Assembly: GCF_045037415.1 (NCBI RefSeq)
Contig: NZ_CP173438.1
Reading direction: 5' to 3' (one strand)
Source of the DNA: Escherichia coli
GTDB lineage: Bacteria; Pseudomonadota; Gammaproteobacteria; Enterobacterales; Enterobacteriaceae
DNA length: 64,000 nucleotides
Program-made: the position numbers and the translations under genes
In this document: positions 1-64,000 of the stretch, one piece after another
Numbering within the stretch: the first letter of the stretch is position 1
Layout of the letters: each line of letters opens with the position of its first letter
The notes under the pieces: model-generated
Told to the model about the DNA's origin: nothing
Databases searched by the model: none
What the model saw: only the letters and a program-made list of their open reading frames with translations

Positions 1-2
1 AA

Positions 3-722
3 GTATTACAAATTACGCGTAGTGAACTGGCAGAGTCCAGCAAACTGGCGGCGCTTGGACAGATGGCAACCGAAATTGCCCATGAACAAAATCAACCGTT
101 AGCCGCCATTCACGCACTTACTGATAACGCGCGTACTATGCTAAAAAAAGAGATGTATCCACAGGTTGAACAGAATCTGAAACACATTATTTCCGTGATT
201 GAGCGGATGACGCAGCTCATTTCCGAACTTAAAGCATTTGCCTCGCGCCATCGCGTACCTAAAGGTTCTGCCGATGTCATCAAAGTGATGTATAGCGCCG
301 TGGCGTTACTTAATCACAGCATGGAGAAAAATAACATTGAGCGACGAATAAAAGCCCCATCCATGCCGTTATTTGTCAATTGCGATGAACTCGGTCTTGA
401 ACAGATATTCAGTAATTTAATTAGCAACGCCTTAGATTCTATGGAAGGTAGCTCTTACAAACGACTGGATATCGCCATTCGCCAGGCAAATAACAAAGTT
501 ATTATTACCATTAAAGACAGCGGTGGCGGTTTTGCACCTGAAGTTGTCGATCGCATATTTGAACCATTTTTTACCACTAAACGTAGAGGAATGGGGTTGG
601 GACTGGCAATAGTCAGCGAAATTGTCCGAAATTCGAACGGCGCACTCCACGCCAGTAATCATCCTGAAGGCGGCGCAGTAATGACATTAACCTGGCCTGA
701 ATGGGGAGAAAAACATGAATAA
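3..722 (+). CDS. kguS: sensor histidine kinase, C-terminal part (5' end lies upstream of the window)
   Basis: Open frame from window edge; H-box (ATEIAHE) and HATPase_c-like C-terminus (DSGGGF, GMGLGL); 8-bp overlap with downstream response regulator; context matches the alpha-ketoglutarate utilisation island described in UPEC. Confidence 0.6.
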   Translation, partial: VLQITRSELAESSKLAALGQMATEIAHEQNQPLAAIHALTDNARTMLKKEMYPQVEQNLKHIISVIERMTQLISELKAFASRHRVPKGSADVIKVMYSAVALLNHSMEKNNIERRIKAPSMPLFVNCDELGLEQIFSNLISNALDSMEGSSYKRLDIAIRQANNKVIITIKDSGGGFAPEVVDRIFEPFFTTKRRGMGLGLAIVSEIVRNSNGALHASNHPEGGAVMTLTWPEWGEKHE

Positions 723-2073
723 TAAATTCAGTGAAATTACTATAGTTTATATTGAGGATAGTGACGATGTACGTTTTGCCTGTGAACAAACGCTCACGCT
801 GGCTGGTTATCGCGTTATTTCCTGTTGCGATGCAGAACACAGTATTCCCCTTATTCAAAGTCAGGCCAACATTATTATACTGACCGATGTCAGGTTACCT
901 GGAATATCAGGACTAGAGCTCCTCAGTTACATCAACGAAATGGATAGCAAAATTCCGGTTATTTTAATTACCGGACACGGTGACGTGGAAATGGCGGTGG
1001 ATGCCATGCGTAATGGTGCATTCGATTTCATTGAGAAACCAAGTAGCTCAGATAAATTATTGAGTATTATTGCCAGAGCGGTAGAAAAACGGCGATTGGT
1101 TTTAGAAAATCAGCAATTACTGGCGAATCTGCAACAGGAAAATGGCCCGGTGCTGATTGGTCGTAGTCCGCAGATGCAGCAACTGCGTAAAATGATCCTT
1201 AATGTCGCAGATACCGGTGCCGATGTCCTTATTTATGGTGAAACAGGTTGTGGTAAAGAAGTCGTCGCCAGAATGCTGCATCACTGGAGTACCCGCCGTC
1301 AGGGGCAGTTTGTTGCCTTAAACTGTGCAGGCTTACCAGAAACGTTGTTTGAAAGCGAAATATTTGGTCATGAGGCGGGCGCATTTACCGGTGCGGTTAA
1401 AAAGCGTATTGGAAAAATTGAACATGCAAATGGTGGTACGTTATTTCTCGATGAAATAGAGGGAATGCCATCAGGAATGCAGGTAAAACTGCTACGTGTA
1501 TTGCAGGAAAGAACCATTGAACGATTAGGTGCCAATCAATTAATTCCGGTGAATTGCCGTGTTATTGCAGCGACCAAGGAAGATTTACTGCGTCGCAGCG
1601 AAGAACATCTGTTTCGTCTCGATCTCTATTATCGTCTGAATGTGGTTAGCCTGAATATTCCACCTCTACGCCAGCGACGAGAAGATATCCCTGAACTGTT
1701 TTACTGGTTCGCCAGTCAGGCGGCACAAAAATATAATCGTCCTCTGCCTGATATTTCTCCCATGTTACTGGCCTGGTTGCAGTCACAAAGTTGGCCTGGC
1801 AATGTACGTGAACTTAAACACAATGCAGAGCGTTTTGTTCTCGGTTTACTGACCCACCACCAGCCAGTGCCAATGACTCAGCAAGAAGAGAGTGGTCTTA
1901 CCGCCTGCATTGATGCTTTCGAGAAAAAGTTAATCGAAGATATGCTGCGACAAACGGAAGGCCAGGTCAGTTTGACAGCGCGGCTATTACAGCTGCCGCG
2001 CAAGACTTTATATGACAAACTCAACAAACATCAGATTCAACCGCAAGTTTATCGACCAGAATCATCCAGCTAA
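715..2073 (+). CDS. kguR: sigma54-dependent response regulator (NtrC family: receiver + AAA+ sigma54 activator + C-terminal HTH)
   Basis: 452 aa; receiver domain, Walker A GETGCGKE, GAFTGA motif, C-terminal Fis-type HTH; not identical to ZraR. Confidence 0.65.
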   Translation: MNNKFSEITIVYIEDSDDVRFACEQTLTLAGYRVISCCDAEHSIPLIQSQANIIILTDVRLPGISGLELLSYINEMDSKIPVILITGHGDVEMAVDAMRNGAFDFIEKPSSSDKLLSIIARAVEKRRLVLENQQLLANLQQENGPVLIGRSPQMQQLRKMILNVADTGADVLIYGETGCGKEVVARMLHHWSTRRQGQFVALNCAGLPETLFESEIFGHEAGAFTGAVKKRIGKIEHANGGTLFLDEIEGMPSGMQVKLLRVLQERTIERLGANQLIPVNCRVIAATKEDLLRRSEEHLFRLDLYYRLNVVSLNIPPLRQRREDIPELFYWFASQAAQKYNRPLPDISPMLLAWLQSQSWPGNVRELKHNAERFVLGLLTHHQPVPMTQQEESGLTACIDAFEKKLIEDMLRQTEGQVSLTARLLQLPRKTLYDKLNKHQIQPQVYRPESSS

Positions 2074-3135
2074 TGCTGATTCCTGAGGATGTAACCCCAA
2101 ATCGATACCTTTGCGGGCGTAATGTTCAACTACCCAGGACCAGAATGATACCGGGATCGTAATCATCTTCGCATTGCGTTCCCGGTTGGCAGCTTCTGGC
2201 ATACCGGGGTAAATCACCGGATTGCCGCCAGGTTGAGGCTGCGTAGCTAACAGATAATCCGCAAAGAACTGCCCTTTCTCCCCTGCCAGATCGGTGAATT
2301 GATCAGGATCGATAATCAACGCAAAAAGATGATTATGCGCAGATCCATCCGTCTGATGATCTTCGGCGATCGTGTCACCACCAGATAAGATCCCCGCCAT
2401 CATTTCAATCATCAGTGCCAGGCCAAATCCTTTATGCTCACCAAATGGCAGTAACGCCCCTGGAGGATTGCTGAATAACACCCCAGGATCATTGCTTGGA
2501 TTCCCCTGTGCATCAATCAATTGTCCCGGCGCGGCCTGCTTCCCGGTGGACGACATTACCCGTGCTTTATTTAGCGCCATGCTACTGGTGGCAAAATCAA
2601 CCAGAATCGGCGGACGCCCATCACTGAACGGCCAGGCAAAGCAGAAAGGGTTAGTGGTCATACGCGGTTCCGCACCGCCCCACGGGGCGACCAGTGCAGG
2701 ACGCCCGGTGACGTTACTCATGGCCAGCATCGCCAGGCCTTGATCAGCAACCATTTGCCCGTAATGCCCCATACGCCCTAAATGATGCGCATGGCACAAC
2801 GTTAACAGGCAAAAACCGCGGTGTTTTGTTTGTTCGATGGCAGCATTTACCGCCACTTTTCCGGCGTGTTGACCAAAGCCATTGTGGGCATGAAAACGCT
2901 GTAAATTACCTTCACTTGTTAAGCATTCCGGGCGGGCATTCGCGGTTACATCGCCACGAGCGATATTTTCCAGATATTTCGGTAGCAGCGTGACGCCGTG
3001 GCTGGCAAAGCCATAACGTTCCGCTTCAATCATATGTTCCGCCACATCCTGAGCGATATCGGCATCACAGCCATTAAGTTCCAGCAGCCCGGCAGCTAAC
3101 CAACGCACTTTTTCAACAGCAATTTGTAATGACAT
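2062..3135 (-). CDS. Ldh_2 family (malate/L-lactate dehydrogenase-like) NAD(P)-dependent oxidoreductase
   Basis: ORF 2062..3273 trimmed to ATG at 3135 (MSLQIAVEKV...) preceded by GAGGA RBS; longer ORF would overlap the upstream permease. Confidence 0.6.
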   Translation of the reverse strand: MSLQIAVEKVRWLAAGLLELNGCDADIAQDVAEHMIEAERYGFASHGVTLLPKYLENIARGDVTANARPECLTSEGNLQRFHAHNGFGQHAGKVAVNAAIEQTKHRGFCLLTLCHAHHLGRMGHYGQMVADQGLAMLAMSNVTGRPALVAPWGGAEPRMTTNPFCFAWPFSDGRPPILVDFATSSMALNKARVMSSTGKQAAPGQLIDAQGNPSNDPGVLFSNPPGALLPFGEHKGFGLALMIEMMAGILSGGDTIAEDHQTDGSAHNHLFALIIDPDQFTDLAGEKGQFFADYLLATQPQPGGNPVIYPGMPEAANRERNAKMITIPVSFWSWVVEHYARKGIDLGLHPQESALAG

Positions 3136-3146
3136 CGTTGGTTTCC

Positions 3147-4646
3147 TCACATTAGACCTAAAATTTTCCACCAGGTGGCGGCAAACAGTAGCAACAACAG
3201 GTAGCCGATTACCGTCAGGTACAGTCCCACACGGGTAAACTGGCGTGGCGTGAAGGTATCCGTACCCATACACACCATATTTTGTGGCGCGTTAATCGGC
3301 AGGATGAAGCCAAAACTGACACTGAAGGCGAGCAGAATGGTCATGCCGACCGGGTTAACGCCGAGTTCTGGCGGCAGACTGCTTAACAGGCTAATCAGGA
3401 TGGGCAGCAATGCGGCAGTTAGCGCAGTGGCACTGGCAAACCCCAGGTGAATGATTATCAAGAAAGCGGCGAGAATCGCGAAGATGGCAAGTGATGGTAA
3501 ACCGTCAAGACCAAAACCTTTCACCACATAGTTCGCCATCCATGAAGCTGCCTGTGTATCAAGCAACGTGGACCCCAGGCTGATACCAATACCAAACATC
3601 AGCAACGTGCCCCACTGCACACGTTTTTCGACCTCTTTCCAGCTCATTACACCGATGCCTGGCAGCAACATAATCGCCAGTCCGGCAAGGGTGACAGAGG
3701 TGGTATCAATACTGTGTAATTTTCCGCCAGTAGACCAAAAGAGCAGTAACAACAGCGAAATACCGATCAAGCGTTTTTCTTTACCGGTGGTTGGCCCTAA
3801 CTCTGCGAGTGCTTTTTTAATGGCCTCGCTCCCCCCTTCAACAGCTTCCGTTTCTGGCGGCAACAATTTACGTGCGAGGAAATAGAGGATCACCGACATG
3901 GTGAGGCTCCAGGGCGCGCCCGCTAACAGCCAGTCAAGCCAGCTGACAGAATGCCCGGCGCCGAAAGTTTTATTGATAAAACCGATAGAAAGCAGGTTTT
4001 GCGCCGACGAAGTTTGAATACCAACGTTCCAGATACTGGTCGCCTGGGCGATAACAATCATCATTGACGCCGCTAAACGTGAATGTTTATCCACCTTAAA
4101 TGCCGCAATGACCCCCATCATAATCGGCACCACGCAAGCCGTACGGGCAGTGGCACTGGGTACGACCAGGCTCAGGACGATGGTCACCACAATGGCACCG
4201 ATAATAATGCTGCGGCTACTGGCACCTATTTTCGACATAGTAAACAGCGCAATACGTTTATCCAGCCCGGTAATGGTCATTGCCGCCGCGATAAACATTG
4301 CTGCTGCCACCAGCGCCAGAGCAGAATTAGAAAAACCCGACAGAGTCATTTTCAGCGCTTTCGCGGTGCCAAGGATCGTGTCCGGGTGATTCATATCCGG
4401 GGCAAAACCAACCATAAAGATAATCAGTGCGGAAATAACAATTGCACTGGCGGTGTAATCCATCGCTTCGCTGATCCAGACAATAATGGCAAACACCAGA
4501 ATGGCGATCATATTTTGTCCGGCGACGGGCAAGGTATCGCCCAGAGGCAGAAGAGTAATAATAATTCCGGCAATGATCGCCAACCACAGGCCGGGATTAG
4601 GGATAATTCGACGCTTTTGTGGTGCGCCATGTGATATTGATGACAT
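3147..4646 (-). CDS. anion permease (ArsB/NhaD/DASS-type), putative dicarboxylate/oxoglutarate transporter
   Basis: ~500 aa polytopic membrane protein; first gene of a 2-gene unit behind a candidate sigma54 promoter; start ATG 4646 (GTG 4652 possible). Confidence 0.6.
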   Translation of the reverse strand: MSSISHGAPQKRRIIPNPGLWLAIIAGIIITLLPLGDTLPVAGQNMIAILVFAIIVWISEAMDYTASAIVISALIIFMVGFAPDMNHPDTILGTAKALKMTLSGFSNSALALVAAAMFIAAAMTITGLDKRIALFTMSKIGASSRSIIIGAIVVTIVLSLVVPSATARTACVVPIMMGVIAAFKVDKHSRLAASMMIVIAQATSIWNVGIQTSSAQNLLSIGFINKTFGAGHSVSWLDWLLAGAPWSLTMSVILYFLARKLLPPETEAVEGGSEAIKKALAELGPTTGKEKRLIGISLLLLLFWSTGGKLHSIDTTSVTLAGLAIMLLPGIGVMSWKEVEKRVQWGTLLMFGIGISLGSTLLDTQAASWMANYVVKGFGLDGLPSLAIFAILAAFLIIIHLGFASATALTAALLPILISLLSSLPPELGVNPVGMTILLAFSVSFGFILPINAPQNMVCMGTDTFTPRQFTRVGLYLTVIGYLLLLLFAATWWKILGLM

Positions 4647-4686
4647 ATTCACCTCATTGTGAAAAATAAAAAACCTGCCTGGCTAT

Positions 4687-4702
4687 TGCAGGAGCTATGC
4701 CA
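4687..4702 (-). promoter_or_regulatory. candidate sigma54 (-24/-12) promoter for permease/Ldh_2 operon
   Basis: Minus-strand TGGCATAGCTCCTGCA (GG and GC spaced 10) about 40 bp upstream of the start codon. Confidence 0.45.
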
Positions 4703-4762
4703 TCTTTAATTTTTTAATAATGCTTTGTTATTTAATGATTTTATTATTTATTCTTTTTATTT

Positions 4763-4783
4763 TGTGCGCGGTTTTCCGCACAG
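4763..4783 (-). promoter_or_regulatory. imperfect palindrome, candidate enhancer (UAS) for the sigma54 activator
   Basis: TGTGCGCGG-TTTT-CCGCACAG about 70 bp upstream of the candidate -24/-12 element in an AT-rich region. Confidence 0.35.
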
Positions 4784-4813
4784 TAAATAAAAGGTGATTC
4801 TCTTACCACACAG

Positions 4814-4839
4814 ATAAAAAAAGGGAGCGATATGCTCCC
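4814..4839 (-). terminator. rho-independent terminator after sucD-like gene
   Basis: Minus-strand hairpin GGGAGC-ATAT-CGCTCCC followed by T7 tract, 20 bp after the stop. Confidence 0.6.
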
Positions 4840-4857
4840 TTGATATTCATTTATGGA

Positions 4858-5730
4858 TTACTTAATAACATTCCATAACGTTTCGCCAAGCAACGCCGGG
4901 TTTCTTGTCCATGCCATGCCTGCTTTATCGAACGCACGGAATTTATCCTCTGCACTGCCGCTACCGCCAGAAATAATGGCTCCGGCGTGTCCCATGCGTT
5001 TTCCTTTTGGTGCAGTAACACCGGCAATATAACCTACGACCGGTTTATTCATATCATGGCGAATAAATTCCGCGGCCCGTTCTTCCGCATTACCACCAAT
5101 TTCACCGATCATAATTACCGCGTCTGTTTGCGGATCATTTTCGAATAAACGCAGCGCATCAATAAAGTTAGTCCCCGGAACCGGATCGCCGCCAATACCA
5201 ATACAGGTGGATTGCCCAAGTCCCAGCGCCGTGGTTTGCGCTACAGCTTCGTAGGTTAATGTACCGGAGCGGGAAACAATCCCAATACGCCCTGGGCGGT
5301 GGATTTCACCAGGCATAATCCCGATTTTGCACTCACCCGGCGTGATAACTCCTGGGCAGTTTGGCCCAATCAGCCGCACATCCGGGTGGCAGTCAAGCAG
5401 CCGACGAACTTTCACCATATCCAGTGTCGGTACACCTTCAGTGATCACCACAACCAATTTGACGCCAGCTTCAATAGCCTCAACAACAGAATCCAGCACA
5501 AACGGTGCAGGCACATAAATCACGCTGGCATCGGCCTCAGTTTGTCGCATCGCATCTTTCATTGAATCAAAAACCGGGCGATCCAGATGCCGTTGCCCGC
5601 CCTTACCAGGCGTCACTCCACCCACAATCTGCGTGCCATACGCAATAGCCTGCTCTGTATGAAATGTGCCGTTTTTGCCGGTAATGCCCTGCACCAGTAC
5701 CCGCGTGTGTTTGTTGATCAAAACGCTCAT
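4858..5730 (-). CDS. succinyl-CoA synthetase alpha subunit paralog (SucD-like)
   Basis: 290 aa, strongly SucD-like (CoA-binding GxTG, GHAGA phospho-His region). Confidence 0.85.
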
Positions 5731-5742
5731 CTTAACCTCCTG

Positions 5743-6912
5743 TTAATTCAGTAACGCAATGATGCGTTTCGCGGCATCATCCAGAGAATCGACGGCTTCC
5801 ACCGTCAGACCACTTTCTGCCAGTAACCGCTGCCCTTCGGCGGCGTTATTACCGGAGAGACGCACCACGACAGGCAGGGTGATGCTGGCCTCATTCAGAG
5901 CATGAATAATGGCTCTGGCGATCATGTCGCAACGGACAATCCCACCAAAAATATTAACCAGAATGGCTTTCACTTTGCTGTCGGAAACAATCAGCCGAAA
6001 GGCTTCACTGACGCGCTCCTGGGTTGCGCCACCGCCAACATCCAGGAAGTTTGCGGGTTGTTCACCGTATAGCTTGATGATGTCCATGGTTGCCATAGCC
6101 AGCCCTGCACCATTGACCATGCAGCCGATATTTCCGTCCAGCGAGACATAATTAAGATCAAGCTTCGCTGCCTGGCTTTCGCGTGGATCTTCCTGGGTTT
6201 CATCACGTAGCACCTGGAGTTCCGGGTGACGATACAGCGCGTTATCATCCAGCGATACTTTCGCGTCTGCACACATAAATTCGCCCGTTTCCCGCAACAC
6301 CAGAGGGTTAATTTCCAGCAGGGCAAAATCCAGTTCGTTAAAGGCTTTCCACGCCTGATTAACCAGGCGACTAAAGGCAGCAAATAGTCCGTGTTCCAGT
6401 TGCAGAACAGCAAACATTTCGCGGATATGGCAAGGCTGCACGCCTGTCAGTGGATCAATGCTGACACTGCTGATTTTCTCCGGTGTCTCATGGGCGACTT
6501 TTTCAATTTCCACACCACCTTCCGGGCTGACAATAAACGTGACCCGCTGGCTTTCACGATCCACCACCATGCCAAAATAGAGTTCCTGGCGTACCGGATA
6601 AATGTTTTCGCACAGTAAAATACTGCTGACATACTGTCCTTCTGGCCCGGTCTGATAAGTCACCAGTTGCGATCCCAACATTTGCTGTACAAAAGCCTGT
6701 GCTTCCGGCAGCTGCTTAAGCACTTTTACGCCGCCAGCTTTACCGCGCCCACCAGCATGTACCTGCGCTTTAAGTACCGCGCCTTTACTCGGGCAAGCAA
6801 TATGTTGCCAGGCATCTGCCAGTTGCGAAATCTGTTGGATAGCTATCTCTTTTGGACACGGCATCCCCATGCCAGCCAGTAACGATTTGGCCTGATACTC
6901 ATGTAAATTCAT
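5743..6912 (-). CDS. succinyl-CoA synthetase beta subunit paralog (SucC-like)
   Basis: 389 aa, ATP-grasp N-terminus MNLHEYQAK..., SucC-like throughout. Confidence 0.85.
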   Translation of the reverse strand: MNLHEYQAKSLLAGMGMPCPKEIAIQQISQLADAWQHIACPSKGAVLKAQVHAGGRGKAGGVKVLKQLPEAQAFVQQMLGSQLVTYQTGPEGQYVSSILLCENIYPVRQELYFGMVVDRESQRVTFIVSPEGGVEIEKVAHETPEKISSVSIDPLTGVQPCHIREMFAVLQLEHGLFAAFSRLVNQAWKAFNELDFALLEINPLVLRETGEFMCADAKVSLDDNALYRHPELQVLRDETQEDPRESQAAKLDLNYVSLDGNIGCMVNGAGLAMATMDIIKLYGEQPANFLDVGGGATQERVSEAFRLIVSDSKVKAILVNIFGGIVRCDMIARAIIHALNEASITLPVVVRLSGNNAAEGQRLLAESGLTVEAVDSLDDAAKRIIALLN

Positions 6913-6933
6913 ATATTCCCTCAGTGGTGTGTG

Positions 6934-8352
6934 TTATCCGTGTAATGCTTTATTATTCAAGGCCATTGCTGCTTCGTGGATGACTTCGCTTAATGTCGGA
7001 TGCGCATGGATCGCACAGGCAATATCCTCGCCAGAGGCGCTAAAAGTCATCGCCAGCGCAATTTCATTAATCAGCTCCGATGCCTGCGGGCCAACAATCG
7101 CTCCGCCAAGTACGCGGTCAGTGTGTTTATCACTGTATAACGTGCAACGCCCACCTTCCTGGCCTAATGCTAAGGCGCGACCGTTACCGGCAAACAGAGA
7201 ATTTCCTTTGTTAAAGACTCTGCCAGCGGCTTTCAGTGAGGCCTCGTTTTCCCCTACCCACGCAACTTCCGGTTGGGTGTAAATCACCGAAGGGATCAGC
7301 GCAAAATTAATCGGCTCTACCACCAGTCCGGCAATTTGATCAGCCACCACTACACCTTCAGCCATCGCTTTATGCGCCAGCATCGGCCCTCGCACGACAT
7401 CACCAATTGCCCACAGCCCGGCTTTCCCGGTACGGCATAAGTTATCGACGGCAATACCGCCACGGTTATCGGCTTCAAGACCGAGTTGCACGAGATCGAC
7501 ACCAGAAAGTCGCGGTACACGTCCAATGGCAAGAATTAATTTATCGAAGCGGCTTTCTTCTCGCTTCTCACCCTGCCGCCAGCGCACATGCACACCGTCA
7601 TCCCGTTGTTCAATAGCCTCAATCTCTACTGCCAGTTGCATTTTCATCCCACTGGCAATCATTGCTTTACGGACTTCGTTCGACAGGCGAGCTTCCAGTG
7701 CAGGCAAGAACGTTGGCGCCATCTCCAGCAACGTGACGTCTGAACCAACCCGATTCCACACAGACCCCAGTTCAAGGCCAATCACGCCAGCGCCGATCAC
7801 ACCGAGACGCGGCGGCACTTCGCTCAATGCCAGGGCGCCACGATTGTCGAGGATCTGTTGATTATCAATGGTAACGCCAGGCAGCTGACGCGGCTGAGAA
7901 CCTGTTGCAATCACTACATTACGGGCGTGAAGGTGTTGATCGTTTACACGTAATTGCCAAATCTCATCCTGAGCACATTCTAACGTTGCGAGGCCGCACA
8001 GGTGCTTCACTTTATTTTTCTTAAACAGCAAGCTGATGCCCATTGTCAGGCGGCTTACTATGGCGTCTTTACGTTGAATCATCGCAGCTGCATTGAAAGA
8101 TACGCCGTCAACATTAACGCCATGAATGCTCGCCTCATGCTGCACTTGCGCGTACAGTTCGGAAGATTGCAGCAACGATTTTGACGGAATACAGCCGACA
8201 TTGAGACACGTACCGCCCGGCGAAGGTTCGCCCTGTGCATTAACACCATCATCAATACATACTACGGAAAGCCCATTCTGCGCAGCCCGCAGTGCCGCTA
8301 CGTAACCACCTGGCCCCCCCCCCATAACTGCCACATCAAAAATTGTACTCAT
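6934..8352 (-). CDS. dihydrolipoyl dehydrogenase (E3) paralog
   Basis: 472 aa; FAD GGGPGGY motif, redox-active CxxxxC (GGTCLNVGCIPSK). Confidence 0.85.
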   Translation of the reverse strand: MSTIFDVAVMGGGPGGYVAALRAAQNGLSVVCIDDGVNAQGEPSPGGTCLNVGCIPSKSLLQSSELYAQVQHEASIHGVNVDGVSFNAAAMIQRKDAIVSRLTMGISLLFKKNKVKHLCGLATLECAQDEIWQLRVNDQHLHARNVVIATGSQPRQLPGVTIDNQQILDNRGALALSEVPPRLGVIGAGVIGLELGSVWNRVGSDVTLLEMAPTFLPALEARLSNEVRKAMIASGMKMQLAVEIEAIEQRDDGVHVRWRQGEKREESRFDKLILAIGRVPRLSGVDLVQLGLEADNRGGIAVDNLCRTGKAGLWAIGDVVRGPMLAHKAMAEGVVVADQIAGLVVEPINFALIPSVIYTQPEVAWVGENEASLKAAGRVFNKGNSLFAGNGRALALGQEGGRCTLYSDKHTDRVLGGAIVGPQASELINEIALAMTFSASGEDIACAIHAHPTLSEVIHEAAMALNNKALHG

Positions 8353-8363
8353 CGGCGCCCTCC

Positions 8364-9518
8364 TTAAAGATCCAGCAACAGTTGTTCCGGTGATTCCAGT
8401 AGCTCACGTATTGCCACCAATGTATGCACGGCTTCCTGACCATCGATAATGCGATGGTCATAGCTGAGAGCAAGGTACATCATGGGACGAATAACAACCT
8501 GACCGTTTTCTGCGACCGGGCGCGGCGTGATGGCATGCATCCCAAGAATGGCCGACTGCGGCGGGTTAATGATTGGCGTTGACATCATCGAACCAAAAGT
8601 ACCGCCGTTGGTGATAGAGAACGTGCCGCCCTGTAACGCCTCCAGCGGCAATTTGCCATTGCGTGCCTGTGTGGCGTATTCGGCAATTTGCCGTTCAATT
8701 TCCACCAAAGAGAGTGATTGCGCATTGCGTAACACAGGCACTACCAGGCCGCGGTTGCTGCTCACTGCAATGCCGATATCGCAATAATCACGCCAGATAA
8801 TCTCGTTGCCATCGACGCTGGCATTCACTACAGGGAAGCGCTCCAGCGCCCGGGTAACGGCCTTAACAAAGAAGGACATAAAGCCCAGCTTCACGCCGTG
8901 CTTCTCGGCAAAACGATCTTTCCAGCGGGCGCGTAAGTCCATCACGCTCTGCATGTTTACTTCGTTGAATGTGGTAAGAATGGCGTTATTTTGTTGGGAA
9001 GCCAGCAGACGCTCAGCAATTCGCTGACGTAAGCGCGACATCGGCTCACGACGTTCCTGACGAGCACCCGGTGTCAAGGGTTTAGCTGGCGCGATCTCCG
9101 CCACCCGTTCAGGCTGAATGGCTGGTGCAGGAGTAACGCGCTGCACATCCTCTTTCAGGATACGTCCATTTCTCCCGCTCCCCGCAACGTCAGCAAGTTC
9201 GACACCACTACGCTGTGCCTCCAGCCGTGCGGAAGGCATCGCCAGGGTTTCGGTGACTGGTGTGACGGTTTCTTCTATGACAGCTTGCGGCTTAAGATGC
9301 GCCAACAGTTGCGCGGACGTGACCGTGCTACCTTCGCTGACGATAATATTGCTTAACACGCCATCGTGCGGGGCCGGTATTTCCAGAATGACTTTATCGG
9401 TTTCCAGCTCGGCAATCACATCATCGCGTTTTACGTGCTCGCCTTCTTGTTTACACCAGGTTGTCAGCGTGCCTTCCGTGACAGATTCCGGTAATACAGG
9501 GACAGTAATTTCGATCAT
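8364..9518 (-). CDS. dihydrolipoyllysine succinyltransferase (E2) paralog (SucB-like)
   Basis: 384 aa; lipoyl domain (ETDKV), catalytic domain with DHRxxDG motif. Confidence 0.85.
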
Positions 9519-9550
9519 AAAATGTTCTCCTTATTATTTTTGTGCGCCTT

Positions 9551-12295
9551 TCATGGCTGAATATCTGCAAACGCAGCAGCAAGAAATTCGTCGATTTGTT
9601 GTTTATGTACACGCCCATACCCTGTCGCTGGTGCTGCCGCTGCCGGGCGGCCTGCATACTGCCAGTAAGGAGTGTTAATTTTCAGTGCCGCCAGCTCATG
9701 ACGAATCTGCCGCCACGCGCCCTGGTTTTCTGGCTCTTCCTGCAACCAAATCCATTCGCAGCAGTTCGGCCAACTCGCCAGAACATCATTCAGTTCTGCG
9801 ACCGGGAACGGGTAGAGTTGCTCCAGGCGAACAATCGCTACCTCGTCTTCATGCTCACGCTGCTTACGGGCTTCCAGTACGTCGTAATAGACCTGGCCGC
9901 TACACAAAATAACGCGCTTAACTTTCTGGGACTGATGCAATTGCGGATCGGTGATTACCGGTTTATAAGCGTCATCAGTGAATTCACAAAGCTCGCTCAT
10001 CGCGCCTTTAAACCGAAGTAAACGCTTACTCATCATTATCACTAACGGTTTGCGCATTGGGCGTAATGCCTGACCGCGCAACAAATGGAACATTTGTGCT
10101 GACTCACTGGGCATCACCACCTGCATGTTGTTTTCTGCGCACAGTTGCAGCCAGCGCTCAGGACGTGCGGAAGAGTGCTCCGGCCCTTGTCCGTCATAGC
10201 CATGCGGCAGAAGAATGGTTAAACCGCTATAGCGATCCCACTTGGTTTCGCCAGACGAGATAAATTGGTCAATAGCAACCTGAGCGCCGTTGGCAAAGTC
10301 ACCAAACTGTGCTTCCCAAATAACCAGTTGCTGAGGCGCAGACGTTGAATAGCCATATTCAAAGGCTAAGAGCGCTTCTTCATTAAGCACCGAATCATAA
10401 ACATCGAAAGATGCCTGACCAGCGCGGATATGCTGTAACGGCAGATAACGACGGGCTTCCGTTTGATGATGTACCACTGCATGGCGATGACTGAACGTGC
10501 CACGCCCTGAGTCTTCACCAGAAAGACGCACACCAACACCCGCATCCACAAGCGATGCATAGGCCAGCATTTCAGCCATTCCCCAGTCTACTGGCTGAGT
10601 ACCTGCGGCCATATCCTGGCGTAACGCCAGTTGCCGTTTAATGGTAGGATGTGCGACCACATCGGGTGGCAGTGTAGAAATGATTTCACCATACGCTGCC
10701 AGCTTTTGCCGAGGCAATGCCGTAGATACCGGGGCGCTCCAGTGAGGGTTGGTCAACCCATACCAGTTAGCGCTAAAAGAGTGAATTGCAGGTTTGAGAG
10801 GCTGCGGTTCACGTTTCTGGCAGCTATCCAGCCAGTCGCGATAGCGTGCCGTCATCTCATCTTGTTGCGCCTGAGTTAACAGGCCGCGGCGGGCAAGAGA
10901 TTCACCATAACGGGCGAGCGTACCAGGGTGAGCATCCACTGCCTGATACATTTGTGGCTGGGTAAGACGTGGCTCATCGCTTTCGTTGTGTCCGTGCTTA
11001 CGGAAGCAGCAAATATCGATGATGATGTCACGCCGGAAGGTGTCTCGCCATTCGCACGCCAGTTCCATTACCTGGCAAACAGCGTCAACGTCATCGCCAT
11101 TAACGTGGATAATTGGGGCCGCTACCATTTTGGCAATATCGGTGCAGTACCGTGAAGAACGCATATCCTGCAAGCGGGAAGTGGTGAAGCCAATCTGATT
11201 GTTAATCACCAGATGTAGCGTACCGCCAGTGCCGTAGCCCTGAGTCTGCGATAAGTTAAACGTGGTTTGGTTGACGCCGAGGCCGCCCAACGCGGAATCC
11301 CCATGAATAAGTACGCCCACCACTTTTGCCTGACCATCCTCACCACGGCGTTCCTGCCTGGCTCGCACCTGGCCCAGCACCACCGGATTCACGATCTCCA
11401 GATGTGAGGGGTTATACGCCAGCGCCACATGCAGCGAACCGGCAGGTGTTTCCAGATTGCTGGAATACCCCATGTGGTATTTCACATCGCCTGAACCACT
11501 GCCGATCGTCTGCTTGCCTTCAAACTCAGCAAAAAGCTGTGCCGGGTCTTTATTCAACAGATTAACCAGAACATTAAGTCTTCCCCGGTGCGCCATGCCA
11601 ATGACCATTTCCTCCACACCTTGCGCACGCAGGCGTTTTGTCAGCGTATCGAGCGCCGGGATTGCACTTTCGCCCCCTTCCAGAGAAAACCGTTTCTGCC
11701 CAACATAACGGGTATGCAGATAACGCTCTAACGTCTCTGCCGCCATCAGTTTTTCAAAACGAGCAATACAGGTTTGGGCATCAGCTTGTGGCGCATTGCT
11801 GCTCTCAATCCGTGATAACAACCAGTTGATTTCTTCACGATTTTCCAGATGAGCAAGTTCATAAGCCTGGCTACTGGCCCAGGCTTGCTCCAGCAGGTTA
11901 AGCAGTTGCTTAAGTGGCATTTGCGTGGTGTGTGCGCCAAAGGTGACGCTAAACTCCTGCAACAAGTCTTCTTCGCTTAATCCCCAAAAACCAGGCTGGA
12001 GGGAGGGAACGTCAGCCGGGGGATTCAAACCAAGTGGATCAAGCTTTGCGCGCAGATGCCCCTGCGTGCGCCAGGCATTGATCAGTTGTATTACCGCAGC
12101 CTGTTTTTTTAAGGTCGCACCGCTGATATTGTTATCACCGGATACGCTTTGGACAGTCAGTTCAGGTGAAAGAAAAAAACGCCGCCAGTCTTCCGGGAGT
12201 TGTTCCGGCGTACGCAACCAGGTCTGGTAGTACTCTTCAAGCCAGGTCGCGTTATCTCCACTAAGCAGCGTGCCGGGCGAGGTCATGTTCTCCAT
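9551..12295 (-). CDS. 2-oxoglutarate dehydrogenase E1 paralog (SucA-like)
   Basis: ORF 9551..12418 trimmed to ATG at 12295 (MENMTSPG...) with AGGAGA RBS; >900 aa, SucA-like. Confidence 0.8.
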   Translation of the reverse strand: MENMTSPGTLLSGDNATWLEEYYQTWLRTPEQLPEDWRRFFLSPELTVQSVSGDNNISGATLKKQAAVIQLINAWRTQGHLRAKLDPLGLNPPADVPSLQPGFWGLSEEDLLQEFSVTFGAHTTQMPLKQLLNLLEQAWASSQAYELAHLENREEINWLLSRIESSNAPQADAQTCIARFEKLMAAETLERYLHTRYVGQKRFSLEGGESAIPALDTLTKRLRAQGVEEMVIGMAHRGRLNVLVNLLNKDPAQLFAEFEGKQTIGSGSGDVKYHMGYSSNLETPAGSLHVALAYNPSHLEIVNPVVLGQVRARQERRGEDGQAKVVGVLIHGDSALGGLGVNQTTFNLSQTQGYGTGGTLHLVINNQIGFTTSRLQDMRSSRYCTDIAKMVAAPIIHVNGDDVDAVCQVMELACEWRDTFRRDIIIDICCFRKHGHNESDEPRLTQPQMYQAVDAHPGTLARYGESLARRGLLTQAQQDEMTARYRDWLDSCQKREPQPLKPAIHSFSANWYGLTNPHWSAPVSTALPRQKLAAYGEIISTLPPDVVAHPTIKRQLALRQDMAAGTQPVDWGMAEMLAYASLVDAGVGVRLSGEDSGRGTFSHRHAVVHHQTEARRYLPLQHIRAGQASFDVYDSVLNEEALLAFEYGYSTSAPQQLVIWEAQFGDFANGAQVAIDQFISSGETKWDRYSGLTILLPHGYDGQGPEHSSARPERWLQLCAENNMQVVMPSESAQMFHLLRGQALRPMRKPLVIMMSKRLLRFKGAMSELCEFTDDAYKPVITDPQLHQSQKVKRVILCSGQVYYDVLEARKQREHEDEVAIVRLEQLYPFPVAELNDVLASWPNCCEWIWLQEEPENQGAWRQIRHELAALKINTPYWQYAGRPAAAAPATGYGRVHKQQIDEFLAAAFADIQP

Positions 12296-12330
12296 GTTTT
12301 TCTCCTGATGGTCATAGACAGCTGCATTAC

Positions 12331-12346
12331 TGCACAATCCGTACCA
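12331..12346 (-). promoter_or_regulatory. candidate sigma54 (-24/-12) promoter of the sucA-like operon
   Basis: Minus-strand TGGTACGGATTGTGCA (TGG...GC with canonical spacing) ~36 bp upstream of the start codon. Confidence 0.45.
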
Positions 12347-12440
12347 ACAGTTAAAAACACTAATTTTCAAAAACTTATAGAAAAGAGATGATGTAAAAGT
12401 GGGCGAAAAAAGGGACAAAATAGTAGGGAGTGGCTGGAGT

Positions 12441-12464
12441 CAGGAACAGGCGGAGAGATCCGCC
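12441..12464. promoter_or_regulatory. perfect 10-bp inverted repeat (candidate activator binding site and/or tyrB 3' hairpin)
   Basis: AACAGGCGGA-GAGA-TCCGCCTGTT, ~100 bp upstream of the candidate sigma54 promoter and 13 bp past the tyrB stop; no U tract. Confidence 0.35.
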
Positions 12465-12476
12465 TGTTGATTAAAA

Positions 12477-13670
12477 TCACATCACCGCAGCAAACGCCTT
12501 TGCCACGCGATGCACATTTTGCGTGTTAAGCCCGGCGACACACATGCGACCGCTGGCGATGAGATAGACACCAAATTCTTCACGTAGTTGGTCAACCTGA
12601 GCGGCACTTAAACCGGTATAACTGAACATGCCGCGCTGATTAAGCAGATAATCGAAATTGCGTTCTGGCATCTCTGTGCTCAATACCTTCACCAGTTCCT
12701 GACGCATTGCCAGAATGCGAGTTCGCATCTCTTCTACTTCCACCAGCCAGCTGGCTTTCAATGCCTCGTCATTCAGCACCGCAGCCACCACCTGCGCACC
12801 AAAATTCGGCGGGCTGGAGTAGTTGCGGCGAACAGTTGCTTTCAATTGCCCCAGTACGCGGCCTGCGGCTTCGGCATCTTCACACAGAACAGAAAGTCCG
12901 CCGACGCGCTCGCCGTAAAGGGAGAAAATTTTCGAGAACGAATTGCTCACCAGAGCGGGTAATCCAGCGCTGGCAATGGCGCGAATGGCGTAGGCATCCT
13001 CTTCCATACCGGCACCAAATCCTTGATAGGCAATATCAAGAAATGGGATAAGCTCACGGGCTTTGAGAATTTCAATCACCGCATCCCACTGCTCATTAGT
13101 GAGATCGGCACCCGTTGGGTTGTGGCAACATGGATGCAGCAACACAATACTGCGGGCAGGTAATGTTTTCAGCGTCGCCAACAGGTCATTAAAGCGCACG
13201 CCGTTAGTCGCTTCGTCATACCAGGGGTAAGTACTTACTTCGAATCCAGCCCCGGCGAATATTGCTACGTGGTTTTCCCAGGTAGGATCGCTGACCCAGA
13301 CGCTTGATTCCGGGAAGTAGCGTTTCAGGAAATCTGCGCCCACTTTCAATGCCCCTGAGCCGCCAAGGGTTTGAATGGTTGCTACGCGCTGTTGTTGCAG
13401 TACCGGATGGTCCGCACCAAACAGCAGCGGCGCAATGGCATGGCGATAGCTGTTAAGCCCTTCCATCGGTAAATAAAGCGAAGCACCATGAGGCTGCGCA
13501 TTCAGGCGCGCTTCCGCATCCGCCACGGCTTTCAGTTGTGGAATAATTCCGTCTTCGTTGTAGTACAGACCGATACTTAAATTCACTTTGTCGCTGCGAG
13601 GGTCTTCTTTAAAACGCTCCATAAGCGTAAGAATCGGGTCGCCAGCGTAGGCGTCAACTTTTTGAAACAC
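12477..13670 (-). CDS. tyrB: aromatic amino acid aminotransferase
   Basis: TyrB-like 397 aa from GTG start at 13670 ([13 protein letters not shown]...); ORF-finder N-terminal extension removed. Confidence 0.9.
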
Positions 13671-13751
13671 GCGATGGTTCTCCAGGTTTACGGGCAGGTG
13701 GTTAAACCACAATAAACCGGAAGAAGGCGAAGATCGAGAGGATGTTCAAAG

Positions 13752-14780
13752 TCAGTCGGGAAGTTGGCGAAGAATTTGCTCCACTCGCTCTTGCAGTGGC
13801 CCCGAAACCGAAAGATAAGGAATGTTCCTGCGCGACAATTCCTGTTCATACCACACCTGTTGCCGTGCGCGAAATACCTCTCCTTGCCGGGTGCCATCCT
13901 GCACGAAGGGAAATTCTGCGCCGCAAAGCACTACCAGAGAGTATTCCCGCTCCGCCAGTTGGTGAAGTTCTTGCGGAGCATGACCATATTGATCAAGGGC
14001 ATAGAATAAGGTCGTGAGTGGCGACGTGTCACATATAAGATAGTGATTAGCTTCTGCTTGTTGTTCCCGGCGTACCTGTTCGCAGGCGATATGCAACAAA
14101 TCATCCGCAGTTAAGATACCGTTTTTTTCTTCCCAATAGTCGCGGCCAAATTCAGCGACATACACCGTATCAAGCACGCCCGCCAGCGCTTTTGAAAGCG
14201 TGCTTTTACCGGTAGATTCGCCACCAAGCAGACAGATACGGCGAACGAAACTGTAATAAACATCATTCGCCAACATGTAGCGATAGCGGTGAACATCGGA
14301 ACGAATAAGCGTTCCCGAAGGCGCTTCATCGCCAACTGGGCGCGCCATTCGAACGTGTTCAACGGGTTGGGCAAAACGCCGCGCCAGCACGTTAGCAAAG
14401 CCATCGCCATAGTCTTCTGCAGTAAATACAGCGTGTGGGCGGCAACGTAATATCTGCAAGCATAGCGTCGCCACATAATGACGGTGGATGTCGGCATCAG
14501 CATTGTTATGCGGGATAGCAGGTAAGTTATAACGCGCAACAAGCTCTGGCGTCAGTACCAAAAACGTCGCTTGCGGGAAGCGCACTTGCAGCCACGTCAG
14601 GCGCTTTTCAGGTTCACAGTCAGGCATTTCCGGCACGGAATAACTGATGATGAACAGTTCTTCACATTGCGCCAGTGCGGTATTGATCAACTTTTCATGA
14701 CCACAATGCAAAGGCGCGAATTTACCAACCACCAGACCCGTTGCAAAAGGCTTCATGATGTTTGCAACTCTTTGCGCCAT
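13752..14780 (-). CDS. NadR-like bifunctional NMN adenylyltransferase / ribosylnicotinamide kinase lacking the N-terminal HTH
   Basis: HxGH nucleotidyltransferase motif (HCGH), Walker A GGESTGKST; 342 aa; alternative start MKPF at 14756 abuts the pnuC-like stop. Confidence 0.65.
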   Translation of the reverse strand: MAQRVANIMKPFATGLVVGKFAPLHCGHEKLINTALAQCEELFIISYSVPEMPDCEPEKRLTWLQVRFPQATFLVLTPELVARYNLPAIPHNNADADIHRHYVATLCLQILRCRPHAVFTAEDYGDGFANVLARRFAQPVEHVRMARPVGDEAPSGTLIRSDVHRYRYMLANDVYYSFVRRICLLGGESTGKSTLSKALAGVLDTVYVAEFGRDYWEEKNGILTADDLLHIACEQVRREQQAEANHYLICDTSPLTTLFYALDQYGHAPQELHQLAEREYSLVVLCGAEFPFVQDGTRQGEVFRARQQVWYEQELSRRNIPYLSVSGPLQERVEQILRQLPD

Positions 14781-15310
14781 TGATACAAACCATACCAGGC
14801 GTTAATCCAGAACAGGAAATATAAGCCAGCGGTCAGGTTTAAACCGCGCGTCATATACAGTGGCACCGCCAGGGTATTCACCGCTAACCAGACGTACCAG
14901 TTTTCGATACGTCTTCCCATCAACATGAATTGTGCCAGAACGCTGAAGGTCAAAATCAACGAATCCAGCCAGGGTGCCCAAGCATTGGTAAAGGTGTGGA
15001 GTAAAAAGCCGTAACCGCCTGCCACGACGACAGCACAGAGCAACAAAAGGAAAAAGTGACTGGCTTGCGTTCGGCGCACCGGCAAGATGTCGCCACCCTG
15101 ACCTTTCAGCCAGTGGATCCAGCCAGTGATGCTGGTCACGATGAAGAATAACTGGAGCGTAACGTCGGCATAGAGTTGCACGGACCAAAAAACCCAGCCG
15201 TACAATATGCTGCCAATTATGCCGATCCACCATGTATGCACATTGTTTCTGGCAGCCAGCCAGACGGAAACCGCGTATGCCAGACACGCGGCGATTTCTG
15301 AATAAGACAT
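14753..15310 (-). CDS. PnuC-family nicotinamide riboside transporter-like membrane protein (short form)
   Basis: 185 aa, Trp-rich TM segments typical of PnuC; 22 bp after alr stop. Confidence 0.6.
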   Translation of the reverse strand: MSYSEIAACLAYAVSVWLAARNNVHTWWIGIIGSILYGWVFWSVQLYADVTLQLFFIVTSITGWIHWLKGQGGDILPVRRTQASHFFLLLLCAVVVAGGYGFLLHTFTNAWAPWLDSLILTFSVLAQFMLMGRRIENWYVWLAVNTLAVPLYMTRGLNLTAGLYFLFWINAWYGLYQWRKELQTS

Positions 15311-15332
15311 TGTCCCTCCCTGGAGACGAATA

Positions 15333-16412
15333 TTAATCCACGTATTTCATCGCGACTCTTGAAGTCAGGCGCGTAATAAGTTCGTAAGCACTTACCTTCG
15401 TCATTTCAGCGATACGTTCTACGGGCAAACCTTCGCCCCATAAAATGACCGGGGCCCCGGCTTTATCCTGCGCCTGTGGACCTAAGTCTACGCAGATCAT
15501 ATCCATCGCCACGCGCCCGACAATCGGCACTTCGCGACCGTTCACCAGCACTGGCGTACCGGACGGCGCGGCGCGCGGATAACCATCGCCATAGCCCATC
15601 GCGACTACGCCAAGACGAGTATCACGTTCGCTTACCCAGGTTCCACCATAACCGACAGGCTCTCCGGCTTTATGCTCACGCACGGCAATCAGGCTGGAGG
15701 TTAGCGACATCACTGGCTGACAGCCAAAATCGGCACCGGTGGAGCGATCTTCCAGCGGAGATACGCCGTAAAGAATGATGCCCGGGCGCACCCAGTCAAA
15801 ATGCGACTGTGGCCAGAGTAAAATGCCACCCGACGCGGCAATGGAACGTTGACCAGGCTTGCCTTCGCAAAAGGTATTAAAGATAGCGAGTTGCTTCTCG
15901 GTTGCGCCACATTTTGGTTCATCCGCGCGCGCAAAATGGCTGACGATATTCACCGGCTGACGAACGTTTTTGCACTGGGTCAGACGATGATAAAACGCCT
16001 CAGCCTGTTCCGGCCTTACGCCCAGACGGTGCATACCGGTATCGAGTTTCATCCAGACGGTAACCGGCTCGTCCAGGTTAGCCTCTTCCAGCGCAGCAAG
16101 CTGTTCTTCGTTATGCACGGCGGTATGAAAATGTTGCGCAGAAATCGTCGGTAGATCTCTGGCATCAAAAAAGCCTTCGAGTAAAAGTACAGGTTTGGTG
16201 ATTCCCCCCGCACGCAGTCGCAGAGCTTCTTCGAGACGGGCTACGCCAAAGGCGTCAGCATCGGGGAGCGTTCGCGCGGTCTCAAGAAGACCGTGACCAT
16301 AAGCGTTCGCTTTCACCACCGCAACCATTTTACTGGCAGGTGCCAGTTCACGAAGACGTTGCAGGTTGTGTCGCAGAGCGCGGCGGTTAATCACAACAGT
16401 TGCCGCTTGCAT
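15333..16412 (-). CDS. alr: alanine racemase (biosynthetic)
   Basis: 359 aa; PLP-lysine region [11 protein letters not shown]. Confidence 0.92.
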
Positions 16413-16464
16413 TTGTGTTCCTTGATAAGTGTTTGCTTTAATTACCTAATTCATAAAATAATTA

Positions 16465-17880
16465 TTATTCGTCGTCGTACTGCGGCCCCGCATAGTTGTC
16501 GAAGCGCGACCATTGACCGTTAAAGGTCAGGCGTACCGTCCCGATTGGGCCGTTACGTTGTTTACCGATAATAATTTCCGCGATGCCTTTTAAATCACTG
16601 TTTTCGTGATACACCTCATCACGATAGATAAACATGATCAAGTCCGCATCCTGCTCGATAGAGCCAGATTCACGCAGGTCGGAGTTGACCGGGCGTTTGT
16701 CGGCACGTTGTTCCAGAGAACGGTTCAACTGGGACAGCGCCACCACCGGCACGTTCAGTTCTTTCGCCAGTGCTTTCAGCGAGCGGGAGATTTCTGCAAT
16801 TTCCAGCGTACGGTTATCGGAAAGCGCCGGTACGCGCATCAGTTGCAGGTAGTCGATCATGATAAGCCCGATGCCGCCGTGTTCACGGGCAATACGGCGT
16901 GCGCGGGAACGCACTTCCGTTGGCGTCAGGCCGGAGGAATCATCGATATAGATATTGCGTTTTTCGAGCAAAATACCCATGGTGCCGGAAATGCGTGCCC
17001 AATCTTCATCATCGAGCTGCCCGGTACGGATTTTAGTCTGGTCAACACGCGACAGCGACGCCAGAGAACGCATCATAATCTGTTCTGATGGCATCTCCAG
17101 CGAGAAGATAAGTACCGGTTTATCCTGCAACATCGCCGCGTTTTCGACGAGGTTCATCGCAAATGTCGTTTTACCCATCGACGGACGCGCGGCAACGATG
17201 ATCAAATCCGACGGCTGCAAGCCAGCGGTTTTTTTGTTGAGATCGTCATAACCGGTGTTTACCCCGGTAACGCCATCGTGTGGCTGCTGAAACAACTGCT
17301 CAATACGCGCCACGGTTGCGTCGAGCACATCGGCGATGTTCTTCGGCCCTTCGTCTTTGTTTGCACGACTTTCGGCAATTTTGAAGACGCGGGATTCAGC
17401 AAGGTCCAGCAGATCTTCACTGGTACGCCCTTGTGGATCAAAACCGGCTTCGGCAATCTCATTCGCAACGGAGATCATCTCACGGACAACGGCACGTTCG
17501 CGCACGATATCCGCATAGGCACTGATGTTCGCCGCACTTGGCGTATTTTTTGACAGCTCTGCCAGATAAGCAAAACCACCGACGCTATCGAGTTGCCCCT
17601 GGCGTTCCAGCGATTCCGCAAGGGTAATCAGATCGATAGGACTACCGCTTTCCTGCAAACGCGCCATTTCAGTAAAGATATGACGGTGTGGGCGGGTGTA
17701 AAAATCGTCTGCCACCACACGCTCGGCTACATCATCCCAGCGTTCGTTATCCAGCATTAAACCGCCCAACACCGACTGCTCCGCTTCGATCGAGTGCGGA
17801 GGCACTTTCAGCCCGGCAACTTGTGGATCGCGTTCGCGGTTATCAGTCTGTTGTTTGTTGAAAGGTCTATTGCCTGCCAT
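16465..17880 (-). CDS. dnaB: replicative DNA helicase
   Basis: 471 aa from MAGNRPFNKQQ...; Walker A ARPSMGKT; ORF-finder extension trimmed. Confidence 0.93.
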   Translation of the reverse strand: MAGNRPFNKQQTDNRERDPQVAGLKVPPHSIEAEQSVLGGLMLDNERWDDVAERVVADDFYTRPHRHIFTEMARLQESGSPIDLITLAESLERQGQLDSVGGFAYLAELSKNTPSAANISAYADIVRERAVVREMISVANEIAEAGFDPQGRTSEDLLDLAESRVFKIAESRANKDEGPKNIADVLDATVARIEQLFQQPHDGVTGVNTGYDDLNKKTAGLQPSDLIIVAARPSMGKTTFAMNLVENAAMLQDKPVLIFSLEMPSEQIMMRSLASLSRVDQTKIRTGQLDDEDWARISGTMGILLEKRNIYIDDSSGLTPTEVRSRARRIAREHGGIGLIMIDYLQLMRVPALSDNRTLEIAEISRSLKALAKELNVPVVALSQLNRSLEQRADKRPVNSDLRESGSIEQDADLIMFIYRDEVYHENSDLKGIAEIIIGKQRNGPIGTVRLTFNGQWSRFDNYAGPQYDDE

Positions 17881-17952
17881 AACGAATGGTGTTACCTGCT
17901 GTTGAATGGGGGACAAGAGAGTATAGCGAGAAACAGTTTCTCGCTACAGCAT

Positions 17953-18987
17953 TTAACGCCCCCGCTTTCCGGTGGAAGCGCGAATTTGCAGGGTCGGGCG
18001 ATAGATGTAATGGCTGAGCGGTGCGTCTGGTTGCGCAATACGCCGTAAAATTTGCTGCGCCGCCTGTTTCCCCAGAGCCAATGGTTCTACCGCAATTGTG
18101 GTTAACGGCGGGTTACTGTAAGCACAAGCCGCCACGCCATCATTACCAATCAACGAAATATCTTCCCCGGCAAATAATCCTCTTTCGCCTAGTGCCGACT
18201 CCGCGCCAAAAGCCATTAAATCGTTATAACAAATCACCGCTGTGGGTGGCGAAGGCATATCCAACAGCTGTTGCATCAACTGGTAGCCGTTGGCCTGAGT
18301 CGGTTCAGCACGCAGCGAAAAAGCATCAGTACTCCACGGCTGTAAACCATGGTGATTCATCGCCTCAAGGTATCCCTGATAACGCATATGGTGCGTAAGA
18401 CCACCAATAAACACGATATCTCTGTGCCCTTGTTGAATGAGATATTCCGTCGCTTCCCGTACACCTGCGTGGCTGTCCACGCCAACGTAATCGACGGGCA
18501 ATTGTTGCCAATCCAGAGGGCGCATCGTGATTAATAAGGGTGTGGAACTGTTGGCATAACGCTGTAAATCGGCTTCTGAGGTACTGTTCACTGGACAGAG
18601 GACAATGCCCGCGACGTGGTGTTCCAGCAAGGTATCAAGCACCTGTTTTTGCCGGTCACTACGCTGGGAGGTATTGGACATCACGGTGATAAAACCGTGC
18701 TCCGCCAGCGTCATCTCAAGACCCATAGTAAATTCAGCGAAGAAAGGATTTATCAAATCGTCAATGACTACGCCGATAGTTAGCGATTTTTGCGAACGCA
18801 GATTGGCAGCAAAACGGTTATAGACATAGCCTAATTGTTCAATGGCTTGCTGGACTTTTTGTTGCGTCTCTTTTTTGATAAGTGAACTGTCGTTGAGAAC
18901 CAGCGATACAGTCGATTTCGAAACGCCAGCCGCACGCGCAACATCGGTTAATGTTACCCGCTTTCTTCCTGTATCCGACTTCGCCAT
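17953..18987 (-). CDS. LacI-family transcriptional regulator
   Basis: N-terminal HTH (VTLTDVARAAGVSKSTVSLVLN) + periplasmic-binding-protein-like domain; start ATG 18987; divergent from the 19243 operon. Confidence 0.8.
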   Translation of the reverse strand: MAKSDTGRKRVTLTDVARAAGVSKSTVSLVLNDSSLIKKETQQKVQQAIEQLGYVYNRFAANLRSQKSLTIGVVIDDLINPFFAEFTMGLEMTLAEHGFITVMSNTSQRSDRQKQVLDTLLEHHVAGIVLCPVNSTSEADLQRYANSSTPLLITMRPLDWQQLPVDYVGVDSHAGVREATEYLIQQGHRDIVFIGGLTHHMRYQGYLEAMNHHGLQPWSTDAFSLRAEPTQANGYQLMQQLLDMPSPPTAVICYNDLMAFGAESALGERGLFAGEDISLIGNDGVAACAYSNPPLTTIAVEPLALGKQAAQQILRRIAQPDAPLSHYIYRPTLQIRASTGKRGR

Positions 18988-19047
18988 GCCTGCTCCAAAC
19001 CCCCATAAGATCAAGGCAATTACTTTATCATAATCTCCTTTTACTCA

Positions 19048-19074
19048 TGCGATCCGTTAACGCAAGGGATCGCA
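19048..19074. promoter_or_regulatory. candidate operator palindrome in regulator/operon intergenic region
   Basis: TGCGATCC-N11-GGATCGCA inverted repeat in the AT-rich divergent promoter region. Confidence 0.3.
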
Positions 19075-19242
19075 GGAGATCGTCGTTTCGATCACAGATT
19101 CGCACTTCCCTTGTTGTGTTTTTTACACCCTAATCGTACAAATTACGCATAAATTAGATCGTTCCAATTAATTTATGAAAATTATCATATTGTTTTAAAT
19201 GTATATTTTTAATTATTTTTATATCGAAACAAGGAAATTATT

Positions 19243-20814
19243 ATGTGCTCTGTACGCACGATCACTGCACCGGAAGCTGCAGATTTGATTGTTGATGGCG
19301 CAGTTGTCACCGTCTCCTCCTCCAGTGGAATGGGGTGTCCGGATGCGGTGCTGGCAGCAATAGGTGAACGCTTTCAACGTGCCGGACATCCGCAAAACAT
19401 CACCTCCATCCACCCTATCGCCGCTGGTGATATGTATGGCGTAAAAGGCATCGATCATCTGGCGCAACCGGGCTTACTGGCAAAAGTGATCGCTGGCTCC
19501 TACCCCTCCGGTCCATCATCAATGACGCCTCCGTTAATCTGGCAAATGATCAATGACAACGCGATCCCCGCCTGGAATCTGCCTTCCGGGATCTTATTTG
19601 ATATGCACCGGGAAGCGGCGGCTCATCGTCCTGGCGTGCTGACACAAACAGGCATGGATACCTATGTGGATCCCCTGTTGCAGGGCGGTGCAATGAATGA
19701 AAAAGCGGCGCAACAATCTCTGGTTGAACGTGTTCGATTTGCTAACGACGACTGGCTGTTTTTCCCCAGTATCGTGCCGCAGGTGGCGATCATTCGCGCT
19801 ACCACTGCCGATGAACGCGGCAACCTGACTTATGAACATGAAGGGGCTTATCTGGGGCCACTGGAACAGGCTACTGCCGTTCGCAATAATGGTGGCATCA
19901 TAATTGCGCAAGTAAAACGACAGGTTGCCGCCGGAAGTCTGAAACCAAAAGAGGTGCGTATTCCGGGTGTACTGGTGGATTACATCGTGATTGCGCCGGA
20001 ACAAACACAAACGACACAAACGCAATATGAACCTGCCATTTCCGGCGAAATCAGTCGTCCGCTGTCAGCCTTTCGTTATATGGAACATGGCCCGGCGCGA
20101 GTTATTGCCCAGCGAGTCGCGCAAGAACTACAAAGTGGAGATGCGGTAAATATTGGCTTTGGTATTTCTGCCAACGTACCACGCATTTTACTGGAACAAG
20201 GTCGCCACGGTGACGTCACCTGGCTGCTGGAACAGGGCGCGATTGGCGGAGTTCCACTGCTGGAATTTCAGTTCGGTTGTGCCTCTAATGCAGAAGCATT
20301 TTTGCCCTCTCCCCAGCAGTTCACCTATTTCCAGGGTGGTGGTTTTGATCTCACTCTGATGTCGTTTTTACAAATCGGCGCAGATGGCTCAGTGAACGTC
20401 TCACATCTCCCCGCTCGTCCACATGTCACTGCCGGATGCGGTGGATTTATTGATATCACCTCACATGCGAAACGCATTATTTTCTCTGGCTTTTTCAATG
20501 CCGGTGCCCAACTGCAACTGGAAGAGGGTCAGCTGCGTATCATTAAAGAAGGCAAAGCCAAAAAACTGGTACAGGACGTCGCCCACGTGACGTTCTCCGG
20601 CAAACGCGCAATAAGACTCGGGCAACAAGTACAGTACATTACTGAACGCTGCGTTCTGGAATTAACCCCAGACGGGCTACTGGTCACAGAAATTGCCCCA
20701 GGTATTGATCCTGAACGCGACATTCTCGCCCAAAGCGATGCCCCACTCCGTCTGGCAGACGATCTCAAACTAATGAATCCCCTCTATTTTCAACAAGGAA
20801 GTCACCATGAATAA
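19243..20814 (+). CDS. family I CoA-transferase (acyl-CoA:acetate / propionate CoA-transferase-like, fused alpha-beta)
   Basis: 523 aa; AAGGAA RBS; resembles YdiF/Pct-type transferases. Confidence 0.65.
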   Translation: MCSVRTITAPEAADLIVDGAVVTVSSSSGMGCPDAVLAAIGERFQRAGHPQNITSIHPIAAGDMYGVKGIDHLAQPGLLAKVIAGSYPSGPSSMTPPLIWQMINDNAIPAWNLPSGILFDMHREAAAHRPGVLTQTGMDTYVDPLLQGGAMNEKAAQQSLVERVRFANDDWLFFPSIVPQVAIIRATTADERGNLTYEHEGAYLGPLEQATAVRNNGGIIIAQVKRQVAAGSLKPKEVRIPGVLVDYIVIAPEQTQTTQTQYEPAISGEISRPLSAFRYMEHGPARVIAQRVAQELQSGDAVNIGFGISANVPRILLEQGRHGDVTWLLEQGAIGGVPLLEFQFGCASNAEAFLPSPQQFTYFQGGGFDLTLMSFLQIGADGSVNVSHLPARPHVTAGCGGFIDITSHAKRIIFSGFFNAGAQLQLEEGQLRIIKEGKAKKLVQDVAHVTFSGKRAIRLGQQVQYITERCVLELTPDGLLVTEIAPGIDPERDILAQSDAPLRLADDLKLMNPLYFQQGSHHE

Positions 20815-21586
20815 CGGCACCATTGACCTCCAGCGCAACGGTTTCATTGCCACTTTGGTGATTAATCGCCCGGCGAAACTCAACGCATTAACCCCAGAGA
20901 TGCTCGAACAACTGCTGGCGCATTGCCACACGTTGGAAACTGATTCGGAGATCCGCGTAGTACTGCTGACCAGTGCCAGTGAAAAAGCGTTTTGTGTCGG
21001 CGCGGATATTCATCGCTGGACCTCTCTTTCTGCACTCGATATGTGGCGCAACTGGATCCGCCGCGGTCATCAGGCATTTGATGCTCTGGCACAACTGCCA
21101 CAGCCCGTAATCGCCCTGTTGCACGGCCTGGCTTATGGCGGTGGTCTGGAACTGGCTGCTACCGCCGATATCCGTATTTGTAGCGCCGAAGCACAAATGG
21201 CACTACCAGAAACCGGGCTGGCGACAGTGCCTGGCTGGTCAGGAACGCAGCGGCTGACGGCACTGCTTGGGCGCTCACTGGTGAAAGAACTGGTATTTAC
21301 CGGTGAACCACTGGATGCACAGCGGGCACTGTCCTGCGGGCTGGTGAATCGCGTTGTCGCCAGGGAGGCGTTACACGACGCCGGACTGCAACTGGCACAA
21401 CGTATCGCCCAGCGTGCTCCCGTTGCAGTGCAGATCGCCAAGCAGGTTATTGATGCCGGAGAAGGTATTGCTGTGGCCTCGACGCTTGAAGCACTGGCTG
21501 GCGCTTTTTCCGCCACGACTGAAGATGCTCATGAAGGCAGTCAGGCATTTACTGAGAAGCGTCAACCGCACTTTCAGGCACGCTGA
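20807..21586 (+). CDS. enoyl-CoA hydratase/isomerase (crotonase) family protein
   Basis: 259 aa; crotonase oxyanion-hole regions (FCVGADI, GGGLELA); 8-bp overlap with upstream gene. Confidence 0.8.
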   Translation: MNNGTIDLQRNGFIATLVINRPAKLNALTPEMLEQLLAHCHTLETDSEIRVVLLTSASEKAFCVGADIHRWTSLSALDMWRNWIRRGHQAFDALAQLPQPVIALLHGLAYGGGLELAATADIRICSAEAQMALPETGLATVPGWSGTQRLTALLGRSLVKELVFTGEPLDAQRALSCGLVNRVVAREALHDAGLQLAQRIAQRAPVAVQIAKQVIDAGEGIAVASTLEALAGAFSATTEDAHEGSQAFTEKRQPHFQAR

Positions 21587-21612
21587 TCGCCTCTTACAAG
21601 GAAAGAAAGATA

Positions 21613-22893
21613 ATGAATATGACAACCTCTGTTCCCCAAACGCCTTCTTTATTTCGGCGAATAATGACAAAACTCGCGGCCTTTGCACCTGGCATCTTTC
21701 TTATTGGCTACAGCATCGGAACAGGCAGCATCACCACTATGGCTAAAGCAGGTGCTAACTATGGTGTCTCGCTCATGTGGGCCGTGGCGCTTTCTTGCAT
21801 TGTTACCTGGTTTTTAATCCGTATTTATGGTCGTTATGCTTCCGTCACTGGTGAACGCGCGTTGACTGCATTTCGTCGCCATATCCATCCCGGCGTTGCG
21901 ATGTTGTTTCTGATCGGGTTAACCGTTGCCGTGAGCGGTTCCATTATGGGGGTAATGGGTATTCTGGCGGATGTAATGGCAACATGGTCCACGACCTGGT
22001 TTAGTGGCGGTATCTCAGCTCTCGCCTGGGCTATCGCGATGGTCATTATGATTAACGTGATGCTCTGGACCAACAGCAACGCCGGGTTCGACAAAATCCT
22101 CTCCGCGCTGGTTGGCATTATGGGGCTGGCGTTTGTGATTAATTTTTTCATTATGATGCCGCCGGTCGCAGATCTGCTGGCCGGATTTATTCCGTCTGTT
22201 CCCGATCCTGTCGCTGGCGATAACAGTACGCCATTTCTGATAATTTCTGGCATGGTGGGTACCACCGTAGCACCAGCAATGTTTCTTATGCGCACGACCC
22301 TGGTAAAAAGTAATGGTTGGGGTGTGGACAATTTGCCTCATCAAAATCGTGATGCCATTGTCAGTGCAGGAATGATGTTCATCATCAGTGCGGCGGTGAT
22401 GGCTGCGGCTGCGGGTACGTTGTACCAAACTGGCACAGGTTTAAATAATGCCTCGCAAATGGTCATTATTCTCGAACCTATTGCTGGCTCAGCTGCCGTG
22501 GGGCTCTTTGTTATTGGTATTGTTGCAGCCGGGCTTTCCAGCCAGTTCCCAAATTTGCTGTTAACGCCCTGGCTGCTGGCTGACTGGCGTGATACCAGCA
22601 ACGAAGTTAGCCCAGGTTACCGTATCCTGATGACGGTTATGTCTCTGCTTTGTCTGGTTGTGCCGCTGTTCCACGCACGCCCGGTATTGGTGATGATTGC
22701 CAGCCAGGCCTTTAACGCCATTATTCTGCCGCTGACTGTTTTATGTATGTTCTGGCTGGCGAACAAGCCTTCGTTAATGGGCAAATATCGTTGCTCACGC
22801 TGGGAAAACGTCATGTTTATTGCCATAAGCGTATTTACGCTAATCATGGGCTATATGGCAATGAGCGGCTTAATCGAAAGTCTGATGAAATAG
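21613..22893 (+). CDS. NRAMP-fold transporter homolog lacking canonical metal-binding motifs
   Basis: 426 aa polytopic; TM1 region aligns to NRAMP GPGxL...DPGN...QAGA but reads APGIFL...GTGS...AKAGA. Confidence 0.55.
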   Translation: MNMTTSVPQTPSLFRRIMTKLAAFAPGIFLIGYSIGTGSITTMAKAGANYGVSLMWAVALSCIVTWFLIRIYGRYASVTGERALTAFRRHIHPGVAMLFLIGLTVAVSGSIMGVMGILADVMATWSTTWFSGGISALAWAIAMVIMINVMLWTNSNAGFDKILSALVGIMGLAFVINFFIMMPPVADLLAGFIPSVPDPVAGDNSTPFLIISGMVGTTVAPAMFLMRTTLVKSNGWGVDNLPHQNRDAIVSAGMMFIISAAVMAAAAGTLYQTGTGLNNASQMVIILEPIAGSAAVGLFVIGIVAAGLSSQFPNLLLTPWLLADWRDTSNEVSPGYRILMTVMSLLCLVVPLFHARPVLVMIASQAFNAIILPLTVLCMFWLANKPSLMGKYRCSRWENVMFIAISVFTLIMGYMAMSGLIESLMK

Positions 22894-22903
22894 GTGGGAC
22901 GCA

Positions 22904-24940
22904 ATGATTGACGAAACGCTAACGGCGCTCACTGATATCAAAATGCCCCATTACGCACCGCTGGCTCAAGCCAGCGGTAGTATCGACCTTAACGGTACCA
23001 TTTTACCAGAGTACTGCTGCAACACGCTGGTTCTGGGCAGTGGCGCGGCAGGATGGCGAGCTGCCGTCGAGCTGAAACGGCAAAATGTCGATGTAATGGT
23101 CGCCTCCAGCAAAGCCTTCTGGGGCACTTCCGCCTGTTCTGGTTCCGATAAACAAACGCTTCACACCGCGAATACGCGTGCAAATGGTGACCATTTTCTG
23201 ACATTAAGTAACACCCTGGCGGCAGGTGGTGCGATGGATCATGACACCGCATATGTTGAGGCGGTCGGATCGGTGAACACCTGTGAAGTACTGAAATATC
23301 TGGGTCTGGATCTGCCTGAAGATCTCTTTGGCGCAACGTTGCGTTATCAAACCGATCACGATGAATTTGGCCGTGCCACTAGCTGCGGTCCTCGAACATC
23401 GCGCCTGATGGTGAAGGTGCTGGCCCAGGAGGCAATGCGCCTTAATATTCCTCTTTGCGATCACACAACGGCGATTCATATCCTGACCAGTGGTGAAGGG
23501 GAAAATCGACGAGTCGTGGGGGTGATCGCCATCGATAAAGCCTGTCGGGATAATCCCTGGCGAATGGTCGTGATTCGCTGCCAGCATCTGGTTTTAGCCA
23601 CGGGCGGACCAGGTGAACTTTATCGTGACAGTGTTTATCCGGTGAACTGTTTTAGTGCGTTGGGCATGGCACTGGAAGCAGGTATAACTCTGGTTAATCT
23701 TACGGAAAGTCAGTTTGGTATCGGTACACCGCGCAGCCAGTTTCCGTGGAATCTTTCCGGTACTTACATGCAGGCGATGCCGCGCATCTATTCGCAGGAC
23801 CACTCCGGGCGTCAGTATAATTTTCTGGCAGCTTATTACCCCACGACTCGTATGCTGGCCTCCGCAATATTTCGTAAAGGTTACCAGTGGCCGTTTCACG
23901 CGGAACGAATGCTGGAATATGGCTCCAGCCTGCTGGATGTCGCAGTTTATGAAGAGACTCAAAAAGGGCGCGATGTTTTTCTTGATTTTCTACGGGAACC
24001 AGAACCCGCAGCGGACGGAACGTCATTCAACCTGCAAGAACTGGATGATGATGTCATCGACTATCTGCAACAAAATCACGCCCTGTTGGCACAACCGCTG
24101 GCGAGATTAACACAGATGAATCCTCTGGCTATTCGTTTGTATCAGATGCACGGTCATGATCTCACAGCCTCACCGCTCAAGTTTACGCTAAATAATCAAC
24201 ATCTTAATGGCGGAATTGAAGTTGATATTTGGGGACGTACATCGCTAACTGGTTGTTATGCTGCCGGAGAAAATGCCGGAACACATGGTGTCACGCGCCC
24301 AGGTGGAGCAGCGCTCAATGCCGGGCAAGTTTTCGCCCGCCGCTGTGCATTACATATTGCTCATCAGAAAAGCCAGGACCGGCCTCTCGAGAGGCAACAA
24401 ATTCTCAGTACGATTAATGAGGCGCAACAGTACCTGAATCAGGGGCTGCTACGTGACGACGTGCGAGAAACGATACAAAATACCATGAGCCACCATGCCG
24501 CAATTTTGTGTCATACACAGGGGATCAACACTGCCGCGCAAACCCTGGCAACACTTTGTGAAGATATTCGCCGGGAAGGTATTCAATGCGATGAAAACAG
24601 CCTGGCACAATCTTTCCAGTGGCGGCAAAGTGCGCAACTGGCGCTGGCTGTACTGCGTTCTTTACAATGTTATGTCGAAAACGGTGGTGGGAGTCGTGGT
24701 GCCAGGGCTATCTATGATGGCGAAGCCGGTATTGCACCGCAAACACCAGGTGGGCCACTCCTGGCCTGGCGTTTTCGGCCAGAAAATCAGGATGCCAGGC
24801 AATATATGATTTGTGTTTGTCGGGAAGCTAATGATTACCAAACCTGGACTCGCCCGTGCCGTGAACGGGGCGTATTAACGCTAACCAACTTTGAGCGCCA
24901 GTGGCAAAACTGGATTGCGGCGACGCCGTTTCAATACTGA
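22904..24940 (+). CDS. FAD-dependent oxidoreductase, fumarate reductase/succinate dehydrogenase flavoprotein superfamily
   Basis: 678 aa; N-terminal GSGAAG dinucleotide-binding motif; C-terminal GRTSLTGCYAAGENAG FAD-binding signature. Confidence 0.65.
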   Translation: MIDETLTALTDIKMPHYAPLAQASGSIDLNGTILPEYCCNTLVLGSGAAGWRAAVELKRQNVDVMVASSKAFWGTSACSGSDKQTLHTANTRANGDHFLTLSNTLAAGGAMDHDTAYVEAVGSVNTCEVLKYLGLDLPEDLFGATLRYQTDHDEFGRATSCGPRTSRLMVKVLAQEAMRLNIPLCDHTTAIHILTSGEGENRRVVGVIAIDKACRDNPWRMVVIRCQHLVLATGGPGELYRDSVYPVNCFSALGMALEAGITLVNLTESQFGIGTPRSQFPWNLSGTYMQAMPRIYSQDHSGRQYNFLAAYYPTTRMLASAIFRKGYQWPFHAERMLEYGSSLLDVAVYEETQKGRDVFLDFLREPEPAADGTSFNLQELDDDVIDYLQQNHALLAQPLARLTQMNPLAIRLYQMHGHDLTASPLKFTLNNQHLNGGIEVDIWGRTSLTGCYAAGENAGTHGVTRPGGAALNAGQVFARRCALHIAHQKSQDRPLERQQILSTINEAQQYLNQGLLRDDVRETIQNTMSHHAAILCHTQGINTAAQTLATLCEDIRREGIQCDENSLAQSFQWRQSAQLALAVLRSLQCYVENGGGSRGARAIYDGEAGIAPQTPGGPLLAWRFRPENQDARQYMICVCREANDYQTWTRPCRERGVLTLTNFERQWQNWIAATPFQY

Positions 24941-25045
24941 TCAGAGATATTCCGGGTTGTGACCGCAGCCCGGAAAAAATCCCCGCGCGGCCTGGCGACT
25001 ACTGTTAGGCTTAAAACAGATATGTCGCTCAGTAAAGGAGTTTAA

Positions 25046-26029
25046 ATGGCAACGCGCATCGAATTTCACAAGCACGGTGGCCCGGAAGTACTTCAGGCCG
25101 TGGAGTTCACTCCTGCCGATCCGGCGGAGAATGAAATCCAGGTCAAAAATAAAGCCATCGGCATCAATTTTATCGACACGTATATCCGCAGCGGCCTTTA
25201 CCCGCCACCATCGCTACCCAGCGGATTAGGCACCGAAGCGGCAGGCATCGTGAGTAAAGTCGGCAGTGGTGTAAAGCATATTAAGGCAGGCGATCGCGTA
25301 GTCTATGCACAATCGGCATTAGGCGCTTACAGCTCTATGCATAACATTAATGCGGATAAAGCGGCGATTCTGCCTGCGGCAATTTCTTTTGAGCAAGCTG
25401 CGGCATCCTTCCTGAAAGGCTTAACGGTTTATTATCTGCTGCGCAAAACCTATGAAATTAAACCCGATGAACAGTTCCTGTTCCACGCAGCGGCTGGCGG
25501 CGTTGGCTTGATTGCCTGCCAGTGGGCAAAAGCCCTGGGCGCGAAACTTATCGGCACCGTGGGAACCGCGCAAAAAGCGCAGAGTGCGCTAAAAGCGGGC
25601 GCATGGCAGGTTATTAACTATCGTGAAGAGAATCTGGTCGAGCGGTTAAAAGAGATCACCGGTGGCAAGAAAGTGCGCGTGGTGTACGATTCAGTGGGCA
25701 GAGACACCTGGGAACGGTCGCTGGATTGCCTGCAACGCCGCGGCTTAATGGTGAGTTTTGGCAACTCATCAGGTGCGGTTACCGGTGTGAACTTAGGCAT
25801 TCTCAATCAGAAAGGCTCGTTGTATGTGACACGCCCTTCCCTGCAAGGCTATATCACCACGCGGGAGGAATTAACCGAGGCCAGTAATGAACTGTTCTCT
25901 TTGATTGCCAGCGGTGTGATTAAGGTCGATGTCGCCGAGCAGCAGAAATATCCGCTGAAGGATGCGCGGCGTGCGCATGAGATTCTGGAAAGCCGGGCGA
26001 CGCAGGGTTCCAGCCTGTTGATTCCATAA
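25046..26029 (+). CDS. qor: NADPH:quinone oxidoreductase
   Basis: 327 aa, MDR family, Qor-like. Confidence 0.9.
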   Translation: MATRIEFHKHGGPEVLQAVEFTPADPAENEIQVKNKAIGINFIDTYIRSGLYPPPSLPSGLGTEAAGIVSKVGSGVKHIKAGDRVVYAQSALGAYSSMHNINADKAAILPAAISFEQAAASFLKGLTVYYLLRKTYEIKPDEQFLFHAAAGGVGLIACQWAKALGAKLIGTVGTAQKAQSALKAGAWQVINYREENLVERLKEITGGKKVRVVYDSVGRDTWERSLDCLQRRGLMVSFGNSSGAVTGVNLGILNQKGSLYVTRPSLQGYITTREELTEASNELFSLIASGVIKVDVAEQQKYPLKDARRAHEILESRATQGSSLLIP

Positions 26030-26037
26030 AAGAAATT

Positions 26038-26066
26038 GGGCTTCCACCTGGGAAGCCCTTTCTTTT
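26038..26066 (+). terminator. rho-independent terminator after qor
   Basis: GGGCTTCC-ACCT-GGGAAGCCC hairpin followed by T-rich tract. Confidence 0.6.
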
Positions 26067-26193
26067 ATAGTTCGGCTGTATGTAGGGTACAGCTCGATGA
26101 ATTTGTTTGACACGCAATAGTGACAGATTTGATTATCAATTCCTATTTTGTTCTAAGGATAAAACCTTAGGTTGTGATCATCCGCACAATCCC

Positions 26194-26436
26194 TTAGTAA
26201 CGCCAGCGGTCATAATGCTGATATTTCGGCACTTTTGGTGCTTTAATCGCCCTGATCACCCACACCACCGCAACCGCCAACAGCAGCCACGGCAGCAACT
26301 TAATCATCAATGCCAGCATACCGCCGAGGAACATAAAGGCCGTCGCCACAATCAGCGCGGCGATAATACCCAGCAACGAAACACCAGTGACCATCAGCAT
26401 GACAAAAAAGCCAATTACAAAAAGTAGTTCCAGCAT
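26194..26436 (-). CDS. pspG: phage shock protein G
   Basis: 80-aa hydrophobic protein MLELLFVIGFF...; ORF-finder extension trimmed. Confidence 0.85.
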   Translation of the reverse strand: MLELLFVIGFFVMLMVTGVSLLGIIAALIVATAFMFLGGMLALMIKLLPWLLLAVAVVWVIRAIKAPKVPKYQHYDRWRY

Positions 26437-26470
26437 GATGCTCTCCCAAATATGAAATCTCTTGCTGGCA

Positions 26471-26488
26471 TTACAAGAATCATGCCAA
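26471..26488 (-). promoter_or_regulatory. candidate sigma54 promoter of pspG
   Basis: Minus-strand TGGCATGATTCTTGTAA ~35 bp upstream of pspG start. Confidence 0.45.
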
Positions 26489-26569
26489 AAATAATCTATT
26501 GATTTAACAGCAAAACGCCCCGCGACGGTGCGCAGGGCGTGGTGAATTTGACTACTTTTTGGTGAAAAG

Positions 26570-27565
26570 TTAACGCTTATCCGCCACCAGTTTGAGCGCG
26601 TGTTCCAGCACATTAATGTCTGCACCCGCTTTATGGGCATTTTCACTTAAATAACGTCGCCACTGCCGCGCGCCAGGAATACCCTGGAACAAGCCCAGCA
26701 TATGCCGGGTAATATGGCCGAGATACGTCCCCTGGCTGAGTTCACGCTCAATGTACGGATACATGGCGCGCACTACCGCCACCGGATCGGCATCGGTATC
26801 CGAGGAACCAAAAATCTCTCGGTCTACCGCCGCCAGAATCCCCGGATTCTGATACGCCTCGCGCCCGACCATCACGCCATCCATATGTTGCAAATGCGCT
26901 TTAGCTTCTTCCAGCGACTTGATACCACCGTTAATCGACATCGTCAGATGCGGAAAGTCACGCTTCAGTTGATACACACGCGGATAATCGAGCGGCGGGA
27001 TCTCACGGTTTTCTTTCGGACTTAACCCAGAAAGCCAGGCTTTACGTGCGTGGATGATGAACATCTCACACTCACCTTTGCCGGAAACGGTGTTGATGAA
27101 ATCGCAGAGAAATTCATAGCTGTCCTGATCATCGATGCCAATACGCGTTTTCACCGTCACCGGAATCGACACCACATCGCGCATCGCTTTCACGCAGTCG
27201 GCAACCAGCTGCGCATTACCCATCAGACACGCACCAAACATGCCGTTCTGCACCCGGTCAGACGGGCAGCCGACATTCAGGTTGATCTCATCATATCCGC
27301 GCGCTTCTGCCAGCTTCGCACACTGTGCCAGCGCCGCCGGATCGCTACCCCCGAGTTGCAACGCTACCGGATGTTCTTCTTCACTGTACGCCAGGTAATC
27401 ACCTTTACCGTGAATAATCGCCCCTGTGGTCACCATTTCGGTATACAGCAACGTATTGCGGGAAAGCAGACGCAGGAAATAACGGCAATGTCTGTCCGTC
27501 CAGTCAAGCATCGGGGCAATCGAGAAACGGTAAGCGGGATAAACAGTGTGTGATTCTGCTGGCAT
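26570..27565 (-). CDS. dusA: tRNA-dihydrouridine synthase A
   Basis: DusA-like TIM-barrel flavoenzyme; true start may be a non-ATG codon slightly upstream. Confidence 0.85.
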
Positions 27566-27720
27566 GGCGACTTTTTAAGCATCTGGTAAATTGGGGGCGC
27601 TACTATAGCATAACGAATATGCGATCAGGCAATGTGACAGCCATGACACCCTGTTCTCGGCGTTTAAGTGAGAACTATGGTAAAGTAAGGACATTCTTAA
27701 CCCCACTGTCGAGGTGCCCA

Positions 27721-28236
27721 ATGGAAAAGACCACAACGCAGGAGTTATTAGCGCAGGCTGAAAAAATCTGCGCACAGCGTAATGTGCGCCTGACCCCACA
27801 GCGTCTCGAAGTGTTGCGCCTGATGAGTCTGCAGGATGGCGCTATCAGCGCTTATGATCTGCTTGATTTGCTGCGCGAAGCTGAACCGCAAGCCAAGCCG
27901 CCAACGGTTTATCGCGCGCTGGAGTTTCTGCTTGAACAAGGTTTTGTGCATAAGGTGGAATCCACCAACAGTTATGTGCTCTGTCATCTGTTCGATCAGC
28001 CCACCCATACTTCAGCCATGTTTATTTGCGATCGCTGCGGCGCGGTGAAAGAAGAATGTGCTGAAGGCGTGGAAGACATCATGCATACGCTGGCGGCAAA
28101 AATGGGTTTTGCCCTGCGGCATAATGTTATTGAAGCACATGGATTATGTTCAGCATGTGTAGAAGTAGAAGCGTGTCGTCATCCTGAACAGTGCCATCAT
28201 GACCACTCTATTCAGGTGAAAAAGAAACCTCGCTAA
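27721..28236 (+). CDS. zur: zinc uptake regulator (Fur family)
   Basis: 171 aa from MEKTTTQELL...; C-terminal Cys/His metal sites. Confidence 0.9.
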   Translation: MEKTTTQELLAQAEKICAQRNVRLTPQRLEVLRLMSLQDGAISAYDLLDLLREAEPQAKPPTVYRALEFLLEQGFVHKVESTNSYVLCHLFDQPTHTSAMFICDRCGAVKEECAEGVEDIMHTLAAKMGFALRHNVIEAHGLCSACVEVEACRHPEQCHHDHSIQVKKKPR

Positions 28237-28277
28237 AAGGGTGTACATCCTTGTACATGTCGGGCAGGAGGGATTAA

Positions 28278-28487
28278 TTACCAGCGGTAATCATGGCGTT
28301 TTTCCCAACTATCAACCTCTTTTTCTGCCTGATCTTTCTGATAACCGTAGCGTTCCTGGATTTTACCCACTAACTGATCACGTTTTCCTTCAATGATCGT
28401 CATATCATCATCGGTCAGTTTGCCCCATTGCTCTTTCACTTTACCTTTAAACTGTTTCCAGTTACCGCCGGCTTCATCTTTATTCAT
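28278..28487 (-). CDS. yjbJ: CsbD-family stress protein
   Basis: 69 aa MNKDEAGGNWKQFKGK... Confidence 0.85.
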   Translation of the reverse strand: MNKDEAGGNWKQFKGKVKEQWGKLTDDDMTIIEGKRDQLVGKIQERYGYQKDQAEKEVDSWEKRHDYRW

Positions 28488-28602
28488 AATCAAGACCTCA
28501 TCGTTAGGTTGTGAATGAGAGTACGTTCACTTTTCTTCTGAACGTGAGATTAAGTGTAGTCAGCAATTTGGCTTAGGATTATTTATTCAGAATTTTTAAC
28601 CG

Positions 28603-64000: not shown

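Follow-up and report, generated by a model that had tools for sequence, protein, structure and literature searches.

Positions 3-12476 of the window, the 64,000-nucleotide stretch of an Escherichia coli chromosome (NZ_CP173438.1) analysed here, almost certainly correspond to the KguS/KguR alpha-ketoglutarate (alpha-KG) utilisation island, c5032-c5041 of uropathogenic E. coli (UPEC) CFT073. This island is already described in uropathogenic E. coli, and it is present here in an intact form that is ordinary for the strain type. As anticipated by the original prediction, which had pointed to the Kgu island from the gene content, window positions 1-13798 align with CFT073 4,806,800-4,820,597 as a single ungapped block of 98.9% nucleotide identity, with 152 substitutions across 13.8 kb. 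Gene order and gene lengths are identical to those of CFT073 (kguS-kguR, followed on the other strand by c5039-c5038 and c5037-c5032), and the nine island proteins differ from their CFT073 counterparts by 1-10 residues, the ten being in the E3 protein. Earlier work on the Kgu system (Cai et al., 2013, PLoS Pathog, PMC3694859; Cai et al., 2017, 2021, Front Microbiol, PMC5318444, PMC8716947) reported that both promoter fragments are bound by KguR, and that the island is involved in anaerobic growth on alpha-KG and in fitness in the mouse urinary tract; in CFT073, alpha-KG induces the target genes and KguS, KguR and RpoN are needed (PMC3694859). The present computations establish island identity, paralogy, intactness, promoter elements and the conservation of the cluster and of its promoter layout across lineages, and no contradiction to the published Kgu model was met.

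Genes were called from open reading frames, the RefSeq annotation of a 100%-identical genome and NCBIfam profiles, and every element of the expected content, namely a kinase/NtrC-type regulator pair, a permease, an Ldh_2 protein and sucA-sucB-lpd-sucC-sucD-like genes, was recovered. The histidine kinase gene kguS (c5041; 3..722, + strand), recognised by histidine-kinase NCBIfam matches, is indeed present, but only as the C-terminal 239 of 606 aa, since the window starts inside the gene; this part differs by one residue from residues 368-606 of CFT073 KguS and includes the H-box ATEIAHEQNQP with His394, as numbered in PMC3694859. It overlaps by 8 nt with kguR (c5040; 715..2073, + strand), whose product shows one amino-acid difference from CFT073 KguR. 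KguR combines a receiver, in which Asp58 accepts the phosphate, with an AAA+ domain that contains both a Walker A motif (GETGCGK at 175) and GAFTGA (at 222) and with a C-terminal HTH, and is accordingly an NtrC-family sigma54 enhancer-binding response regulator; its best NCBIfam matches, NtrC and AtoC, are full-length, yet fall below the equivalog cut-offs. KguR, KguS and the Ldh_2 protein all miss the NCBIfam cut-off of every named equivalog. In a 50% cluster library, KguS has a single cluster at 58% identity, and the next ones are at 40-41%; the second-best (P0122, 40% identity) was rejected as a Kgu system, its context being unrelated and devoid of dehydrogenase genes. Growth of a kguS mutant on alpha-KG was unimpaired (Cai et al., 2013, PMC3694859), so the signal input is only partly explained.

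The expectation of a single target operon held for the suc-like genes, which form one operon, but not for the permease and Ldh_2 genes, which constitute a separate sigma54 operon. An intrinsic terminator after c5037 (4821..4841, - strand; hairpin AAGGGAGCATATCGCTCCCTT followed by TTTTTTT) separates the two, and two operons were also observed by RT-PCR (PMC3694859); apart from this terminator at 4841-4821, generic sigma70 and terminator scans gave background level. The first gene of the transporter operon, c5038 (3147..4646, - strand), encodes a DASS-family (CitT-like) dicarboxylate transporter (TIGR00785, 242 bits versus a cut-off of 199), which differs by one amino acid from its CFT073 counterpart and functions as an anaerobic alpha-KG importer (PMC5318444). 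The second gene, c5039 (2062..3135, - strand), whose 3' end overlaps that of kguR by 12 nt, encodes an oxidoreductase of the Ldh_2 family and adjoins the DASS gene in all four of the other orthologous clusters that cover this region. Its score against the YbiC-type profile PRK10098/NF007504 (276.8 bits) is below the cut-off of 336 and does not place it in that type; among solved structures, YbiC of E. coli (2G8Y, E = 5e-52) is the nearest. An activity of YbiC (HcxB) on 2-oxoglutarate is conjectural, and a search of the available literature gave no report of it.

The dehydrogenase/synthetase operon, on the - strand, begins with the E1 gene c5032 (sucA-like 2-oxoglutarate dehydrogenase paralog of 914 aa; 9551..12295; NF006914, 1212 versus 764 bits) and continues with paralogs of dihydrolipoyllysine succinyltransferase (E2o, c5034, sucB-like; 8364..9518; NF004309, 552 versus 449 bits), dihydrolipoyl dehydrogenase (E3, c5035, lpd-like; 6934..8352; TIGR01350, 479 versus 409 bits), the ADP-forming succinyl-CoA synthetase beta subunit (c5036, sucC-like; 5743..6912; NF001913, 532 versus 370 bits) and the succinyl-CoA synthetase alpha subunit (c5037, sucD-like; 4858..5730; NF004230, 469 versus 336 bits). 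These five proteins and the DASS transporter all exceed curated NCBIfam cut-offs, and the equivalog cut-offs for E1o, E2o and lipoamide dehydrogenase assign the first three to a 2-oxoglutarate dehydrogenase complex. Translation of E1 starts from the ATG at 12295, which is preceded by a good ribosome-binding site and agrees with RefSeq; a 955-aa E1 reading frame from TTG at 12418 was discarded, its start lying upstream of the sigma54 promoter. Rfam gave no RNA family match in positions 1-14000, so that the sucD paralog is not followed by an SdhX-like RNA.

These genes are paralogs and not the housekeeping suc genes, as the original prediction had held: amino-acid identities to K-12 SucA, SucB, Lpd, SucC and SucD amount to 48.6, 50.2, 38.4, 56.0 and 67.2%, and similarities to 64, 70, 57, 71 and 83%, in agreement with Cai et al. 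(2013, PMC3694859). They lie at a different locus from K-12 sucABCD/lpd and are not housekeeping orthologs. Island-bearing genomes harbor two sucA-like loci, and the second copy elsewhere is the housekeeping sucA, which is about 65-67% identical at the nucleotide level over partial stretches. The enzyme families and the order sucA-sucB-...-sucC-sucD would fit a block that had arisen by recent duplication, or as a misplaced copy, of housekeeping sucAB-sucCD and lpd, but the proteins are only 38-67% identical, lpd is embedded in the island operon, unlike in the housekeeping locus, the closest kin are the clusters of E. albertii, of Pectobacterium and of two contigs from metagenomes and not E. 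coli sucA, and the block has a sigma54 regulation of its own; such an origin, to which we give practically no credence, is already refuted by the measured identities. The paralogous island thus resembles housekeeping sucABCD/lpd in enzyme families and chemistry, from alpha-KG to succinyl-CoA and succinate, whereas its E3 gene lies inside the operon, its expression depends on sigma54/KguR and is induced anaerobically, rather than depending on sigma70 and being repressed by ArcA/FNR, and its 3' UTR is too short for an SdhX-like RNA. The substrate of the complex deserves a separate consideration. In SucA, His260, His298 and His313 bind the distal carboxylate, and the equivalents of all three are conserved in every orthologous E1. 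A complex acting mainly on another 2-oxo acid, for instance 2-oxoadipate or another C5-C6 oxo-dicarboxylate, with alpha-KG use as a side activity, would be compatible with an E1 only 49% identical to SucA, with the co-transcription of an Ldh_2 oxidoreductase and the transporter, and with an enzymatic specificity that is a prediction from sequence and growth phenotypes. It is nevertheless very unlikely, given that the three histidines are retained, that E1 and E2 exceed the equivalog cut-offs for 2-oxoglutarate enzymes, that alpha-KG alone induces, whereas 2-hydroxyglutarate, glutamate, glutarate, fumarate and succinate do not (PMC3694859), and that a deletion prevents anaerobic growth on alpha-KG while leaving growth on C4 dicarboxylates intact (PMC3694859). 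Specificity of the island enzymes for 2-oxoglutarate is predicted from the growth phenotypes and the conserved E1 histidines.

The regulatory layout of both operons is readable from the sequence and conserved. A scan of the 64 kb for the sigma54 -24/-12 pattern TGGYAY-N6-TGCW returned two matches only, located 51 and 56 nt before the operon start codons. The promoter of c5038-c5039 (TGGCATAGCTCCTGCA; 4687..4702, - strand) is the same in CFT073 and is kept in four lineages, and its predicted start at 4676, 12 nt past the -12 GC, coincides with the start mapped by 5'-RACE 30 nt before the ATG (PMC5318444). A proximal KguR site (TGTGCGGAAAACCGCGCACA; 4763..4782, - strand), 80 nt upstream of the -24 TGG, is identical to the EMSA-validated CFT073 site, and KguR-type sites stand 79-81 nt upstream in Pectobacterium and in the metagenomic contigs L009 and L088 as well. 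A candidate distal site (TGTGTGGTAAGAGAATCA; 4795..4812, - strand; PWM 8.5), located 110 nt before the -24 TGG, may also function in KguR binding, a site of this type being found at 110-111 nt in all four lineages. Every transporter promoter exhibits paired KguR-type sites, one about 80 nt and the other about 110 nt before the -24 element.

The promoter of c5032-c5037 (TGGTACGGATTGTGCA; 12331..12346, - strand), the second match of the scan, has a predicted start at about 12320 and is also found before E1 in E. albertii, Pectobacterium and L009. Its published KguR site, TGTGTG-N13-CGCGCA in CFT073, falls at 12520..12544 (- strand), within the tyrB coding sequence, has a spacing of N13 and not N6, is absent in E. 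albertii, and reads CACGCA instead of CGCGCA in its right half in the present chromosome. For these reasons this site is a doubtful cis-element of the c5032 operon. A testable alternative is now offered by two putative sites within island DNA. The candidate proximal site (TGTCCCTTTTTTCGCCCA; 12400..12417, - strand), 71 nt upstream of the -24 TGG, is the top PWM match (9.7) within 305 nt upstream and is unchanged in E. albertii, and Pectobacterium has a site at the equal 71-nt offset; this offset ranks first of 225 in the joint E. coli/Pectobacterium profile, a result reached by 19 of 2000 permutations. The candidate distal site (TGTTCCTGACTCCAGCCA; 12431..12448, - strand) lies 102 nt before the -24 TGG, where it shares sequence with the 3' arm of the tyrB terminator; its PWM score is weak (2.2), but its offset ranks second in the same joint profile. 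With a spacing of 31 nt, the pair mirrors that of the c5038 promoter, and the degenerate sites at 12417-12400 and 12448-12431 may be the real enhancer of c5032-c5037, replacing the published site in tyrB.

Collinearity with K-12, from which the block is missing, stops at 12476, one base past the stop codon of tyrB (12477-13670, - strand). The block was rightly proposed as a non-K-12 marker, and its junction with tyrB was correctly placed; aphA, however, is not displaced, since island-bearing genomes that match the window at 100% identity retain it on the far side of kguS (a region outside the window), and the island replaces instead a 966-bp K-12 segment containing yjbS. It is a chromosomal accessory block of the tyrB-aphA interval. 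The hairpin after tyrB (12445..12468, - strand; AACAGGCGGA-TCTC-TCCGCCTGTT) is island DNA, unlike the K-12 sequence there. Of 5426 complete E. coli genomes, 1044 (19%) carry the E1 gene of the island and 5425 give a housekeeping sucA match. The nine-gene cluster is kept whole in Pectobacterium zantedeschiae and in the MAG contig L009, with 52-83% amino-acid identity; E. albertii (L007) holds the cluster, the locus ending after sucD, and so does the Logan metagenome contig L088, where E1 is cut off. Sigma54 promoters and paired KguR-type sites stand at fixed offsets in these orthologous clusters. A word-indexed protein search with the island E1 returned near-identical E. coli sequences only, the edge of L009 contained no complete tRNA according to ARAGORN, and by tblastn no island E1 ortholog was detected on true plasmids, the matches being housekeeping sucA on mislabelled chromosomes and one 27-kb E. 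coli fragment.

Absence from K-12, presence in only 19% of complete genomes, the reported UPEC association (PMC3694859) and the lower GC content of kguSR (44-46%) could evoke a mobile, self-transferring pathogenicity island restricted to uropathogens. This is hardly credible, since the block neither contains nor adjoins an integrase, a transposase, a tRNA target or a flanking repeat, E. albertii has it at the same tyrB junction, a 966-bp alternative segment was replaced rather than a target site used for insertion, identical copies occur in human faecal and yak isolates, and a plant pathogen carries an ortholog. On these grounds the block resembles an old alternative haplotype that has spread through homologous recombination in the flanking DNA, and not a mobile element. 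The island labels the chromosome as carrying a published fitness island typical of extraintestinal, phylogroup-B2-like E. coli, which is of use for typing and nothing new, but it is not specific to UPEC, being carried by faecal and animal isolates, E. albertii and plant-pathogenic Pectobacterium.

In the mechanism, which we regard as very probable, KguS, a membrane kinase of the DctB type whose periplasmic part is a dCache domain, would sense external alpha-KG and phosphorylate KguR, an NtrC-type activator with GAFTGA that would bind paired upstream sites (TGTGYGG-N4-YCGCRCA) and activate the two sigma54 promoters. The first would drive c5038-c5039, for the DASS transporter and the Ldh_2 oxidoreductase, and the second c5032-c5037, for the E1, E2 and E3 components of 2-oxoglutarate dehydrogenase and both succinyl-CoA synthetase subunits. 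Imported alpha-KG would be converted to succinyl-CoA, CO2 and NADH, then to succinate with substrate-level ATP, and the pathway would run under anaerobiosis, when housekeeping sucABCD is repressed.

Three further features might be combined with this mechanism, although we hold their conjunction, an island-internal enhancer pair at the c5032 promoter, an NADH-tolerant E3 and an Ldh_2 enzyme re-oxidising NADH, to be only a tentative and rather doubtful proposition. If the enhancer pair is real, paired sites about three helical turns apart, fixed relative to a sigma54 promoter, would represent the regulon design in several lineages. The change E354K in Lpd relieves NADH inhibition, and in the alignment the island E3 has Gln at the position of Lpd Glu354 (YTQPE versus YTEPE), with His in the Pectobacterium E3. 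Because Glu354 is replaced in both, the island may carry its own E3 for tolerance to a high NADH/NAD ratio; this difference at the NADH-inhibition residue could provide a biochemical reason for a second complex, and it would be E3, not transcription alone, that lets 2-oxoglutarate dehydrogenase work anaerobically. The Ldh_2 protein might in turn re-oxidise NADH by reducing a 2-oxo acid, which would make alpha-KG breakdown redox-balanced.

Comparable systems are known in other bacteria. MifS/MifR of Pseudomonas aeruginosa is likewise of the DctB/DctD type and alpha-KG-specific, and acts on the sigma54 promoter of an alpha-KG transporter, PA5530 (PMC4482717); unlike KguSR, it is associated with a transporter only, of a different family, without dedicated dehydrogenase/synthetase genes. 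Rhizobial DctB/DctD and E. coli DcuS/DcuR and CitA/CitB also pair a periplasmic dCache/PDC kinase with a regulator of TCA-acid uptake and catabolism, but their ligands are C4 or C6 compounds whereas that of Kgu is C5. DctD resembles KguR in its tandem upstream sites and its use of sigma54, while DcuR and CitB, unlike KguR, are not sigma54 activators.

The window opens on the C-terminal 239 residues of the histidine kinase KguS (3-722) and the sigma54-dependent response regulator KguR (715-2073), both on the plus strand, followed on the minus strand by an Ldh_2 oxidoreductase (2062-3135), a DASS transporter (3147-4646), the alpha (4858-5730) and beta (5743-6912) subunits of succinyl-CoA synthetase, a dihydrolipoyl dehydrogenase (E3; 6934-8352), an E2o succinyltransferase (8364-9518), E1o (9551-12295) and, past the island, tyrB (12477-13670). 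The ORF listing and the NCBIfam profiles agree with the RefSeq annotation of a genome that matches the window at 100% identity, so the gene content predicted for 3-12476 is confirmed. Curated NCBIfam equivalog cut-offs are exceeded by all five enzyme subunits; KguR, KguS and the Ldh_2 protein have family-level matches only. The proposed match to the Kgu island of uropathogenic CFT073 is borne out as well: window 1-13798 aligns with it (region compared, 4,806,800-4,824,000) as a single ungapped block at 98.9% identity, and the nine island proteins equal their CFT073 counterparts in length, with 1 to 10 residue differences each.

This island, c5032-c5041, was described by Cai et al., 2013 (PMC3694859), and later studies dealt with the c5038 transporter (PMC5318444) and the KguR regulon (PMC8716947). 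Published work established that alpha-ketoglutarate (alpha-KG) induces the system and its analogues do not, that induction is lost in kguS, kguR and rpoN mutants, that both promoter fragments are bound by KguR, that deletion of c5032-c5039 abolishes anaerobic growth on alpha-KG, and that mouse bladder and kidney colonisation is reduced (PMC3694859, PMC5318444, PMC8716947). The finding is real and was correctly interpreted, the island is intact here and the system is already known; the new material is comparative only and concerns distribution, a conserved paired-site layout, an apparently doubtful published cis-element with a candidate alternative, and a residue difference in E3.

Identity of the island enzymes to K-12 SucA, SucB, Lpd, SucC and SucD is 48.6, 50.2, 38.4, 56.0 and 67.2%, respectively, and similarity is 64, 70, 57, 71 and 83%, which reproduces the published values (PMC3694859). 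In a sensitive nucleotide search of 5426 complete E. coli genomes, 1044 carried the island E1 gene, these carriers having two sucA-like places; the sole E1 match of genomes without the island is the housekeeping sucA, at about 65-67% nucleotide identity over partial length. The low protein identities (38.4-67.2%) and the two places in carriers argue against the alternative that this block is the housekeeping locus itself, and the genes are paralogs distinct from it, as originally predicted. The island E1 gene also occurs, at 99.5% identity, in NZ_CP048308.1, a 27-kb E. coli record with a plasmid label; this is probably a piece of the chromosome and not a plasmid-borne copy.

Collinearity with K-12 stops at window 12476, 1 base past the tyrB stop, in line with the proposed position on the tyrB flank; on the far side it ends outside the window, 138 bp upstream of the aphA start codon. 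The view that aphA occupies this place in K-12 has to be amended, as the 13.7-kb island stands in place of 966 bp of K-12 including yjbS and aphA is kept in the island-bearing genome identical to the window. The ORF listing, the annotation and an RNA-family search of the island region showed neither integrase nor transposase, tRNA or RNA family, and GC content, at 44-46% over kguSR, is otherwise close to the genome average. Divergence of tyrB from K-12 is 15% in its last 60 nt versus 2.1% over the rest of the gene, and this island-type end occurs in 1044 complete genomes, a number equal to that of island carriers. E. albertii harbors the island at the same tyrB junction, yet its tyrB end is K-12-like. 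Relative to K-12, the 3' end of tyrB (12478-12530) presents two amino-acid changes and a TGA instead of a TAA stop.

With one genome per species scanned for relatives of E1, only three of the matches listed exceeded 55% identity: those in Escherichia albertii (92%), in Pectobacterium zantedeschiae (63%) and on a MAG contig (59%). All other matches listed (53% or less) were housekeeping SucA of beta- and gammaproteobacteria. Gene order in Pectobacterium is that of E. coli and is permuted in the MAG, whose gene set is the same; proteins of these two clusters are 52-83% identical to those of the E. coli island. Only one cluster of a 50%-identity library is close to KguS (58%), and it is located on a metagenomic contig with the complete E. 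coli-type gene order; the next are at 40-41%, and a 40% KguS-like protein was rejected as a Kgu system given its unrelated gene context. The Kgu cluster is a conserved but rare unit. Uropathogens are not its only hosts: one carrier is a plant pathogen, and the sources of identical E. coli copies include human faeces and yak. The MAG is labelled Flavobacteriia whereas its genes are of proteobacterial type, which makes the bin assignment doubtful. Its contig starts with an apparent tRNA 3' end (positions 1-40, GGTTCGATTCCCGC...CCA); ARAGORN found no complete tRNA at this edge, where the contig is cut.

KguR has Asp58, the Walker A motif and GAFTGA, and KguS the H-box histidine corresponding to His394. 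Throughout the 64 kb, TGGYAY-N6-TGCW has two matches only, at 4702-4687 and 12346-12331, respectively 56 nt before the start codon of c5038 (transporter) and 51 nt before that of c5032 (E1). For c5038, the position 12 nt past the -12 GC is 4676, the published 5'-RACE start, 30 nt before the ATG (PMC5318444). A terminator at 4841-4821 lies between the two operons, in agreement with published RT-PCR (PMC3694859), and positions 4782-4763 hold the validated KguR palindrome. The kguS promoter, which lies just beyond the window edge (positions 4764-4901 of locus L001), has a validated KguR site, TGTGCGATAAACCACACA, only about 35 nt upstream of TGGCAC; since TGGTT then stands in place of a good -12 element, this autoregulated promoter seems to depart from the standard sigma54 type.

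A sigma54 promoter precedes the transporter gene in all four lineages, and E1 in every lineage whose sequence includes that region. With a weight matrix of the form TGTGYGG-N4-YCGCRCA, derived from the validated sites of c5038 and kguS together with their palindromic orthologs, every transporter promoter has two predicted KguR sites, 79-81 and 110-111 nt upstream of the -24 TGG. Upstream of E1, E. coli and E. albertii share their top match, TGTCCCTTTTTTCGCCCA, at 71 nt (window 12417-12400), with a weaker candidate at 102 nt (12448-12431); candidates lie at 71 and 101 nt in Pectobacterium, and in the MAG at 111 nt, with another at 80 nt by eye. Of 225 offsets in a joint E. coli/Pectobacterium profile, 71 ranks first and 102 second, and 19 of 2000 permutations reached the top value; because this test was chosen after the sites had been seen, its backing of the candidates at 71 and 102 nt is only supportive. 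The published c5032 site, TGTGTG-N13-CGCGCA (PMC3694859, PMC8716947), falls within the tyrB coding sequence, differs in spacing from the matrix form, reads CACGCA in its right half in this window, and is missing from E. albertii. This cis-element therefore seems doubtful on sequence grounds, with a candidate alternative inside the island; the published EMSA does not discriminate between them, because its probe spanned all candidate sites (PMC3694859).

Regarding the need for a second complex, the histidines equivalent to SucA His260, His298 and His313, which in SucA have a role in binding the distal carboxylate, are conserved in the island E1, consistent with 2-oxoglutarate as the probable substrate. 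At the position of Glu354 in K-12 Lpd, the aligned residue is Gln in the island E3, His in Pectobacterium and Asp in the MAG. In Lpd, E354K serves to lower the NADH sensitivity of pyruvate dehydrogenase (PMC4799531), and an NADH-tolerant island E3 would explain anaerobic function. The Ldh_2 protein is nearest to E. coli YbiC (structure 2G8Y), below the family cut-off, and its gene is linked to the transporter gene in every ortholog; a role in re-oxidising NADH is speculative.

Elsewhere in the window, the interval between tyrB and alr (13752-15310) holds an AAA-family ATPase gene and pnuC (nicotinamide riboside transporter); in K-12 and E. albertii it is only a short intergenic region, and CFT073 also has this insertion. 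Between dnaB and qorA, neighbours in K-12, a five-gene accessory block (17953-24940) encodes a LacI-type regulator, an acyl-CoA:acetate/3-ketoacid CoA transferase, an enoyl-CoA hydratase, a transporter and an FAD-dependent oxidoreductase, the transporter being of the Nramp family here whereas CFT073 has an MFS gene at the same place. A sorbose PTS operon between pepE and rluF (about 53871-59584), comprising sorE, four PTS subunits, an SDR oxidoreductase and a regulator, appears to be a further accessory block.

What the first reader, a model, noticed from the sequence alone, without database searches (positions are those of the whole stretch)
2062..3135. Ldh_2-family dehydrogenase co-transcribed with the permease: unassigned step of the island
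Ldh_2 enzymes reduce or oxidise 2-oxo/2-hydroxy acids (malate, sulfolactate, ureidoglycolate, diketogulonate and others). One encoded next to a dicarboxylate-type permease and a 2-oxoglutarate dehydrogenase paralog operon suggests a 2-hydroxyglutarate / 2-oxoglutarate (or related 2-hydroxy-dicarboxylate) interconversion feeding the pathway. This is a hypothesis only.
Basis: inference. Interest (0 to 1): 0.4.

Follow-up and report, generated by a model that had tools for sequence, protein, structure and literature searches.

The report
Unassigned dehydrogenase of UPEC ketoglutarate island
This is c5039, a real and conserved dehydrogenase gene of the known alpha-ketoglutarate-utilisation island of uropathogenic E. 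coli, always paired with the island's ketoglutarate transporter; its reaction has never been measured, and the best guess is that it reduces alpha-ketoglutarate to 2-hydroxyglutarate to dispose of NADH when oxygen is scarce.

Summary
Window 2062-3135 (minus strand) encodes a 357-aa Ldh_2-family oxidoreductase (Pfam E=3.8e-93). It lies 11 nt downstream of a DASS permease. The window is E. coli, and the gene is c5039 of the published KguS/KguR alpha-ketoglutarate (aKG) island, present in 1045 of 5426 complete genomes. Its family, its co-transcription with c5038 and its aKG/KguR-dependent induction were published in 2013. Its function is still called unknown.

New here: the permease-Ldh_2 pair is a conserved two-gene cassette. 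In 44 of 48 assessable loci of this Ldh clade, from gamma- and beta-proteobacteria, a 59-98% identical permease sits immediately upstream. None of 37 loci of the sister YbiC/HcxB-like clade has it. The clade includes the Cupriavidus necator "L-lactate dehydrogenase" that founded the family. Upstream signals are sigma-54 promoters in the gamma loci and FNR-type boxes in Achromobacter and Bordetella.

Published metabolomics show a hydroxyglutarate feature 6-fold lower in a kguR mutant. 2-Hydroxyglutarate does not induce the operon.

Best explanation (about 0.45): an NADH-dependent reductase converting aKG to L-2-hydroxyglutarate as a redox sink, not a feeder step. The main rival is pyruvate reduction. 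No enzymology exists.

The parts
2062..3135 (-). c5039: Ldh_2-family NAD(P)H-dependent 2-oxo/2-hydroxy-acid oxidoreductase, 357 aa (the finding)
   Evidence: Pfam PF02615 E=3.8e-93. RefSeq WP_000058085.1. PDB best match 2g8y. Family catalytic and cofactor residues are conserved. dN/dS is 0.03-0.05.
3136..3148 (-). 11-nt permease-Ldh junction with Shine-Dalgarno GAGGA (3148-3144) overlapping the permease stop codon TGA (3149-3147)
   Evidence: Read directly from the sequence. No terminator-like site and no minus-strand promoter-like site was found here.
3147..4646 (-). c5038: DASS-family (Na_sulph_symp) dicarboxylate permease, the anaerobic alpha-ketoglutarate importer
   Evidence: Pfam PF00939 E=2e-117 and NCBIfam TIGR00785. 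RefSeq start is the ATG at 4646. Genetic evidence comes from PMC5318444. It is 59-98% identical to the permease upstream of every cassette ortholog.
4676..4702 (-). Sigma-54 promoter of the c5038-c5039 operon: TGGCAT-N5-CTGCA at 4702-4687, transcription start at the A at 4676 (30 nt before the ATG)
   Evidence: Sequence read. The same motif lies 50-54 nt before the permease start in all 7 unique gamma-proteobacterial loci. 5'-RACE transcription start, rpoN dependence and RpoN gel shift are published in PMC5318444.
4755..4792 (-). Candidate KguR upstream activating site: 17-nt inverted repeat arms with a 4-nt spacer, centred about 97 nt upstream of the transcription start
   Evidence: the repeat finder I1, 82% complementary. 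The paper's figure legend mentions inverted repeats for KguR binding in this promoter. That this exact repeat is the site is my inference.
4812..4841 (-). Intrinsic terminator after c5037 (hairpin 4841-4821 plus T-run) that separates the two operons
   Evidence: I3, 8-bp perfect stem. Agrees with the two operons defined by RT-PCR.
4858..12295 (-). c5037-c5032: paralogs of SucD, SucC, Lpd, SucB and SucA (aKG to succinyl-CoA to succinate, yielding ATP and NADH)
   Evidence: Pfam and NCBIfam equivalog-level hits. RefSeq annotation.
715..2073 (+). kguR (c5040): sigma-54-dependent response regulator. Its 3' end overlaps the 3' end of c5039 by 12 nt, convergently
   Evidence: Pfam Response_reg + Sigma54_activat + HTH_8. 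Sequence read. PMC3694859.
1..722 (+). 3' part of kguS (c5041) sensor kinase; the window starts inside the gene
   Evidence: HisKA/HATPase_c. The full gene is 1821 nt in RefSeq. The full-length Pectobacterium ortholog has a dCache_1 sensor domain.

Best explanation
c5039 encodes a soluble Ldh_2-type 2-oxo-acid reductase, probably NADH-linked, that forms a functional unit with the DASS permease C5038. Under low oxygen with alpha-ketoglutarate (aKG) present, KguS/KguR and sigma-54 transcribe c5038-c5039 from one promoter (shown, published). C5038 imports aKG, probably by exchange with a product dicarboxylate (partly shown, published). The paralogous OGDH/succinyl-CoA synthetase (C5032-C5037) oxidises aKG to succinate, giving CO2, ATP and NADH (inferred from homology and mutant growth). 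C5039 then re-oxidises NADH by reducing a second aKG to L-2-hydroxyglutarate, which is excreted (inferred). The net reaction would be a redox-balanced dismutation: 2 aKG -> succinate + CO2 + 2-HG + ATP. In beta-proteobacteria the same permease-reductase cassette stands alone. In Achromobacter and Bordetella it sits behind FNR-type boxes, so there it would act as a low-oxygen electron sink.
For: (1) It is an Ldh_2 enzyme with the family's catalytic and cofactor residues intact: AllD H44/H116/T156/P158/D174/K224/G306 correspond to H46/H118/T161/P163/D180/K235/G311.
(2) It shares an operon with the aKG importer. The gap is 11 nt, the promoter is sigma-54 type, and published RT-PCR, qRT-PCR and RNA-seq show aKG- and KguR-dependent expression.
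(3) The cassette is conserved. In 44 of 48 assessable loci of this Ldh clade, a permease 59-98% identical to C5038 lies 11-67 nt upstream on the same strand. None of 37 sister-clade loci, including K-12 hcxB, has it. The permease's SAT and NAPQN motifs are invariant across both classes.
(4) Several signals point to low oxygen. Anaerobic induction in E. coli is published. Exact TTGAY-N4-ATCAA boxes lie upstream of the cassette in 16 of 16 Achromobacter and Bordetella loci, against a mean of 0.01 in shuffles. The C. necator ortholog is the founding 'L-lactate dehydrogenase' of the family; that it is a fermentative enzyme formed under restricted oxygen is my recollection.
(5) aKG is the sole inducer; 2-hydroxyglutarate, glutamate, glutarate, fumarate and succinate do not induce.
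(6) Published LC-MS shows a hydroxyglutaric acid feature at log2FC -2.59 and succinate at -1.66 in the kguR mutant grown anaerobically with aKG.
(7) There is family precedent for aKG to (S)-2-HG: ComC/MJ1425. By recollection, E. coli HcxB does the same in vitro.
(8) The clade has an invariant Ala315 where 27 of 37 YbiC-like sequences have Arg, next to the 2'-phosphate site defined in DpkA and AllD. That hints at NADH, the product of the co-induced Lpd.
Against: No enzyme assay and no single-gene c5039 mutant is reported in the papers I could search. The only characterised ortholog (C. necator Ldh, 43-45% identical) is assigned to pyruvate, not aKG. Archaeal ComC reduces aKG poorly, at 0.2% of the sulfopyruvate rate. 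The 2-HG drop in the kguR mutant is confounded by loss of aKG uptake; glutamate falls equally. The feature was labelled 'D-a-hydroxyglutaric acid', no chiral separation is described, and the source enzyme is unknown. Published anaerobic experiments mostly included TMAO, so a fermentative sink was not required there. The substrate-binding Arg48 of AllD and YiaK is Leu50 here, so substrate contacts cannot be transferred from solved structures. Active-site loops in the AF2 model have pLDDT below 50.
Confidence: 0.45

Rival explanations
1. C5039 is a fermentative NADH-dependent L-lactate dehydrogenase (pyruvate reductase), as its C. necator ortholog is named. It disposes of NADH by making L-lactate from pyruvate derived from aKG carbon. 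The link to the permease would be regulatory convenience or lactate/dicarboxylate handling.
For: C5039 falls in one monophyletic, syntenic clade with C. necator H16 Ldh (H16_A0666, 349 aa), which is named an L-lactate dehydrogenase in the cited 1993 title and carries an NAD(P)H L-LDH annotation in KEGG. The low-oxygen regulatory signatures fit any fermentative reductase. E. coli otherwise lacks an NAD-linked L-LDH (general knowledge).
Against: A DASS di/tricarboxylate carrier is strictly coupled to the gene in 44 of 48 loci, and its binding motifs are invariant with the aKG importer C5038. That is hard to explain for a monocarboxylate enzyme. aKG catabolism to succinate does not yield pyruvate directly. 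Induction is aKG-specific. Deleting H16_A0666 did not impair growth on L-lactate; this says little about the reductive direction. Identity to the C. necator enzyme is only 43-45%.
Confidence: 0.2
2. C5039 works oxidatively, which is the first reader's 'feeding' version. The permease imports a 2-hydroxy-dicarboxylate (L-2-hydroxyglutarate or L-malate). C5039 oxidises it with NAD+ to aKG or oxaloacetate, which enters the OGDH paralog pathway or the TCA cycle.
For: Ldh_2 enzymes are reversible in vitro, and some work oxidatively in vivo, such as AllD and ComC in the biosynthetic direction. In aerobic beta-proteobacteria a transporter-plus-dehydrogenase pair looks like a simple catabolic module.
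Against: 2-HO-glutarate does not induce the operon. Island deletions do not affect growth on malate, fumarate or succinate. NAD-linked oxidation of 2-hydroxy acids is thermodynamically unfavourable, and known bacterial 2-HG dehydrogenases are flavoenzymes (established knowledge). Hydroxyglutarate goes down, not up, when the regulon is off. The FNR-type boxes and anaerobic induction point to a reductive role.
Confidence: 0.12
3. C5039 is an oxaloacetate reductase (type-2 malate dehydrogenase). It would work with an aKG/malate-exchanging permease, analogous to the plastid 2-oxoglutarate/malate translocator to which CitT-type DASS carriers are related.
For: Many Ldh_2 members reduce oxaloacetate well; ComC does so at 31% of its best substrate. 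The title of Pos 1998, as cited by Cai 2013, relates the CitT family of carriers to the spinach chloroplast 2-oxoglutarate/malate translocator, and C5038 shows 49% similarity to CitT. Overexpression data hint that C5038 exports a C4-dicarboxylate (succinate; data not shown in PMC5318444).
Against: E. coli already has an anaerobically active Mdh. The reported counter-substrate hint is succinate, not malate. No malate change was listed in the kguR mutant metabolome. From memory, the C. necator ortholog is inhibited by oxaloacetate rather than using it.
Confidence: 0.1
4. C5039 acts on a substrate unrelated to aKG, as other Ldh_2 members do: cyclic imines (Pyr2C/Pip2C), ureidoglycolate, 2,3-diketogulonate, sulfolactate or aromatic 2-oxo acids. 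It would be a passenger in the island.
For: The family is notoriously diverse in substrate. Scores fall below every NCBIfam equivalog cut-off. The substrate-contact residues of solved members are not conserved.
Against: The permease-Ldh_2 pairing is ancient and nearly obligate. The gene is under strong purifying selection. It is among the most strongly KguR-dependent transcripts: the aKG-utilisation group that includes c5039 has mean log2FC -7.99. None of the accessory genes of those other pathways is nearby.
Confidence: 0.08

Closest known systems
c5039 of uropathogenic E. coli CFT073 (KguS/KguR island c5032-c5041; Cai et al. 2013, 2017; 2021 transcriptome/metabolome paper)
   Same: Apparently the same gene, identified by context rather than by comparison with the CFT073 sequence itself. 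It sits in the same position between kguR and c5038, in an island inserted between tyrB and aphA. The family assignment, the two-operon structure, the sigma-54 promoter and the aKG/KguR dependence all match.
   Different: Nothing differs in sequence context. What differs is knowledge: the papers never assign a reaction and never study c5039 alone. They did not note the conserved cassette outside E. coli, nor the link to their own hydroxyglutarate measurement.
Cupriavidus necator (Alcaligenes eutrophus) H16 Ldh, H16_A0666, founding member of Pfam Ldh_2
   Same: It belongs to the same monophyletic clade. It has the same synteny, with a DASS permease 60-63% identical to C5038 about 14-20 nt upstream. 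Its size is similar at 349 aa. From memory, it is expressed under oxygen limitation.
   Different: It is only 43-45% identical. No KguSR system and no OGDH/SCS paralogs lie nearby. Its assigned substrate is pyruvate. Whether it also reduces aKG I could not verify.
E. coli HcxB (YbiC, b0801; PDB 2g8y), hydroxycarboxylate dehydrogenase B
   Same: It is the closest solved structure (E=4.9e-52; Foldseek E=1.3e-26). It shares the SHG and HHxGR motifs and the loop insertion relative to AllD. By recollection of UniProt and Sevin 2017, it reduces 2-oxoglutarate and aromatic 2-oxo acids with NADPH in vitro.
   Different: It is a paralog, not an ortholog. C5039 scores 276.8 bits against the 336-bit cut-off of the YbiC equivalog model. 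HcxB is 29-34% identical and sits in the sister clade, which never has the permease. Eleven clade-specific residues differ, including Arg68, Lys93, Arg174, Asn189 and Ala315.
Archaeal ComC / L-2-hydroxycarboxylate dehydrogenase (MJ1425, EC 1.1.1.337; PDB 2x06)
   Same: Same fold and catalytic histidines. It is NADH-preferring and (S)-specific, and it accepts aKG to give (S)-2-hydroxyglutarate.
   Different: About 25% identity. It is a biosynthetic enzyme for coenzyme M and methanopterin. aKG is a poor substrate for it. C5039 scores far below the NCBIfam sulfolactate dehydrogenase cut-off, 137.7 against 500.
Precursor/product-exchange fermentation modules (CitT citrate/succinate antiport with citrate lyase; malolactic MleP-MleS)
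   Same: This is a 'works like' comparison. A carboxylate exchanger is co-expressed with the cytoplasmic enzyme that converts the imported acid, under anaerobic control. C5038 shows 49% similarity to CitT, and substrate-product exchange has been proposed for it.
   Different: No exchange of aKG for 2-HG has been measured. The proposed enzyme is a redox sink rather than a lyase or decarboxylase.

Membership tests
Ldh_2 / type-2 malate-L-lactate dehydrogenase superfamily (Pfam PF02615) | Full-length match to PF02615 above the gathering score | tested here: met
   312.7 bits against a cut-off of 38.8, E=3.8e-93, residues 6-332 on model positions 2-329 of 333.
Ldh_2 / type-2 malate-L-lactate dehydrogenase superfamily (Pfam PF02615) | Invariant catalytic histidines and cofactor-binding residues (AllD His44, His116, Thr156, Pro158, Asp174, Lys224, Gly306) | tested here: met
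   These map to H46, H118, T161, P163, D180, K235 and G311. All are conserved in C5039 and in at least 97% of 86 clade sequences.
Ldh_2 / type-2 malate-L-lactate dehydrogenase superfamily (Pfam PF02615) | Non-Rossmann three-domain fold shared with solved members | tested here: met
   AF2 model with pLDDT 74.9 and pTM 0.75. All 27 PDB hits at E<=0.001 are Ldh_2 structures with TM 0.64-0.73. Active-site loops are low-confidence.
Ldh_2 / type-2 malate-L-lactate dehydrogenase superfamily (Pfam PF02615) | NAD(P)H-dependent oxidoreduction of a 2-oxo/2-hydroxy acid or cyclic imine | not testable with these tools
   Needs an enzyme assay. None is published for c5039 in the papers searched.
HcxB/YbiC equivalog (NCBIfam NF007504 / PRK10098) | Score above the curated equivalog cut-off, and the same clade as K-12 hcxB | tested here: not met
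   276.8 bits, below the 336 cut-off. K-12 HcxB falls in the sister clade of the NJ tree and lacks the upstream permease.
AllD ureidoglycolate dehydrogenase | Equivalog score, and substrate residues Arg48, Ser140 and Asp141 | tested here: not met
   129 bits against 496. Arg48 aligns with Leu50. The Ser140-Asp141 loop is replaced by Val142 plus a 3-residue insertion (TGR).
DlgD/YiaK 2,3-diketo-L-gulonate reductase and ComC sulfolactate dehydrogenase | Equivalog score | tested here: not met
   145.2 against 316, and 137.7 against 500.
DASS-linked Ldh clade (orthologs of C. necator Ldh H16_A0666) | Monophyly with C. necator Ldh, and a C5038-type DASS permease immediately upstream on the same strand | tested here: met
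   NJ tree. The permease is 100% identical and 11 nt upstream in the window. It is present in 44 of 48 assessable clade loci and in 0 of 37 outside the clade.
DASS-linked Ldh clade (orthologs of C. necator Ldh H16_A0666) | L-lactate dehydrogenase (pyruvate reductase) activity | not testable with these tools
   Only the C. necator enzyme was characterised (Jendrossek 1993, cited). Identity to it is 43-45%.
KguS/KguR alpha-ketoglutarate utilisation island (c5032-c5041) | Gene order kguS-kguR / ldh-DASS-sucD-sucC-lpd-sucB-sucA, inserted between aphA and tyrB | tested here: met
   RefSeq annotation of a 100%-identical genome. The ORFs and domains are in the window. The description in PMC3694859 matches.
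KguS/KguR alpha-ketoglutarate utilisation island (c5032-c5041) | Sigma-54 promoter with a transcription start 30 nt upstream of c5038 | tested here: met
   TGGCAT-N5-CTGCA at 4702-4687, with an A at 4676. The motif is conserved in 7 gamma loci. The experimental basis is in PMC5318444.
KguS/KguR alpha-ketoglutarate utilisation island (c5032-c5041) | aKG- and KguR-dependent, anaerobically enhanced expression of c5039 | not testable with these tools
   Published qRT-PCR and RNA-seq show it. It was not re-measured here.

The most novel reading that the evidence does not exclude
The permease-Ldh_2 pair is a self-contained 'alpha-ketoglutarate redox valve'. C5038 would exchange external aKG for internal L-2-hydroxyglutarate. 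C5039 would reduce aKG with NADH, so host aKG serves as a non-respiratory electron acceptor. This would be an unrecognised low-oxygen fermentation module shared by uropathogenic E. coli, Pectobacterium, a Vibrio species (Vibrio sp. Y2-5), Bordetella, Achromobacter and Cupriavidus. It would also mean that the physiological substrate of the classic C. necator 'L-LDH' has been misassigned. In the kidney it would make UPEC a local producer of L-2-hydroxyglutarate, an inhibitor of host aKG-dependent dioxygenases.
Probability: 0.2. Interest if true: 0.7.

Novelty: new member of a known kind. Interest (0 to 1): 0.4.

Why it matters
[quoted passage not shown] The published pathway model (transport, OGDH paralog, succinyl-CoA synthetase paralog) produces NADH with no stated way to re-oxidise it anaerobically, and it leaves one strongly induced gene unexplained.

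If C5039 is the NADH sink, the island becomes a complete, redox-balanced aKG fermentation. Its by-product, L-2-hydroxyglutarate, is biologically active in host cells.

Independently of the substrate, the strict pairing of this Ldh clade with a C5038-type carrier across gamma- and beta-proteobacteria has two consequences. It gives a transferable functional context for dozens of species' genes (and the many homologs found) annotated only as 'Ldh family oxidoreductase' or 'L-lactate dehydrogenase'. It also questions the physiological substrate of the enzyme that founded the family. A few standard experiments would settle all of this.

Tried and rejected
- **Direct evidence on c5039.** Searching for c5039, KguS and KguR found only three relevant primary papers. 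None contains an assay or a single-gene mutant.
- **HcxB/YbiC activity.** I could not retrieve Sevin et al. 2017. HcxB activity on 2-oxoglutarate is therefore cited from memory only. The RefSeq product name was verified.
- **C. necator Ldh substrate range.** The primary papers (Steinbuchel 1983, Jendrossek 1993) are not in the library. I only confirmed the gene identity, that its deletion does not impair growth on L-lactate, and the citation.
- **Pocket-based substrate prediction.** The tools return no model coordinates, and the active-site loops (residues 147-160, 185-193, 220-238) have pLDDT below 50. Alignment to AllD shows that the substrate residues are not conserved, so no substrate could be read from sequence.
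- **Cofactor preference.** The 2'-phosphate site is ambiguous. Glu314 is shared with the YbiC-like clade, and only the Ala315 versus Arg contrast hints at NADH.
- **Exceptions to the pairing.** The neighbours of the three clear exceptions (L045, L049, L051) gave no informative Pfam hits. L045 looks like a secondary deletion between the ModE-like regulator and the transglycosylase gene.
- **Sigma-54 promoters in the beta clade.** None lies at the conserved position.
- **Mobility.** The cassette is essentially chromosomal. It occurs on 2 plasmid-labelled records only, one of them 834 kb.
- **The longer GTG-start ORF (2062-3273).** Rejected as the gene model because it overlaps the permease and disagrees with homologs and RefSeq.


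Full report
**What is in the sequence**

The window is E. coli chromosome. The first 6 kb match 1045 of 5426 complete E. coli genomes, and 1022 of these are at least 99% identical.

On the minus strand an ORF ends at 2062. The mechanical ORF list starts it at a GTG at 3273, but that extension overlaps the upstream permease. The ATG at 3135 gives 357 aa and has a GAGGA Shine-Dalgarno 8 nt upstream that overlaps the permease stop codon. It is also the RefSeq start, for WP_000058085.1, 'Ldh family oxidoreductase'.

The protein matches Pfam Ldh_2 end to end, with E=3.8e-93. Its closest solved relative is E. coli YbiC (2g8y, E=4.9e-52). An AlphaFold model (pLDDT 74.9) matches only Ldh_2-family structures at E<=0.001.

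The gene is full length in all 1045 genomes that carry it, and at least 99% identical in 1042. It is under strong purifying selection: dN/dS is 0.047 against E. albertii and 0.026 against Citrobacter.

**Surroundings**

Reading along the minus strand, the genes are as follows:

| Gene | Window coordinates |
|---|---|
| sucA-like E1 | 9551-12295 |
| sucB-like E2 | 8364-9518 |
| lpd-like E3 | 6934-8352 |
| sucC-like | 5743-6912 |
| sucD-like | 4858-5730 |
| DASS permease | 3147-4646 |
| Ldh_2 gene (the finding) | 2062-3135 |

- An intrinsic terminator hairpin lies at 4841-4821.
- A 17-nt inverted repeat lies at 4755-4792.
- A sigma-54 promoter, TGGCAT-N5-CTGCA, lies at 4702-4687.
- The Ldh_2 gene starts 11 nt after the permease stop.

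On the plus strand, kguS (truncated by the window edge) and kguR end convergently. The kguR stop overlaps the Ldh stop by 12 nt. The island sits between aphA and tyrB.

**It is a published gene**

This is the KguS/KguR island c5032-c5041 of UPEC CFT073, and the finding is c5039.

Cai et al. [quoted passage not shown] They also report the following:
- RT-PCR shows that c5032-5037 is one operon and c5038-5039 another.
- All of these genes are induced by aKG through KguR.
- Deleting c5038-5039 impairs anaerobic growth on aKG.

The 2017 paper (PMC5318444) maps the c5038 transcription start 30 nt upstream of the start codon. It shows rpoN dependence and proposes that C5038 works by substrate-product exchange. 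The A at 4676 and the -24/-12 elements in the window fit exactly.

The 2021 paper (PMC8716947) lists c5039 among the most KguR-dependent transcripts.

None of these papers studies c5039 alone or assigns it a reaction.

**What the comparative evidence adds**

Homologs fall into three tiers:
- 61-97% identical in Escherichia, Citrobacter, Klebsiella, Salmonella, Pectobacterium, Brenneria and a Vibrio.
- 43-51% identical in Burkholderiales. This tier includes the C. necator H16 'L-lactate dehydrogenase' (H16_A0666, 349 aa), the enzyme on which the Ldh_2 family was founded (Jendrossek 1993, cited).
- 42% identical or less: YbiC/HcxB-like proteins.

In the Vibrio sp. Y2-5 and Pectobacterium loci, the permease-Ldh_2 pair sits next to KguSR and OGDH/SCS paralogs, and the pair stays intact even where gene order is rearranged. 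In Bordetella, Paraburkholderia and Cupriavidus the pair stands alone. Those permeases are 59-63% identical to C5038, which is more conserved than the dehydrogenases. The SAT and NAPQN transport motifs are invariant.

I then scanned one genome per GTDB species with the clade alignment, which returned 80 loci, and ran tblastn with all island proteins.
- 44 of 48 assessable loci in the clade carry a C5038-type permease 11-67 nt upstream on the same strand.
- None of 37 loci in the sister clade does. That clade includes K-12 hcxB.
- A neighbour-joining tree shows that the permease-linked sequences are monophyletic.
- KguSR and the OGDH/SCS paralogs occur only in the gamma subclade.

The ancestral unit is therefore the two-gene cassette. 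The UPEC island is that cassette joined to a dedicated oxidative branch and a sensor.

**Regulatory signatures**

All seven unique gamma loci have TGGCAY-N5-CTGCA 50-54 nt before the permease start. No beta-clade locus does.

Instead, all 16 Achromobacter and Bordetella loci have an exact TTGAY-N4-ATCAA box upstream, typical of FNR/ANR-type regulators (general knowledge). In the Achromobacter loci and one Bordetella locus it lies about 127-136 nt before the permease start; in the other two Bordetella loci it lies 73 and 79 nt before it. The half-sites are conserved while the 4-nt spacer varies. Shuffled sequences give a mean of 0.01 loci with such a box.

E. coli shows published anaerobic, FNR/ArcA-dependent induction. 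From memory, C. necator Ldh forms under oxygen restriction. Together these point to a low-oxygen function for the cassette as a whole. The box is a prediction, not a demonstrated site.

**Active site**

The family's catalytic and cofactor residues, as defined for AllD in PMC3527362, are all present: H46, H118, T161, P163, D180, K235 and G311.

The substrate-contact residues are not conserved.
- AllD Arg48 aligns with Leu50.
- The Ser140-Asp141 loop carries a 3-residue insertion containing Arg145.
- Met251 aligns with Asp259, and Arg259 with His267.

Eleven positions separate the permease-linked clade from the YbiC-like clade. They include three extra basic residues (Arg68, Lys93, Arg174) and Ala315, where 27 of 37 YbiC-like sequences have Arg. 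Position 315 adjoins the site that discriminates NADH from NADPH in AllD and DpkA. I read this as a weak hint of NADH use.

C5039 falls below every NCBIfam equivalog cut-off, including the YbiC model at 276.8 against 336. It is a distinct subfamily, and its substrate cannot be inferred by homology transfer.

**Which reaction?**

The specific proposal is aKG + NADH -> L-2-hydroxyglutarate. The support is as follows.
- The regulon responds only to aKG.
- The partner carrier is the aKG importer.
- The co-induced OGDH paralog, with its own Lpd, makes NADH that must be re-oxidised anaerobically (inference).
- Family members reduce aKG to (S)-2-HG.
- NAD-linked 2-oxo-acid reduction is strongly favoured thermodynamically (established knowledge).
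- In the authors' own LC-MS data, a feature annotated 'D-a-hydroxyglutaric acid' (MW 148.036; no chiral separation is described) is log2 -2.59 lower in the kguR mutant, alongside succinate at -1.66. The authors did not discuss this.

The net scheme would be 2 aKG -> succinate + CO2 + 2-HG + ATP, with both products available for exchange against incoming aKG.

The weaknesses are as follows.
- The 2-HG decrease could simply reflect lost aKG uptake, since glutamate drops equally.
- The only characterised ortholog is assigned to pyruvate.
- ComC handles aKG poorly.
- Most published anaerobic cultures contained TMAO.
- There is no enzymology.

I put the specific mechanism at about 0.45. The more general statement, a reductive NAD(P)H-consuming 2-oxo-acid reductase coupled functionally to the DASS carrier, I put at about 0.8.

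**Rivals**

| Rival | Confidence | Main argument |
|---|---|---|
| Pyruvate reductase (L-LDH) | 0.2 | Supported by orthology with C. necator Ldh. Hard to square with obligate pairing to a dicarboxylate carrier. |
| Oxaloacetate reductase with aKG/malate exchange | 0.1 | No specific support found. |
| An unrelated substrate | 0.08 | Argues against the conserved pairing and strong KguR dependence. |

**Verdict**

The gene is a new, uncharacterised member of a known enzyme family within a known island. The additional value lies in three things: the conserved permease-Ldh_2 cassette, its low-oxygen signatures, and the overlooked hydroxyglutarate datum. Together they turn 'unknown function' into a sharply testable hypothesis.

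Noticed in passing
L005:6446-9050 (C. necator), L007:6497-9056 (Bordetella), L008:6454-9053 (Paraburkholderia): The classic C. necator 'L-lactate dehydrogenase' (H16_A0666) and its Burkholderiales orthologs lie directly downstream of a DASS carrier about 60% identical to the UPEC alpha-ketoglutarate importer. The stored context table showed no Pfam hit for the C. necator carrier, but hmmscan gives Na_sulph_symp at E=9e-149. The physiological substrate of the founding Ldh_2 enzyme may deserve re-examination.
   Followed up: partly
Upstream of the DASS gene in L007, L017, L018, L020-L025, L027, L029-L031, L036, L037, L041: An exact FNR/ANR-type box TTGAY-N4-ATCAA lies upstream of the permease start in all 16 Achromobacter and Bordetella loci. 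It is about 127-136 nt upstream in the Achromobacter loci and one Bordetella locus, and 73 and 79 nt upstream in the other two Bordetella loci. The half-sites are conserved and the spacer is variable. Paraburkholderia, Pandoraea and Cupriavidus show no such box.
   Followed up: partly
PMC8716947 Table 2 (literature, not sequence): A hydroxyglutaric acid feature (MW 148.036) is 6-fold lower in the kguR mutant. The authors do not comment on it or connect it with c5039.
   Followed up: partly
L093 (strain 21221) and L094 (strain Esc20); equivalent to window about 4330-4860: Rare IS insertions occur in the island. ISKpn26 splits the permease gene in one genome. An IS1 sits in the c5037-c5038 intergenic region, between the terminator and the permease gene, in at least one genome (L094); a second genome (H2) shows the same 776-nt gap but was not inspected. 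Either could silence or rewire c5038-c5039 expression.
   Followed up: partly
window 2062-2073: The stop-proximal 12 nt of kguR (plus strand) and c5039 (minus strand) overlap convergently, leaving no room for a terminator. Pectobacterium has the same arrangement in one gene call (an 11-nt overlap in L003), while the other call (L004) shows no overlap. Convergent read-through could produce antisense RNA across both genes.
   Followed up: no
L013 (contig labelled 'MAG: Flavobacteriia bacterium'): This contig carries the same gene arrangement, with the same percent identities to the E. coli island proteins, as the Vibrio sp. Y2-5 locus (L001/L002). The contig is probably mis-binned.
   Followed up: no
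window 12477-16412: Next to the island lie tyrB, an AAA-family ATPase gene (13752-14780, NadR-like by my reading) overlapping pnuC (14753-15310), and a 359-aa ORF that looks like an alanine racemase by eye (not scanned). This looks like ordinary core-genome context and marks the island's right boundary.
   Followed up: no

What the first reader, a model, noticed from the sequence alone, without database searches (positions are those of the whole stretch)
4687..4783. Second candidate sigma54 promoter with a DctD/NtrC-like UAS for the permease/Ldh_2 operon
The minus strand carries TGGCATA-N4-CTGCA about 40 bp upstream of the permease start. Upstream in an AT-rich stretch (possible IHF bending region) lies the imperfect palindrome TGTGCGCGG-TTTT-CCGCACAG, which resembles TGTGCG...CGCACA-type enhancer sites. 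The sucD-like gene upstream ends in a clean intrinsic terminator, so the island appears organised as two separately sigma54-driven units.
Basis: seen in the sequence. Interest (0 to 1): 0.45.

Follow-up and report, generated by a model that had tools for sequence, protein, structure and literature searches.

The report
Known KguR/sigma-54 promoter of c5038

Summary
The window is the E. coli alpha-ketoglutarate utilisation island (kguS-kguR, c5039, c5038, c5037-c5032, tyrB). Its intergenic region differs from strain CFT073 by one base. In CFT073 this promoter has been characterised. RT-PCR gave two operons. 5'-RACE put the start site at the A 30 nt before the ATG, which is window 4676, so GG falls at -25/-24 and GC at -13/-12. 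Deleting rpoN or kguR abolishes expression. RpoN and KguR shift the fragment, and KguR binding is lost when the box is removed (PMC3694859, PMC5318444, PMC8716947). Comparison of ten kguSR-linked loci from six genera adds small points, all inferred. The KguR box is best read as 18 bp, TGTGCG-N6-CGCGCA, matching the Rhizobium DctD box at 16 of 18 positions, rather than the published N8 form. A degenerate second box lies 30 bp upstream. An IHF-like block sits at about -48. Interest is low.

The parts
4697..4702 (-). -24 element TGGCAT of the sigma-54 promoter Pc5038 (GG at -25/-24 relative to the published start site)
   Evidence: Read. Unique match of TGGCAY-N5-YTGCW in the window. TGGCA is invariant in 8 aligned sequences from 6 genera.
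4687..4691 (-). -12 element CTGCA (GC at -13/-12)
   Evidence: CTGCA is invariant across genera.
4676..4676 (-). Transcription start site: the A 30 nt upstream of the ATG
   Evidence: Published 5'-RACE in CFT073. I mapped it onto the window through the near-identical sequence. The base at 4676 on the minus strand is A.
4765..4782 (.). Proximal KguR box TGTGCG-GAAAAC-CGCGCA (minus strand), centred at about -97.5. The literature gives it as TGTGCG-N8-CGCACA, 4763-4782.
   Evidence: The published KguR shift is lost when the site is deleted. The box matches the R. meliloti DctD box at 16 of 18 positions. It is conserved in all kguSR-linked loci.
4795..4812 (-). Distal degenerate box TGTGTGG-TAAGA-GAATCA, 30 bp upstream of the proximal box and directly after the terminator T-tail. 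Candidate low-affinity second KguR site (inferred).
   Evidence: A TGTGYG-containing box lies 30-31 bp upstream of the proximal box in Escherichia, Citrobacter, Klebsiella indica, Entomohabitans and Pectobacterium. It has not been tested experimentally. The right half matches the consensus at only 3 of 6 positions in E. coli.
4718..4730 (-). IHF-like block TAACAAAGCATTA (WATCAA-N4-TTR with one mismatch), centred at about -48 (inferred)
   Evidence: Entomohabitans has a perfect AATCAATAAATTA at the same position. One- or two-mismatch versions sit at the same position in the other genera, and the alignment has invariant columns there. No paper read mentions IHF.
4703..4764 (.). A+T-rich spacer between the enhancer and the -24 element (88.7% A+T)
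4811..4841 (-). Intrinsic terminator of the c5032-c5037 operon (8-bp G+C-rich stem, 5-nt loop, T-tail)
   Evidence: It is 100% identical in divergent E. coli alleles. RT-PCR gave separate operons.
3147..4646 (-). c5038, a DASS-family dicarboxylate (alpha-ketoglutarate) transporter and first gene of the driven operon. ATG at 4646, Shine-Dalgarno GAGGTG at 4655-4650.
   Evidence: TIGR00785, 242 bits against a cut-off of 198.6. RefSeq places the start at the same codon.
2062..3138 (-). c5039, an Ldh_2-family oxidoreductase and second gene of the operon. It starts 8 nt after the c5038 stop codon.
715..2073 (+). kguR (c5040), the NtrC-family enhancer-binding response regulator that binds the box. 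Domains are receiver, sigma-54 AAA+ with the GAFTGA loop, and Fis-type HTH.
   Evidence: searches (sequence with GAFTGA; Pfam Response_reg, Sigma54_activat, HTH_8), and published genetics.

Best explanation
The stretch 4687-4783 is Pc5038, the sigma-54 (RpoN) promoter and KguR enhancer of the c5038-c5039 operon in the E. coli alpha-ketoglutarate utilisation island.

Shown, in the literature on a near-identical sequence:
- Transcription starts at the A at window 4676.
- It needs rpoN and kguR and is induced by alpha-ketoglutarate under anaerobiosis.
- KguR binds the inverted repeat, and RpoN binds the fragment.
- The upstream c5032-c5037 transcript is separate.

Shown here:
- GG and GC sit at -25/-24 and -13/-12 from that start site.
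- The terminator is strong.
- The promoter and box are conserved in six genera, and only where kguSR is adjacent.

Inferred mechanism:
- Phosphorylated KguR oligomerises on the 18-bp DctD-type box centred near -97, perhaps helped by a weak second box 30 bp further upstream.
- The A+T-rich spacer with an IHF-like block near -48 bends the DNA.
- This lets the KguR AAA+ ring contact sigma-54 holoenzyme bound at -24/-12 and use ATP to open the promoter.
For: - Identity of the locus: (one intergenic difference from CFT073).
- Sequence elements.
- Terminator.
- Published start site, rpoN deletion and complementation, RpoN shift: (PMC5318444).
- Published operon structure, KguR dependence, alpha-ketoglutarate induction, KguR shift: (PMC3694859).
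- Shift lost when the box is deleted: (PMC8716947).
- KguR domains.
- Conservation of the -24/-12 elements and the box in 10 kguSR-linked loci.
- Absence of both from 6 permease loci without kguSR.
- Similarity to the DctD box.
Against: Nothing contradicts the core reading. Weak points are:
- The sigma-54 motif alone is not statistically significant in 64 kb.
- Published binding evidence is gel shift with MBP fusions, not a base-resolution footprint.
- IHF involvement and the distal box are untested. The 2013 probe (-163 to +32) cut the distal box and still shifted, and removing the proximal box abolished binding, so the distal box is at best auxiliary.
- One-mismatch IHF-like matches are common in so A+T-rich a spacer: three occur in E. 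coli.
Confidence: 0.95

Rival explanations
1. There is no independent promoter. c5038-c5039 are expressed by read-through from the sucD-like gene (c5037), and the -24/-12 match is a chance occurrence.
For: The sigma-54 motif alone is expected 0.41 times in the window, and 35 of 100 shuffles have at least one match. The genes lie on the same strand, 211 bp apart.
Against: A strong terminator lies between the genes. Published RT-PCR gives separate operons. A 5'-RACE start site sits 12 nt downstream of the GC, and rpoN deletion abolishes expression. A plasmid-borne c5038 promoter fragment drove lacZ in the published work. The motif is conserved in Vibrio, where no suc genes lie within 6 kb upstream.
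Confidence: 0.02
2. The palindrome is an RNA or DNA hairpin (a second terminator or a REP-like element) rather than a protein-binding site.
For: It is an inverted repeat lying just downstream of the c5037 terminator.
Against: There is no T-tail on the transcribed strand, and it lies upstream of the mapped start site. No Rfam family reaches its threshold. Species differences are not compensatory: the half-site letters are kept (TGTGYG / CRCRCA) while the spacer varies. A second copy sits upstream of kguS in the loci from other genera, in the position of the published KguR-bound kguS box. KguR binding is lost when the box is deleted.
Confidence: 0.02
3. The box is bound, and the promoter activated, mainly by a different regulator such as NtrC, FNR or ArcA, with KguR acting only indirectly.
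For: Published work reports that FNR and ArcA raise c5038 expression. E. coli carries several enhancer-binding proteins.
Against: ArcA did not shift the c5038 probe. Deleting kguSR abolishes expression under all conditions tested. The box differs from the NtrC consensus TGCACC-N5-GGTGCA (my own knowledge). The box and promoter occur only in loci with kguSR next door. Anaerobiosis induces kguS itself, which points to an indirect FNR/ArcA effect.
Confidence: 0.03

Closest known systems
Pc5038 of E. coli CFT073 (KguS/KguR system; Cai et al. 2013 PLoS Pathog, PMC3694859; Cai et al. 2017 Front Microbiol, PMC5318444; 2021 Front Microbiol, PMC8716947)
   Same: It is the same locus. The intergenic sequence differs by one base (4721, A here and G in CFT073), and the -24/-12 elements, start-site base, KguR box and terminator are all identical.
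   Different: Only in description. The papers write the box as TGTGCG-N8-CGCACA and describe a single site with no IHF. Comparative data here favour an N6 register, and suggest a degenerate distal box and an IHF-like block.
Rhizobium/Sinorhizobium dctA promoter: sigma-54 with a tandem DctD upstream activating sequence (Ledebur and Nixon 1992; Scholl and Nixon 1996, as cited in PMC11077940)
   Same: Both have an 18-bp box TGTGCG-N6-CGCACA (16 of 18 identical), a sigma-54 -24/-12 promoter driving a dicarboxylate transporter, and an NtrC-family two-component activator. Both may have two sites of unequal quality.
   Different: The transporter family differs: DASS here, DctA (DAACS) there. The signal differs: alpha-ketoglutarate rather than C4-dicarboxylates. 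KguR was not shown here to be a DctD orthologue. The distal box in E. coli keeps only its left half.
Pseudomonas aeruginosa MifS/MifR-RpoN control of the alpha-ketoglutarate transporter PA5530 (Lundgren et al. 2014, as cited in PMC5318444)
   Same: An alpha-ketoglutarate-responsive two-component enhancer-binding protein plus RpoN is required to express an alpha-ketoglutarate transporter.
   Different: Different organism and transporter. Its promoter sequence was not compared here.
IHF-assisted sigma-54 promoters (for example Klebsiella nifH and Pseudomonas Pu; my own knowledge)
   Same: An A+T-rich spacer carries an IHF-like core between the enhancer and the -24 element.
   Different: IHF binding has not been demonstrated here, and the E. 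coli core has one mismatch.

Membership tests
Sigma-54 (RpoN)-dependent promoter | Conserved GG and GC doublets exactly one helical turn apart (TGGCAC-N5-TTGCW) | tested here: met
   TGGCAT-AGCTC-CTGCA at 4702-4687 on the minus strand. TGGCA and CTGCA are invariant in six genera.
Sigma-54 (RpoN)-dependent promoter | The doublets lie at -24 and -12 from the transcription start | tested here: met
   The published 5'-RACE start (A at -30 from the ATG) maps to 4676. That places GG at -25/-24 and GC at -13/-12 (coordinates, identity to CFT073).
Sigma-54 (RpoN)-dependent promoter | Transcription requires rpoN | not testable with these tools
   Published: rpoN deletion abolishes induction, complementation restores it, and His6-RpoN shifts the probe.
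Sigma-54 (RpoN)-dependent promoter | A cognate AAA+ enhancer-binding protein with a GAFTGA loop | tested here: met
   KguR has Response_reg, Sigma54_activat (1.8e-67) and HTH_8 domains, and GAFTGA is in the translated sequence. It is adjacent in all ten promoter-bearing loci.
DctD-type upstream activating sequence | An 18-bp inverted repeat TGTGCG-N6-CGCACA | tested here: met
   TGTGCGGAAAACCGCGCA against TGTGCGgaaatCCGCACA is 16 of 18 identical. The N6 register is supported.
DctD-type upstream activating sequence | Two tandem sites bound cooperatively | tested here: inconclusive
   The distal box at 4812-4795 is conserved in position, 30-31 bp upstream, in five enterobacterial genera. It has three mismatches in E. 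coli and no binding data. Vibrio has a different arrangement.
DctD-type upstream activating sequence | The activator is a DctD orthologue | not tested
   No NCBIfam equivalog reaches its cut-off: the best hits are NtrC at 379 against 558.6 bits and AtoC at 370 against 714. Among solved structures, the DctD chains matched only KguR's receiver region, residues 10-136. The protein is named KguR in the literature.
IHF-assisted sigma-54 promoter | An IHF core WATCAA-N4-TTR between the enhancer and the -24 element, bound by IHF | tested here: inconclusive
   There is no perfect match in the E. coli spacer. A one-mismatch block lies at about -48, a perfect match sits at the same place in Entomohabitans, and the position is conserved elsewhere. 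Binding cannot be tested here.
Intrinsic (Rho-independent) terminator | A G+C-rich stem-loop followed by a U-run at the end of the upstream gene | tested here: met
   Stem 4841-4821 with tail TTTTTTTAT. It folds at -17.2 kcal/mol, z = -5.0, and begins 17 nt after the sucD stop codon.

The most novel reading that the evidence does not exclude
The published picture of Pc5038, a single TGTGCG-N8-CGCACA site with no architectural factor, may be incomplete. The real enhancer may be a DctD-type tandem: a high-affinity 18-bp N6 box at 4782-4765 and a degenerate box at 4812-4795 abutting the c5037 terminator. An IHF site near -48 would complete an architecture kept wherever kguSR travels with this transporter, from Enterobacterales to Vibrio.
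Probability: 0.5. Interest if true: 0.15.

Novelty: already known. Interest (0 to 1): 0.1.

Why it matters
The element controls uptake of alpha-ketoglutarate, an abundant kidney metabolite, and the c5038 mutant is outcompeted in mouse urinary tract colonisation. It therefore matters for the physiology of uropathogenic E. coli, but that importance is already established in the literature. What this check adds is confirmation that a sequence-only reading recovered a real, validated sigma-54 promoter and enhancer. It also adds small refinements: the box register, a possible second site, and a possible IHF site. These could guide footprinting or a cleaner genome-wide search for KguR sites. The published search used N5-15 spacing and returned mostly sites inside coding sequences.

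Tried and rejected
- A sigma-70 promoter scan of 4300-5200 found no minus-strand candidate upstream of c5038, so I dropped a sigma-70 alternative.
- An exact IHF consensus search found no match in the spacer. My first guess, AATCATTAAATAA at 4740-4728, is not the conserved block. The conserved block is TAACAAAGCATTA at 4730-4718.
- An Rfam search of 4400-5100 at E up to 1 returned only sub-threshold chance hits.
- I looked for an N6 KguR box upstream of the other operon (12290-12700). There is none, even with two mismatches, so I could not define a motif shared by the two promoters.
- I could not reach the c5032 promoter in other genera.
- NCBIfam gave no equivalog-level name for KguR.

Full report
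**1. What is there**

- On the minus strand, TGGCAT is at 4702-4697, five bases follow, and CTGCA is at 4691-4687.
- The ATG of the permease is at 4646, preceded by GAGGTG at 4655-4650.
- The stretch 4703-4764 is 88.7% A+T, against 48.6% for the window.
- The palindrome TGTGCGCGG-TTTT-CCGCACAG occupies 4763-4783. The repeat finder extends it to 17-nt arms that are 82% complementary and centred at 4773.5.
- The upstream sucD-like gene stops at 4858 and is followed by AAGGGAGC-ATATC-GCTCCCTT plus a T-run at 4841-4811. This folds at -17.2 kcal/mol, z = -5.0.

Taken alone, the sigma-54 pattern is not significant: one match against 0.41 expected. The enhancer-type box is found at one site against 0.21 expected. 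The two lying together, in the right order and spacing upstream of a gene start, is unlikely by chance. My estimate is about 1e-4.

**2. What the locus is**

The ORFs, family scans and E. coli genome matches (1045 of 5426 complete genomes) identify the alpha-ketoglutarate utilisation island, inserted next to tyrB. Its genes in the window are:

| Gene | Window coordinates | Strand | Product |
|---|---|---|---|
| kguS | cut by the window start, ends at 722 | + | sensor kinase |
| kguR | 715-2073 | + | receiver, sigma-54 AAA+ with GAFTGA, Fis-type HTH |
| c5039 | 2062-3138 | - | Ldh_2 oxidoreductase |
| c5038 | 3147-4646 | - | DASS permease |
| c5037-c5032 | 4858 to about 12340 | - | sucD, sucC, lpdA, sucB and sucA paralogues |

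Aligned with CFT073, the c5037-c5038 intergenic region differs at one base (4721).

**3. What is already known**

- Cai et al. 2013 (PMC3694859) showed by RT-PCR that c5032-5037 and c5038-5039 are separate operons.
- The same paper showed that both operons are induced by alpha-ketoglutarate, that deleting kguR or kguSR abolishes their expression, and that MBP-KguR shifts both promoter fragments.
- It proposed TGTGCG-N8-CGCACA as the c5038 site, which is this palindrome.
- Cai et al. 2017 (PMC5318444) mapped the c5038 start site by 5'-RACE to the A at -30 from the ATG and annotated a -24/-12 motif.
- That paper also showed that rpoN deletion abolishes induction, that complementation restores it, and that His6-RpoN shifts the probe.
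- The 2021 paper (PMC8716947) showed that KguR no longer binds a c5038 probe lacking the box. It lists the site as TGTGCGGAAAACCGCGCACA.

Mapped onto the window, the start site is 4676, which is an A on the minus strand. GG then falls at -25/-24 and GC at -13/-12, exactly as a sigma-54 promoter requires. Their results support the reading.

**4. Independent comparative test**

A scan of one genome per species with the permease returned 16 loci.
- Ten have kguS-kguR and the Ldh_2 gene next to the permease. They come from Escherichia, Citrobacter, Klebsiella indica, Entomohabitans, Pectobacterium and Vibrio.
- All ten carry TGGCAY-N5-CTGCA 56-60 nt before the ATG and a TGTGYG-N6 box whose centre lies 71-73 bp upstream of the TGG.
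- Six loci with a related permease but no kguSR (Burkholderiales, Azotobacter, Paraburkholderia and a proteobacterial MAG) have neither element, even with one mismatch allowed.
- In Vibrio the suc genes are absent from the 6 kb upstream, yet the promoter is kept. It is therefore a property of the permease unit and not of the junction with sucD.

**5. Refinements (inferred)**

(a) Register of the box. Several observations favour an 18-bp N6 box, TGTGCG-GAAAAC-CGCGCA (4782-4765), over the published N8 form.
- The Rhizobium meliloti DctD box quoted in PMC11077940 is TGTGCGgaaatCCGCACA, which matches at 16 of 18 positions.
- The published kguS box is TGTGTGGTTTATCGCACA, also N6.
- In the 13-kb loci from Citrobacter and K. 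indica the N6 pattern occurs exactly twice: before the permease, and at 11.86 kb, upstream of kguS. In Pectobacterium the exact pattern is found only at the kguS-side position.
- Citrobacter, K. indica and divergent E. coli alleles change the last two bases that only the N8 reading needs (CA to TT or TA), while the N6 box is kept.
- The best inverted repeat is centred at 4773.5, the N6 centre.

(b) A second box.
- TGTGTGGTAAGAGAATCA at 4812-4795 starts right after the terminator T-run, 30 bp upstream of the proximal box.
- A TGTGYG-containing box sits 30-31 bp upstream of the proximal box in all five enterobacterial genera. It is nearly palindromic in Entomohabitans and Pectobacterium.
- In E. 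coli its right half is degenerate.
- The 2013 probe cut this box and still shifted, and deleting the proximal box abolished binding. It can therefore only be auxiliary, as with the unequal tandem DctD sites of dctA (cited).

(c) An IHF-like block.
- TAACAAAGCATTA at 4730-4718 is centred near -48 and matches WATCAA-N4-TTR with one mismatch.
- Entomohabitans has a perfect AATCAATAAATTA at the same position, and the other genera have one or two mismatches there.
- None of the three papers mentions IHF.
- Near-matches are frequent in so A+T-rich a spacer, so the evidence is the conservation of position and not the match itself.

**6. Mechanism**

The best-supported explanation runs as follows. KguS senses alpha-ketoglutarate and phosphorylates KguR. 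KguR assembles on the DctD-type box near -97. The bent A+T-rich spacer brings KguR to sigma-54 holoenzyme held in a closed complex at -24/-12. ATP hydrolysis then opens the promoter, and transcription of c5038-c5039 starts at 4676. The terminator at 4841-4811 insulates this unit from c5032-c5037. The genetic requirements, the binding and the start site are published. The looping, IHF and tandem-site steps are inference.

**7. Rivals**

- Read-through without a promoter is excluded by the terminator, the RT-PCR, the RACE start site, the rpoN phenotype and the Vibrio arrangement.
- A structural-RNA reading of the palindrome is excluded by three things: it lies upstream of the start site, its variation is not compensatory, and no Rfam family reaches threshold.
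- Direct control by another regulator is unlikely. ArcA does not bind, and the element co-occurs strictly with kguSR.

**8. Verdict**

Interest is low. The refinements above are incremental.

Noticed in passing
window 12331-12346 (minus strand) and 12290-12700: The only other match in the window to a relaxed sigma-54 pattern is TGGTACGGATTGTGCA, about 37 nt upstream of the sucA-like (c5032) ATG. No N6 KguR box occurs within 400 bp upstream, even with two mismatches. The published candidate site lies inside the 3' end of tyrB with N13 spacing, and in this window it reads ...AACACGCA where CFT073 has ...AACGCGCA. The three papers I read do not show rpoN dependence of c5032.
   Followed up: partly
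E. coli records H1-H3 (e.g. NZ_OZ369358.1 4943632-4947408; NZ_CM190152.1 374657-378857): In some strains the stretch matching window 3000-6000 is interrupted by an IS1 or an ISKpn26 (IS5-like) insertion. In one of them the permease is annotated in two pieces, so the operon may be inactivated there.
   Followed up: no
window 2062-2073: The convergent genes kguR (stop at 2073, + strand) and c5039 (stop at 2062, - strand) overlap by 12 bp at their 3' ends, leaving no room for a terminator between them.
   Followed up: no
window 4764 and 4721; loci L018-L020: A divergent E. coli allele of the intergenic region (about 95% identity) carries a cluster of substitutions in the spacer at 4733-4742, plus C4764T. 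The box, the IHF-like block, the -24/-12 elements and the terminator are untouched.
   Followed up: partly
L008 (Vibrio sp. Y2-5) 5859-5900; L007: In Vibrio the full palindrome TGTGTGGAAATTCGCACA aligns with the E. coli proximal box. The extra TGTGTGG half-site lies 23 bp downstream of it rather than 30 bp upstream, so the enhancer layout differs. L007 is labelled a Flavobacteriia MAG, but over the upstream stretch compared it matches the Vibrio sequence apart from a one-base indel, which suggests a binning error.
   Followed up: no
window 27783-27800: This is the only other near-match in the window (one mismatch) to the N6 KguR/DctD-type box: TGTGCGCCTGACCCCACA. I did not examine its context, and it may be chance.
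   Followed up: no

What the first reader, a model, noticed from the sequence alone, without database searches (positions are those of the whole stretch)
12331..12464. Candidate sigma54 promoter and upstream perfect palindrome controlling the sucA-like operon
On the minus strand, about 36 bp upstream of the sucA-like start, there is TGGTACG-N4-GTGCA with the conserved GG and GC at -24/-12 spacing. About 100 bp further upstream there is a perfect 10-bp inverted repeat AACAGGCGGA-N4-TCCGCCTGTT. That geometry fits an enhancer-binding-protein site for the adjacent NtrC-family regulator. The palindrome lies only 13 bp past the tyrB stop and has no U tract, so it may double as an RNA 3' hairpin.
Basis: seen in the sequence. 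Interest (0 to 1): 0.45.

Follow-up and report, generated by a model that had tools for sequence, protein, structure and literature searches.

The report
Sigma-54 promoter of UPEC alpha-ketoglutarate operon
The motif is very likely the real sigma-54 promoter of the known KguR-controlled alpha-ketoglutarate operon (c5032-c5037) of uropathogenic E. coli, but the palindrome upstream is the end-of-gene hairpin of tyrB, not the regulator's binding site.

Summary
The window is E. coli carrying the KguS/KguR alpha-ketoglutarate island (CFT073 c5032-c5041) inserted after tyrB. Both sequence features exist as described, with minor coordinate errors.

The GG-N10-GC element (12346-12331, minus strand) is not unusual by consensus match alone. 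However, it is conserved at the same place upstream of the E1 gene in 7 independent lineages, and TGG and TGC are invariant in 13 of 13 island promoter instances. It has the same geometry as the sister promoter c5038, which is experimentally sigma-54 dependent. The operon is already published as directly KguR-dependent.

The palindrome (12468-12445) is not the enhancer:
- It does not resemble validated KguR sites.
- It lies outside the conserved promoter module.
- Its spacer changes from 4 to 7 nt in E. albertii.
- It aligns with a hairpin after tyrB in K-12, which lacks the island, with compensatory changes.

It is therefore tyrB's 3' hairpin or terminator.

The likely enhancer is two conserved 20-bp boxes (12448-12429 and 12417-12398), followed by a conserved IHF-like site (12377-12365). 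The published candidate KguR site inside tyrB is not conserved.

Verdict: a new member of a known kind, of modest interest.

The parts
12331..12346 (-). Sigma-54 -24/-12 element TGGTACGGATTGTGCA (GG at 12345-12344, GC at 12333-12332), the proposed promoter of c5032-c5037
   Evidence: Sequence. It matches 10/12 of the consensus. It is conserved in 7 lineages. TGG and TGC are invariant in 13/13 instances. It is invariant across the E. coli alleles.
12320..12320 (-). Predicted transcription start (+/-2 nt), 25 nt upstream of the ATG
   Evidence: Inference. The TSS is placed 26 nt downstream of the T of TGG. The same rule gives -30 for c5038, which equals the 5'-RACE TSS in PMC5318444.
12293..12306 (-). 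Shine-Dalgarno AGGAG (12306-12302) and ATG (12295-12293) of c5032, the 2-oxoglutarate dehydrogenase E1 paralogue
   Evidence: RefSeq start.
12365..12377 (-). IHF-like site TAAGTTTTTGAAA (the reverse of WATCAANNNNTTR with 1 mismatch), centred at about -52 from the predicted TSS
   Evidence: TAA-N4-TTGA is invariant in 5 clades at the same offset.
12398..12417 (-). Conserved box 2, TGTCCCTTTTTTCGCCCACT, centred at about -88. Candidate proximal KguR enhancer site.
   Evidence: It sits at a fixed offset (-71 from the TGG) in 6 enterobacterial lineages. It is the top KguR-model hit in the E. coli upstream region: 10.3 against a shuffle 95th percentile of 9.5.
12429..12448 (-). Conserved box 1, TGTTCCTGACTCCAGCCACT, centred at about -119 and 31 nt upstream of box 2. 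Candidate distal enhancer site. It overlaps the last 4 nt of the palindrome.
   Evidence: It is the top KguR-model hit in Klebsiella sp. 2680 (10.3) but scores only 0.4-0.7 in E. coli.
12445..12468 (-). Perfect 10-bp palindrome with a 4-nt spacer. This is the tyrB 3' hairpin, a terminator-like element without a U tract.
   Evidence: Centroid fold -16.9 kcal/mol. It covaries with the K-12, Logan90 and E. albertii hairpins: 95% of cells paired and 4/10 pairs with changes on both sides. It is a single copy in the window.
12477..12479 (-). tyrB stop codon TGA
12520..12544 (-). Published candidate KguR site TGTGTG-N13-CACGCA (CGCGCA in CFT073), inside the tyrB 3' coding end. Probably not the enhancer.
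   Evidence: Papers read, and regex hit. It is absent from E. albertii, Klebsiella sp. 2680, Logan90, Pectobacterium and Brenneria. The right half-site is polymorphic within E. coli. It scores 2.8 with the KguR-site model.
9551..12295 (-). c5032, the E1 gene and first gene of the operon. It is followed by E2, E3, sucC-like and sucD-like genes down to 4858.
715..2073 (+). kguR (c5040), a sigma-54-dependent response regulator with a GAFTGA loop and a C-terminal HTH
4687..4702 (-). Sister sigma-54 element TGGCATAGCTCCTGCA of c5038 (rpoN dependence is published)
   Evidence: and PMC5318444.
4763..4812 (-). Tandem KguR sites of the c5038 promoter: the proximal site TGTGCGGAAAACCGCGCACA (4782-4763, validated by deletion) and the distal site TGTGTGG... 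(4812-4793), 30 nt apart

Best explanation
The element at 12346-12331 is the sigma-54 (RpoN) promoter of the c5032-c5037 operon. This operon encodes an anaerobic 2-oxoglutarate dehydrogenase and succinyl-CoA synthetase in the KguS/KguR alpha-ketoglutarate island of extraintestinal pathogenic E. coli.

Proposed mechanism:
1. RNA polymerase with sigma-54 sits on the GG/GC element as a closed complex.
2. Phosphorylated KguR, an NtrC/DctD-type enhancer-binding protein, binds about 90-120 bp upstream. It most likely binds two conserved 20-bp boxes (12448-12429 and 12417-12398) that are 31 bp apart.
3. The DNA is bent at a conserved IHF-like site (12377-12365).
4. KguR's ATPase opens the promoter, and transcription starts near 12320.

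The perfect palindrome (12468-12445) is not part of this machinery. It is the 3' stem-loop of the tyrB transcript. It probably terminates or stabilises tyrB mRNA and keeps tyrB read-through out of a tightly activator-dependent operon.

Shown here or published: the sequence features, their conservation, KguR dependence of the operon, and KguR binding to the -272..+32 fragment.

Inferred: rpoN dependence of this particular promoter, the TSS, which sub-site KguR contacts, IHF binding, and termination at the hairpin.

Sub-confidences: sigma-54 promoter about 0.9; palindrome is tyrB's hairpin rather than the enhancer about 0.85; the boxes are the KguR enhancer about 0.55.
For: Identity of the locus: and PMC3694859.

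Published evidence:
- c5032-lacZ falls to background in the kguR mutant, and KguR shifts the c5032 fragment -272..+32.
- Island genes show a mean log2 fold change of -7.99 in the kguR mutant.
- The sister promoter c5038 has a RACE-mapped TSS at -30 and loses induction in the rpoN mutant, and RpoN shifts it in EMSA.

- KguR carries GAFTGA, and its HTH is nearly invariant in four lineages.
- A GG-N10-GC element lies 51-65 nt upstream of the E1 start in E. coli, E. albertii, Klebsiella sp. 2680, two unnamed Logan assemblies (L090 and L092), Pectobacterium, Brenneria and a MAG.
- TGG and TGC are invariant in 13/13 instances while the spacer varies.
- The promoter module from -105 to -3 has 22/103 columns invariant in 5 clades, against 0.8 expected and a maximum of 5 in 5000 shifted nulls.
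- Upstream of -105, identity is at random level, 20-29%.
- No sigma-70 promoter is found on the operon strand.
- A KguR-site model trained only on c5038-type and kguS sites puts its best hit on box 2 or box 1 in most lineages.

Hairpin:
- It folds stably.
- It is 95% paired across lineages, with 4 pairs changed on both sides.
- The Logan90 homologue has a U tract.
- K-12, which lacks the island, keeps the hairpin.
Against: - rpoN dependence and the TSS have never been measured for c5032.
- The consensus match is not above window-wide chance on its own.
- The boxes are only weak matches to the KguR model (10.3 against a null 95th percentile of 9.5). Box 1 in E. coli scores about 0.5, and the Pectobacterium and Brenneria boxes score below the null. 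The boxes could bind another protein.
- The E. coli hairpin has no U tract, so intrinsic termination is not assured.
- The published EMSA fragment contains the palindrome, the tyrB-internal site and the boxes together, so it does not discriminate among them.
Confidence: 0.75

Rival explanations
1. One reading: the perfect palindrome AACAGGCGGA-N4-TCCGCCTGTT is the KguR enhancer site, possibly doubling as an RNA hairpin.
For: Its centre is about -137 from the predicted TSS, a plausible enhancer distance. It lies inside the fragment that KguR shifts in EMSA. Its inner GCGG...CCGC loosely echoes TGTGCGG-N4-CCGCGCA. It abuts box 1, overlapping it by 4 nt.
Against: - It scores -0.7 and -1.9 with the KguR model.
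- The spacer is 4 nt in E. coli and 7 nt in E. albertii.
- Klebsiella sp. 2680, Logan90, L092, Pectobacterium and Brenneria have different sequences there or none at all, although the KguR HTH is nearly invariant in the four lineages aligned, E. coli, Klebsiella sp. 2680, Logan90 and Brenneria.
- Its position is fixed relative to the tyrB stop, not relative to the promoter.
- A homologous, covarying hairpin exists in K-12, which has no KguR.
Confidence: 0.07
2. The published model: KguR activates c5032 from the TGTGTG-N13-C(G/A)CGCA site inside the tyrB 3' coding end (12544-12520), about 212 bp upstream of the start.
For: It was proposed in PMC3694859 and listed in PMC8716947. It matches the authors' loose pattern. 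It lies in a mosaic patch of tyrB specific to island carriers, which also holds an extra TGTGCA half-site. It is inside the EMSA fragment.
Against: - It was never tested by mutation.
- The N13 spacing differs from the validated N6 and N8 sites.
- TGTGTG is simply the Met-Cys-Val codons and is also present in K-12.
- The right half is polymorphic in E. coli and absent in E. albertii, Klebsiella sp. 2680, Logan90, Pectobacterium and Brenneria.
- It scores 2.8 with the KguR model.
- It lies outside the conserved module.
Confidence: 0.2
3. The GG-N10-GC match is fortuitous, and c5032 is transcribed from a sigma-70-type promoter (as BProm was used to predict in 2013) or by read-through from tyrB.
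For: Motif matches of this quality occur at chance frequency in the window. rpoN dependence has not been tested for c5032.
Against: - No sigma-70-like promoter is found on that strand.
- The element is invariant at TGG and TGC across 7 lineages, in a region otherwise diverged to 42-65% identity.
- The operon is strictly dependent on a GAFTGA-containing enhancer-binding protein.
- Expression at background level in the kguR mutant argues against read-through.
Confidence: 0.05

Closest known systems
Pc5038, the sigma-54 promoter of the alpha-KG transporter operon in the same island (Cai et al. 2017, PMC5318444)
   Same: Both have TGG-N10-TGC at 51-56 nt from the ATG, tandem upstream sites 30-31 bp apart centred around -90 to -125, an AT-rich IHF-like stretch in between, KguR dependence and KG induction.
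   Different: Pc5038 has strong palindromic sites of the TGTGCGG-N4-CCGCGCA type. The c5032 boxes are degenerate: one recognisable half-site (on the opposite strand) plus a conserved TGT. rpoN dependence, the TSS and site deletion have been shown only for c5038.
NtrC-glnAp2 and DctD-dctA type enhancer-dependent promoters (from established knowledge, not tested here)
   Same: A response-regulator enhancer-binding protein binds two upstream sites about three helical turns apart, roughly 100-140 bp upstream of a -24/-12 promoter. An IHF-assisted loop is used in many members.
   Different: The regulator and signal differ (KguS senses alpha-ketoglutarate under anaerobiosis), and so does the recognition sequence. 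KguR is only 36-37% identical to NtrC.
MifR/RpoN control of the PA5530 alpha-KG transporter in Pseudomonas aeruginosa (cited in PMC5318444)
   Same: An enhancer-binding protein together with sigma-54 controls alpha-KG utilisation genes.
   Different: It is in a different organism and targets a transporter gene. No dedicated 2-oxoglutarate dehydrogenase paralogue operon is described there.
The hairpin after tyrB in E. coli K-12 (GCAGGCTGG-N5-CCAGCCTGC)
   Same: It occupies the same position (9 nt against 8 nt after the stop), has the same GC-rich stem and no U tract, and aligns with compensatory pair changes.
   Different: The stem sequence differs at 3-4 pairs. In the island version the stem abuts the c5032 enhancer region.

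Membership tests
Sigma-54 (RpoN)-dependent promoter | GG and GC dinucleotides exactly 10 nt apart within TGGCACG-N4-TTGCW | tested here: met
   TGGTACGGATTGTGCA matches 10/12, with GG and GC in register. TGG and TGC are invariant in 13/13 orthologous and paralogous promoter instances.
Sigma-54 (RpoN)-dependent promoter | Obligate dependence on an enhancer-binding protein with a GAFTGA loop | tested here: met
   KguR contains GAFTGA plus the receiver, AAA+ and HTH_8 architecture. The published c5032-lacZ fusion falls to background in the kguR mutant.
Sigma-54 (RpoN)-dependent promoter | Transcription abolished without rpoN, with the TSS about 12 nt downstream of the GC | not testable with these tools
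   This has been shown only for the sister promoter c5038. No paper in the library reports it for c5032.
Sigma-54 (RpoN)-dependent promoter | No functional -35/-10 sigma-70 promoter serving the same gene | tested here: met
   The consensus scan finds none on the operon strand in 12150-12750.
Sigma-54 (RpoN)-dependent promoter | Upstream activator sites at about -80 to -150, often with an IHF site in between | tested here: inconclusive
   Two conserved boxes and a conserved TAA-N4-TTGA lie at fixed offsets. Which proteins bind them is untested.
KguR binding site (validated: TGTGCGG-N4-CCGCGCA at c5038; TGTGTGG-N4-ATCGCACA at kguS) | The palindrome resembles the validated motif | tested here: not met
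   The model scores it -0.7 and -1.9, against 14.5-22.5 for true sites.
KguR binding site (validated: TGTGCGG-N4-CCGCGCA at c5038; TGTGTGG-N4-ATCGCACA at kguS) | The palindrome is conserved in sequence, spacing and offset to the promoter wherever the KguR HTH is conserved | tested here: not met
   The spacer is 4 nt in one lineage and 7 nt in another. Other lineages carry different sequences or none. The offset to the promoter varies.
KguR binding site (validated: TGTGCGG-N4-CCGCGCA at c5038; TGTGTGG-N4-ATCGCACA at kguS) | Conserved boxes 1 and 2 resemble the validated motif | tested here: inconclusive
   The boxes are the best hit in the upstream region in most lineages, but the scores are marginal: 10.3 against a null 95th percentile of 9.5, and lower in Pectobacterium and Brenneria.
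Rho-independent terminator (for the palindrome) | A GC-rich stem-loop immediately downstream of the stop codon | tested here: met
   A 10-bp stem with a 4-nt loop starts 8 nt after the TGA. The centroid fold is -16.9 kcal/mol.
Rho-independent terminator (for the palindrome) | A U tract directly after the stem | tested here: not met
   The tail is UUCCUGACUCC, and the scan finds no terminator. The Logan90 homologue does have CUUUUUCU. The element is therefore filed as terminator-like, not as a canonical member.
Rho-independent terminator (for the palindrome) | The structure is maintained by compensatory changes among homologues | tested here: met
   95% of cells are paired, 4/10 pairs change on both sides, and the covariation score is 0.467 against 0.193 for shuffles (1 of 500 reach it). 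Only 4 sequences were available.

The most novel reading that the evidence does not exclude
The true KguR enhancer of c5032 is the pair of conserved degenerate boxes, so the published tyrB-internal site is a mis-assignment. Box 1 shares 4 bp with the tyrB terminator stem, so KguR occupancy and tyrB 3'-end formation could influence each other. This would couple an alpha-KG-consuming aminotransferase to alpha-KG catabolism, and it could explain the reported 2.2-fold drop of tyrB mRNA in the kguR mutant.
Probability: 0.1. Interest if true: 0.45.

Novelty: new member of a known kind. Interest (0 to 1): 0.3.

Why it matters
The KguS/KguR island contributes to UPEC fitness in the urinary tract. Its E1 operon is known to be KguR-activated, but I found no paper in the searchable library that gives its promoter, its start site or a validated enhancer for it.

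The comparative evidence here does three things:
- It pins the core promoter to a sigma-54 element.
- It argues that the only published candidate KguR site for this operon is probably wrong.
- It offers precise, testable alternatives: two boxes and an IHF site.

This refines a known regulon. It is not a new mechanism.

Tried and rejected
- Consensus statistics in the window gave no enrichment, so the motif alone proves nothing.
- The first protein search, with the E. coli E1 sequence, returned only near-identical E. coli entries and was useless for footprinting. Re-querying with the Pectobacterium orthologue gave the divergent lineages.
- The authors' loose KguR pattern and relaxed TGTG...CACA patterns found nothing upstream of E1 outside E. 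coli.
- The repeat finder with arms of at least 12 nt missed the 10-bp palindrome and gave nothing useful near the promoter.
- Rfam found no RNA family in 11800-13000, even at E-values up to 1.
- The palindrome is not a repeated element in the window.
- The Klebsiella sp. 2680 hairpin could not be aligned in register with the others, so it was left out of the pair count. It is analogous in position, but homology is not shown.
- FNR, CRP and ArcA consensus sequences were compared by eye with the conserved boxes and the AT-rich block. None fitted better than KguR and IHF. This was not a formal test.
- A literature search on the tyrB terminator failed on term syntax and was not repeated.

Full report
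**What the locus is.**
The 1-kb stretch around the finding matches E. coli chromosomes. All genomes have the tyrB part, but only 1045 of 5426 complete genomes have the adjoining sequence. RefSeq annotation of an identical genome gives the following gene order on the window's minus strand: tyrB, a 2-oxoglutarate dehydrogenase E1 paralogue, odhB, lpdA, sucC, sucD, a DASS transporter and an Ldh-family oxidoreductase. A convergent sigma-54-dependent regulator and a sensor kinase follow.

This is the KguS/KguR genomic island (c5032-c5041) of uropathogenic E. coli CFT073, inserted between tyrB and aphA (PMC3694859). In the window, kguR is at 715-2073 on the plus strand and kguS is cut by the window start.

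**What was already known.**
- Cai et al. 2013 showed that c5032-c5037 and c5038-c5039 are two operons induced by alpha-ketoglutarate under anaerobiosis.
- They showed that c5032-lacZ and c5038-lacZ fall to background in a kguR mutant.
- They showed that MBP-KguR shifts a c5032 fragment spanning -272 to +32 from the start codon. They used BProm to predict promoters and proposed TGTGTG-N13-CGCGCA as the c5032 site.
- Cai et al. 2017 mapped the c5038 TSS by 5' RACE at -30, identified a -24/-12 motif, and showed loss of induction in an rpoN mutant and RpoN binding. This was for c5038 only.
- The 2021 RNA-seq paper reports a mean log2 change of -7.99 for the island genes in the kguR mutant. It validates KguR sites by deletion at c5038 and kguS, and lists the tyrB-internal motif only as a possible tyrB regulatory site.
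- No paper in the library mentions a sigma-54 motif, rpoN dependence or a TSS for c5032.

**Checking the observation.**
The element TGGTACGGATTGTGCA is at 12346-12331 on the minus strand. The palindrome AACAGGCGGA-tctc-TCCGCCTGTT is at 12468-12445. The tyrB stop is at 12479-12477 and the c5032 ATG is at 12295. The gap to the stop is 8 nt, not 13. The regulator is 10 kb away rather than adjacent.

Window-wide, sites with at least 10/12 consensus matches number 4 against 6.9 expected, and the proven c5038 element scores only 9/12. The match alone therefore carries no weight. Only its placement (chance about 0.01 for this intergenic strand) and its conservation do.

**Comparative evidence for the promoter.**
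True orthologues of the E1 paralogue are rare. They are E. albertii (92%), Pectobacterium (63%) and a MAG (59%) among species representatives, plus Brenneria, Klebsiella sp. 2680 and unnamed Logan assemblies found through the protein collection. Brenneria, Klebsiella sp. 2680 and Logan90 carry the whole island, including kguR and kguS.

Every lineage has one GG-N10-GC element 51-65 nt upstream of the E1 start:
- E. coli: TGGTACGGATTGTGCA
- E. albertii: TGGTATGGATTGTGCA
- Klebsiella sp. 2680: TGGTATGGATGCTGCA
- Logan90: TGGTACGAATACTGCA
- L092: TGGCGCGAAATATGCA
- Pectobacterium: TGGCACATTCCCTGCT
- Brenneria: TGGCATATTCCCTGCT
- MAG: TGGCACAAATGCTGCT

Together with four c5038-type promoters and one further Escherichia allele (strain 14EC007), TGG and TGC are invariant in 13/13 instances, while spacer positions 7-12 vary freely. 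The element is invariant across the E. coli alleles. No sigma-70-like promoter is found on the operon strand.

Placing the TSS 26 nt downstream of the T of TGG reproduces the RACE-mapped c5038 start (-30). For c5032 it predicts a start at window 12320.

**The promoter module.**
Anchoring all lineages on the TGG without gaps gives 42-65% identity over -105..+15 between distant lineages. Identity is only 20-29% (random level) over -230..-106. Across five clades, 22 of 103 columns between -105 and -3 are invariant, against 0.8 expected and a maximum of 5 in 5000 shifted nulls.

The conserved columns form three blocks:
- Box 1: TGT-N8-CCAGCCAC-like, window 12448-12429.
- Box 2: 31 nt downstream of box 1, window 12417-12398.
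- TAA-N4-TTGA at 12377-12365, which is the reverse of the IHF core with one mismatch.

Their centres are about -119, -88 and -52 from the predicted start. The c5038 promoter has its two KguR sites 30 nt apart at about -127 and -97.

**Which site does KguR use?**
KguR orthologues are 72-90% identical, and the C-terminal HTH is almost invariant. The recognition sequence should therefore be conserved. At c5038-type promoters, TGTGCGG is indeed conserved in all four lineages.

I trained a position weight matrix on nine such sites (self scores 14.5-22.5) and scanned the 300 nt upstream of each E1 element:

| Lineage | Best hit | Score |
|---|---|---|
| E. coli | box 2 | 10.3 (shuffle 95th percentile 9.5) |
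| E. albertii | box 2 | 10.3 |
| L092 | box 2 | 8.4 |
| Logan90 | box 2 | 10.0 |
| Klebsiella sp. 2680 | box 1; box 2 second | 10.3; 10.0 |
| Brenneria | box 2 | 4.9 |
| Pectobacterium | box 2, second-best hit | 5.7 |
| MAG | strong sites in the same zone | 15.8 and 10.4 |

In E. coli the palindrome scores -0.7 and -1.9, and the published tyrB-internal site scores 2.8.

The published site is also absent from all non-E. coli lineages, and its right half is polymorphic within E. coli (CACGCA here, CGCGCA in CFT073-type alleles). Its left half is merely the Met-Cys-Val codons, which are also present in K-12.

The boxes are therefore the best candidates for the enhancer. Their scores are marginal, however, and the published EMSA fragment contains all three candidates. 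I put the assignment to the boxes at roughly 55%.

**What the palindrome is.**
K-12 lacks the island and KguR. It has a different 9-bp GC-rich hairpin 9 nt after the tyrB stop, also without a U tract. Logan90 has AGGCTGGC-N5-GCCAGCCT followed by CUUUUUCU, which is a canonical terminator. Klebsiella sp. 2680 has GGCCTGGCG-N4-CGCCAGGCU. E. albertii keeps the E. coli island arms but has a 7-nt spacer in place of the 4-nt one.

Aligning the E. coli island, E. albertii, K-12 and Logan90 versions gives these results (only four sequences):
- 95% of cells are paired.
- 4 of 10 pairs have changes on both sides.
- The covariation score is 0.467 against 0.193 for shuffles (1 of 500 reach it).
- Slid controls give 32-50% pairing.

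The hairpins stay 8-13 nt from the tyrB stop, while their distance to the sigma-54 element varies. In lineages where the island follows another gene (Pectobacterium and Brenneria, after yshB), that gene has its own strong terminator instead. The palindrome is a single copy in the window, and no Rfam family matches.

All of this fits a tyrB 3' hairpin. It does not fit a protein site that depends on a rigid spacing. The published background-level expression in the kguR mutant implies that tyrB read-through is blocked somewhere in these 180 nt. I infer that the hairpin contributes to this, possibly with Rho.

**Verdict.**
It belongs to an already characterised regulon, and its sister promoter is a published sigma-54 target. 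It is therefore a new member of a known kind.

The enhancer assignment to the palindrome is not supported. The RNA-hairpin side remark is the correct primary reading.

The useful increments are three: the precise promoter architecture, a predicted TSS, and evidence that the published KguR site for this operon is probably not the functional one.

Noticed in passing
window 12480-12545 (tyrB 3' end), compared with L002 1740-1810 and L003 2750-2815: The last ~60 nt of tyrB in island-carrying E. coli form a mosaic patch. It differs from both K-12 and E. albertii at about 7-8 positions, including two amino-acid changes (A->Q and Q->H). This suggests the island entered by homologous recombination within tyrB, from a donor that already had tyrB next to the island, as in Klebsiella sp. 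2680 and Logan90.
   Followed up: partly
L087 1215-1300 (kguS promoter, just outside the window start): The kguS promoter has the validated KguR site (TGTGTGGTTTATCGCACA on the other strand) only about 35 nt upstream of TGGCACTCTTTTGGTT. That sequence has the -24 GG but no GC at -12. KguR autoregulation of kguSR may therefore not follow the standard sigma-54 enhancer geometry.
   Followed up: no
window 13752-15310 (minus strand): A pnuC gene and an AAA-family (NadR-like) ATPase gene lie between alr and tyrB. In K-12, alr and tyrB are direct neighbours. The same pair is present in the Logan90 lineage but not in Klebsiella sp. 2680. It looks like a second small accessory insertion next to the island.
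   Followed up: no
window 12296-12418 (minus strand): The mechanical ORF list extends the E1 reading frame upstream to a TTG at 12418, running through the promoter, the IHF-like site and box 2. The annotated ATG at 12295 has a good AGGAG Shine-Dalgarno and is conserved in the orthologues, so the extension is an artefact.
   Followed up: yes
L004 2609-2731 and L088 9543-9665: In Pectobacterium and Brenneria the island sits downstream of glnALG and a 40-aa YshB-family small protein gene, not after tyrB. The same island, with the same promoter module, has therefore been inserted at at least two different chromosomal sites. L092 may represent a third context.
   Followed up: partly
L001 17649-19066 and L085 389-594: Some carriers have inactivated island genes. 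lpdA is frameshifted in strain SK1144, and the E1 gene is frameshifted in strain 14EC007. Strain 14EC007 also carries an E. albertii-type allele with a G->A change next to the -12 TGC.
   Followed up: no
window 17953-22893: A LacI-family regulator is divergent from an acyl-CoA:acetate/3-ketoacid CoA-transferase, an enoyl-CoA hydratase and an Nramp-family transporter. This accessory-looking cluster lies next to dnaB and was not examined.
   Followed up: no

What the first reader, a model, noticed from the sequence alone, without database searches (positions are those of the whole stretch)
13752..15310. Extra pnuC-like / HTH-less nadR-like pair embedded between alr and tyrB
In the K-12 arrangement I recall, alr and tyrB are adjacent. 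Here two genes sit between them: a short (185 aa) PnuC-family transporter and a 342-aa protein with an NMN adenylyltransferase HxGH motif and a ribosylnicotinamide-kinase Walker A motif but no N-terminal DNA-binding domain. The nadR-like start abuts or overlaps the pnuC-like stop and the pair lies only 22 bp after alr, suggesting co-transcription with dnaB-alr. This looks like a self-contained nicotinamide riboside uptake and NAD salvage module additional to the canonical pnuC and nadR loci.
Basis: partly seen in the sequence, partly recalled or inferred. Interest (0 to 1): 0.55.

Follow-up and report, generated by a model that had tools for sequence, protein, structure and literature searches.

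The report
Second nicotinamide riboside salvage gene pair
About one in six E. coli strains carries, between alr and tyrB, an extra two-gene unit predicted to import nicotinamide riboside and turn it into NAD. It is real and under selection, but it is an ordinary member of a well-known salvage system and probably an old gene pair that K-12 lost.

Summary
On the minus strand a 185-aa Pnu-family transporter gene (14753..15310) starts 22 bp after alr. A NadR-like gene without a DNA-binding domain follows (13752..14756, 334 aa from the conserved start; 342 aa for the longest ORF) and overlaps it by ATGA. The transporter has the full PF04973 domain, passes the TIGR01528 cutoff, keeps the WxxWxxxN motif and models as the 7-helix PnuC fold. 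The enzyme keeps the HxGH, SGTLIR, Walker A, Walker B and lid motifs and models as a two-domain NadR.

The window is E. coli. The pair is in 867-868 of 5,426 complete genomes. K-12 and 4,533 other genomes carry a 173-bp REP-containing spacer instead. Canonical nadR and pnuC are present in about all genomes, so the pair is additional. Its dN/dS of 0.06-0.22 shows purifying selection.

The same pair sits at the same site in Enterobacter, Kosakonia, Atlantibacter and Scandinavium. It is therefore probably ancestral and lost in K-12-like lineages, not inserted. It also occurs as a coupled pair elsewhere in Serratia, Chania and Ectopseudomonas.

The best reading is a PnuC/NadR-type nicotinamide riboside salvage module with no NadR-repressor site nearby. 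I found no experimental study of it. It is a new member of a known kind, of low to moderate interest.

The parts
15333..16412 (-). alr (alanine racemase), the upstream gene and probable promoter donor
   Evidence: ORF. RefSeq annotates it as alr in an identical strain. It is 99.4% identical in amino acids to K-12 Alr.
15311..15332 (-). 22-bp alr/pnuC-like spacer with the Shine-Dalgarno sequence GGGAGGG; no promoter or terminator
   Evidence: Sequence. The promoter/terminator scan found nothing convincing. Rfam found nothing. Spacers in four other genera are 15-22 bp.
14753..15310 (-). pnuC-like gene: 185-aa Pnu-family transporter with a 7-TM core and no extra N-terminal helix
   Evidence: PF04973 matches full length at E=3e-49. 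TIGR01528 scores 76.6 against a cutoff of 42.45. The AF2 model has pLDDT 85.6 and 7 helices. Foldseek gives TM 0.83 to PnuC 4QTN, the only significant hit. It is 24% identical to K-12 PnuC.
14876..14899 (-). WYVWLAVN, the Pnu-family WxxW(x)3D/N ligand-binding motif of TM6 (N variant, as in N. mucosa and K-12 PnuC)
   Evidence: Read from the sequence and from the alignments. The motif is defined in PMC5749112.
14753..14756 (-). ATGA overlap: the nadR-like start codon overlaps the pnuC-like stop codon (translational coupling)
   Evidence: Sequence. The same 4-bp overlap occurs in Enterobacter, Atlantibacter, Scandinavium and Chania.
13752..14756 (-). nadR-like gene: 334 aa, an NMN adenylyltransferase-like domain plus a ribosylnicotinamide kinase-like P-loop domain, no HTH (the longest ORF extends to 14780, 342 aa)
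   Evidence: TIGR01526 gives E=5e-41 but 140.9 bits, below the cutoff of 341. PF13521 gives E=4e-31. PDB sequence hits are 9x6f, 8x7f, 1lw7 and 6gye. The AF2 model has pLDDT 92.7. The top Foldseek hits are all NadR structures. RefSeq names it 'AAA family ATPase'.
14697..14708 (-). HCGH, the HxGH nucleotidyltransferase motif (H17-H20)
   Evidence: Invariant in alignments A1 and A3, including K-12 NadR.
14301..14318 (-). SGTLIR, the second nucleotidyltransferase motif (ISSTxxR-like; S147-R152)
   Evidence: It aligns with ISGAQIR of NadR. R152 is invariant.
14199..14225 (-). GGESTGKST, Walker A of the kinase domain (G178-T186)
   Evidence: Invariant in A1 and A3. Checked codon by codon.
14022..14033 (-). 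CDTS, Walker B region (D243 invariant)
   Evidence: The Walker A/B and lid concept for NadR comes from PMC7221760.
13887..13898 (-). DGTR, lid-region motif (D287, G288 and R290 invariant, also in K-12 NadR)
13749..15331 (.). The 1583-bp segment present here and absent from K-12, which has an unrelated 173-bp REP-containing spacer instead
   Evidence: BLAST breakpoints pair K-12 L002 4863 with window 15332 and K-12 5037 with window 13748. The K-12-type spacer is in 4533 genomes. The pair is in 867-868 genomes.
13671..13751 (-). 81-bp nadR-like/tyrB intergenic region. Its tyrB-proximal 78 bp (13671..13748) are the tyrB leader shared with K-12 and conserved across genera. No intrinsic terminator is predicted.
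   Evidence: fold z-score -0.58.
12477..13670 (-). tyrB (aromatic amino acid transaminase, GTG start), the downstream flank

Best explanation
The two genes form a nicotinamide riboside (NR) salvage module of the PnuC/NadR type ('salvage pathway III').

Proposed mechanism:
1. The 185-aa Pnu-family protein lets NR diffuse across the inner membrane.
2. The C-terminal P-loop domain of the 334-aa NadR-like enzyme phosphorylates NR to NMN, which traps it in the cell.
3. The N-terminal HxGH nucleotidyltransferase domain adenylylates NMN to NAD.

Expression: the enzyme has no HTH domain and no NadR operator lies nearby. The module is therefore probably expressed by read-through from alr, with the enzyme translationally coupled to the transporter through the ATGA overlap. 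That would put it outside the NAD-responsive NadR regulon that controls the canonical nadA-pnuC operon.

Origin: it is a distant paralogue of the core pnuC and nadR genes (24% and 30% identity), not a recent copy. It is most likely an old resident of the alr-tyrB site in Enterobacteriaceae. About 16% of E. coli complete genomes keep it, including ST131/O25:H4, O2:K1:H7 and ATCC 25922-type strains. K-12-like lineages lost it and carry a REP-containing spacer in its place.

Shown: the gene structures, family membership, motifs, folds, distribution, synteny and purifying selection.
Inferred: the substrate, both enzymatic activities, co-transcription with alr, and the direction of the gain/loss event.
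For: Transporter:
- PF04973 matches full length at E=3e-49.
- TIGR01528 scores above its curated cutoff.
- The WxxWxxxN motif and the gate tryptophans are conserved (motif definition in PMC5749112).
- The model has 7 helices and TM 0.83 to PnuC 4QTN.

Enzyme:
- HxGH, SGTLIR, Walker A, Walker B and DGTR are invariant across the subfamily and shared with K-12 NadR.
- Sequence hits to NadR/NMNAT structures span both domains.
- The model has pLDDT 92.7, and the only full-length structural matches are NadR 8x7f, 1lw7 and 6gye.

Precedent:
- The L. lactis enzyme, which also lacks an HTH, is a characterised bifunctional NR kinase/NMNAT (PMC7221760).
- The HTH is restricted to enterobacterial NadR, and PnuC+NadR defines salvage III, with pnuC-nadR operons in other bacteria (PMC2330246).

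The pairing is conserved:
- The short pnuC and the nadR-like gene are adjacent with a 1-4 bp overlap or gap in Enterobacter, Atlantibacter, Kosakonia, Scandinavium, Chania, Serratia, Ectopseudomonas and 'bacterium B14'.
- The two protein families have matching taxonomic spreads.

The genes are functional: dN/dS is 0.06-0.22 for pnuC-like and 0.09-0.16 for nadR-like within Escherichia.

The pair is additional: canonical nadR and pnuC are in about all E. coli genomes.

No NadR box lies within 13.7-16.5 kb of the window. There is no riboswitch or other RNA family and no terminator in the 22-bp spacer.

The ancestral reading rests on several points:
- The locus order is the same in five genera.
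- GC content is 0.49-0.525, like the flanks.
- Phage homologues are only about 30% identical, and the plasmid hits are chromosome fragments.
- Identity to other genera falls in step with that of the flanking genes.
Against: - No activity or transport has been measured for any member of this subfamily that I could find.
- The enzyme scores well below NCBI's trusted cutoffs for NadR-type NMNAT (140.9 against 341) and for NadR (92.8 against 201). PGAP names it only 'AAA family ATPase'.
- Identity to characterised proteins is 20-30%. The TM1-TM2 region of the transporter differs (NVHTWW against KISNYF/L in NR-transporting PnuCs). A shifted substrate is therefore not excluded.
- No NAD-related regulatory site was found upstream of the pair in Chania, Serratia or E. 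coli, so no regulon link supports the assignment.
- Why a cell with core PnuC/NadR would keep a second route is unexplained.
- Synonymous divergence between E. coli alleles of the pair (dS 0.25-0.33) is 3-4 times that of the flanks. Simple vertical descent cannot be the whole story; recombination with divergent Escherichia lineages probably contributed.
- I could not examine pair-less relatives such as Salmonella, Citrobacter and Klebsiella, so the number and direction of gain/loss events is inferred.
Confidence: 0.7

Rival explanations
1. The architecture is the same but the substrate differs. The Pnu-family channel imports another pyridine or vitamin nucleoside (nicotinic acid riboside, reduced NR, an NR analogue, or an unrelated vitamin as with PnuT/PnuX). 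The two-domain enzyme then phosphorylates and adenylylates that compound.
For: - The enzyme falls below the curated cutoffs for TIGR01526 and NF005988.
- Identity to characterised PnuC and NadR is only 20-30%.
- The subfamily has its own invariant residues: ARNxxHTW in the transporter, and four invariant Cys (C31, C99, C242, C278) in the enzyme that K-12 NadR lacks.
- The Pnu family is known to include thiamine and riboflavin transporters (PMC5749112).
- Redundancy with core PnuC/NadR would be easier to explain if the substrate differed.
Against: - The partner enzyme belongs to the NadR family in sequence and fold across both domains. By my own recollection (no tool result), PnuT pairs with a thiamine pyrophosphokinase and PnuX with riboflavin genes.
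- The transporter passes the TIGR01528 PnuC cutoff.
- It carries the N variant of the WxxW(x)3D/N motif, as the two NR-transporting PnuCs compared here do; S. woodyi PnuT carries D at that position (D166).
- No riboswitch or other regulatory element points to another vitamin.
Confidence: 0.13
2. The pair is a recently acquired islet, inserted horizontally between alr and tyrB in the ExPEC/B2 lineage. This is what the first reader's wording implies.
For: - The pair is absent from K-12 and from 4533 of 5426 genomes.
- It lies next to two other accessory blocks: the kgu island (PMC3694859) and the LacI/CoA-transferase block.
- The indel boundaries hug the two genes tightly.
- dS of the pair between E. 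coli alleles exceeds that of the flanks, which is compatible with import from elsewhere.
Against: - The insertion point and spacing are identical in Enterobacter, Kosakonia, Atlantibacter and Scandinavium.
- No integrase, tRNA, repeat or mobile-element homology was found, and phage and plasmid collections hold no close relatives.
- GC content equals that of the host.
- The pair occurs without the neighbouring islands in strain CI5.
- Two alleles differing by about 9% exist inside E. coli.
Confidence: 0.12
3. The genes are decaying remnants with no current function.
For: - Truncated database entries exist (P0048, P0050: a -1 shift in the A7 run at 14122..14128).
- The pair has been lost from most E. 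coli.
Against: - dN/dS is 0.06-0.22.
- Both genes were listed as named CDSs in all 39 full-length sampled hits out of 868; the table does not flag pseudogenes.
- All catalytic motifs are invariant over genera.
- The truncated representative comes from an assembly in which dnaB, alr and tyrB are also fragmented, so it is a sequencing error.
Confidence: 0.05

Closest known systems
Canonical enterobacterial NR salvage: PnuC (b0751, in the nadA-pnuC operon) plus trifunctional NadR (b4390)
   Same: Same two protein families and the same predicted chemistry: NR uptake, NR kinase, NMN adenylyltransferase. The HxGH, SGxxIR, Walker A, Walker B, DGxR and WxxWxxxN motifs are shared.
   Different: - Identity is only 24% (transporter) and 30% (enzyme).
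- The enzyme has no N-terminal HTH repressor domain.
- The transporter lacks the roughly 20-aa N-terminal extension and the 24-aa TM4-TM5 insertion of K-12 PnuC.
- The two genes are adjacent and overlapping rather than at separate loci.
- No NadR operator lies nearby.
- Both proteins fail the NCBIfam cutoffs for the enterobacterial subfamilies NF011926 and NF005988.
Bifunctional NadR enzymes characterised as two-domain NMNAT/RNK proteins: Lactococcus lactis NadR (PDB 6GYE/6GYF/6GZO) and Haemophilus influenzae NadR (crystallised construct 1LW7)
   Same: Two-domain NMNAT plus RNK architecture of about 340-380 aa. L. lactis NadR has no DNA-binding domain. These are structural matches to the model and sequence matches. 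They work with a PnuC transporter by metabolic trapping (PMC7221760).
   Different: - Identity is 20-23%.
- Full-length H. influenzae NadR does carry an N-terminal HTH (residues 1-59; PMC7221760).
- In those organisms the route is a main or sole NAD source; here it is accessory to complete de novo and salvage pathways.
- This subfamily has four invariant cysteines of unknown role.
Neisseria mucosa PnuC (PDB 4QTN)
   Same: The 3+1+3 seven-helix core (TM-score 0.83) and the WxxWxxxN motif.
   Different: The N. mucosa protein has an extra N-terminal helix that drives trimerisation (PMC5749112). The 185-aa protein lacks it and is therefore predicted to be monomeric. Identity is 23%.
Other Pnu subfamilies: PnuT (thiamine) and PnuX/RibM (riboflavin)
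   Same: Same transporter family and the same facilitated-diffusion plus metabolic-trapping logic (PMC5749112).
   Different: The partner gene here is NadR-like, not a thiamine or riboflavin enzyme. The motif carries N rather than the D of PnuT. No vitamin riboswitch is present.
Phage auxiliary metabolic genes: PnuC-like (phrog_1880) and NadR-like NMNAT (phrog_3462)
   Same: Same two families, in the form without an HTH.
   Different: Identity is only about 30%. The E. coli pair is chromosomal, syntenic across genera and not inside a prophage.

Membership tests
Pnu transporter family (Pfam PF04973) / PnuC (TIGR01528) | Full-length match to the family profile above the trusted cutoff | tested here: met
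   PF04973 E=3.2e-49, model positions 1-175 of 175. TIGR01528 76.6 bits against a cutoff of 42.45.
Pnu transporter family (Pfam PF04973) / PnuC (TIGR01528) | Seven-transmembrane-helix core with the PnuC (SWEET-like 3+1+3) fold | tested here: met
   The AF2 model has 7 helices and pLDDT 85.6. Foldseek gives TM 0.83 and E=1.6e-7 to 4QTN, the only significant hit.
Pnu transporter family (Pfam PF04973) / PnuC (TIGR01528) | WxxW(x)3D/N ligand-binding motif in TM6, and gate tryptophans at the ends of TM3 and TM7 | tested here: met
   WYVWLAVN at residues 138-145. W64/W67 and W178 are conserved. Motif definition from PMC5749112.
Pnu transporter family (Pfam PF04973) / PnuC (TIGR01528) | Transports nicotinamide riboside | not testable with these tools
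   Needs uptake or counterflow assays. Inferred only from the NadR-like partner and from motif conservation.
Enterobacterial PnuC orthologue group (NCBIfam NF011926 / PRK15397) | Score above the curated cutoff (335 bits) | tested here: not met
   60.3 bits and 24% identity to K-12 PnuC. It is a distant paralogue, not an orthologue of core PnuC.
NadR-type NMN adenylyltransferase / ribosylnicotinamide kinase (TIGR01526) | N-terminal nucleotidyltransferase domain with the HxGH and SxxxxR motifs | tested here: met
   PLHCGH and SGTLIR. H17, G19, H20 and R152 are invariant.
NadR-type NMN adenylyltransferase / ribosylnicotinamide kinase (TIGR01526) | C-terminal P-loop kinase domain with Walker A, Walker B and lid | tested here: met
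   GGESTGKST, CDTS (D243) and DGTR (R290) are invariant. PF13521 E=3.9e-31.
NadR-type NMN adenylyltransferase / ribosylnicotinamide kinase (TIGR01526) | Two-domain fold superposable on solved NadR structures | tested here: met
   Model pLDDT 92.7. 8x7f E=1.5e-19 with TM 0.74; 1lw7 and 6gye with TM 0.62-0.64. No other full-length matches.
NadR-type NMN adenylyltransferase / ribosylnicotinamide kinase (TIGR01526) | Score above the curated equivalog cutoff (341 bits) | tested here: not met
   140.9 bits. I therefore file it as a divergent subfamily of the NadR family, not as an equivalog.
NadR-type NMN adenylyltransferase / ribosylnicotinamide kinase (TIGR01526) | NR kinase and NMN adenylyltransferase activities | not testable with these tools
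   Needs enzyme assays.
Trifunctional NadR repressor (NCBIfam NF005988) | N-terminal helix-turn-helix DNA-binding domain (about 60 aa) | tested here: not met
   The alignment starts at K-12 NadR residue 62 or so. The upstream DNA is the pnuC-like coding region. NF005988 scores 92.8 bits against a cutoff of 201.
PnuC-NadR 'salvage III' operon | Conserved adjacency and co-occurrence of a Pnu transporter gene and a NadR-family gene | tested here: met
   The genes are adjacent or overlapping in all 9 genera examined. The two families have parallel taxonomic distributions. The operon type is described in PMC2330246.
NadR regulon | NadR operator TGTTTA-N6-TAAACA upstream | tested here: not met
   No site with 3 or fewer mismatches between 13.7 and 16.5 kb of the window. 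Only chance-level 3-mismatch hits in Chania and Serratia.
Anti-phage defence systems (PADLOC) | Match to a defence-system protein model | tested here: not met
   No hit for the transporter. For the enzyme, only a P-loop-level hit at E=0.0095.

The most novel reading that the evidence does not exclude
The pair is not simply redundant. It may be a constitutive route, independent of the NadR repressor and co-transcribed with the housekeeping gene alr. That would let carrier lineages (ST131, ST95-type and other extraintestinal strains) keep scavenging NR when the canonical nadA-pnuC operon is shut off by NAD. Alternatively, it may handle a different pyridine nucleoside, such as nicotinic acid riboside or reduced NR.

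In the ancestral gene order it lies one gene away from aphA, which encodes the periplasmic phosphatase that generates NR from NMN. That hints at an old, loosely clustered NMN/NR assimilation locus. The four subfamily-specific invariant cysteines could add redox or metal control.
Probability: 0.15. Interest if true: 0.45.

Novelty: new member of a known kind. Interest (0 to 1): 0.25.

Why it matters
If the prediction holds, about one in six sequenced E. coli has a second route from nicotinamide riboside to NAD. That group includes the pandemic ST131 clone and other extraintestinal pathogens.

The second route would not be controlled by the NadR repressor, because it is unlinked to the NadR regulon. 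This bears on three things:
- NAD economy in host niches;
- the interpretation of pnuC and nadR mutant phenotypes outside K-12;
- strain engineering for NMN or NR production.

It is also a clear example of a K-12 'reference' arrangement being the derived, deleted state. It does not challenge current understanding of NAD salvage.

Tried and rejected
- **Regulatory sites.** I looked for a NadR operator near the pair in E. coli, Chania and Serratia and found only chance-level matches.
- **Structured RNAs.** I looked for a riboswitch or other structured RNA upstream of the pair, in the window and in four loci where the pair has its own upstream region. Nothing relevant turned up.
- **Promoters and terminators.** Consensus scans around alr/pnuC-like and nadR-like/tyrB gave promoter counts at background and no convincing terminator. 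The 111-nt fold has a z-score of -0.58.
- **Deletion scar.** I searched K-12's 173-bp spacer for relics of the pair. No similarity was found even at word size 7.
- **Pseudogenisation.** I suspected it from the truncated database proteins (P0048, P0050; A7 frameshift). I rejected it because the source assembly has many other split genes.
- **Mobility.** Phage and plasmid searches gave only distant homologues or mis-binned chromosome pieces. PADLOC was negative.
- **Mapping pair-less relatives.** A TyrB homologue search was wasted: all 120 listed hits were E. coli. The genome-contig scan returned only 10 loci because its peptide patterns were too specific.
- **Literature.** Searches for pnuC with ExPEC or phylogroup, pnuC with tyrB and alr, CFT073 tags c5028-c5031 and PDB code 9X6F found no study of this pair. 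One further search failed on a too-short term.
- **Papers not held.** The PnuC structure paper and Kurnasov 2002 are not in the library. I therefore could not check residue-level substrate contacts.
Full report
**1. The observation**

- The first, 14753..15310, encodes 185 aa.
- The second has a longest ORF of 13752..14780 (342 aa). Its conserved start is the ATG at 14756 (334 aa). RefSeq uses that start in a strain that is 100% identical over this region, and the homologues in every other genus begin there too.
- With that start, the start codon and the upstream stop codon form an ATGA overlap.
- The first gene begins 22 bp after the alr stop codon, behind a GGGAGGG ribosome-binding site.

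K-12 MG1655 has alr and tyrB adjacent, separated by 252 bp.

**2. What the proteins are**

The 185-aa protein:
- It matches the Pnu transporter domain PF04973 end to end (E=3e-49).
- It passes NCBI's cutoff for TIGR01528, PnuC (76.6 against 42.45 bits).
- It fails the model for the enterobacterial PnuC orthologue group (60 against 335 bits) and is only 24% identical to K-12 PnuC.
- Its AlphaFold model (pLDDT 85.6) has seven helices. Its only significant structural match is the nicotinamide riboside transporter PnuC of Neisseria mucosa, 4QTN, at TM-score 0.83.
- It carries the family's TM6 ligand-binding motif WxxW(x)3D/N as WYVWLAVN, the N variant, as in N. mucosa and K-12 PnuC (motif from PMC5749112).
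- It lacks the extra N-terminal helix that makes the Neisseria protein trimeric, so it is probably a monomer, like other short Pnu proteins described in that paper.

The 334-aa protein:
- It aligns over both of its domains with NadR-family proteins of known structure: 9x6f, 8x7f, 1lw7 and 6gye.
- Its model (pLDDT 92.7) matches only NadR structures over its full length.
- Alignment with K-12 NadR begins at about residue 62 of NadR, so the helix-turn-helix repressor domain is absent.
- The catalytic signatures of both enzymatic domains are invariant across 34 subfamily members and shared with K-12 NadR: HxGH, SGTLIR, Walker A GGESTGKST, Walker B D243 and the lid DGTR.
- It scores below the curated cutoffs of TIGR01526 (140.9 against 341) and NF005988 (92.8 against 201). 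This explains the uninformative RefSeq name 'AAA family ATPase'.
- I therefore treat it as a divergent subfamily within the NadR family, not as an equivalog.

**3. Where else the pair occurs**

The window is E. coli. It is 100% identical to many ST131/O25:H4-type chromosomes.
- The pair is present in 868 of 5,426 complete E. coli genomes, at 91-100% nucleotide identity. It lies on the chromosome in 867 and is at the alr-tyrB site in the four carrier strains examined.
- K-12's 173-bp spacer, which contains a REP element, occupies the site in 4,533 genomes. The locus is therefore essentially bi-allelic.
- The breakpoints hug the genes. Homology with K-12 stops one base after the alr stop codon and resumes four bases after the nadR-like stop codon. 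The 78-bp tyrB leader is left intact.
- That leader is conserved in other genera that carry the pair.
- Canonical nadR is in 5,424 of 5,426 genomes and canonical pnuC in 5,424 of 5,426. In carrier strains the pair is genuinely a second set.

**4. Direction of the event**

The same order, dnaB-alr-pnuC-like-nadR-like-tyrB, occurs in four other genera: Enterobacter (hormaechei, cloacae, genomosp. O), Kosakonia (two species), Atlantibacter hermannii and Scandinavium goeteborgense. In each the spacer after alr is 15-22 bp, and all but Kosakonia also show the 4-bp overlap.

Protein identities to the E. coli pair fall in step with those of the flanking genes:

| Genus | Alr | TyrB | Transporter | Enzyme |
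|---|---|---|---|---|
| Enterobacter | 88-89% | 86-87% | 78-79% | 69-72% |
| Kosakonia | 82% | 85-86% | 70-71% | 67% |
| Atlantibacter | 85% | 86% | 74% | 58% |

Further points bear on the origin:
- The GC content of the pair (0.49-0.525) matches its surroundings.
- No mobile-element gene adjoins it. Phage homologues are only about 30% identical, and the plasmid hits are chromosome fragments.
- The pair is independent of the two accessory blocks beside it in this window. Strain CI5 has the pair but neither the alpha-ketoglutarate island nor the LacI/CoA-transferase block.

The most economical reading is that the pair is old at this site in Enterobacteriaceae and was deleted in K-12-like E. coli. 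'Extra genes embedded in the K-12 arrangement' has the polarity backwards.

Two caveats apply.
- I could not inspect pair-less relatives such as Salmonella or Klebsiella (searches did not deliver them).
- The two E. coli alleles of the pair differ by dS 0.25-0.33 while their flanks differ by 0.07-0.09. Recombination with divergent Escherichia lineages has probably also shaped the distribution.

Outside this family the same coupled pair occurs at unrelated loci in Chania, Serratia, 'Enterobacteriaceae bacterium B14' and Ectopseudomonas. The two protein families show the same taxonomic spread, which also includes Andreprevotia, Chitinimonas and Metapseudomonas. A full-library search finds 226 clusters at 50% identity with E<=1e-30. 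Almost all are 320-360 aa and align from their first residues, so they lack an HTH.

**5. Are the genes alive?**

Within Escherichia, dN/dS is 0.06-0.22 for the transporter gene and 0.09-0.16 for the enzyme gene. Some database proteins end in 'EEKTVS*', which corresponds exactly to a -1 slip in the A7 run at 14122..14128. However, the assembly behind the representative has dnaB, alr and tyrB broken as well, so this is sequencing error rather than decay.

**6. How it most likely works**

By homology and conserved gene pairing, this is the PnuC/NadR route that Rodionov and colleagues call salvage III (PMC2330246):
1. NR crosses the membrane by facilitated diffusion through the Pnu protein.
2. 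The P-loop domain phosphorylates it to NMN, trapping it in the cell.
3. The HxGH domain adenylylates NMN to NAD.

The same paper states that the HTH domain is restricted to enterobacterial NadR, so the form without an HTH is the common one. The Lactococcus lactis enzyme is a biochemically and structurally characterised example (PMC7221760).

What is particular here is the expression context. There is no NadR operator within 13.7-16.5 kb of the window, no riboswitch and no terminator or above-background promoter between alr and the transporter gene. The tight spacing after alr is conserved across five genera.

I infer read-through transcription from alr and translational coupling of the enzyme to the transporter. 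That would make this a route not governed by NAD-bound NadR. None of these functional steps has been measured. I put 0.7 on this account.

**7. Rivals**

- A shifted substrate (0.13) is suggested by the sub-threshold family scores, the 20-30% identity to characterised proteins, a different TM1-TM2 segment (NVHTWW against KISNYF/L) and four subfamily-specific invariant cysteines. Against it stand the NadR-family partner and the PnuC-type motif.
- A recent horizontal insertion (0.12) is contradicted by the cross-genus synteny.
- Decay (0.05) is contradicted by dN/dS.

**8. Comparison with the known, and novelty**

The module works like, and belongs to, the Pnu transporter and NadR enzyme families. 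It is not an orthologue of the core E. coli PnuC or NadR and is not a trifunctional repressor.

RefSeq already annotates it (pnuC, plus 'AAA family ATPase'). I found no paper that mentions it. That includes the studies of the adjacent kgu island, which place that island between tyrB and aphA without noting the pair on the other side of tyrB (PMC3694859 and PMC8716947; searches).

It is a new, uncharacterised member of a known kind. Interest is low to moderate (0.25). It matters to people working on NAD metabolism in non-K-12 E. coli and as a tidy example of the reference strain being the derived state. It would not surprise a specialist.

Noticed in passing
window 1..12418: Downstream of tyrB lies the KguS/KguR alpha-ketoglutarate utilisation island. 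It holds sucA/odhB/lpdA/sucCD paralogues, a DASS transporter, an Ldh-family oxidoreductase and a sigma-54 regulator. The island is known from UPEC CFT073 (c5032-c5041), where it is inserted between tyrB and aphA (PMC3694859). Its presence is independent of the pnuC/nadR-like pair: strain CI5 has the pair but not the island.
   Followed up: partly
window 17953..24940: A second accessory block lies between dnaB and qorA. It encodes a LacI-family regulator, an acyl-CoA:acetate/3-ketoacid CoA-transferase, an enoyl-CoA hydratase, an Nramp transporter and an FAD-dependent oxidoreductase. It is absent from K-12 and CI5, where dnaB and qorA are adjacent.
   Followed up: no
window 14122..14128: The nadR-like gene contains an A7 homopolymer on the coding strand (…GAA GAA AAA AAC…). 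A -1 slip gives exactly the truncated 'EEKTVS*' proteins found in databases (P0048, P0050). The representative assembly is riddled with split genes, so these look like sequencing errors rather than phase variation.
   Followed up: yes
window 13752..14756 (residues C31, C99, C242, C278): Four cysteines are invariant across 34 members of the NadR-like subfamily that lacks the HTH, but are not present in K-12 NadR. They may form a metal site or redox switch, or may simply be buried core residues. Distances in the model could not be read.
   Followed up: no
L003 4346..9260; L026 2345..7064: In Enterobacter and Scandinavium the order is alr, pnuC-like, nadR-like, tyrB, aphA. AphA is the periplasmic phosphatase required for NMN assimilation in Salmonella (Grose 2005, cited in PMC7221760). 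The NR uptake pair therefore lies one gene from the enzyme that makes NR from NMN. In this window the kgu island separates them.
   Followed up: partly
L002 4864..5036 (K-12) against window 13749..15331: The alr-tyrB site is essentially bi-allelic in E. coli. 4,533 genomes carry a 173-bp REP-containing spacer and 867 carry the gene pair; about 26 have something else. The spacer shows no residual similarity to the pair.
   Followed up: yes
L021, L022 (strains CI5, GABEEC10) against window 13752..16412: The E. coli alleles of the pair are deeply split: dS is 0.25-0.33, against 0.07-0.09 for the flanks in CI5. In GABEEC10 the alr allele itself is very divergent (dS 0.47), and a 561-bp hypothetical ORF sits between alr and dnaB. 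Both points suggest recombination with divergent Escherichia lineages at this locus.
   Followed up: partly
window 13671..13748: The 78-bp tyrB leader is shared with K-12. Blocks such as CTCGATCTTC, CCGGTTTATTGTG and CGTAAACCTGGAGAAC are conserved in Enterobacter, Atlantibacter and Kosakonia. No sigma-70 consensus promoter or terminator was detected there, so where tyrB transcription starts in carrier strains, and whether nadR-like reads through into tyrB, is open.
   Followed up: partly
L005 11835..13041: In Ectopseudomonas hydrolytica, about 5 kb from the pair, a DpnII/MboI-family gene lies next to a Piwi-domain (prokaryotic Argonaute) gene. This is unrelated to the finding.
   Followed up: no

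What the first reader, a model, noticed from the sequence alone, without database searches (positions are those of the whole stretch)
17953..24940. Accessory LacI-regulated four-gene operon inserted between dnaB and qor: CoA-transferase, crotonase, NRAMP-fold transporter and fumarate-reductase-like flavoprotein
In K-12 dnaB and qor are separated only by a short divergent promoter region (recalled). Here about 7.2 kb sits between them: a LacI-family repressor gene divergently transcribed from a tightly packed operon (8-bp overlap between the first two genes). The operon encodes a family-I CoA-transferase (YdiF/Pct-like), an enoyl-CoA hydratase, a transporter and an FAD flavoprotein of the fumarate reductase superfamily. 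The enzyme logic (CoA activation by transfer, hydration or dehydration of an enoyl-CoA, and a flavin-dependent C=C reduction or oxidation) resembles carnitine/crotonobetaine (Cai), acrylate-to-3-hydroxypropionate and enoate-reductase pathways, but the gene set does not match any pathway I can name. I regard it as the strongest candidate in this window for an uncharacterised substrate-specific catabolic or respiratory module, possibly for a hydroxy-acid or alpha,beta-unsaturated acid.
Basis: partly seen in the sequence, partly recalled or inferred. Interest (0 to 1): 0.8.

Follow-up and report, generated by a model that had tools for sequence, protein, structure and literature searches.

The report
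Uncharacterised LacI-controlled acid-catabolism operon in ExPEC
Between dnaB and qor, about 15% of E. coli genomes (ST131, Nissle 1917, APEC O1 and others) carry an intact, repressor-controlled four-gene operon that probably imports a sugar-acid-like carboxylic acid and breaks it down through CoA thioesters and a flavoenzyme family that nobody has characterised.

Summary
A 7.1-kb segment (window about 17913-25045) replaces the 82-bp K-12 qorA-dnaB spacer. It encodes a LacI-family regulator, transcribed divergently from four genes: a YdiF-type CoA-transferase, a crotonase, an Nramp-fold carrier and a 678-aa flavoprotein of the fumarate-reductase superfamily. It is accessory, present in 826 of 5426 complete E. 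coli genomes. No paper or curated family assigns it a substrate.

New findings:
- The "Nramp" protein lacks the metal-binding motifs. Its relatives sit in hexuronate and alginate loci. In 280 genomes an MHS carboxylate symporter occupies the same slot.
- The flavoprotein belongs to a widespread uncharacterised family. Its genes neighbour sugar and sugar-acid catabolic genes, and repeatedly CoA-transferase plus crotonase.
- A palindrome, TTGGAACGTTCCAA (window 19154-19167), recurs in front of these genes from E. coli to Rhizobiales, which defines a conserved regulon.
- The same genome type holds a second, paralogous cluster between ytfB and rplI.

Best reading: a repressor-controlled catabolic operon for a hydroxylated, hexuronate- or aldonate-like carboxylate, with chemistry on the C-alpha/C-beta bond next to the carboxyl group. 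The substrate and the flavoenzyme reaction remain unproven. A respiratory role is less likely.

The parts
17913..25045 (.). Accessory segment that replaces the K-12 qorA-dnaB spacer
   Evidence: Similarity to the K-12 spacer ends about 32 nt upstream of the dnaB ATG. There is no similarity upstream of the qor ATG. There are no flanking repeats and no integrase, IS element or tRNA. GC is 0.512, against 0.512 and 0.516 in the flanks.
17922..17948 (-). 12-bp-stem hairpin just after the regulator's stop codon (terminator-like, weak T tail), separating it from dnaB
   Evidence: Consensus scan. Sequence seen.
17953..18987 (-). LacI-family transcriptional regulator (344 aa; an alternative TTG start lies at 19014)
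   Evidence: NCBIfam MalI, RbsR, CytR and PurR models score 185-216 bits, all below their cut-offs. The recognition-helix sequence AGVSKSTVSLVL is shared with the regulators of alpha-proteobacterial loci of the same family.
19154..19167 (.). Candidate operator, TTAGATCGTTCCAA (consensus TTGGAACGTTCCAA). It lies 76 bp upstream of the CoA-transferase ATG and 167 bp upstream of the regulator ATG.
   Evidence: Conserved in the orthologous loci L007 and L008. It is the only site in the window. There are 16 sites in 12 of 80 independent loci, against 0.09 expected, always in front of CoA-transferase, flavoprotein, LacI, GMC or GFO genes.
19243..20814 (+). Family I, single-chain CoA-transferase of the YdiF/Pct type (523 aa)
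   Evidence: PDB 2ahu (YdiF), E 3e-100. The catalytic Glu333 of YdiF aligns with E330. NCBIfam FadX 331 bits, below its cut-off.
20807..21586 (+). Crotonase-type enoyl-CoA hydratase/dehydratase (259 aa), overlapping the upstream gene by 8 bp
   Evidence: NCBIfam short-chain enoyl-CoA hydratase 218 bits. The best solved relative is 5zai, 3-hydroxypropionyl-CoA dehydratase, E 3e-55. Both catalytic glutamates are present: GGGLE115 and PE135T, 20 residues apart.
21613..22893 (+). Nramp-fold carrier without a metal site (426 aa; PGAP start 21664). Predicted importer of the organic acid.
   Evidence: Pfam Nramp 2e-56. The MntH model scores 84 bits against a cut-off of 430. DPGN is replaced by GTGS and MPH by APA. 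GTGS is invariant in the subfamily. Homologues neighbour UxuA, UxuB, UxaC and alginate-lyase/KDG-kinase/Eda genes.
21575..22939 (+). Exchangeable transporter cassette: the last 4 codons of the crotonase gene, the carrier gene and the first 12 codons of the flavoprotein gene
   Evidence: The Nramp and MHS variants are 99.7% and 99.0% identical on the two sides and unalignable in between. The Nramp version is in 546 genomes and the MHS version in 280.
22904..24940 (+). 678-aa cytoplasmic flavoprotein of the succinate-dehydrogenase/fumarate-reductase/L-aspartate-oxidase superfamily, from an uncharacterised subfamily
   Evidence: Pfam FAD_binding_2. AF2 model with pTM 0.85. The best solved folds are SdhA and FrdA at 15-18% identity. 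The profile alignment keeps the FrdA H355/R390-type pair (H433, R465), while the covalent-FAD His and FrdA H232 are replaced. There are 338 relatives in 100,044 species genomes.

Best explanation
This is a LacI-type-repressed catabolic operon for an imported, hydroxylated carboxylic acid, most probably a sugar acid of the hexuronate or aldonate kind.

Proposed mechanism:
1. In the absence of inducer, the regulator binds the palindrome at 19154-19167 and shuts off the divergent promoters.
2. The Nramp-fold carrier, or the MHS symporter in the alternative allele, takes up the acid.
3. The YdiF-type transferase moves CoA from acetyl-CoA, or from the product thioester, onto the carboxyl group.
4. 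The crotonase removes or adds water across the C-alpha/C-beta bond of the thioester.
5. The FrdA/NadB-like flavoprotein carries out a two-electron oxidation or reduction at the same C-alpha/C-beta position, probably on the free acid, since it keeps one carboxylate clamp.
6. The product, possibly a 2-keto-3-deoxy or 4-deoxy-5-keto acid, enters existing routes such as KduID, KdgK and Eda.

Shown by computation: the gene content, the intact catalytic residues, the conserved operator, the loss of the metal site, the sugar-acid neighbourhoods and the accessory distribution.

Inferred: the substrate class, the order of steps, the direction of the flavin reaction and the fate of the product.
For: Regulation:
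- The palindrome is conserved in three orthologous loci.
- It is enriched about 180-fold in independent loci of the same flavoprotein family, always upstream of CoA-transferase, flavoprotein, LacI, GMC or GFO genes.
- The regulators share the recognition-helix sequence.

Carboxylate substrate:
- A CoA-transferase needs a free carboxyl group, and its catalytic Glu is kept.
- The alternative carrier is an MHS metabolite:H+ symporter (353 bits; nearest named model ShiA).

Sugar-acid class:
- Nramp-like homologues at 50-64% identity lie beside UxuA, UxuB, UxaC, alginate lyase, KdgF-like cupin, KDG kinase and Eda genes in 4 of 5 loci examined, and beside SusC/SusD and a mannose-6-phosphate-isomerase-like cupin in the fifth.
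- MHS homologues lie beside GFO, FAH-family, OprB-porin and Edd-Eda genes.
- In the 84 flavoprotein loci analysed, GFO_IDH_MocA occurs in 42, LacI in 36, GMC in 36, SDR in 26, AP_endonuc_2 in 24 and KDG kinase in 14, usually directly downstream.
- The TRAP binding proteins of two such loci are closest to EFI structures that I recall as glucuronate/galacturonate and mannuronate/taluronate complexes.

Functional coupling of the three enzymes:
- CoA-transferase plus crotonase accompany the flavoprotein in at least five separate clades.

Catalytic competence:
- Crotonase E115/E135, transferase E330, flavoprotein H433/R465.

Catabolic rather than respiratory:
- The flavoprotein has no signal peptide and no partner subunit in the operon, and its relatives occur in aerobes.
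Against: - No experiment bears on any step.
- The nearest characterised relatives of the transferase (YdiF, FadX, Pct) and of the crotonase (3-hydroxypropionyl-CoA dehydratase, short-chain hydratases) act on short unbranched C3-C5 acids, not on polyhydroxy acids.
- No sugar-acid pathway that combines a CoA-transferase, a crotonase and an FRD-type flavoenzyme is known. I cannot write a complete, precedent-backed reaction sequence that needs all three.
- The ligand identities of the TRAP structures come from memory. The tool output truncates them.
- Neighbourhood evidence comes from homologues at 50-64% identity, whose substrates may differ.
- The flavoprotein's active-site mapping rests on profile alignment and on a model that is poorly confident (pLDDT below 50) in the conserved loops 75-123 and 149-160.
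Confidence: 0.5

Rival explanations
1. Short-chain C3-C5 acid pathway. Examples are 3-hydroxypropionate/acrylate/propionate or 3-hydroxybutyrate/crotonate. CoA transfer would be followed by crotonase-catalysed interconversion of the 3-hydroxyacyl-CoA and the enoyl-CoA, with the flavoprotein acting as an acrylate- or crotonate-type enoate reductase or dehydrogenase.
For: - The transferase is closest to YdiF (E 3e-100), and sources name it propionate CoA-transferase.
- The crotonase's best solved relative is 3-hydroxypropionyl-CoA dehydratase.
- Alpha-proteobacterial loci of the family carry GMC oxidoreductases and an aldehyde dehydrogenase. I recall that these families perform 3-hydroxypropionate -> malonate semialdehyde -> acetyl-CoA in Halomonas (DddA, DddC).
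- One locus (L030) adds an AcrC-like acyl-CoA dehydrogenase with EtfAB.
Against: - LacI-family regulators characteristically sense sugars, sugar acids or nucleosides (PMC4052901).
- The carriers and their relatives sit in sugar-acid loci.
- KDG kinase, Eda, levoglucosan-dehydrogenase-like GFO, AP_endonuc_2 and sugar-type ABC systems dominate the family's neighbourhoods.
Confidence: 0.2
2. Cai-like reductive electron-sink module, the first reader's 'respiratory' option. A hydroxy acid is converted through its CoA ester to an enoate. The flavoprotein reduces the enoate, the saturated acid is exported (possibly by antiport), and the CoA is recycled by the transferase.
For: - The set of three enzymes plus one carrier forms a closed cycle that needs nothing else.
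- From established knowledge, all characterised non-fumarate members of this flavoprotein superfamily that reduce substrates act on free alpha,beta-unsaturated carboxylates.
- One carboxylate clamp is retained.
- More distant relatives (27-36% identity) occur in strict anaerobes.
Against: - There is no electron-input module. The protein has no FMN_bind, OYE, cytochrome or Fe-S partner and no signal peptide.
- Close relatives are common in aerobic Rhizobiales and Rhodobacterales, directly upstream of KDG kinase and near Eda.
- The transferase is family I, not the CaiB type, and there is no BCCT antiporter.
Confidence: 0.15
3. Hydroaromatic carboxylate pathway for shikimate-, quinate- or cyclohexene-carboxylate-like substrates. 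CoA activation and crotonase chemistry act on the ring, and the flavoprotein saturates or desaturates the C1=C2 bond next to the carboxylate.
For: - The MHS allele's nearest named model is the shikimate transporter ShiA (268 bits).
- GFO_IDH_MocA and AP_endonuc_2 families include cyclitol dehydrogenases and dehydroshikimate or inosose dehydratases (established knowledge), and they accompany the flavoprotein.
- An acyl-CoA dehydrogenase in L030 also resembles cyclohexane-1-carbonyl-CoA dehydrogenase (303 bits).
Against: - The ShiA score is far below the cut-off of 538.
- The Nramp-type allele's relatives, the TRAP binding proteins, KDG kinase and Eda point to open-chain or pyranose sugar acids.
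- No aromatic-ring or shikimate-pathway gene is linked.
Confidence: 0.07
4. The annotation taken at face value: a divalent-metal (Mn/Fe) Nramp importer fortuitously embedded among unrelated or decaying metabolic genes.
For: RefSeq names the protein 'Nramp family divalent metal transporter'. Pfam Nramp matches over the full length.
Against: - The metal-coordinating Asp/Asn of TM1 and Met of TM6 are replaced (GTGS, APA), and invariantly so across the subfamily.
- The slot is interchangeable with a carboxylate symporter.
- All five genes are intact and more than 99% conserved in 738 genomes.
- The gene order is conserved at 67-92% protein identity in other genomic settings.
Confidence: 0.03

Closest known systems
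E. coli carnitine (cai) operon: CaiT, CaiB, CaiD, CaiA
   Same: One carrier, a CoA-transferase that recycles CoA between substrate and product, a crotonase-family dehydratase and a flavin enzyme acting on the resulting C=C bond. All are in one regulated operon and act on the C-alpha/C-beta bond next to a carboxyl group.
   Different: - The transferase here is family I (YdiF type), not family III (CaiB).
- The flavoenzyme has an FrdA/NadB fold, not an acyl-CoA dehydrogenase fold.
- The carrier has an Nramp or MHS fold, not BCCT.
- The regulator is LacI type, not CaiF/CRP/FNR.
- No fix-type electron-transfer genes are linked.
E. coli YdiF (acetate/short-chain acyl CoA-transferase, PDB 2ahu) and the ydiFO-ydiQRST-fadK locus
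   Same: Single-chain family I transferase, E 3e-100, with the catalytic Glu aligned.
   Different: It is a paralogue, not an orthologue. It sits in a different locus, with a crotonase and an FrdA-like flavoprotein instead of an acyl-CoA dehydrogenase with ETF. Its acid specificity is unknown.
Fumarate reductase / succinate dehydrogenase flavoprotein (FrdA, SdhA) and L-aspartate oxidase (NadB)
   Same: The same four-domain fold, the FAD_binding_2 domain and a retained His/Arg carboxylate clamp equivalent to FrdA H355/R390.
   Different: - Only 15-20% identity, with a divergent capping domain (residues 272-408 unmatched).
- The covalent-FAD His is replaced by Ala, and FrdA H232 by Gly.
- No Fe-S subunit and no membrane anchor.
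- It is about 90-140 residues longer than FrdA or NadB.
- It belongs to a separate family with no characterised member.
Nramp/MntH divalent-metal transporters and the Nramp-related Mg2+ transporter NRMT (PDB 7qia)
   Same: LeuT-type Nramp fold, with a full-length Pfam match. Like NRMT, it has Ala in place of the TM6 Met.
   Different: It also lacks the TM1 Asp, which even NRMT keeps (GTGS against DPGN and NDAGG). The subfamily is embedded in sugar-acid catabolic loci rather than metal-homeostasis loci.
Acyl-CoA route of 2-deoxy-D-ribonate catabolism in Klebsiella michiganensis (PMC6365646)
   Same: A precedent for degrading a sugar acid as a CoA thioester, with MFS carriers and a CoA-transferase in the cluster.
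   Different: That cluster uses a CoA-synthetase, a 3-hydroxyacyl-CoA dehydrogenase, a thiolase and glycerate kinase. It has no crotonase and no FrdA-like flavoprotein.
Classical hexuronate pathways (UxaC-UxuB/UxaB-UxuA/UxaA-KdgK-Eda; KduI-KduD)
   Same: The likely substrate class and the likely end-point, a 2-keto-3-deoxy acid. KDG kinase and Eda are linked to the flavoprotein in other bacteria.
   Different: None of the classical enzymes is encoded in the operon, and CoA thioesters play no part in the classical routes.

Membership tests
Family I CoA-transferase (YdiF/Pct subgroup) | Single polypeptide with fused alpha and beta domains, about 520 aa, homologous over its full length to YdiF | tested here: met
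   523 aa. Residues 5-516 align to 2ahu residues 14-517, E 3e-100.
Family I CoA-transferase (YdiF/Pct subgroup) | Catalytic glutamate that forms the enzyme-CoA thioester (YdiF Glu333) | tested here: met
   E330 in LLEQGAIGG aligns with E333 in TVETGPIGG.
Family I CoA-transferase (YdiF/Pct subgroup) | CoA-transfer activity, and the identity of the acid acceptor | not testable with these tools
   Needs an enzyme assay.
Crotonase-type enoyl-CoA hydratase | Two catalytic glutamates about 20 residues apart (rat ECH E144/E164) | tested here: met
   GGGLE115 and PE135T. Rat ECH 1dub matches at E 4e-41. The residue mapping was done by motif, not by structural superposition.
Nramp divalent-metal transporter (MntH) | Nramp fold | tested here: met
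   PF01566, 2.3e-56, model positions 1-356 of 357.
Nramp divalent-metal transporter (MntH) | Metal-coordinating TM1 DPGN (Asp, Asn) and TM6 A-x-x-M-P-H (Met) | tested here: not met
   GTGS replaces DPGN and APA replaces MPH in the alignment to solved Nramps. GTGS is invariant in 14 subfamily members. The MntH model scores 84 bits against a cut-off of 430.
Quinol:fumarate reductase / succinate dehydrogenase | FAD_binding_2 domain and SdhA/FrdA fold | tested here: met
Quinol:fumarate reductase / succinate dehydrogenase | Covalent 8-alpha-histidyl FAD (the His in R-S-H-T) | tested here: not met
   The profile alignment places Ala (T-S-A-C) at that position.
Quinol:fumarate reductase / succinate dehydrogenase | Two carboxylate-binding sites (FrdA H232/T244 and H355/R390) | tested here: inconclusive
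   H433 and R465 align with H355 and R390, while H232 is replaced by G272. The capping domain is not alignable by sequence. The proposal that R335 is the proton-shuttle Arg is only a motif guess.
Quinol:fumarate reductase / succinate dehydrogenase | Adjacent Fe-S subunit and membrane anchor | tested here: not met
   No such genes lie in or next to the operon.
LacI/GalR repressor with palindromic operator | N-terminal HTH plus a periplasmic-binding-protein-like effector domain | tested here: met
   Full-length matches to the MalI, RbsR, CytR and PurR models. Pfam LacI and Peripla_BP domains on the orthologues.
LacI/GalR repressor with palindromic operator | 14-16-bp palindrome with a central CG in the regulated promoter region, conserved across orthologous loci | tested here: met
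   TTGGAACGTTCCAA. Binding and the effector are not testable here.
Carnitine (Cai) pathway | CaiB family III transferase, CaiA acyl-CoA dehydrogenase and CaiT BCCT antiporter | tested here: not met
   The transferase is family I, the flavoprotein has an FrdA fold and the carrier is Nramp or MHS. Only the crotonase has a counterpart: the CaiD model scores 148 bits against a cut-off of 500.
Mobile genomic island | Integrase or transposase, tRNA target, flanking direct repeats, deviant composition | tested here: not met
   None were found. GC is 0.512, against 0.512 and 0.516 in the flanks, and there are no shared flank repeats of 8 nt or more.

The most novel reading that the evidence does not exclude
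The operon, its ytfB-rplI paralogue and hundreds of related loci encode an undescribed, CoA-thioester-dependent way of degrading hexuronate-type sugar acids, for example mannuronate, guluronate, iduronate or related acids that the classical UxaC route cannot take. An uncharacterised FrdA/NadB-like flavoenzyme family would perform the key C4-C5 (alpha,beta) redox step. A metal-site-less branch of the Nramp family would work as a sugar-acid carrier.
Probability: 0.3. Interest if true: 0.8.

Novelty: new variant of a known kind. Interest (0 to 1): 0.6.

Why it matters
The operon is carried by the major extraintestinal pathogenic lineages (ST131-type strains, APEC O1) and by the probiotic Nissle 1917, but not by K-12. 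It is therefore a candidate niche-specific nutrient pathway in the gut or urinary tract, alongside the neighbouring alpha-ketoglutarate island.

If the inference holds, it would do four things:
- Assign a first function to a flavoprotein family with hundreds of members across Proteobacteria, Lentisphaerae and anaerobes.
- Reveal a CoA-dependent branch of sugar-acid metabolism.
- Show that the Nramp fold has been recruited for an organic substrate, correcting a widespread 'divalent metal transporter' annotation.
- Provide a ready-made regulator-operator pair for a new inducer.

The conserved operator, the two-allele transporter slot and the paralogous cluster make the question directly testable in tractable strains.

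Tried and rejected
**Literature**
None gave a substrate.
- One 2026 genome paper (PMC12928451) lists five ORFs between qorA and dnaB in ExPEC that are absent from the AIEC strains it compared, and does not characterise them in the main text.
- The deoxyribonate acyl-CoA cluster of Klebsiella (PMC6365646) has a different gene set.
- The LacI-regulon survey (PMC4052901) does not mention CoA enzymes.

**Databases**
- NCBIfam gives no equivalog above its cut-off for any of the five proteins.
- Names from all sources are generic.
- AFDB50 neighbours are all unnamed.
- There is no Rfam match in 17000-26500.

**Mobile-element origin**
- Rejected. There are no repeats, integrase or IS element, and no compositional shift.

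**Promoter and terminator scans**
- Hit counts were no higher than in shuffled sequence, and no sigma-70-like match lies upstream of the operon on the + strand.
- The hairpin at 24955-24985 has an A-run, not a T-run, so read-through into qor cannot be excluded.
- I found no convincing CRP site by eye.

**TRAP ligand identities**
- I tried to read them from PDB titles by modelling the binding protein and running Foldseek, but the titles are truncated before the ligand name.
- Vetting et al. 2015 is not held in the library.

**Reaction schemes**
- I tried several explicit schemes: CoA-assisted 4,5-dehydration of uronates to 4-deoxy-5-keto-uronate, C2 oxidation of 3-deoxy-aldonates to KDG, enol-ether formation for ether cleavage, and a 1,5-anhydro-sugar route.
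- None requires all three enzymes with precedent, so none is asserted.

Full report
**1.

The ORF list and the RefSeq annotation of a strain identical over the region (SK1144) agree on the gene layout:

| Gene | Window coordinates | Strand |
|---|---|---|
| dnaB | 16465-17880 | - |
| LacI-family gene | 17953-18987 | - |
| CoA-transferase | 19243-20814 | + |
| crotonase (overlaps the previous gene by 8 bp) | 20807-21586 | + |
| Nramp-fold gene | 21613/21664-22893 | + |
| 678-aa flavoprotein | 22904-24940 | + |
| qorA | 25046-26029 | + |

In K-12 the qorA and dnaB start codons are 82 bp apart. In the window, similarity to that spacer stops about 32 nt upstream of dnaB, and nothing upstream of the qor ATG is shared. 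About 7.1 kb has therefore replaced about 50 bp, including the K-12 qor upstream region. The segment has no integrase, IS element, tRNA or flanking repeat, and its GC content (0.512) equals that of its surroundings.

**2. Distribution**

Megablast finds the segment in 826 of 5426 complete E. coli genomes. All but one of the 828 matches are chromosomal, and 738 genomes are at least 99% identical.

It comes in two forms that differ only in the transporter slot:
- an Nramp-fold gene in 546 genomes, including O25b:H4-ST131;
- an MHS-family MFS gene in 280 genomes, including Nissle 1917 and APEC O1.

The exchanged cassette is window 21575-22939. It covers the last four crotonase codons, the carrier gene and the first twelve flavoprotein codons. 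Its flanks are 99.7% and 99.0% identical between the two forms.

The whole five-gene unit also occurs outside E. coli, in other chromosomal settings and with either carrier (L007 with MFS, L008 with Nramp). There the carriers are the most conserved proteins (91-92% identity), compared with 80-87% for the regulator, transferase and crotonase and 67-78% for the flavoprotein. The two-allele slot is therefore old.

**3. The enzymes look catalytically competent**

- *Transferase.* It aligns end to end with the E. coli YdiF structure (E 3e-100), and YdiF's catalytic Glu333 corresponds to E330.
- *Crotonase.* It carries both hydratase glutamates, E115 and E135. Its best solved relatives are short-chain hydratases, headed by 3-hydroxypropionyl-CoA dehydratase.
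- *Flavoprotein.* It has a FAD_binding_2 domain. An AlphaFold model (pTM 0.85; poorly confident in the conserved loops 75-123 and 149-160) matches SdhA and FrdA best among solved structures, at only 15-18% identity.
  - A profile alignment keeps the His/Arg pair that clamps one substrate carboxylate in FrdA (H433, R465).
  - The covalent-FAD histidine is replaced by Ala, and FrdA His232 by Gly.
  - The capping domain (residues 272-408) does not align to any solved protein.
  - There is no signal peptide, and no Fe-S, cytochrome or anchor gene nearby.
  - It is therefore not a fumarate reductase. It probably still acts alpha,beta to a single carboxylate (inference).

**4. The "Nramp family divalent metal transporter" is almost certainly misnamed**

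The protein matches Pfam Nramp over the full length, but the MntH model scores only 84 bits against a cut-off of 430. In alignments to solved Nramps, the TM1 metal ligands DPGN are GTGS and the TM6 MPH is APA. Even the Mg2+-transporting NRMT keeps the Asp. GTGS is invariant in 14 members of the subfamily.

Homologues at 50-64% identity lie beside the following genes:
- mannonate dehydratase UxuA (L011);
- UxuA, UxuB, UxaC and a GntR regulator (L012);
- UxuA, a 2-epimerase and UxuB (L093);
- an alginate lyase, a KdgF-like cupin, an SDR, Eda and KDG kinase (L094);
- SusC/SusD plus a mannose-6-phosphate-isomerase-like cupin (L010).

The alternative allele is a metabolite:H+ symporter (353 bits; nearest named model ShiA at 268 bits). 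Its relatives lie beside GFO, FAH-family hydrolase, 2-hydroxyacid dehydrogenase and OprB porin genes, and beside Edd-Eda. Both carriers point to an organic, sugar-acid-like anion.

**5. The flavoprotein marks a large uncharacterised family of catabolic loci**

A scan of one genome per species found 338 relatives. Every AlphaFold-database neighbour is unnamed.

I called and clustered the ORFs in 84 loci. The recurrent neighbours are:

| Neighbour family | Loci (of 84) | Note |
|---|---|---|
| GFO_IDH_MocA dehydrogenase | 42 | the alpha-proteobacterial one tested matches the levoglucosan-dehydrogenase model over its full length, 298 bits |
| LacI regulator | 36 | |
| GMC oxidoreductase | 36 | often in tandem |
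| SDR | 26 | |
| AP_endonuc_2 TIM barrel | 24 | |
| TetR regulator | 21 | |
| crotonase | 18 | |
| YdiF-type transferase | 17 | |
| DgoT/ExuT-type MFS | 15 | |
| KDG kinase | 14 | usually immediately after the flavoprotein gene |

Eda, an aldehyde dehydrogenase, sugar-type ABC importers and TRAP systems also recur.

On a tree of the flavoproteins, the transferase/crotonase pair appears in at least five separate clades. The coupling of the three enzymes is therefore not an E. coli accident. The E. coli-type operon is the minimal version.

**6. A conserved regulon**

The intergenic region holds a palindrome, TTAGATCGTTCCAA (19154-19167). It is perfect in L007 (TTGGAACGTTCCAA) and conserved in L008. 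It is the only such site in the 64-kb window.

The degenerate pattern occurs 16 times in 12 of the 80 independently fetched loci, against 0.09 expected. These sites lie upstream of a transferase, flavoprotein, LacI, GMC or GFO gene, with two exceptions that have no called gene start within 400 nt.

The regulators of those loci are 34-42% identical to the E. coli one and share its recognition-helix sequence AGVSKSTVSLVL. LacI proteins of loci without the site differ there.

This is comparative evidence that the regulator controls the operon, and probably itself, and that the E. coli operon belongs to the same regulon as the alpha-proteobacterial sugar-type loci. Binding and the effector remain untested.

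**7. A paralogous cluster in the same genome type**

SK1144 also carries a second cluster between ytfB and rplI. A divergently transcribed TetR regulator gene is followed by SDR, AP_endonuc_2, crotonase, CoA-transferase, flavoprotein and TRAP-QMP genes.
- At least 1448 E. coli genomes have the whole cluster. The K-12-sized genomes sampled retain only the TetR/ytfB end of the query, and I recall that K-12 itself carries only a ytfA pseudogene remnant there.
- The paralogues are 53% (flavoprotein), 39% (transferase) and 37% (crotonase) identical, and the flavoprotein motifs are identical.
- Its TRAP binding protein is closest to the EFI structures 4ovr, 4x8r, 4n8y and 4n15 (E 1e-66 to 1e-71, 36-40% identity).
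- The TRAP binding protein of the beta-proteobacterial locus L030 is closest to 4nx1/4ovp (E 4e-84).
- From memory of the PDB titles, the first group are D-glucuronate/D-galacturonate complexes and the second are taluronate/mannuronate complexes. The tool output cuts the titles before the ligand name. I could only confirm from a review that that structural-genomics study assigned glucuronate/galacturonate to TRAP binding proteins (PMC5812351).

**8. Interpretation**

All three enzyme families work on the C-alpha/C-beta bond next to a carboxyl or thioester group. The transferase needs a free carboxylate. Both carriers, the regulator family, the shared regulon, the TRAP and ExuT-like carriers of sister loci, and the KDG kinase and Eda linkage all point to sugar acids.

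I therefore propose a LacI-repressed operon that imports a hexuronate- or aldonate-like acid, activates it by CoA transfer, dehydrates or hydrates it as the thioester, and oxidises or reduces the same position with the flavoenzyme. The product would feed a 2-keto-3-deoxy or 4-deoxy-5-keto acid into existing routes.

This is inference. I could not write a precedent-backed sequence that needs all three enzymes. The nearest characterised relatives of the transferase and crotonase act on C3-C5 acids, which keeps a short-chain hydroxy or enoic acid pathway alive as the main rival. A Cai-like reductive sink is possible but lacks an electron-input partner, and it fits the aerobic, KDG-kinase-linked relatives poorly.

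**9. Literature and novelty**

Ten full-text searches found no functional study. One 2026 comparative-genomics paper lists the five ORFs as present in ExPEC and absent from the AIEC strains it compared, and leaves them uncharacterised in the main text (PMC12928451). The components belong to known families and the existence of the genes is already annotated, so this is not categorically new. However, the combination matches no known pathway, the flavoprotein family has no characterised member, and a metal-site-less Nramp carrier in an organic-acid operon would be a new use of that fold. I rate it a new variant of a known kind, with interest 0.6.

Noticed in passing
window 1-12295: A sensor kinase and a sigma-54 regulator are followed on the minus strand by an Ldh-family oxidoreductase, a DASS symporter, sucD, sucC, lpdA, odhB and a 2-oxoglutarate dehydrogenase E1 gene. 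This is a second 'suc' cluster between aphA and tyrB. I recall it as the KguS/KguR alpha-ketoglutarate utilisation island of UPEC, and PMC12928451 describes it as GR32. lpdA is annotated as frameshifted in SK1144 but is an intact 472-aa ORF in the window (6934-8352).
   Followed up: partly
window 13752-15310 (-): An AAA-family ATPase gene and a PnuC nicotinamide-riboside transporter gene lie between tyrB and alr. They are absent in strain PM06121 (L002), where alr follows tyrB after a 252-bp gap. This is a second small accessory insertion in the same neighbourhood.
   Followed up: no
L099 9574-19357 (SK1144 4379573-4389356, between ytfB and rplI); also L054, L096: A paralogous nine-gene cluster: a divergent TetR gene, then SDR, AP_endonuc_2, crotonase, CoA-transferase, flavoprotein and TRAP-QMP genes, in the same genome type as the window. 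It is complete in at least 1448 E. coli genomes and shorter in many others. The O157:H7 strain sampled has an IS609 (tnpA/TnpB) element at the site. Its function is also unknown.
   Followed up: partly
hit H44, strain BRG214: One genome has an IS5-family transposase interrupting the Nramp-like gene. This is a natural knockout that could be used for phenotype comparison.
   Followed up: no
window 24955-24985: A hairpin (CCGGG-N12-CCCGG) is followed by an A-run rather than a T-run between the flavoprotein stop codon and qor. The K-12 qor upstream region is entirely replaced, so qor may be read through from the operon or may use a new promoter.
   Followed up: no
L030 1-12082 (Betaproteobacteria bacterium MS502-56): The richest variant of the family: CoA-transferase, crotonase, TRAP-PQM, a MaoC-like hydratase, an AcrC-like acyl-CoA dehydrogenase, EtfB, EtfA, AP_endonuc_2 and the flavoprotein. 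It suggests further CoA-level redox steps in some lineages.
   Followed up: partly
L034, L039, L042, L047, L055, L058, L066 and other loci (Rhodobacterales): A recurrent order: sugar-type ABC importer, two tandem GMC oxidoreductases, a roughly 104-aa protein that I read by eye as a Dabb (stress-responsive alpha/beta-barrel) domain protein, LacI, a levoglucosan-dehydrogenase-like GFO, the flavoprotein, KDG kinase and sometimes Eda. It looks like a complete but undescribed pathway from a neutral sugar-like compound to KDPG.
   Followed up: partly
AFDB50 hits: More distant relatives of the flavoprotein (27-36% identity, same length) occur in strict anaerobes and in an Asgard archaeon (Enterocloster bolteae, Halanaerobium, Treponema, Coriobacterium, Promethearchaeum). 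The family is much broader than Proteobacteria.
   Followed up: no

What the first reader, a model, noticed from the sequence alone, without database searches (positions are those of the whole stretch)
21613..22893. NRAMP-fold transporter with the metal-coordinating motifs replaced
The N-terminal TM1 region aligns to the NRAMP signature (GPGxL...DPGN...QAGA) but reads APGIFL...GTGS...AKAGA, and the TM6 position that is usually A-x-x-MPHN reads APAM. Loss of the Asp/Asn/Met metal ligands argues against divalent-metal transport. Its position inside a CoA-dependent catabolic operon suggests it imports the organic substrate, a rare role for this fold.
Basis: seen in the sequence. Interest (0 to 1): 0.6.

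Follow-up and report, generated by a model that had tools for sequence, protein, structure and literature searches.

The report
NRAMP-fold carrier without metal site
This E. coli accessory gene encodes a membrane carrier with the shape of an iron/manganese (NRAMP) transporter that has lost most of the metal-binding site and all of the proton relay; it belongs to a large, undescribed branch of the family that sits in sugar-acid and organic-acid breakdown operons, so it most likely imports an organic acid and is misannotated as a metal transporter.

Summary
ORF 21613-22893 (+) is a full-length PF01566/NRAMP-fold protein (AF2 pLDDT 91; TM-score 0.81-0.85 to DraNramp and EleNRMT). DPGN reads G36-T-G-S39 and A-x-x-M-P-H-N reads T217-T-V-A220-P-A222-M. 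The TM3 Asp/Glu and both TM6b His of the proton relay are also replaced (I111, V114, A222, R227). One correction: the TM10 Gln is retained (Q365).

The protein belongs to a monophyletic clade (bootstrap 100/100) defined by G-T-G-S plus invariant R227 and D324. The clade is separate from the three published PF01566 clades (Slc11, "outgroup", NRMT).

The gene lies in an operon under a LacI-type regulator: CoA-transferase, crotonase, carrier, novel 680-aa flavoprotein. An orthologous cluster carries a ShiA/TcuC-like metabolite:H+ MFS permease in exactly this slot, and related clusters use TRAP or ABC systems. Marine clade members (79 loci) sit beside UxuA (39), a PMI-like isomerase (26), UxuB and alginate lyases.

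Best reading: a cation-coupled importer of a hydroxylated organic acid. This rests on comparative evidence only. The closest precedent is the contested YcsG/PxpT case (5-oxoproline versus Mn2+). I rate it a new variant of a known kind.

The parts
17953..19014 (-). LacI-family transcriptional regulator, divergent from the operon (RefSeq start corresponds to window 18987)
   Evidence: NCBIfam hits to MalI/RbsR/CytR/PurR/GntR-type LacI regulators, all below equivalog cutoffs. RefSeq annotation. 80-84% identical orthologs keep the same position in L086 and L088.
19015..19242 (.). Divergent promoter/operator region between the regulator and the operon
   Evidence: AT-rich 228-bp intergenic region. 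No Fur or MntR box, no Rfam riboswitch. The operator was not identified.
19243..20814 (+). Fused family-I CoA-transferase (YdiF-like), first gene of the operon
   Evidence: PDB 2ahu YdiF E 3e-100. NCBIfam FadX/ScoA/ScoB hits. Overlaps the next gene by 8 nt.
20807..21586 (+). Crotonase-family enoyl-CoA hydratase/dehydratase
   Evidence: NCBIfam short-chain enoyl-CoA hydratase, 218 bits and many crotonase models.
21613..22893 (+). NRAMP-fold (PF01566) carrier of the G-T-G-S / R227 / D324 clade: the finding
   Evidence: 26 nt after the crotonase gene and 10 nt before the flavoprotein gene.
21718..21729 (+). TM1 unwound segment G36-T37-G38-S39, replacing the D-P-G-N metal ligands
   Evidence: G36 in 137/137 and S39 in 134/137 clade members.
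21943..21972 (+). TM3 segment I111...V114...D120: the canonical proton-relay Asp/Glu are replaced by Ile/Val, and a clade-specific acidic residue appears at 120
   Evidence: D120 is D (99), E (26) or N (5) among 137 clade members.
22261..22281 (+). TM6 unwound segment T217-T-V-A220-P-A222-M223, replacing A-x-x-M-P-H-N. The G-T-T part is invariant and the next four residues vary between sub-branches (APAM, FSGL, SSMV and others).
22291..22293 (+). R227 on TM6b, invariant in the clade, at the position of the second conserved His of NRAMPs
   Evidence: 137/137; H, Q or Y in the GPGT outgroup; N in NRMT.
22537..22554 (+). TM8 motif S309-S-Q-F-P-N314, characteristic of the clade
   Evidence: Helix assignment from the AF2 model.
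22582..22584 (+). D324 at the cytoplasmic end of TM8, invariant in the clade; always co-occurs with R227
   Evidence: 137/137; mostly Gly elsewhere.
22705..22707 (+). Q365 on TM10: the one canonical metal-site side chain that is retained
   Evidence: 133/137 in the clade; aligned with the Gln of 10ky, ScaDMT and EleNRMT Q379.
22904..24940 (+). 678-aa FAD-binding flavoprotein of an uncharacterised family (distant from NadB/Sdh/Frd flavoproteins), last gene of the operon
   Evidence: NCBIfam hits only far below cutoffs. Best PDB hit NadB at E 3e-11. Thousands of 50-60% identical homologs. Long invariant peptides. Recurrently linked to the CoA-transferase and crotonase.

Best explanation
The gene encodes a secondary (cation-coupled) carrier that imports the organic-acid substrate of the operon it sits in. 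It keeps the 11-helix NRAMP/LeuT architecture and its alternating-access machinery. The central site formed by the unwound parts of TM1 and TM6 has been rebuilt from small and hydroxyl residues (G-T-G-S; G-T-T-V-A-P-A) in place of the Asp/Asn/Met metal ligands. This should give a wider, uncharged, hydrogen-bonding pocket suited to a polar organic anion rather than a bare cation (inferred). The substrate would then be activated by the YdiF-like CoA-transferase, which needs a free carboxylate, and processed by the crotonase and the novel flavoprotein, with the LacI-type regulator sensing the compound or a derivative (inferred). The canonical proton relay is gone, so coupling must use other residues. 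Candidates are the clade-specific D120 (TM3) and the invariant R227 (TM6b) / D324 (TM8 end) pair. That pair could instead be a cytoplasmic-gate salt bridge, or R227 could bind the carboxylate (speculative). The substrate class is most likely a hydroxylated carboxylic acid (sugar-acid-like or cyclitol-carboxylate-like); its identity is unknown. Shown here: fold, residue replacements, clade membership, operon structure, transporter-slot displacement, context statistics. Inferred: substrate class, direction, coupling.
For: Fold and family: PF01566 full length; AF2 pLDDT 91.2, pTM 0.89; Foldseek TM 0.81-0.85 to DraNramp, EleNRMT and BfraNramp. Site loss: D->G36, N->S39, M->A220, His->A222, His->R227, TM3 D/E->I111/V114, conserved across 137 homologs; the clade is monophyletic at 100/100 bootstrap with signature columns excluded. 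Function maintained: dN/dS about 0.03, the best-conserved protein of the cluster (91.5% aa at 78% nt identity). Operon: gaps of -8, 26 and 10 nt between CoA-transferase, crotonase, carrier and flavoprotein. In-situ non-orthologous displacement: orthologous cluster L086 has an MHS-family MFS (TIGR00883 350 bits; ShiA 268; TcuC 181) in the same slot, and DNA homology to E. coli stops at the end of the crotonase gene. L088 keeps the Nramp-like gene in a different chromosomal location. Clusters sharing the CoA-transferase (62-71% id), crotonase and flavoprotein core carry TRAP (L091, L183, L111, L194) or ABC transporters. Clade context: of 79 marine loci, UxuA occurs in 39 (median gap 27 bp, same strand), a PMI-like isomerase in 26, UxuB-family in 12, oligoalginate lyase in 19, KdgK in 8 and ExuR/UxuR-like GntR in 15, with recurring UxuB-UxuA-carrier-PMI modules. 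The 64%-identical P0004, which has the same APAM site, lies next to GntR/UxaC/UxuB/UxuA. The 42%-identical P0124 lies with a fucosidase, GFO and SDR. No metal regulation signals. Precedent for an organic substrate in PF01566: pxpT is required for growth on 5-oxoproline.
Against: There is no experimental evidence for this protein or any member of its clade; no paper was found. Part of the site is retained: Q365 (TM10) and the NRMT-like T217-x-x-A220, and there are conserved acidic residues (D120, E288, D324) that could bind a cation. B. subtilis YcsG, a PF01566 protein embedded in a catabolic operon, was reported to import Mn2+, so operon context alone can mislead. UxuA and PMI-type isomerases are metalloenzymes (my knowledge), so the marine contexts fit a 'metal supply' role in principle. 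Eleven of the marine loci also contain an MFS of the galactonate/hexuronate type, so the Nramp-like protein is not the only candidate carrier there. I could not inspect the pocket because model coordinates are not exposed. The substrate of the E. coli pathway is unidentified.
Confidence: 0.7

Rival explanations
1. It is what it is annotated as: a divalent transition-metal (Mn2+/Fe2+) importer, placed in the operon to supply a cofactor to the pathway enzymes, as proposed for B. subtilis YcsG/MntG.
For: NCBIfam NF037982 'Nramp family divalent metal transporter' scores 60.8 bits against a cutoff of 50, which gives the RefSeq name. The YcsG overexpression and ICP data show Mn2+ import. The TM10 Gln is retained. 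Marine relatives sit next to the metalloenzymes UxuA and PMI.
Against: The Asp that is essential and universal in Slc11, NRAT and NRMT is Gly; Asn, Met and both His are replaced, and the proton relay is absent. The MntH subfamily model scores 84 bits against a cutoff of 430. The E. coli operon encodes no obvious metalloenzyme (CoA-transferase, crotonase, flavoprotein). The slot is filled by an organic-acid MFS in the ortholog cluster and by TRAP or ABC systems elsewhere. No Fur/MntR box or Mn riboswitch.
Confidence: 0.07
2. It transports Mg2+ or another hydrated cation, or a metal-organic acid chelate (for example a metal-uronate or metal-carboxylate complex), through an enlarged NRMT-like site.
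For: The TM6 half-site T-x-x-A and 'GTT(V/I)AP' are nearly identical to EleNRMT 'GTTIAPW'. NRMT binds a largely hydrated ion in a widened cavity. Q365 is retained, and D120, E288 and D324 are conserved acidic residues. A chelate would reconcile the organic-acid context with NRAMP ancestry.
Against: NRMT needs the TM1 Asp (D55A strongly compromises transport), and here it is Gly. No M-box riboswitch or MgtE-like small ORF is present. The clade is separated from NRMT with 100/100 support and about 20% identity. The displacing transporters (MHS, TRAP) are not known as metal-chelate carriers.
Confidence: 0.1
3. It is a precursor/product exchanger or an exporter rather than a symport importer. If the CoA-transferase/crotonase/flavoprotein set runs reductively, like the carnitine (cai) pathway with its CaiT antiporter, the carrier would swap substrate for the reduced product.
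For: Gene content parallels caiTABCDE (carrier, CoA-transferase, crotonase, flavoprotein reductase; my knowledge). Loss of the whole proton relay fits an uncoupled exchanger. NRMT is itself uncoupled.
Against: The displacing MHS and TRAP systems are uptake systems. The marine modules look like straightforward uptake-to-KDG catabolism. There is no direct evidence either way.
Confidence: 0.12
4. It is a non-functional relic of an NRAMP gene carried along in an accessory island.
For: Loss of the catalytic motifs, taken alone, might suggest this.
Against: Intact ORF; dN/dS about 0.03; 91.5% aa identity to the L088 ortholog while synonymous sites are saturated. Clade-specific invariant residues across at least 137 sequences. 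Confident AF2 model. 100% identical copies in many E. coli genomes.
Confidence: 0.01

Closest known systems
Canonical NRAMP/Slc11 transporters (MntH, DraNramp, ScaDMT, EcoDMT, BfraNramp, DMT1)
   Same: Same Pfam family (PF01566) and same 11-TM LeuT-type fold (TM-score 0.8-0.85). Shared structural residues (W56, D247, E288, R337) and the TM10 Gln (Q365).
   Different: About 20% identity. D-P-G-N becomes G-T-G-S; A-x-x-M-P-H-N becomes T-x-x-A-P-A-M. The TM3 Asp/Glu and TM6b His/His proton relay is replaced. MntH subfamily HMM scores 84 against a cutoff of 430. Catabolic-operon context instead of Fur/MntR-regulated stand-alone genes.
NRMT, NRAMP-related Mg2+ transporters (CabNRMT, EleNRMT; PDB 7qia)
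   Same: Same fold. The TM6 signature T-x-x-A and 'GTT(I/V)AP' are shared, the TM6b histidines are lost, and no proton relay is expected.
   Different: NRMT keeps the essential TM1 Asp (D-x-x-G) and the TM3 Glu; this protein has G-x-x-S and Val. No M-box riboswitch or MgtE-like ORF. Separate clade.
The Slc11 'phylogenetic outgroup' of Cellier and colleagues, and YcsG/MntG/PxpT/PxpG proteins of 5-oxoprolinase operons
   Same: PF01566 members that lack the Slc11 metal and proton residues and are embedded in catabolic operons. PxpT is the one family member with genetic evidence for an organic-acid substrate (5-oxoproline). The nearest sequences outside my clade (22-30% id; 'IGPGT...GTTVVPYN', TM3 Glu/Gln kept) fit the published description of that outgroup, and one of them sits beside an OPLAH-type 5-oxoprolinase-like gene.
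   Different: Signature G-T-G-S / R227 / D324 / TM8 SSQFPN instead of G-P-G-T / His / Gly. Even the 'ancestral' TM3 Glu is absent. Contexts are hexuronate/alginate or CoA-dependent, not 5-oxoprolinase. I could not obtain the YcsG or PxpT sequences, so their placement in the GPGT clade is inferred, not tested. YcsG's substrate is itself disputed (Mn2+).
Organic-acid uptake systems that occupy the same operon slot: MHS-family MFS (ShiA, TcuC, KgtP type) and TRAP (DctPQM type)
   Same: Same predicted job: bringing the carboxylate substrate to a CoA-transferase/crotonase/flavoprotein pathway.
   Different: Unrelated folds and families. This is functional analogy only.
APC-superfamily amino-acid/organocation carriers (AdiC, ApcT, LAT1, GkApcT)
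   Same: Same superfamily fold (Foldseek TM about 0.6). From my own knowledge, these use a glycine-rich G-(S/T)-G unwound TM1 segment whose backbone binds the substrate carboxylate. The G-T-G-S segment here is reminiscent of that.
   Different: Different family and no detectable sequence similarity. The resemblance of the motif is a lead, not a tested homology.

Membership tests
PF01566 / NRAMP superfamily (broad sense) | Significant full-length match to the Pfam Nramp HMM | tested here: met
   PF01566 E 2.3e-56, residues 40-395 against model 1-356/357.
PF01566 / NRAMP superfamily (broad sense) | 11-12 TM LeuT-type fold superposable on solved NRAMPs | tested here: met
   AF2 pLDDT 91.2, pTM 0.89. 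Foldseek TM 0.81-0.85 to 6c3i, 8e6h, 7qia and 10ky.
Slc11 / canonical NRAMP (MntH) divalent-metal:H+ symporters | TM1 D-P-G-N with metal-binding Asp and Asn | tested here: not met
   G36-T-G-S39. Gly in 137/137 clade members.
Slc11 / canonical NRAMP (MntH) divalent-metal:H+ symporters | TM6 A-x-x-M-P-H with the soft Met ligand and the first His | tested here: not met
   T217-T-V-A220-P-A222.
Slc11 / canonical NRAMP (MntH) divalent-metal:H+ symporters | TM10 Gln that completes the site in the occluded state | tested here: met
   Q365 aligns with the Gln of 10ky, ScaDMT and EleNRMT (Q379).
Slc11 / canonical NRAMP (MntH) divalent-metal:H+ symporters | Proton relay: TM3 Asp/Glu and second TM6b His | tested here: not met
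   I111, V114, R227.
Slc11 / canonical NRAMP (MntH) divalent-metal:H+ symporters | Curated subfamily HMM score (NCBIfam PRK00701 MntH, TIGR01197) | tested here: not met
   83.7 bits against cutoff 430; 33.6 bits against cutoff 272.5.
Slc11 / canonical NRAMP (MntH) divalent-metal:H+ symporters | Transport of Mn2+/Fe2+ | not testable with these tools
   Needs uptake or complementation assays.
NCBIfam NF037982 'Nramp family divalent metal transporter' (source of the RefSeq name) | Score above the curated cutoff | tested here: met
   60.8 bits against cutoff 50. The model also accepts sequences of the GPGT and GTGS clades that lack the ligands, so passing it says nothing about metal specificity.
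NRMT (NRAMP-related Mg2+ transporters) | Site signature D-x-x-G (TM1) and T-x-x-A/T (TM6) | tested here: not met
   TM6 T-x-x-A is present, but TM1 is G-x-x-S and the essential Asp is absent.
NRMT (NRAMP-related Mg2+ transporters) | M-box riboswitch and/or MgtE-like small ORF upstream (frequent, not universal) | tested here: not met
   No Rfam hit at E<=1 in 17500-25500. The neighbours are CoA-pathway enzymes.
NRMT (NRAMP-related Mg2+ transporters) | Clusters with NRMT in a tree | tested here: not met
   EleNRMT falls on the other side of a 100/100 bipartition; about 20% identity. Only one NRMT sequence was included.
Slc11 'outgroup' / YcsG-PxpT-like carriers | Lacks Slc11 ligands but keeps the ancestral TM3 Glu (Cellier 2022) | tested here: not met
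   The TM3 position is Val/Ile/Leu in the clade; the GPGT sequences have Glu/Gln nearby.
Slc11 'outgroup' / YcsG-PxpT-like carriers | Linked to 5-oxoprolinase (pxpABC) genes | tested here: not met
   No pxp genes in the window cluster or in the 79 clade loci examined.
Slc11 'outgroup' / YcsG-PxpT-like carriers | Sequence relationship to YcsG/PxpT themselves | not tested
The B. subtilis YcsG integrative model 9a52 is a structural hit at TM 0.81.
New clade proposed here (G-T-G-S / R227 / D324) | G at the Asp position, S/A/G at the Asn position, invariant Arg on TM6b and Asp at the TM8 end; monophyly | tested here: met
   Bootstrap 100/100 with the signature columns excluded.

The most novel reading that the evidence does not exclude
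PF01566 contains a fourth, undescribed major clade (G-T-G-S / R227 / D324, found in at least 590 species-level genomes and in about 15% of E. coli) whose members are sugar-acid/organic-acid:cation symporters rather than metal transporters. The marine branch would be the missing uptake step of a mannuronate or hexuronate route (carrier, PMI-like isomerase, UxuB, UxuA, KDG) in alginate degraders. The E. coli branch would feed an uncharacterised CoA-dependent pathway built around a new flavoprotein family, acting on a gut- or plant-derived hydroxy-acid. The clade would show how a metal site is converted into an organic-anion site within one fold.
Probability: 0.55. Interest if true: 0.75.

Novelty: new variant of a known kind. 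Interest (0 to 1): 0.62.

Why it matters
First, it would extend the substrate range of the NRAMP family from cations (Mn2+/Fe2+, Mg2+, Al3+) to organic acids. It would also provide a natural series (Slc11, NRMT, GPGT outgroup, GTGS clade) for studying how a LeuT-fold ion site is remodelled. The only precedent, YcsG/PxpT, is still disputed, and an independent clade with cleaner genomic evidence would help settle whether PF01566 proteins carry organic substrates.

Second, thousands of database entries, including the RefSeq entry for this E. coli gene, are named 'Nramp family divalent metal transporter' on the strength of a 50-bit cutoff. That name feeds wrong metal-homeostasis inferences in genome-scale models and metagenome surveys.

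Third, it flags two untested metabolic modules: a strain-variable E. coli island (825 of 5,426 complete genomes) encoding a CoA-transferase/crotonase/novel-flavoprotein pathway, and a widespread marine uronate module next to alginate lyases. Both are directly testable by knock-outs and uptake assays.

Tried and rejected
1. Literature searches for this cluster or clade found nothing relevant: Nramp with CoA-transferase/crotonase/LacI; Nramp with PUL/mannose; Nramp with alginate/mannonate dehydratase; CFT073 gene names; the five WP_ accessions.
2. Pocket inspection of the AF2 model was not possible because coordinates are not exposed to the scripting environment. All site analysis is therefore alignment-based.
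3. My first helix assignment put the 'AAGLSSQFPN' motif in TM10 and led me to think the metal-site Gln was lost. The AF2 helix map and a column check show the motif is in TM8 and the TM10 Gln is retained. Corrected.
4. A regex-based definition of the clade gave a non-monophyletic set because it caught the upstream GPG motif. Redefining the clade by alignment columns fixed this. A Biopython BLOSUM distance bootstrap timed out.
5. I looked for a LacI-type palindromic operator in 19000-19260 and found only a weak AT-rich palindrome, so no operator is claimed. The promoter and terminator scans were at background level.
6. I tested whether the variable TM6 quartet tracks genomic context. The genome sample is dominated by one type (FSGL, 67/79), so the test has no power beyond showing FSGL goes with UxuA/PMI/UxuB.
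7. I tried to place YcsG via the PDB sequence search. The integrative model 9a52 is not in the sequence set, and NCBIfam has no specific model for these clades.
8. The metagenome pattern scan returned 120 loci, of which only 53 carry a true flavoprotein homolog; the rest are chance matches and were discarded.
9. I considered quinate/shikimate-type or hexuronate-type substrates for the E. coli pathway (ShiA-like MFS displacement; P0004 context). The evidence does not discriminate, so I name no substrate.
Full report
OBSERVATION. The window is Escherichia coli chromosome. The stretch 17900-25100 is 100% identical to strain SK1144 and others, and is present at 80% coverage or more in 825 of 5,426 complete E. 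coli genomes, inserted between dnaB/alr and qorA/pspG/dusA/zur. ORF 21613-22893 (+) encodes 426 aa. It matches Pfam Nramp PF01566 over the whole model (E 2e-56). It scores far below the curated MntH subfamily cutoffs (83.7 against 430 bits; 33.6 against 272.5), and passes only the permissive NF037982 model (60.8 against 50 bits), which is where the RefSeq name 'Nramp family divalent metal transporter' comes from.

DPGN is G36-T-G-S39, and A-x-x-M-P-H-N is T217-T-V-A220-P-A222-M223 (coordinates checked). The TM3 Asp and Glu of the proton relay are I111 and V114, and the second TM6b His is R227. One canonical site residue survives: the TM10 Gln (Q365). I first mis-assigned this and corrected it using the AF2 helix map. 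The TM6 half-site (T-x-x-A, 'GTTVAP') is the one seen in the Mg2+ transporter NRMT ('GTTIAP').

FOLD. An AlphaFold2 model built on 34 clade sequences is confident (pLDDT 91.2, pTM 0.89) and shows 11 TM helices with breaks in TM1 and TM6. Foldseek against the PDB returns DraNramp, EleNRMT and BfraNramp at TM-scores 0.81-0.85, the B. subtilis YcsG integrative model at 0.81, and APC-superfamily amino-acid carriers at about 0.6. So it is an NRAMP-fold protein.

A DISTINCT CLADE. Homology searches find more than 3,000 relatives and 605 cluster representatives at E<=1e-10. All sequences from 100% down to about 26% identity that carry Arg at position 227 also carry Asp at 324 and G-(T/P/V)-G-(S/A/G) at the DPGN position (137 sequences). 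The next group (22-30% identity) reads I-G-P-G-T ... G-T-T-V-V-P-Y-N with His/Gln/Tyr at 227 and mostly Gly at 324. With the six signature columns removed, the R227/D324 group is a bipartition of a neighbour-joining tree in 100 of 100 bootstraps, with the GPGT group, two canonical NRAMPs and EleNRMT on the other side. Mean identity of the clade to Slc11 and to NRMT is about 20%, and to the GPGT group about 25%.

Cellier (2022) describes PF01566 as three clades: Slc11, an 'outgroup' that retains only the ancestral TM3 Glu of the proton network, and NRMT. The GPGT sequences, which have Glu/Gln at that TM3 region, fit the outgroup. The GTGS clade lacks even that residue and is not described in the papers I could read. 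The NRMT structure paper calls the TM1 Asp 'universally conserved in all SLC11 proteins' and shows that D55A strongly compromises transport. It is Gly in every member of this clade. The gene is not decaying. Against the ortholog in locus L088 the protein is 91.5% identical at 78% nucleotide identity, dN/dS about 0.03, and it is better conserved than its enzyme neighbours.

THE E. COLI OPERON AND THE TRANSPORTER SLOT. The carrier is the third of four tightly spaced genes: a fused YdiF-like family-I CoA-transferase (PDB 2ahu, E 3e-100), a crotonase, the carrier, and a 678-aa FAD_binding_2 flavoprotein whose nearest solved relative is NadB at only E 3e-11. The gaps are -8, 26 and 10 nt, and a LacI-family regulator is transcribed divergently. 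There is no Fur or MntR box in the promoter region and no riboswitch.

The key result comes from the flavoprotein's closest relatives. In L088 (flavoprotein 68% identical) the cluster is the same, Nramp-like gene included, but in a different chromosomal neighbourhood. In L086 (LacI 84%, CoA-transferase 87%, crotonase 83%, flavoprotein 78% identical) the slot between crotonase and flavoprotein holds a 474-aa MFS of the metabolite:H+ symporter family (TIGR00883 350 bits; nearest named relatives ShiA 268, ProP 213 and TcuC 181 bits). DNA similarity between L086 and the E. coli island runs through LacI, CoA-transferase and crotonase and stops at the end of the crotonase gene. This is a non-orthologous displacement at a fixed operon position, the strongest comparative evidence available that the two proteins do the same job.

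More distant clusters that share the core point the same way. In Uliginosibacterium (L091) crotonase, CoA-transferase and flavoprotein are followed by DctQ/DctM/DctP. In a metagenome sample anchored on an invariant flavoprotein peptide, 53 confirmed loci include at least 24 with a 62-71% identical CoA-transferase and a crotonase, accompanied by TRAP (L183, L111, L194) or ABC systems, and none with an Nramp-like gene. A CoA-transferase requires a free carboxylate, and MHS and TRAP systems carry carboxylates (established knowledge). Hence the cargo is almost certainly an organic acid.

CONTEXT OF THE REST OF THE CLADE. The 80 best are marine polysaccharide degraders such as Zobellia, Paraglaciecola, Colwellia, Neolewinella, Polaribacter, Pontiella, Saprospiraceae and Erythrobacter. 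I called ORFs in these loci, clustered the neighbours and annotated the largest clusters. Mannonate dehydratase UxuA occurs in 39 of 79 loci (median gap 27 bp, same strand in 34). A PMI-class-I-like cupin isomerase occurs in 26 (adjacent in 18). TonB-dependent receptors occur in 25, KduD-like SDRs in 23, oligoalginate-lyase-like proteins in 19, ExuR/UxuR-like GntR regulators in 15, UxuB-family reductases in 12 and KDG kinase in 8. Two gene orders recur across genera: UxuB-UxuA-carrier-PMI and UxuA-PMI-UxuB-carrier. Read as a pathway, this is uptake, aldose-ketose isomerisation, reduction to mannonate and dehydration to KDG, a plausible mannuronate or hexuronate route beside alginate lyases (inference).

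Individual look-ups agree. The closest non-enterobacterial homolog (P0004, 64% identical, same APAM site) sits beside a GntR regulator and UxaC/UxuB/UxuA. A Formosa copy follows SusC/SusD. A Litorimonas copy lies between UxuA and a 2-epimerase/UxuB. A 42%-identical copy lies with a fucosidase, GFO_IDH_MocA and an SDR. Within the clade the G-T-T of TM6 is invariant while the following four residues differ between sub-branches (APAM, FSGL, SSMV/I and others). That is what one expects of specificity-determining positions, but the sample is too skewed to test this.

MECHANISM. Shown: NRAMP fold; loss of four of the five metal-site side chains and of the proton relay; clade-specific invariant R227 (TM6b) and D324 (cytoplasmic end of TM8), a conserved acidic D120 (TM3) and a TM8 S-S-Q-F-P-N motif. 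Inferred: the unwound TM1/TM6 segments, now made of Gly, Thr, Ser and Ala, form a wider, uncharged, hydrogen-bonding site for a polar organic anion. From my own knowledge, APC-superfamily amino-acid carriers bind the substrate carboxylate with the backbone of a G-(S/T)-G TM1 segment, which the G-T-G-S segment resembles; this is a lead, not a test. R227 could bind the carboxylate. Alternatively R227 and D324, which lie on the bundle and scaffold sides of the cytoplasmic half, could form an inner-gate salt bridge like R5-D369 of LeuT (my knowledge). D120 is a candidate H+ or Na+ coupling residue. I cannot discriminate between these without coordinates.

RIVALS. The annotated function (Mn2+/Fe2+ import) is disfavoured by the residue losses, the HMM scores, the absence of metal regulation and the slot displacement. 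It cannot be dismissed outright, because B. subtilis YcsG, a PF01566 protein in the 5-oxoprolinase operon, was reported to raise cellular Mn2+ and was renamed MntG, and because UxuA and PMI-type enzymes need metals. The opposite precedent is C. glutamicum PxpT (50% identical to YcsG), which is required, and complementable, for growth on 5-oxoproline; those authors 'cannot exclude' metal transport. In passing, a GPGT-clade member in Paraglaciecola sits divergently beside a 1,251-aa HyuA/HyuB-fusion protein, the architecture of the other (OPLAH) type of 5-oxoprolinase, which favours the organic-substrate reading for that clade as well. A hydrated-cation or metal-chelate substrate (NRMT-like half-site, Q365, conserved acidic residues) and a substrate/product exchanger mode (by analogy with CaiT in the carnitine CoA pathway) remain open. 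A dead relic is excluded.

COMPARISON AND NOVELTY. The protein is a member of PF01566 in the broad sense. It fails the defining site and relay features of Slc11, fails the Asp requirement of NRMT, and differs in signature and context from the outgroup/YcsG-type sequences. It works like the MHS or TRAP organic-acid permeases that replace it. I found no publication on this clade, this E. coli island or its flavoprotein family. Non-metal substrates in PF01566 have a contested precedent, and substrate switching is common in LeuT-fold families, so I rate it a new variant of a known kind rather than categorically new. Interest is 0.62. The result would surprise NRAMP specialists, who treat the TM1 Asp as universal. 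It exposes a large systematic misannotation and is directly testable, but it rests entirely on comparative inference and the substrate is unknown.

Noticed in passing
window 21613-21664: RefSeq (WP_023141302.1) starts the carrier gene at window 21664 (409 aa). The upstream ATG at 21613 has an AAGGAAAG Shine-Dalgarno-like sequence, and the 17-residue extension (MNMTTSVPQT...) is conserved in the L088 ortholog (MNTTTSVPQT...). The annotated start is probably too short.
   Followed up: partly
window 22904-24940; loci L086-L091, L095-L214: The 678-aa FAD_binding_2 flavoprotein belongs to a very large uncharacterised family (about 8,000 hits at E<=1e-20; 50-60% identity across Proteobacteria). It has 16-residue invariant peptides (GTSACSGSDKQTLHTA, GRATSCGPRTSRLMVKVL) and no close solved structure (NadB at E 3e-11). 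It recurs with a YdiF-like CoA-transferase and a crotonase, or with SDR/GFO_IDH_MocA/AP_endonuc_2 sugar-type enzymes, usually next to a transporter. The pathway is unknown.
   Followed up: partly
L023, L029, L067 (UxuB-UxuA-carrier-PMI); L035, L044, L054, L056 (UxuA-PMI-UxuB-carrier): Marine alginate degraders carry a conserved four-gene module: UxuA, a UxuB-family reductase, a PMI-class-I-like cupin (just under the TIGR00218 cutoff) and the Nramp-like carrier. It reads like an undescribed mannuronate (or other aldohexuronate) to KDG route in which the PMI-like protein would be the uronate isomerase.
   Followed up: partly
L092 2030-7227: A member of the sister 'GPGT/VPYN' PF01566 clade (P0390, Paraglaciecola) is divergently adjacent to a 1,251-aa Hydantoinase_A/Hydantoinase_B fusion, the architecture of OPLAH-type ATP-dependent 5-oxoprolinase. 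If general, this would link that clade to 5-oxoproline through a second, non-homologous enzyme type and bear on the YcsG Mn2+ versus 5-oxoproline dispute.
   Followed up: no
NCBIfam NF037982 applied to window 21613-22890, P0124, P0131, P0185, P0198, P0208: The 'equivalog' model NF037982 (cutoff 50 bits) names proteins of both the GTGS and GPGT clades 'Nramp family divalent metal transporter' although they lack the metal-binding Asp. This is a systematic source of over-annotation in RefSeq and MAG annotations.
   Followed up: partly
window 17953-24940 versus E. coli genomes: The five-gene island is strain-variable (825 of 5,426 complete genomes; at least 99% identical in 620). It is inserted cleanly between dnaB and qorA, with no mobility genes in the interval. 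The L088 ortholog cluster lies in a different neighbourhood (2-hydroxyacid dehydrogenase/aminotransferase on one side, two HSP20 genes on the other).
   Followed up: partly
PLSDB record CP054241.1 (807154-808430): One E. coli 'plasmid' record of 834 kb carries an identical copy of the carrier gene with no annotation under the match. The size suggests a mis-assigned chromosomal fragment rather than a plasmid.
   Followed up: no
plasmid collection hits H20-H33: Haloarchaeal megaplasmids (Haloferax, Haladaptatus, Natronococcus, Halorussus and others) encode 27-29% identical PF01566 proteins annotated as Nramp metal transporters. I did not check which clade or site signature they have.
   Followed up: no
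window 27550-28236: The mechanical ORF for zur is 228 aa from a GTG, but the Zur model matches residues 58-228 only. The real start is downstream, which is an ORF-listing artefact rather than a feature.
   Followed up: no
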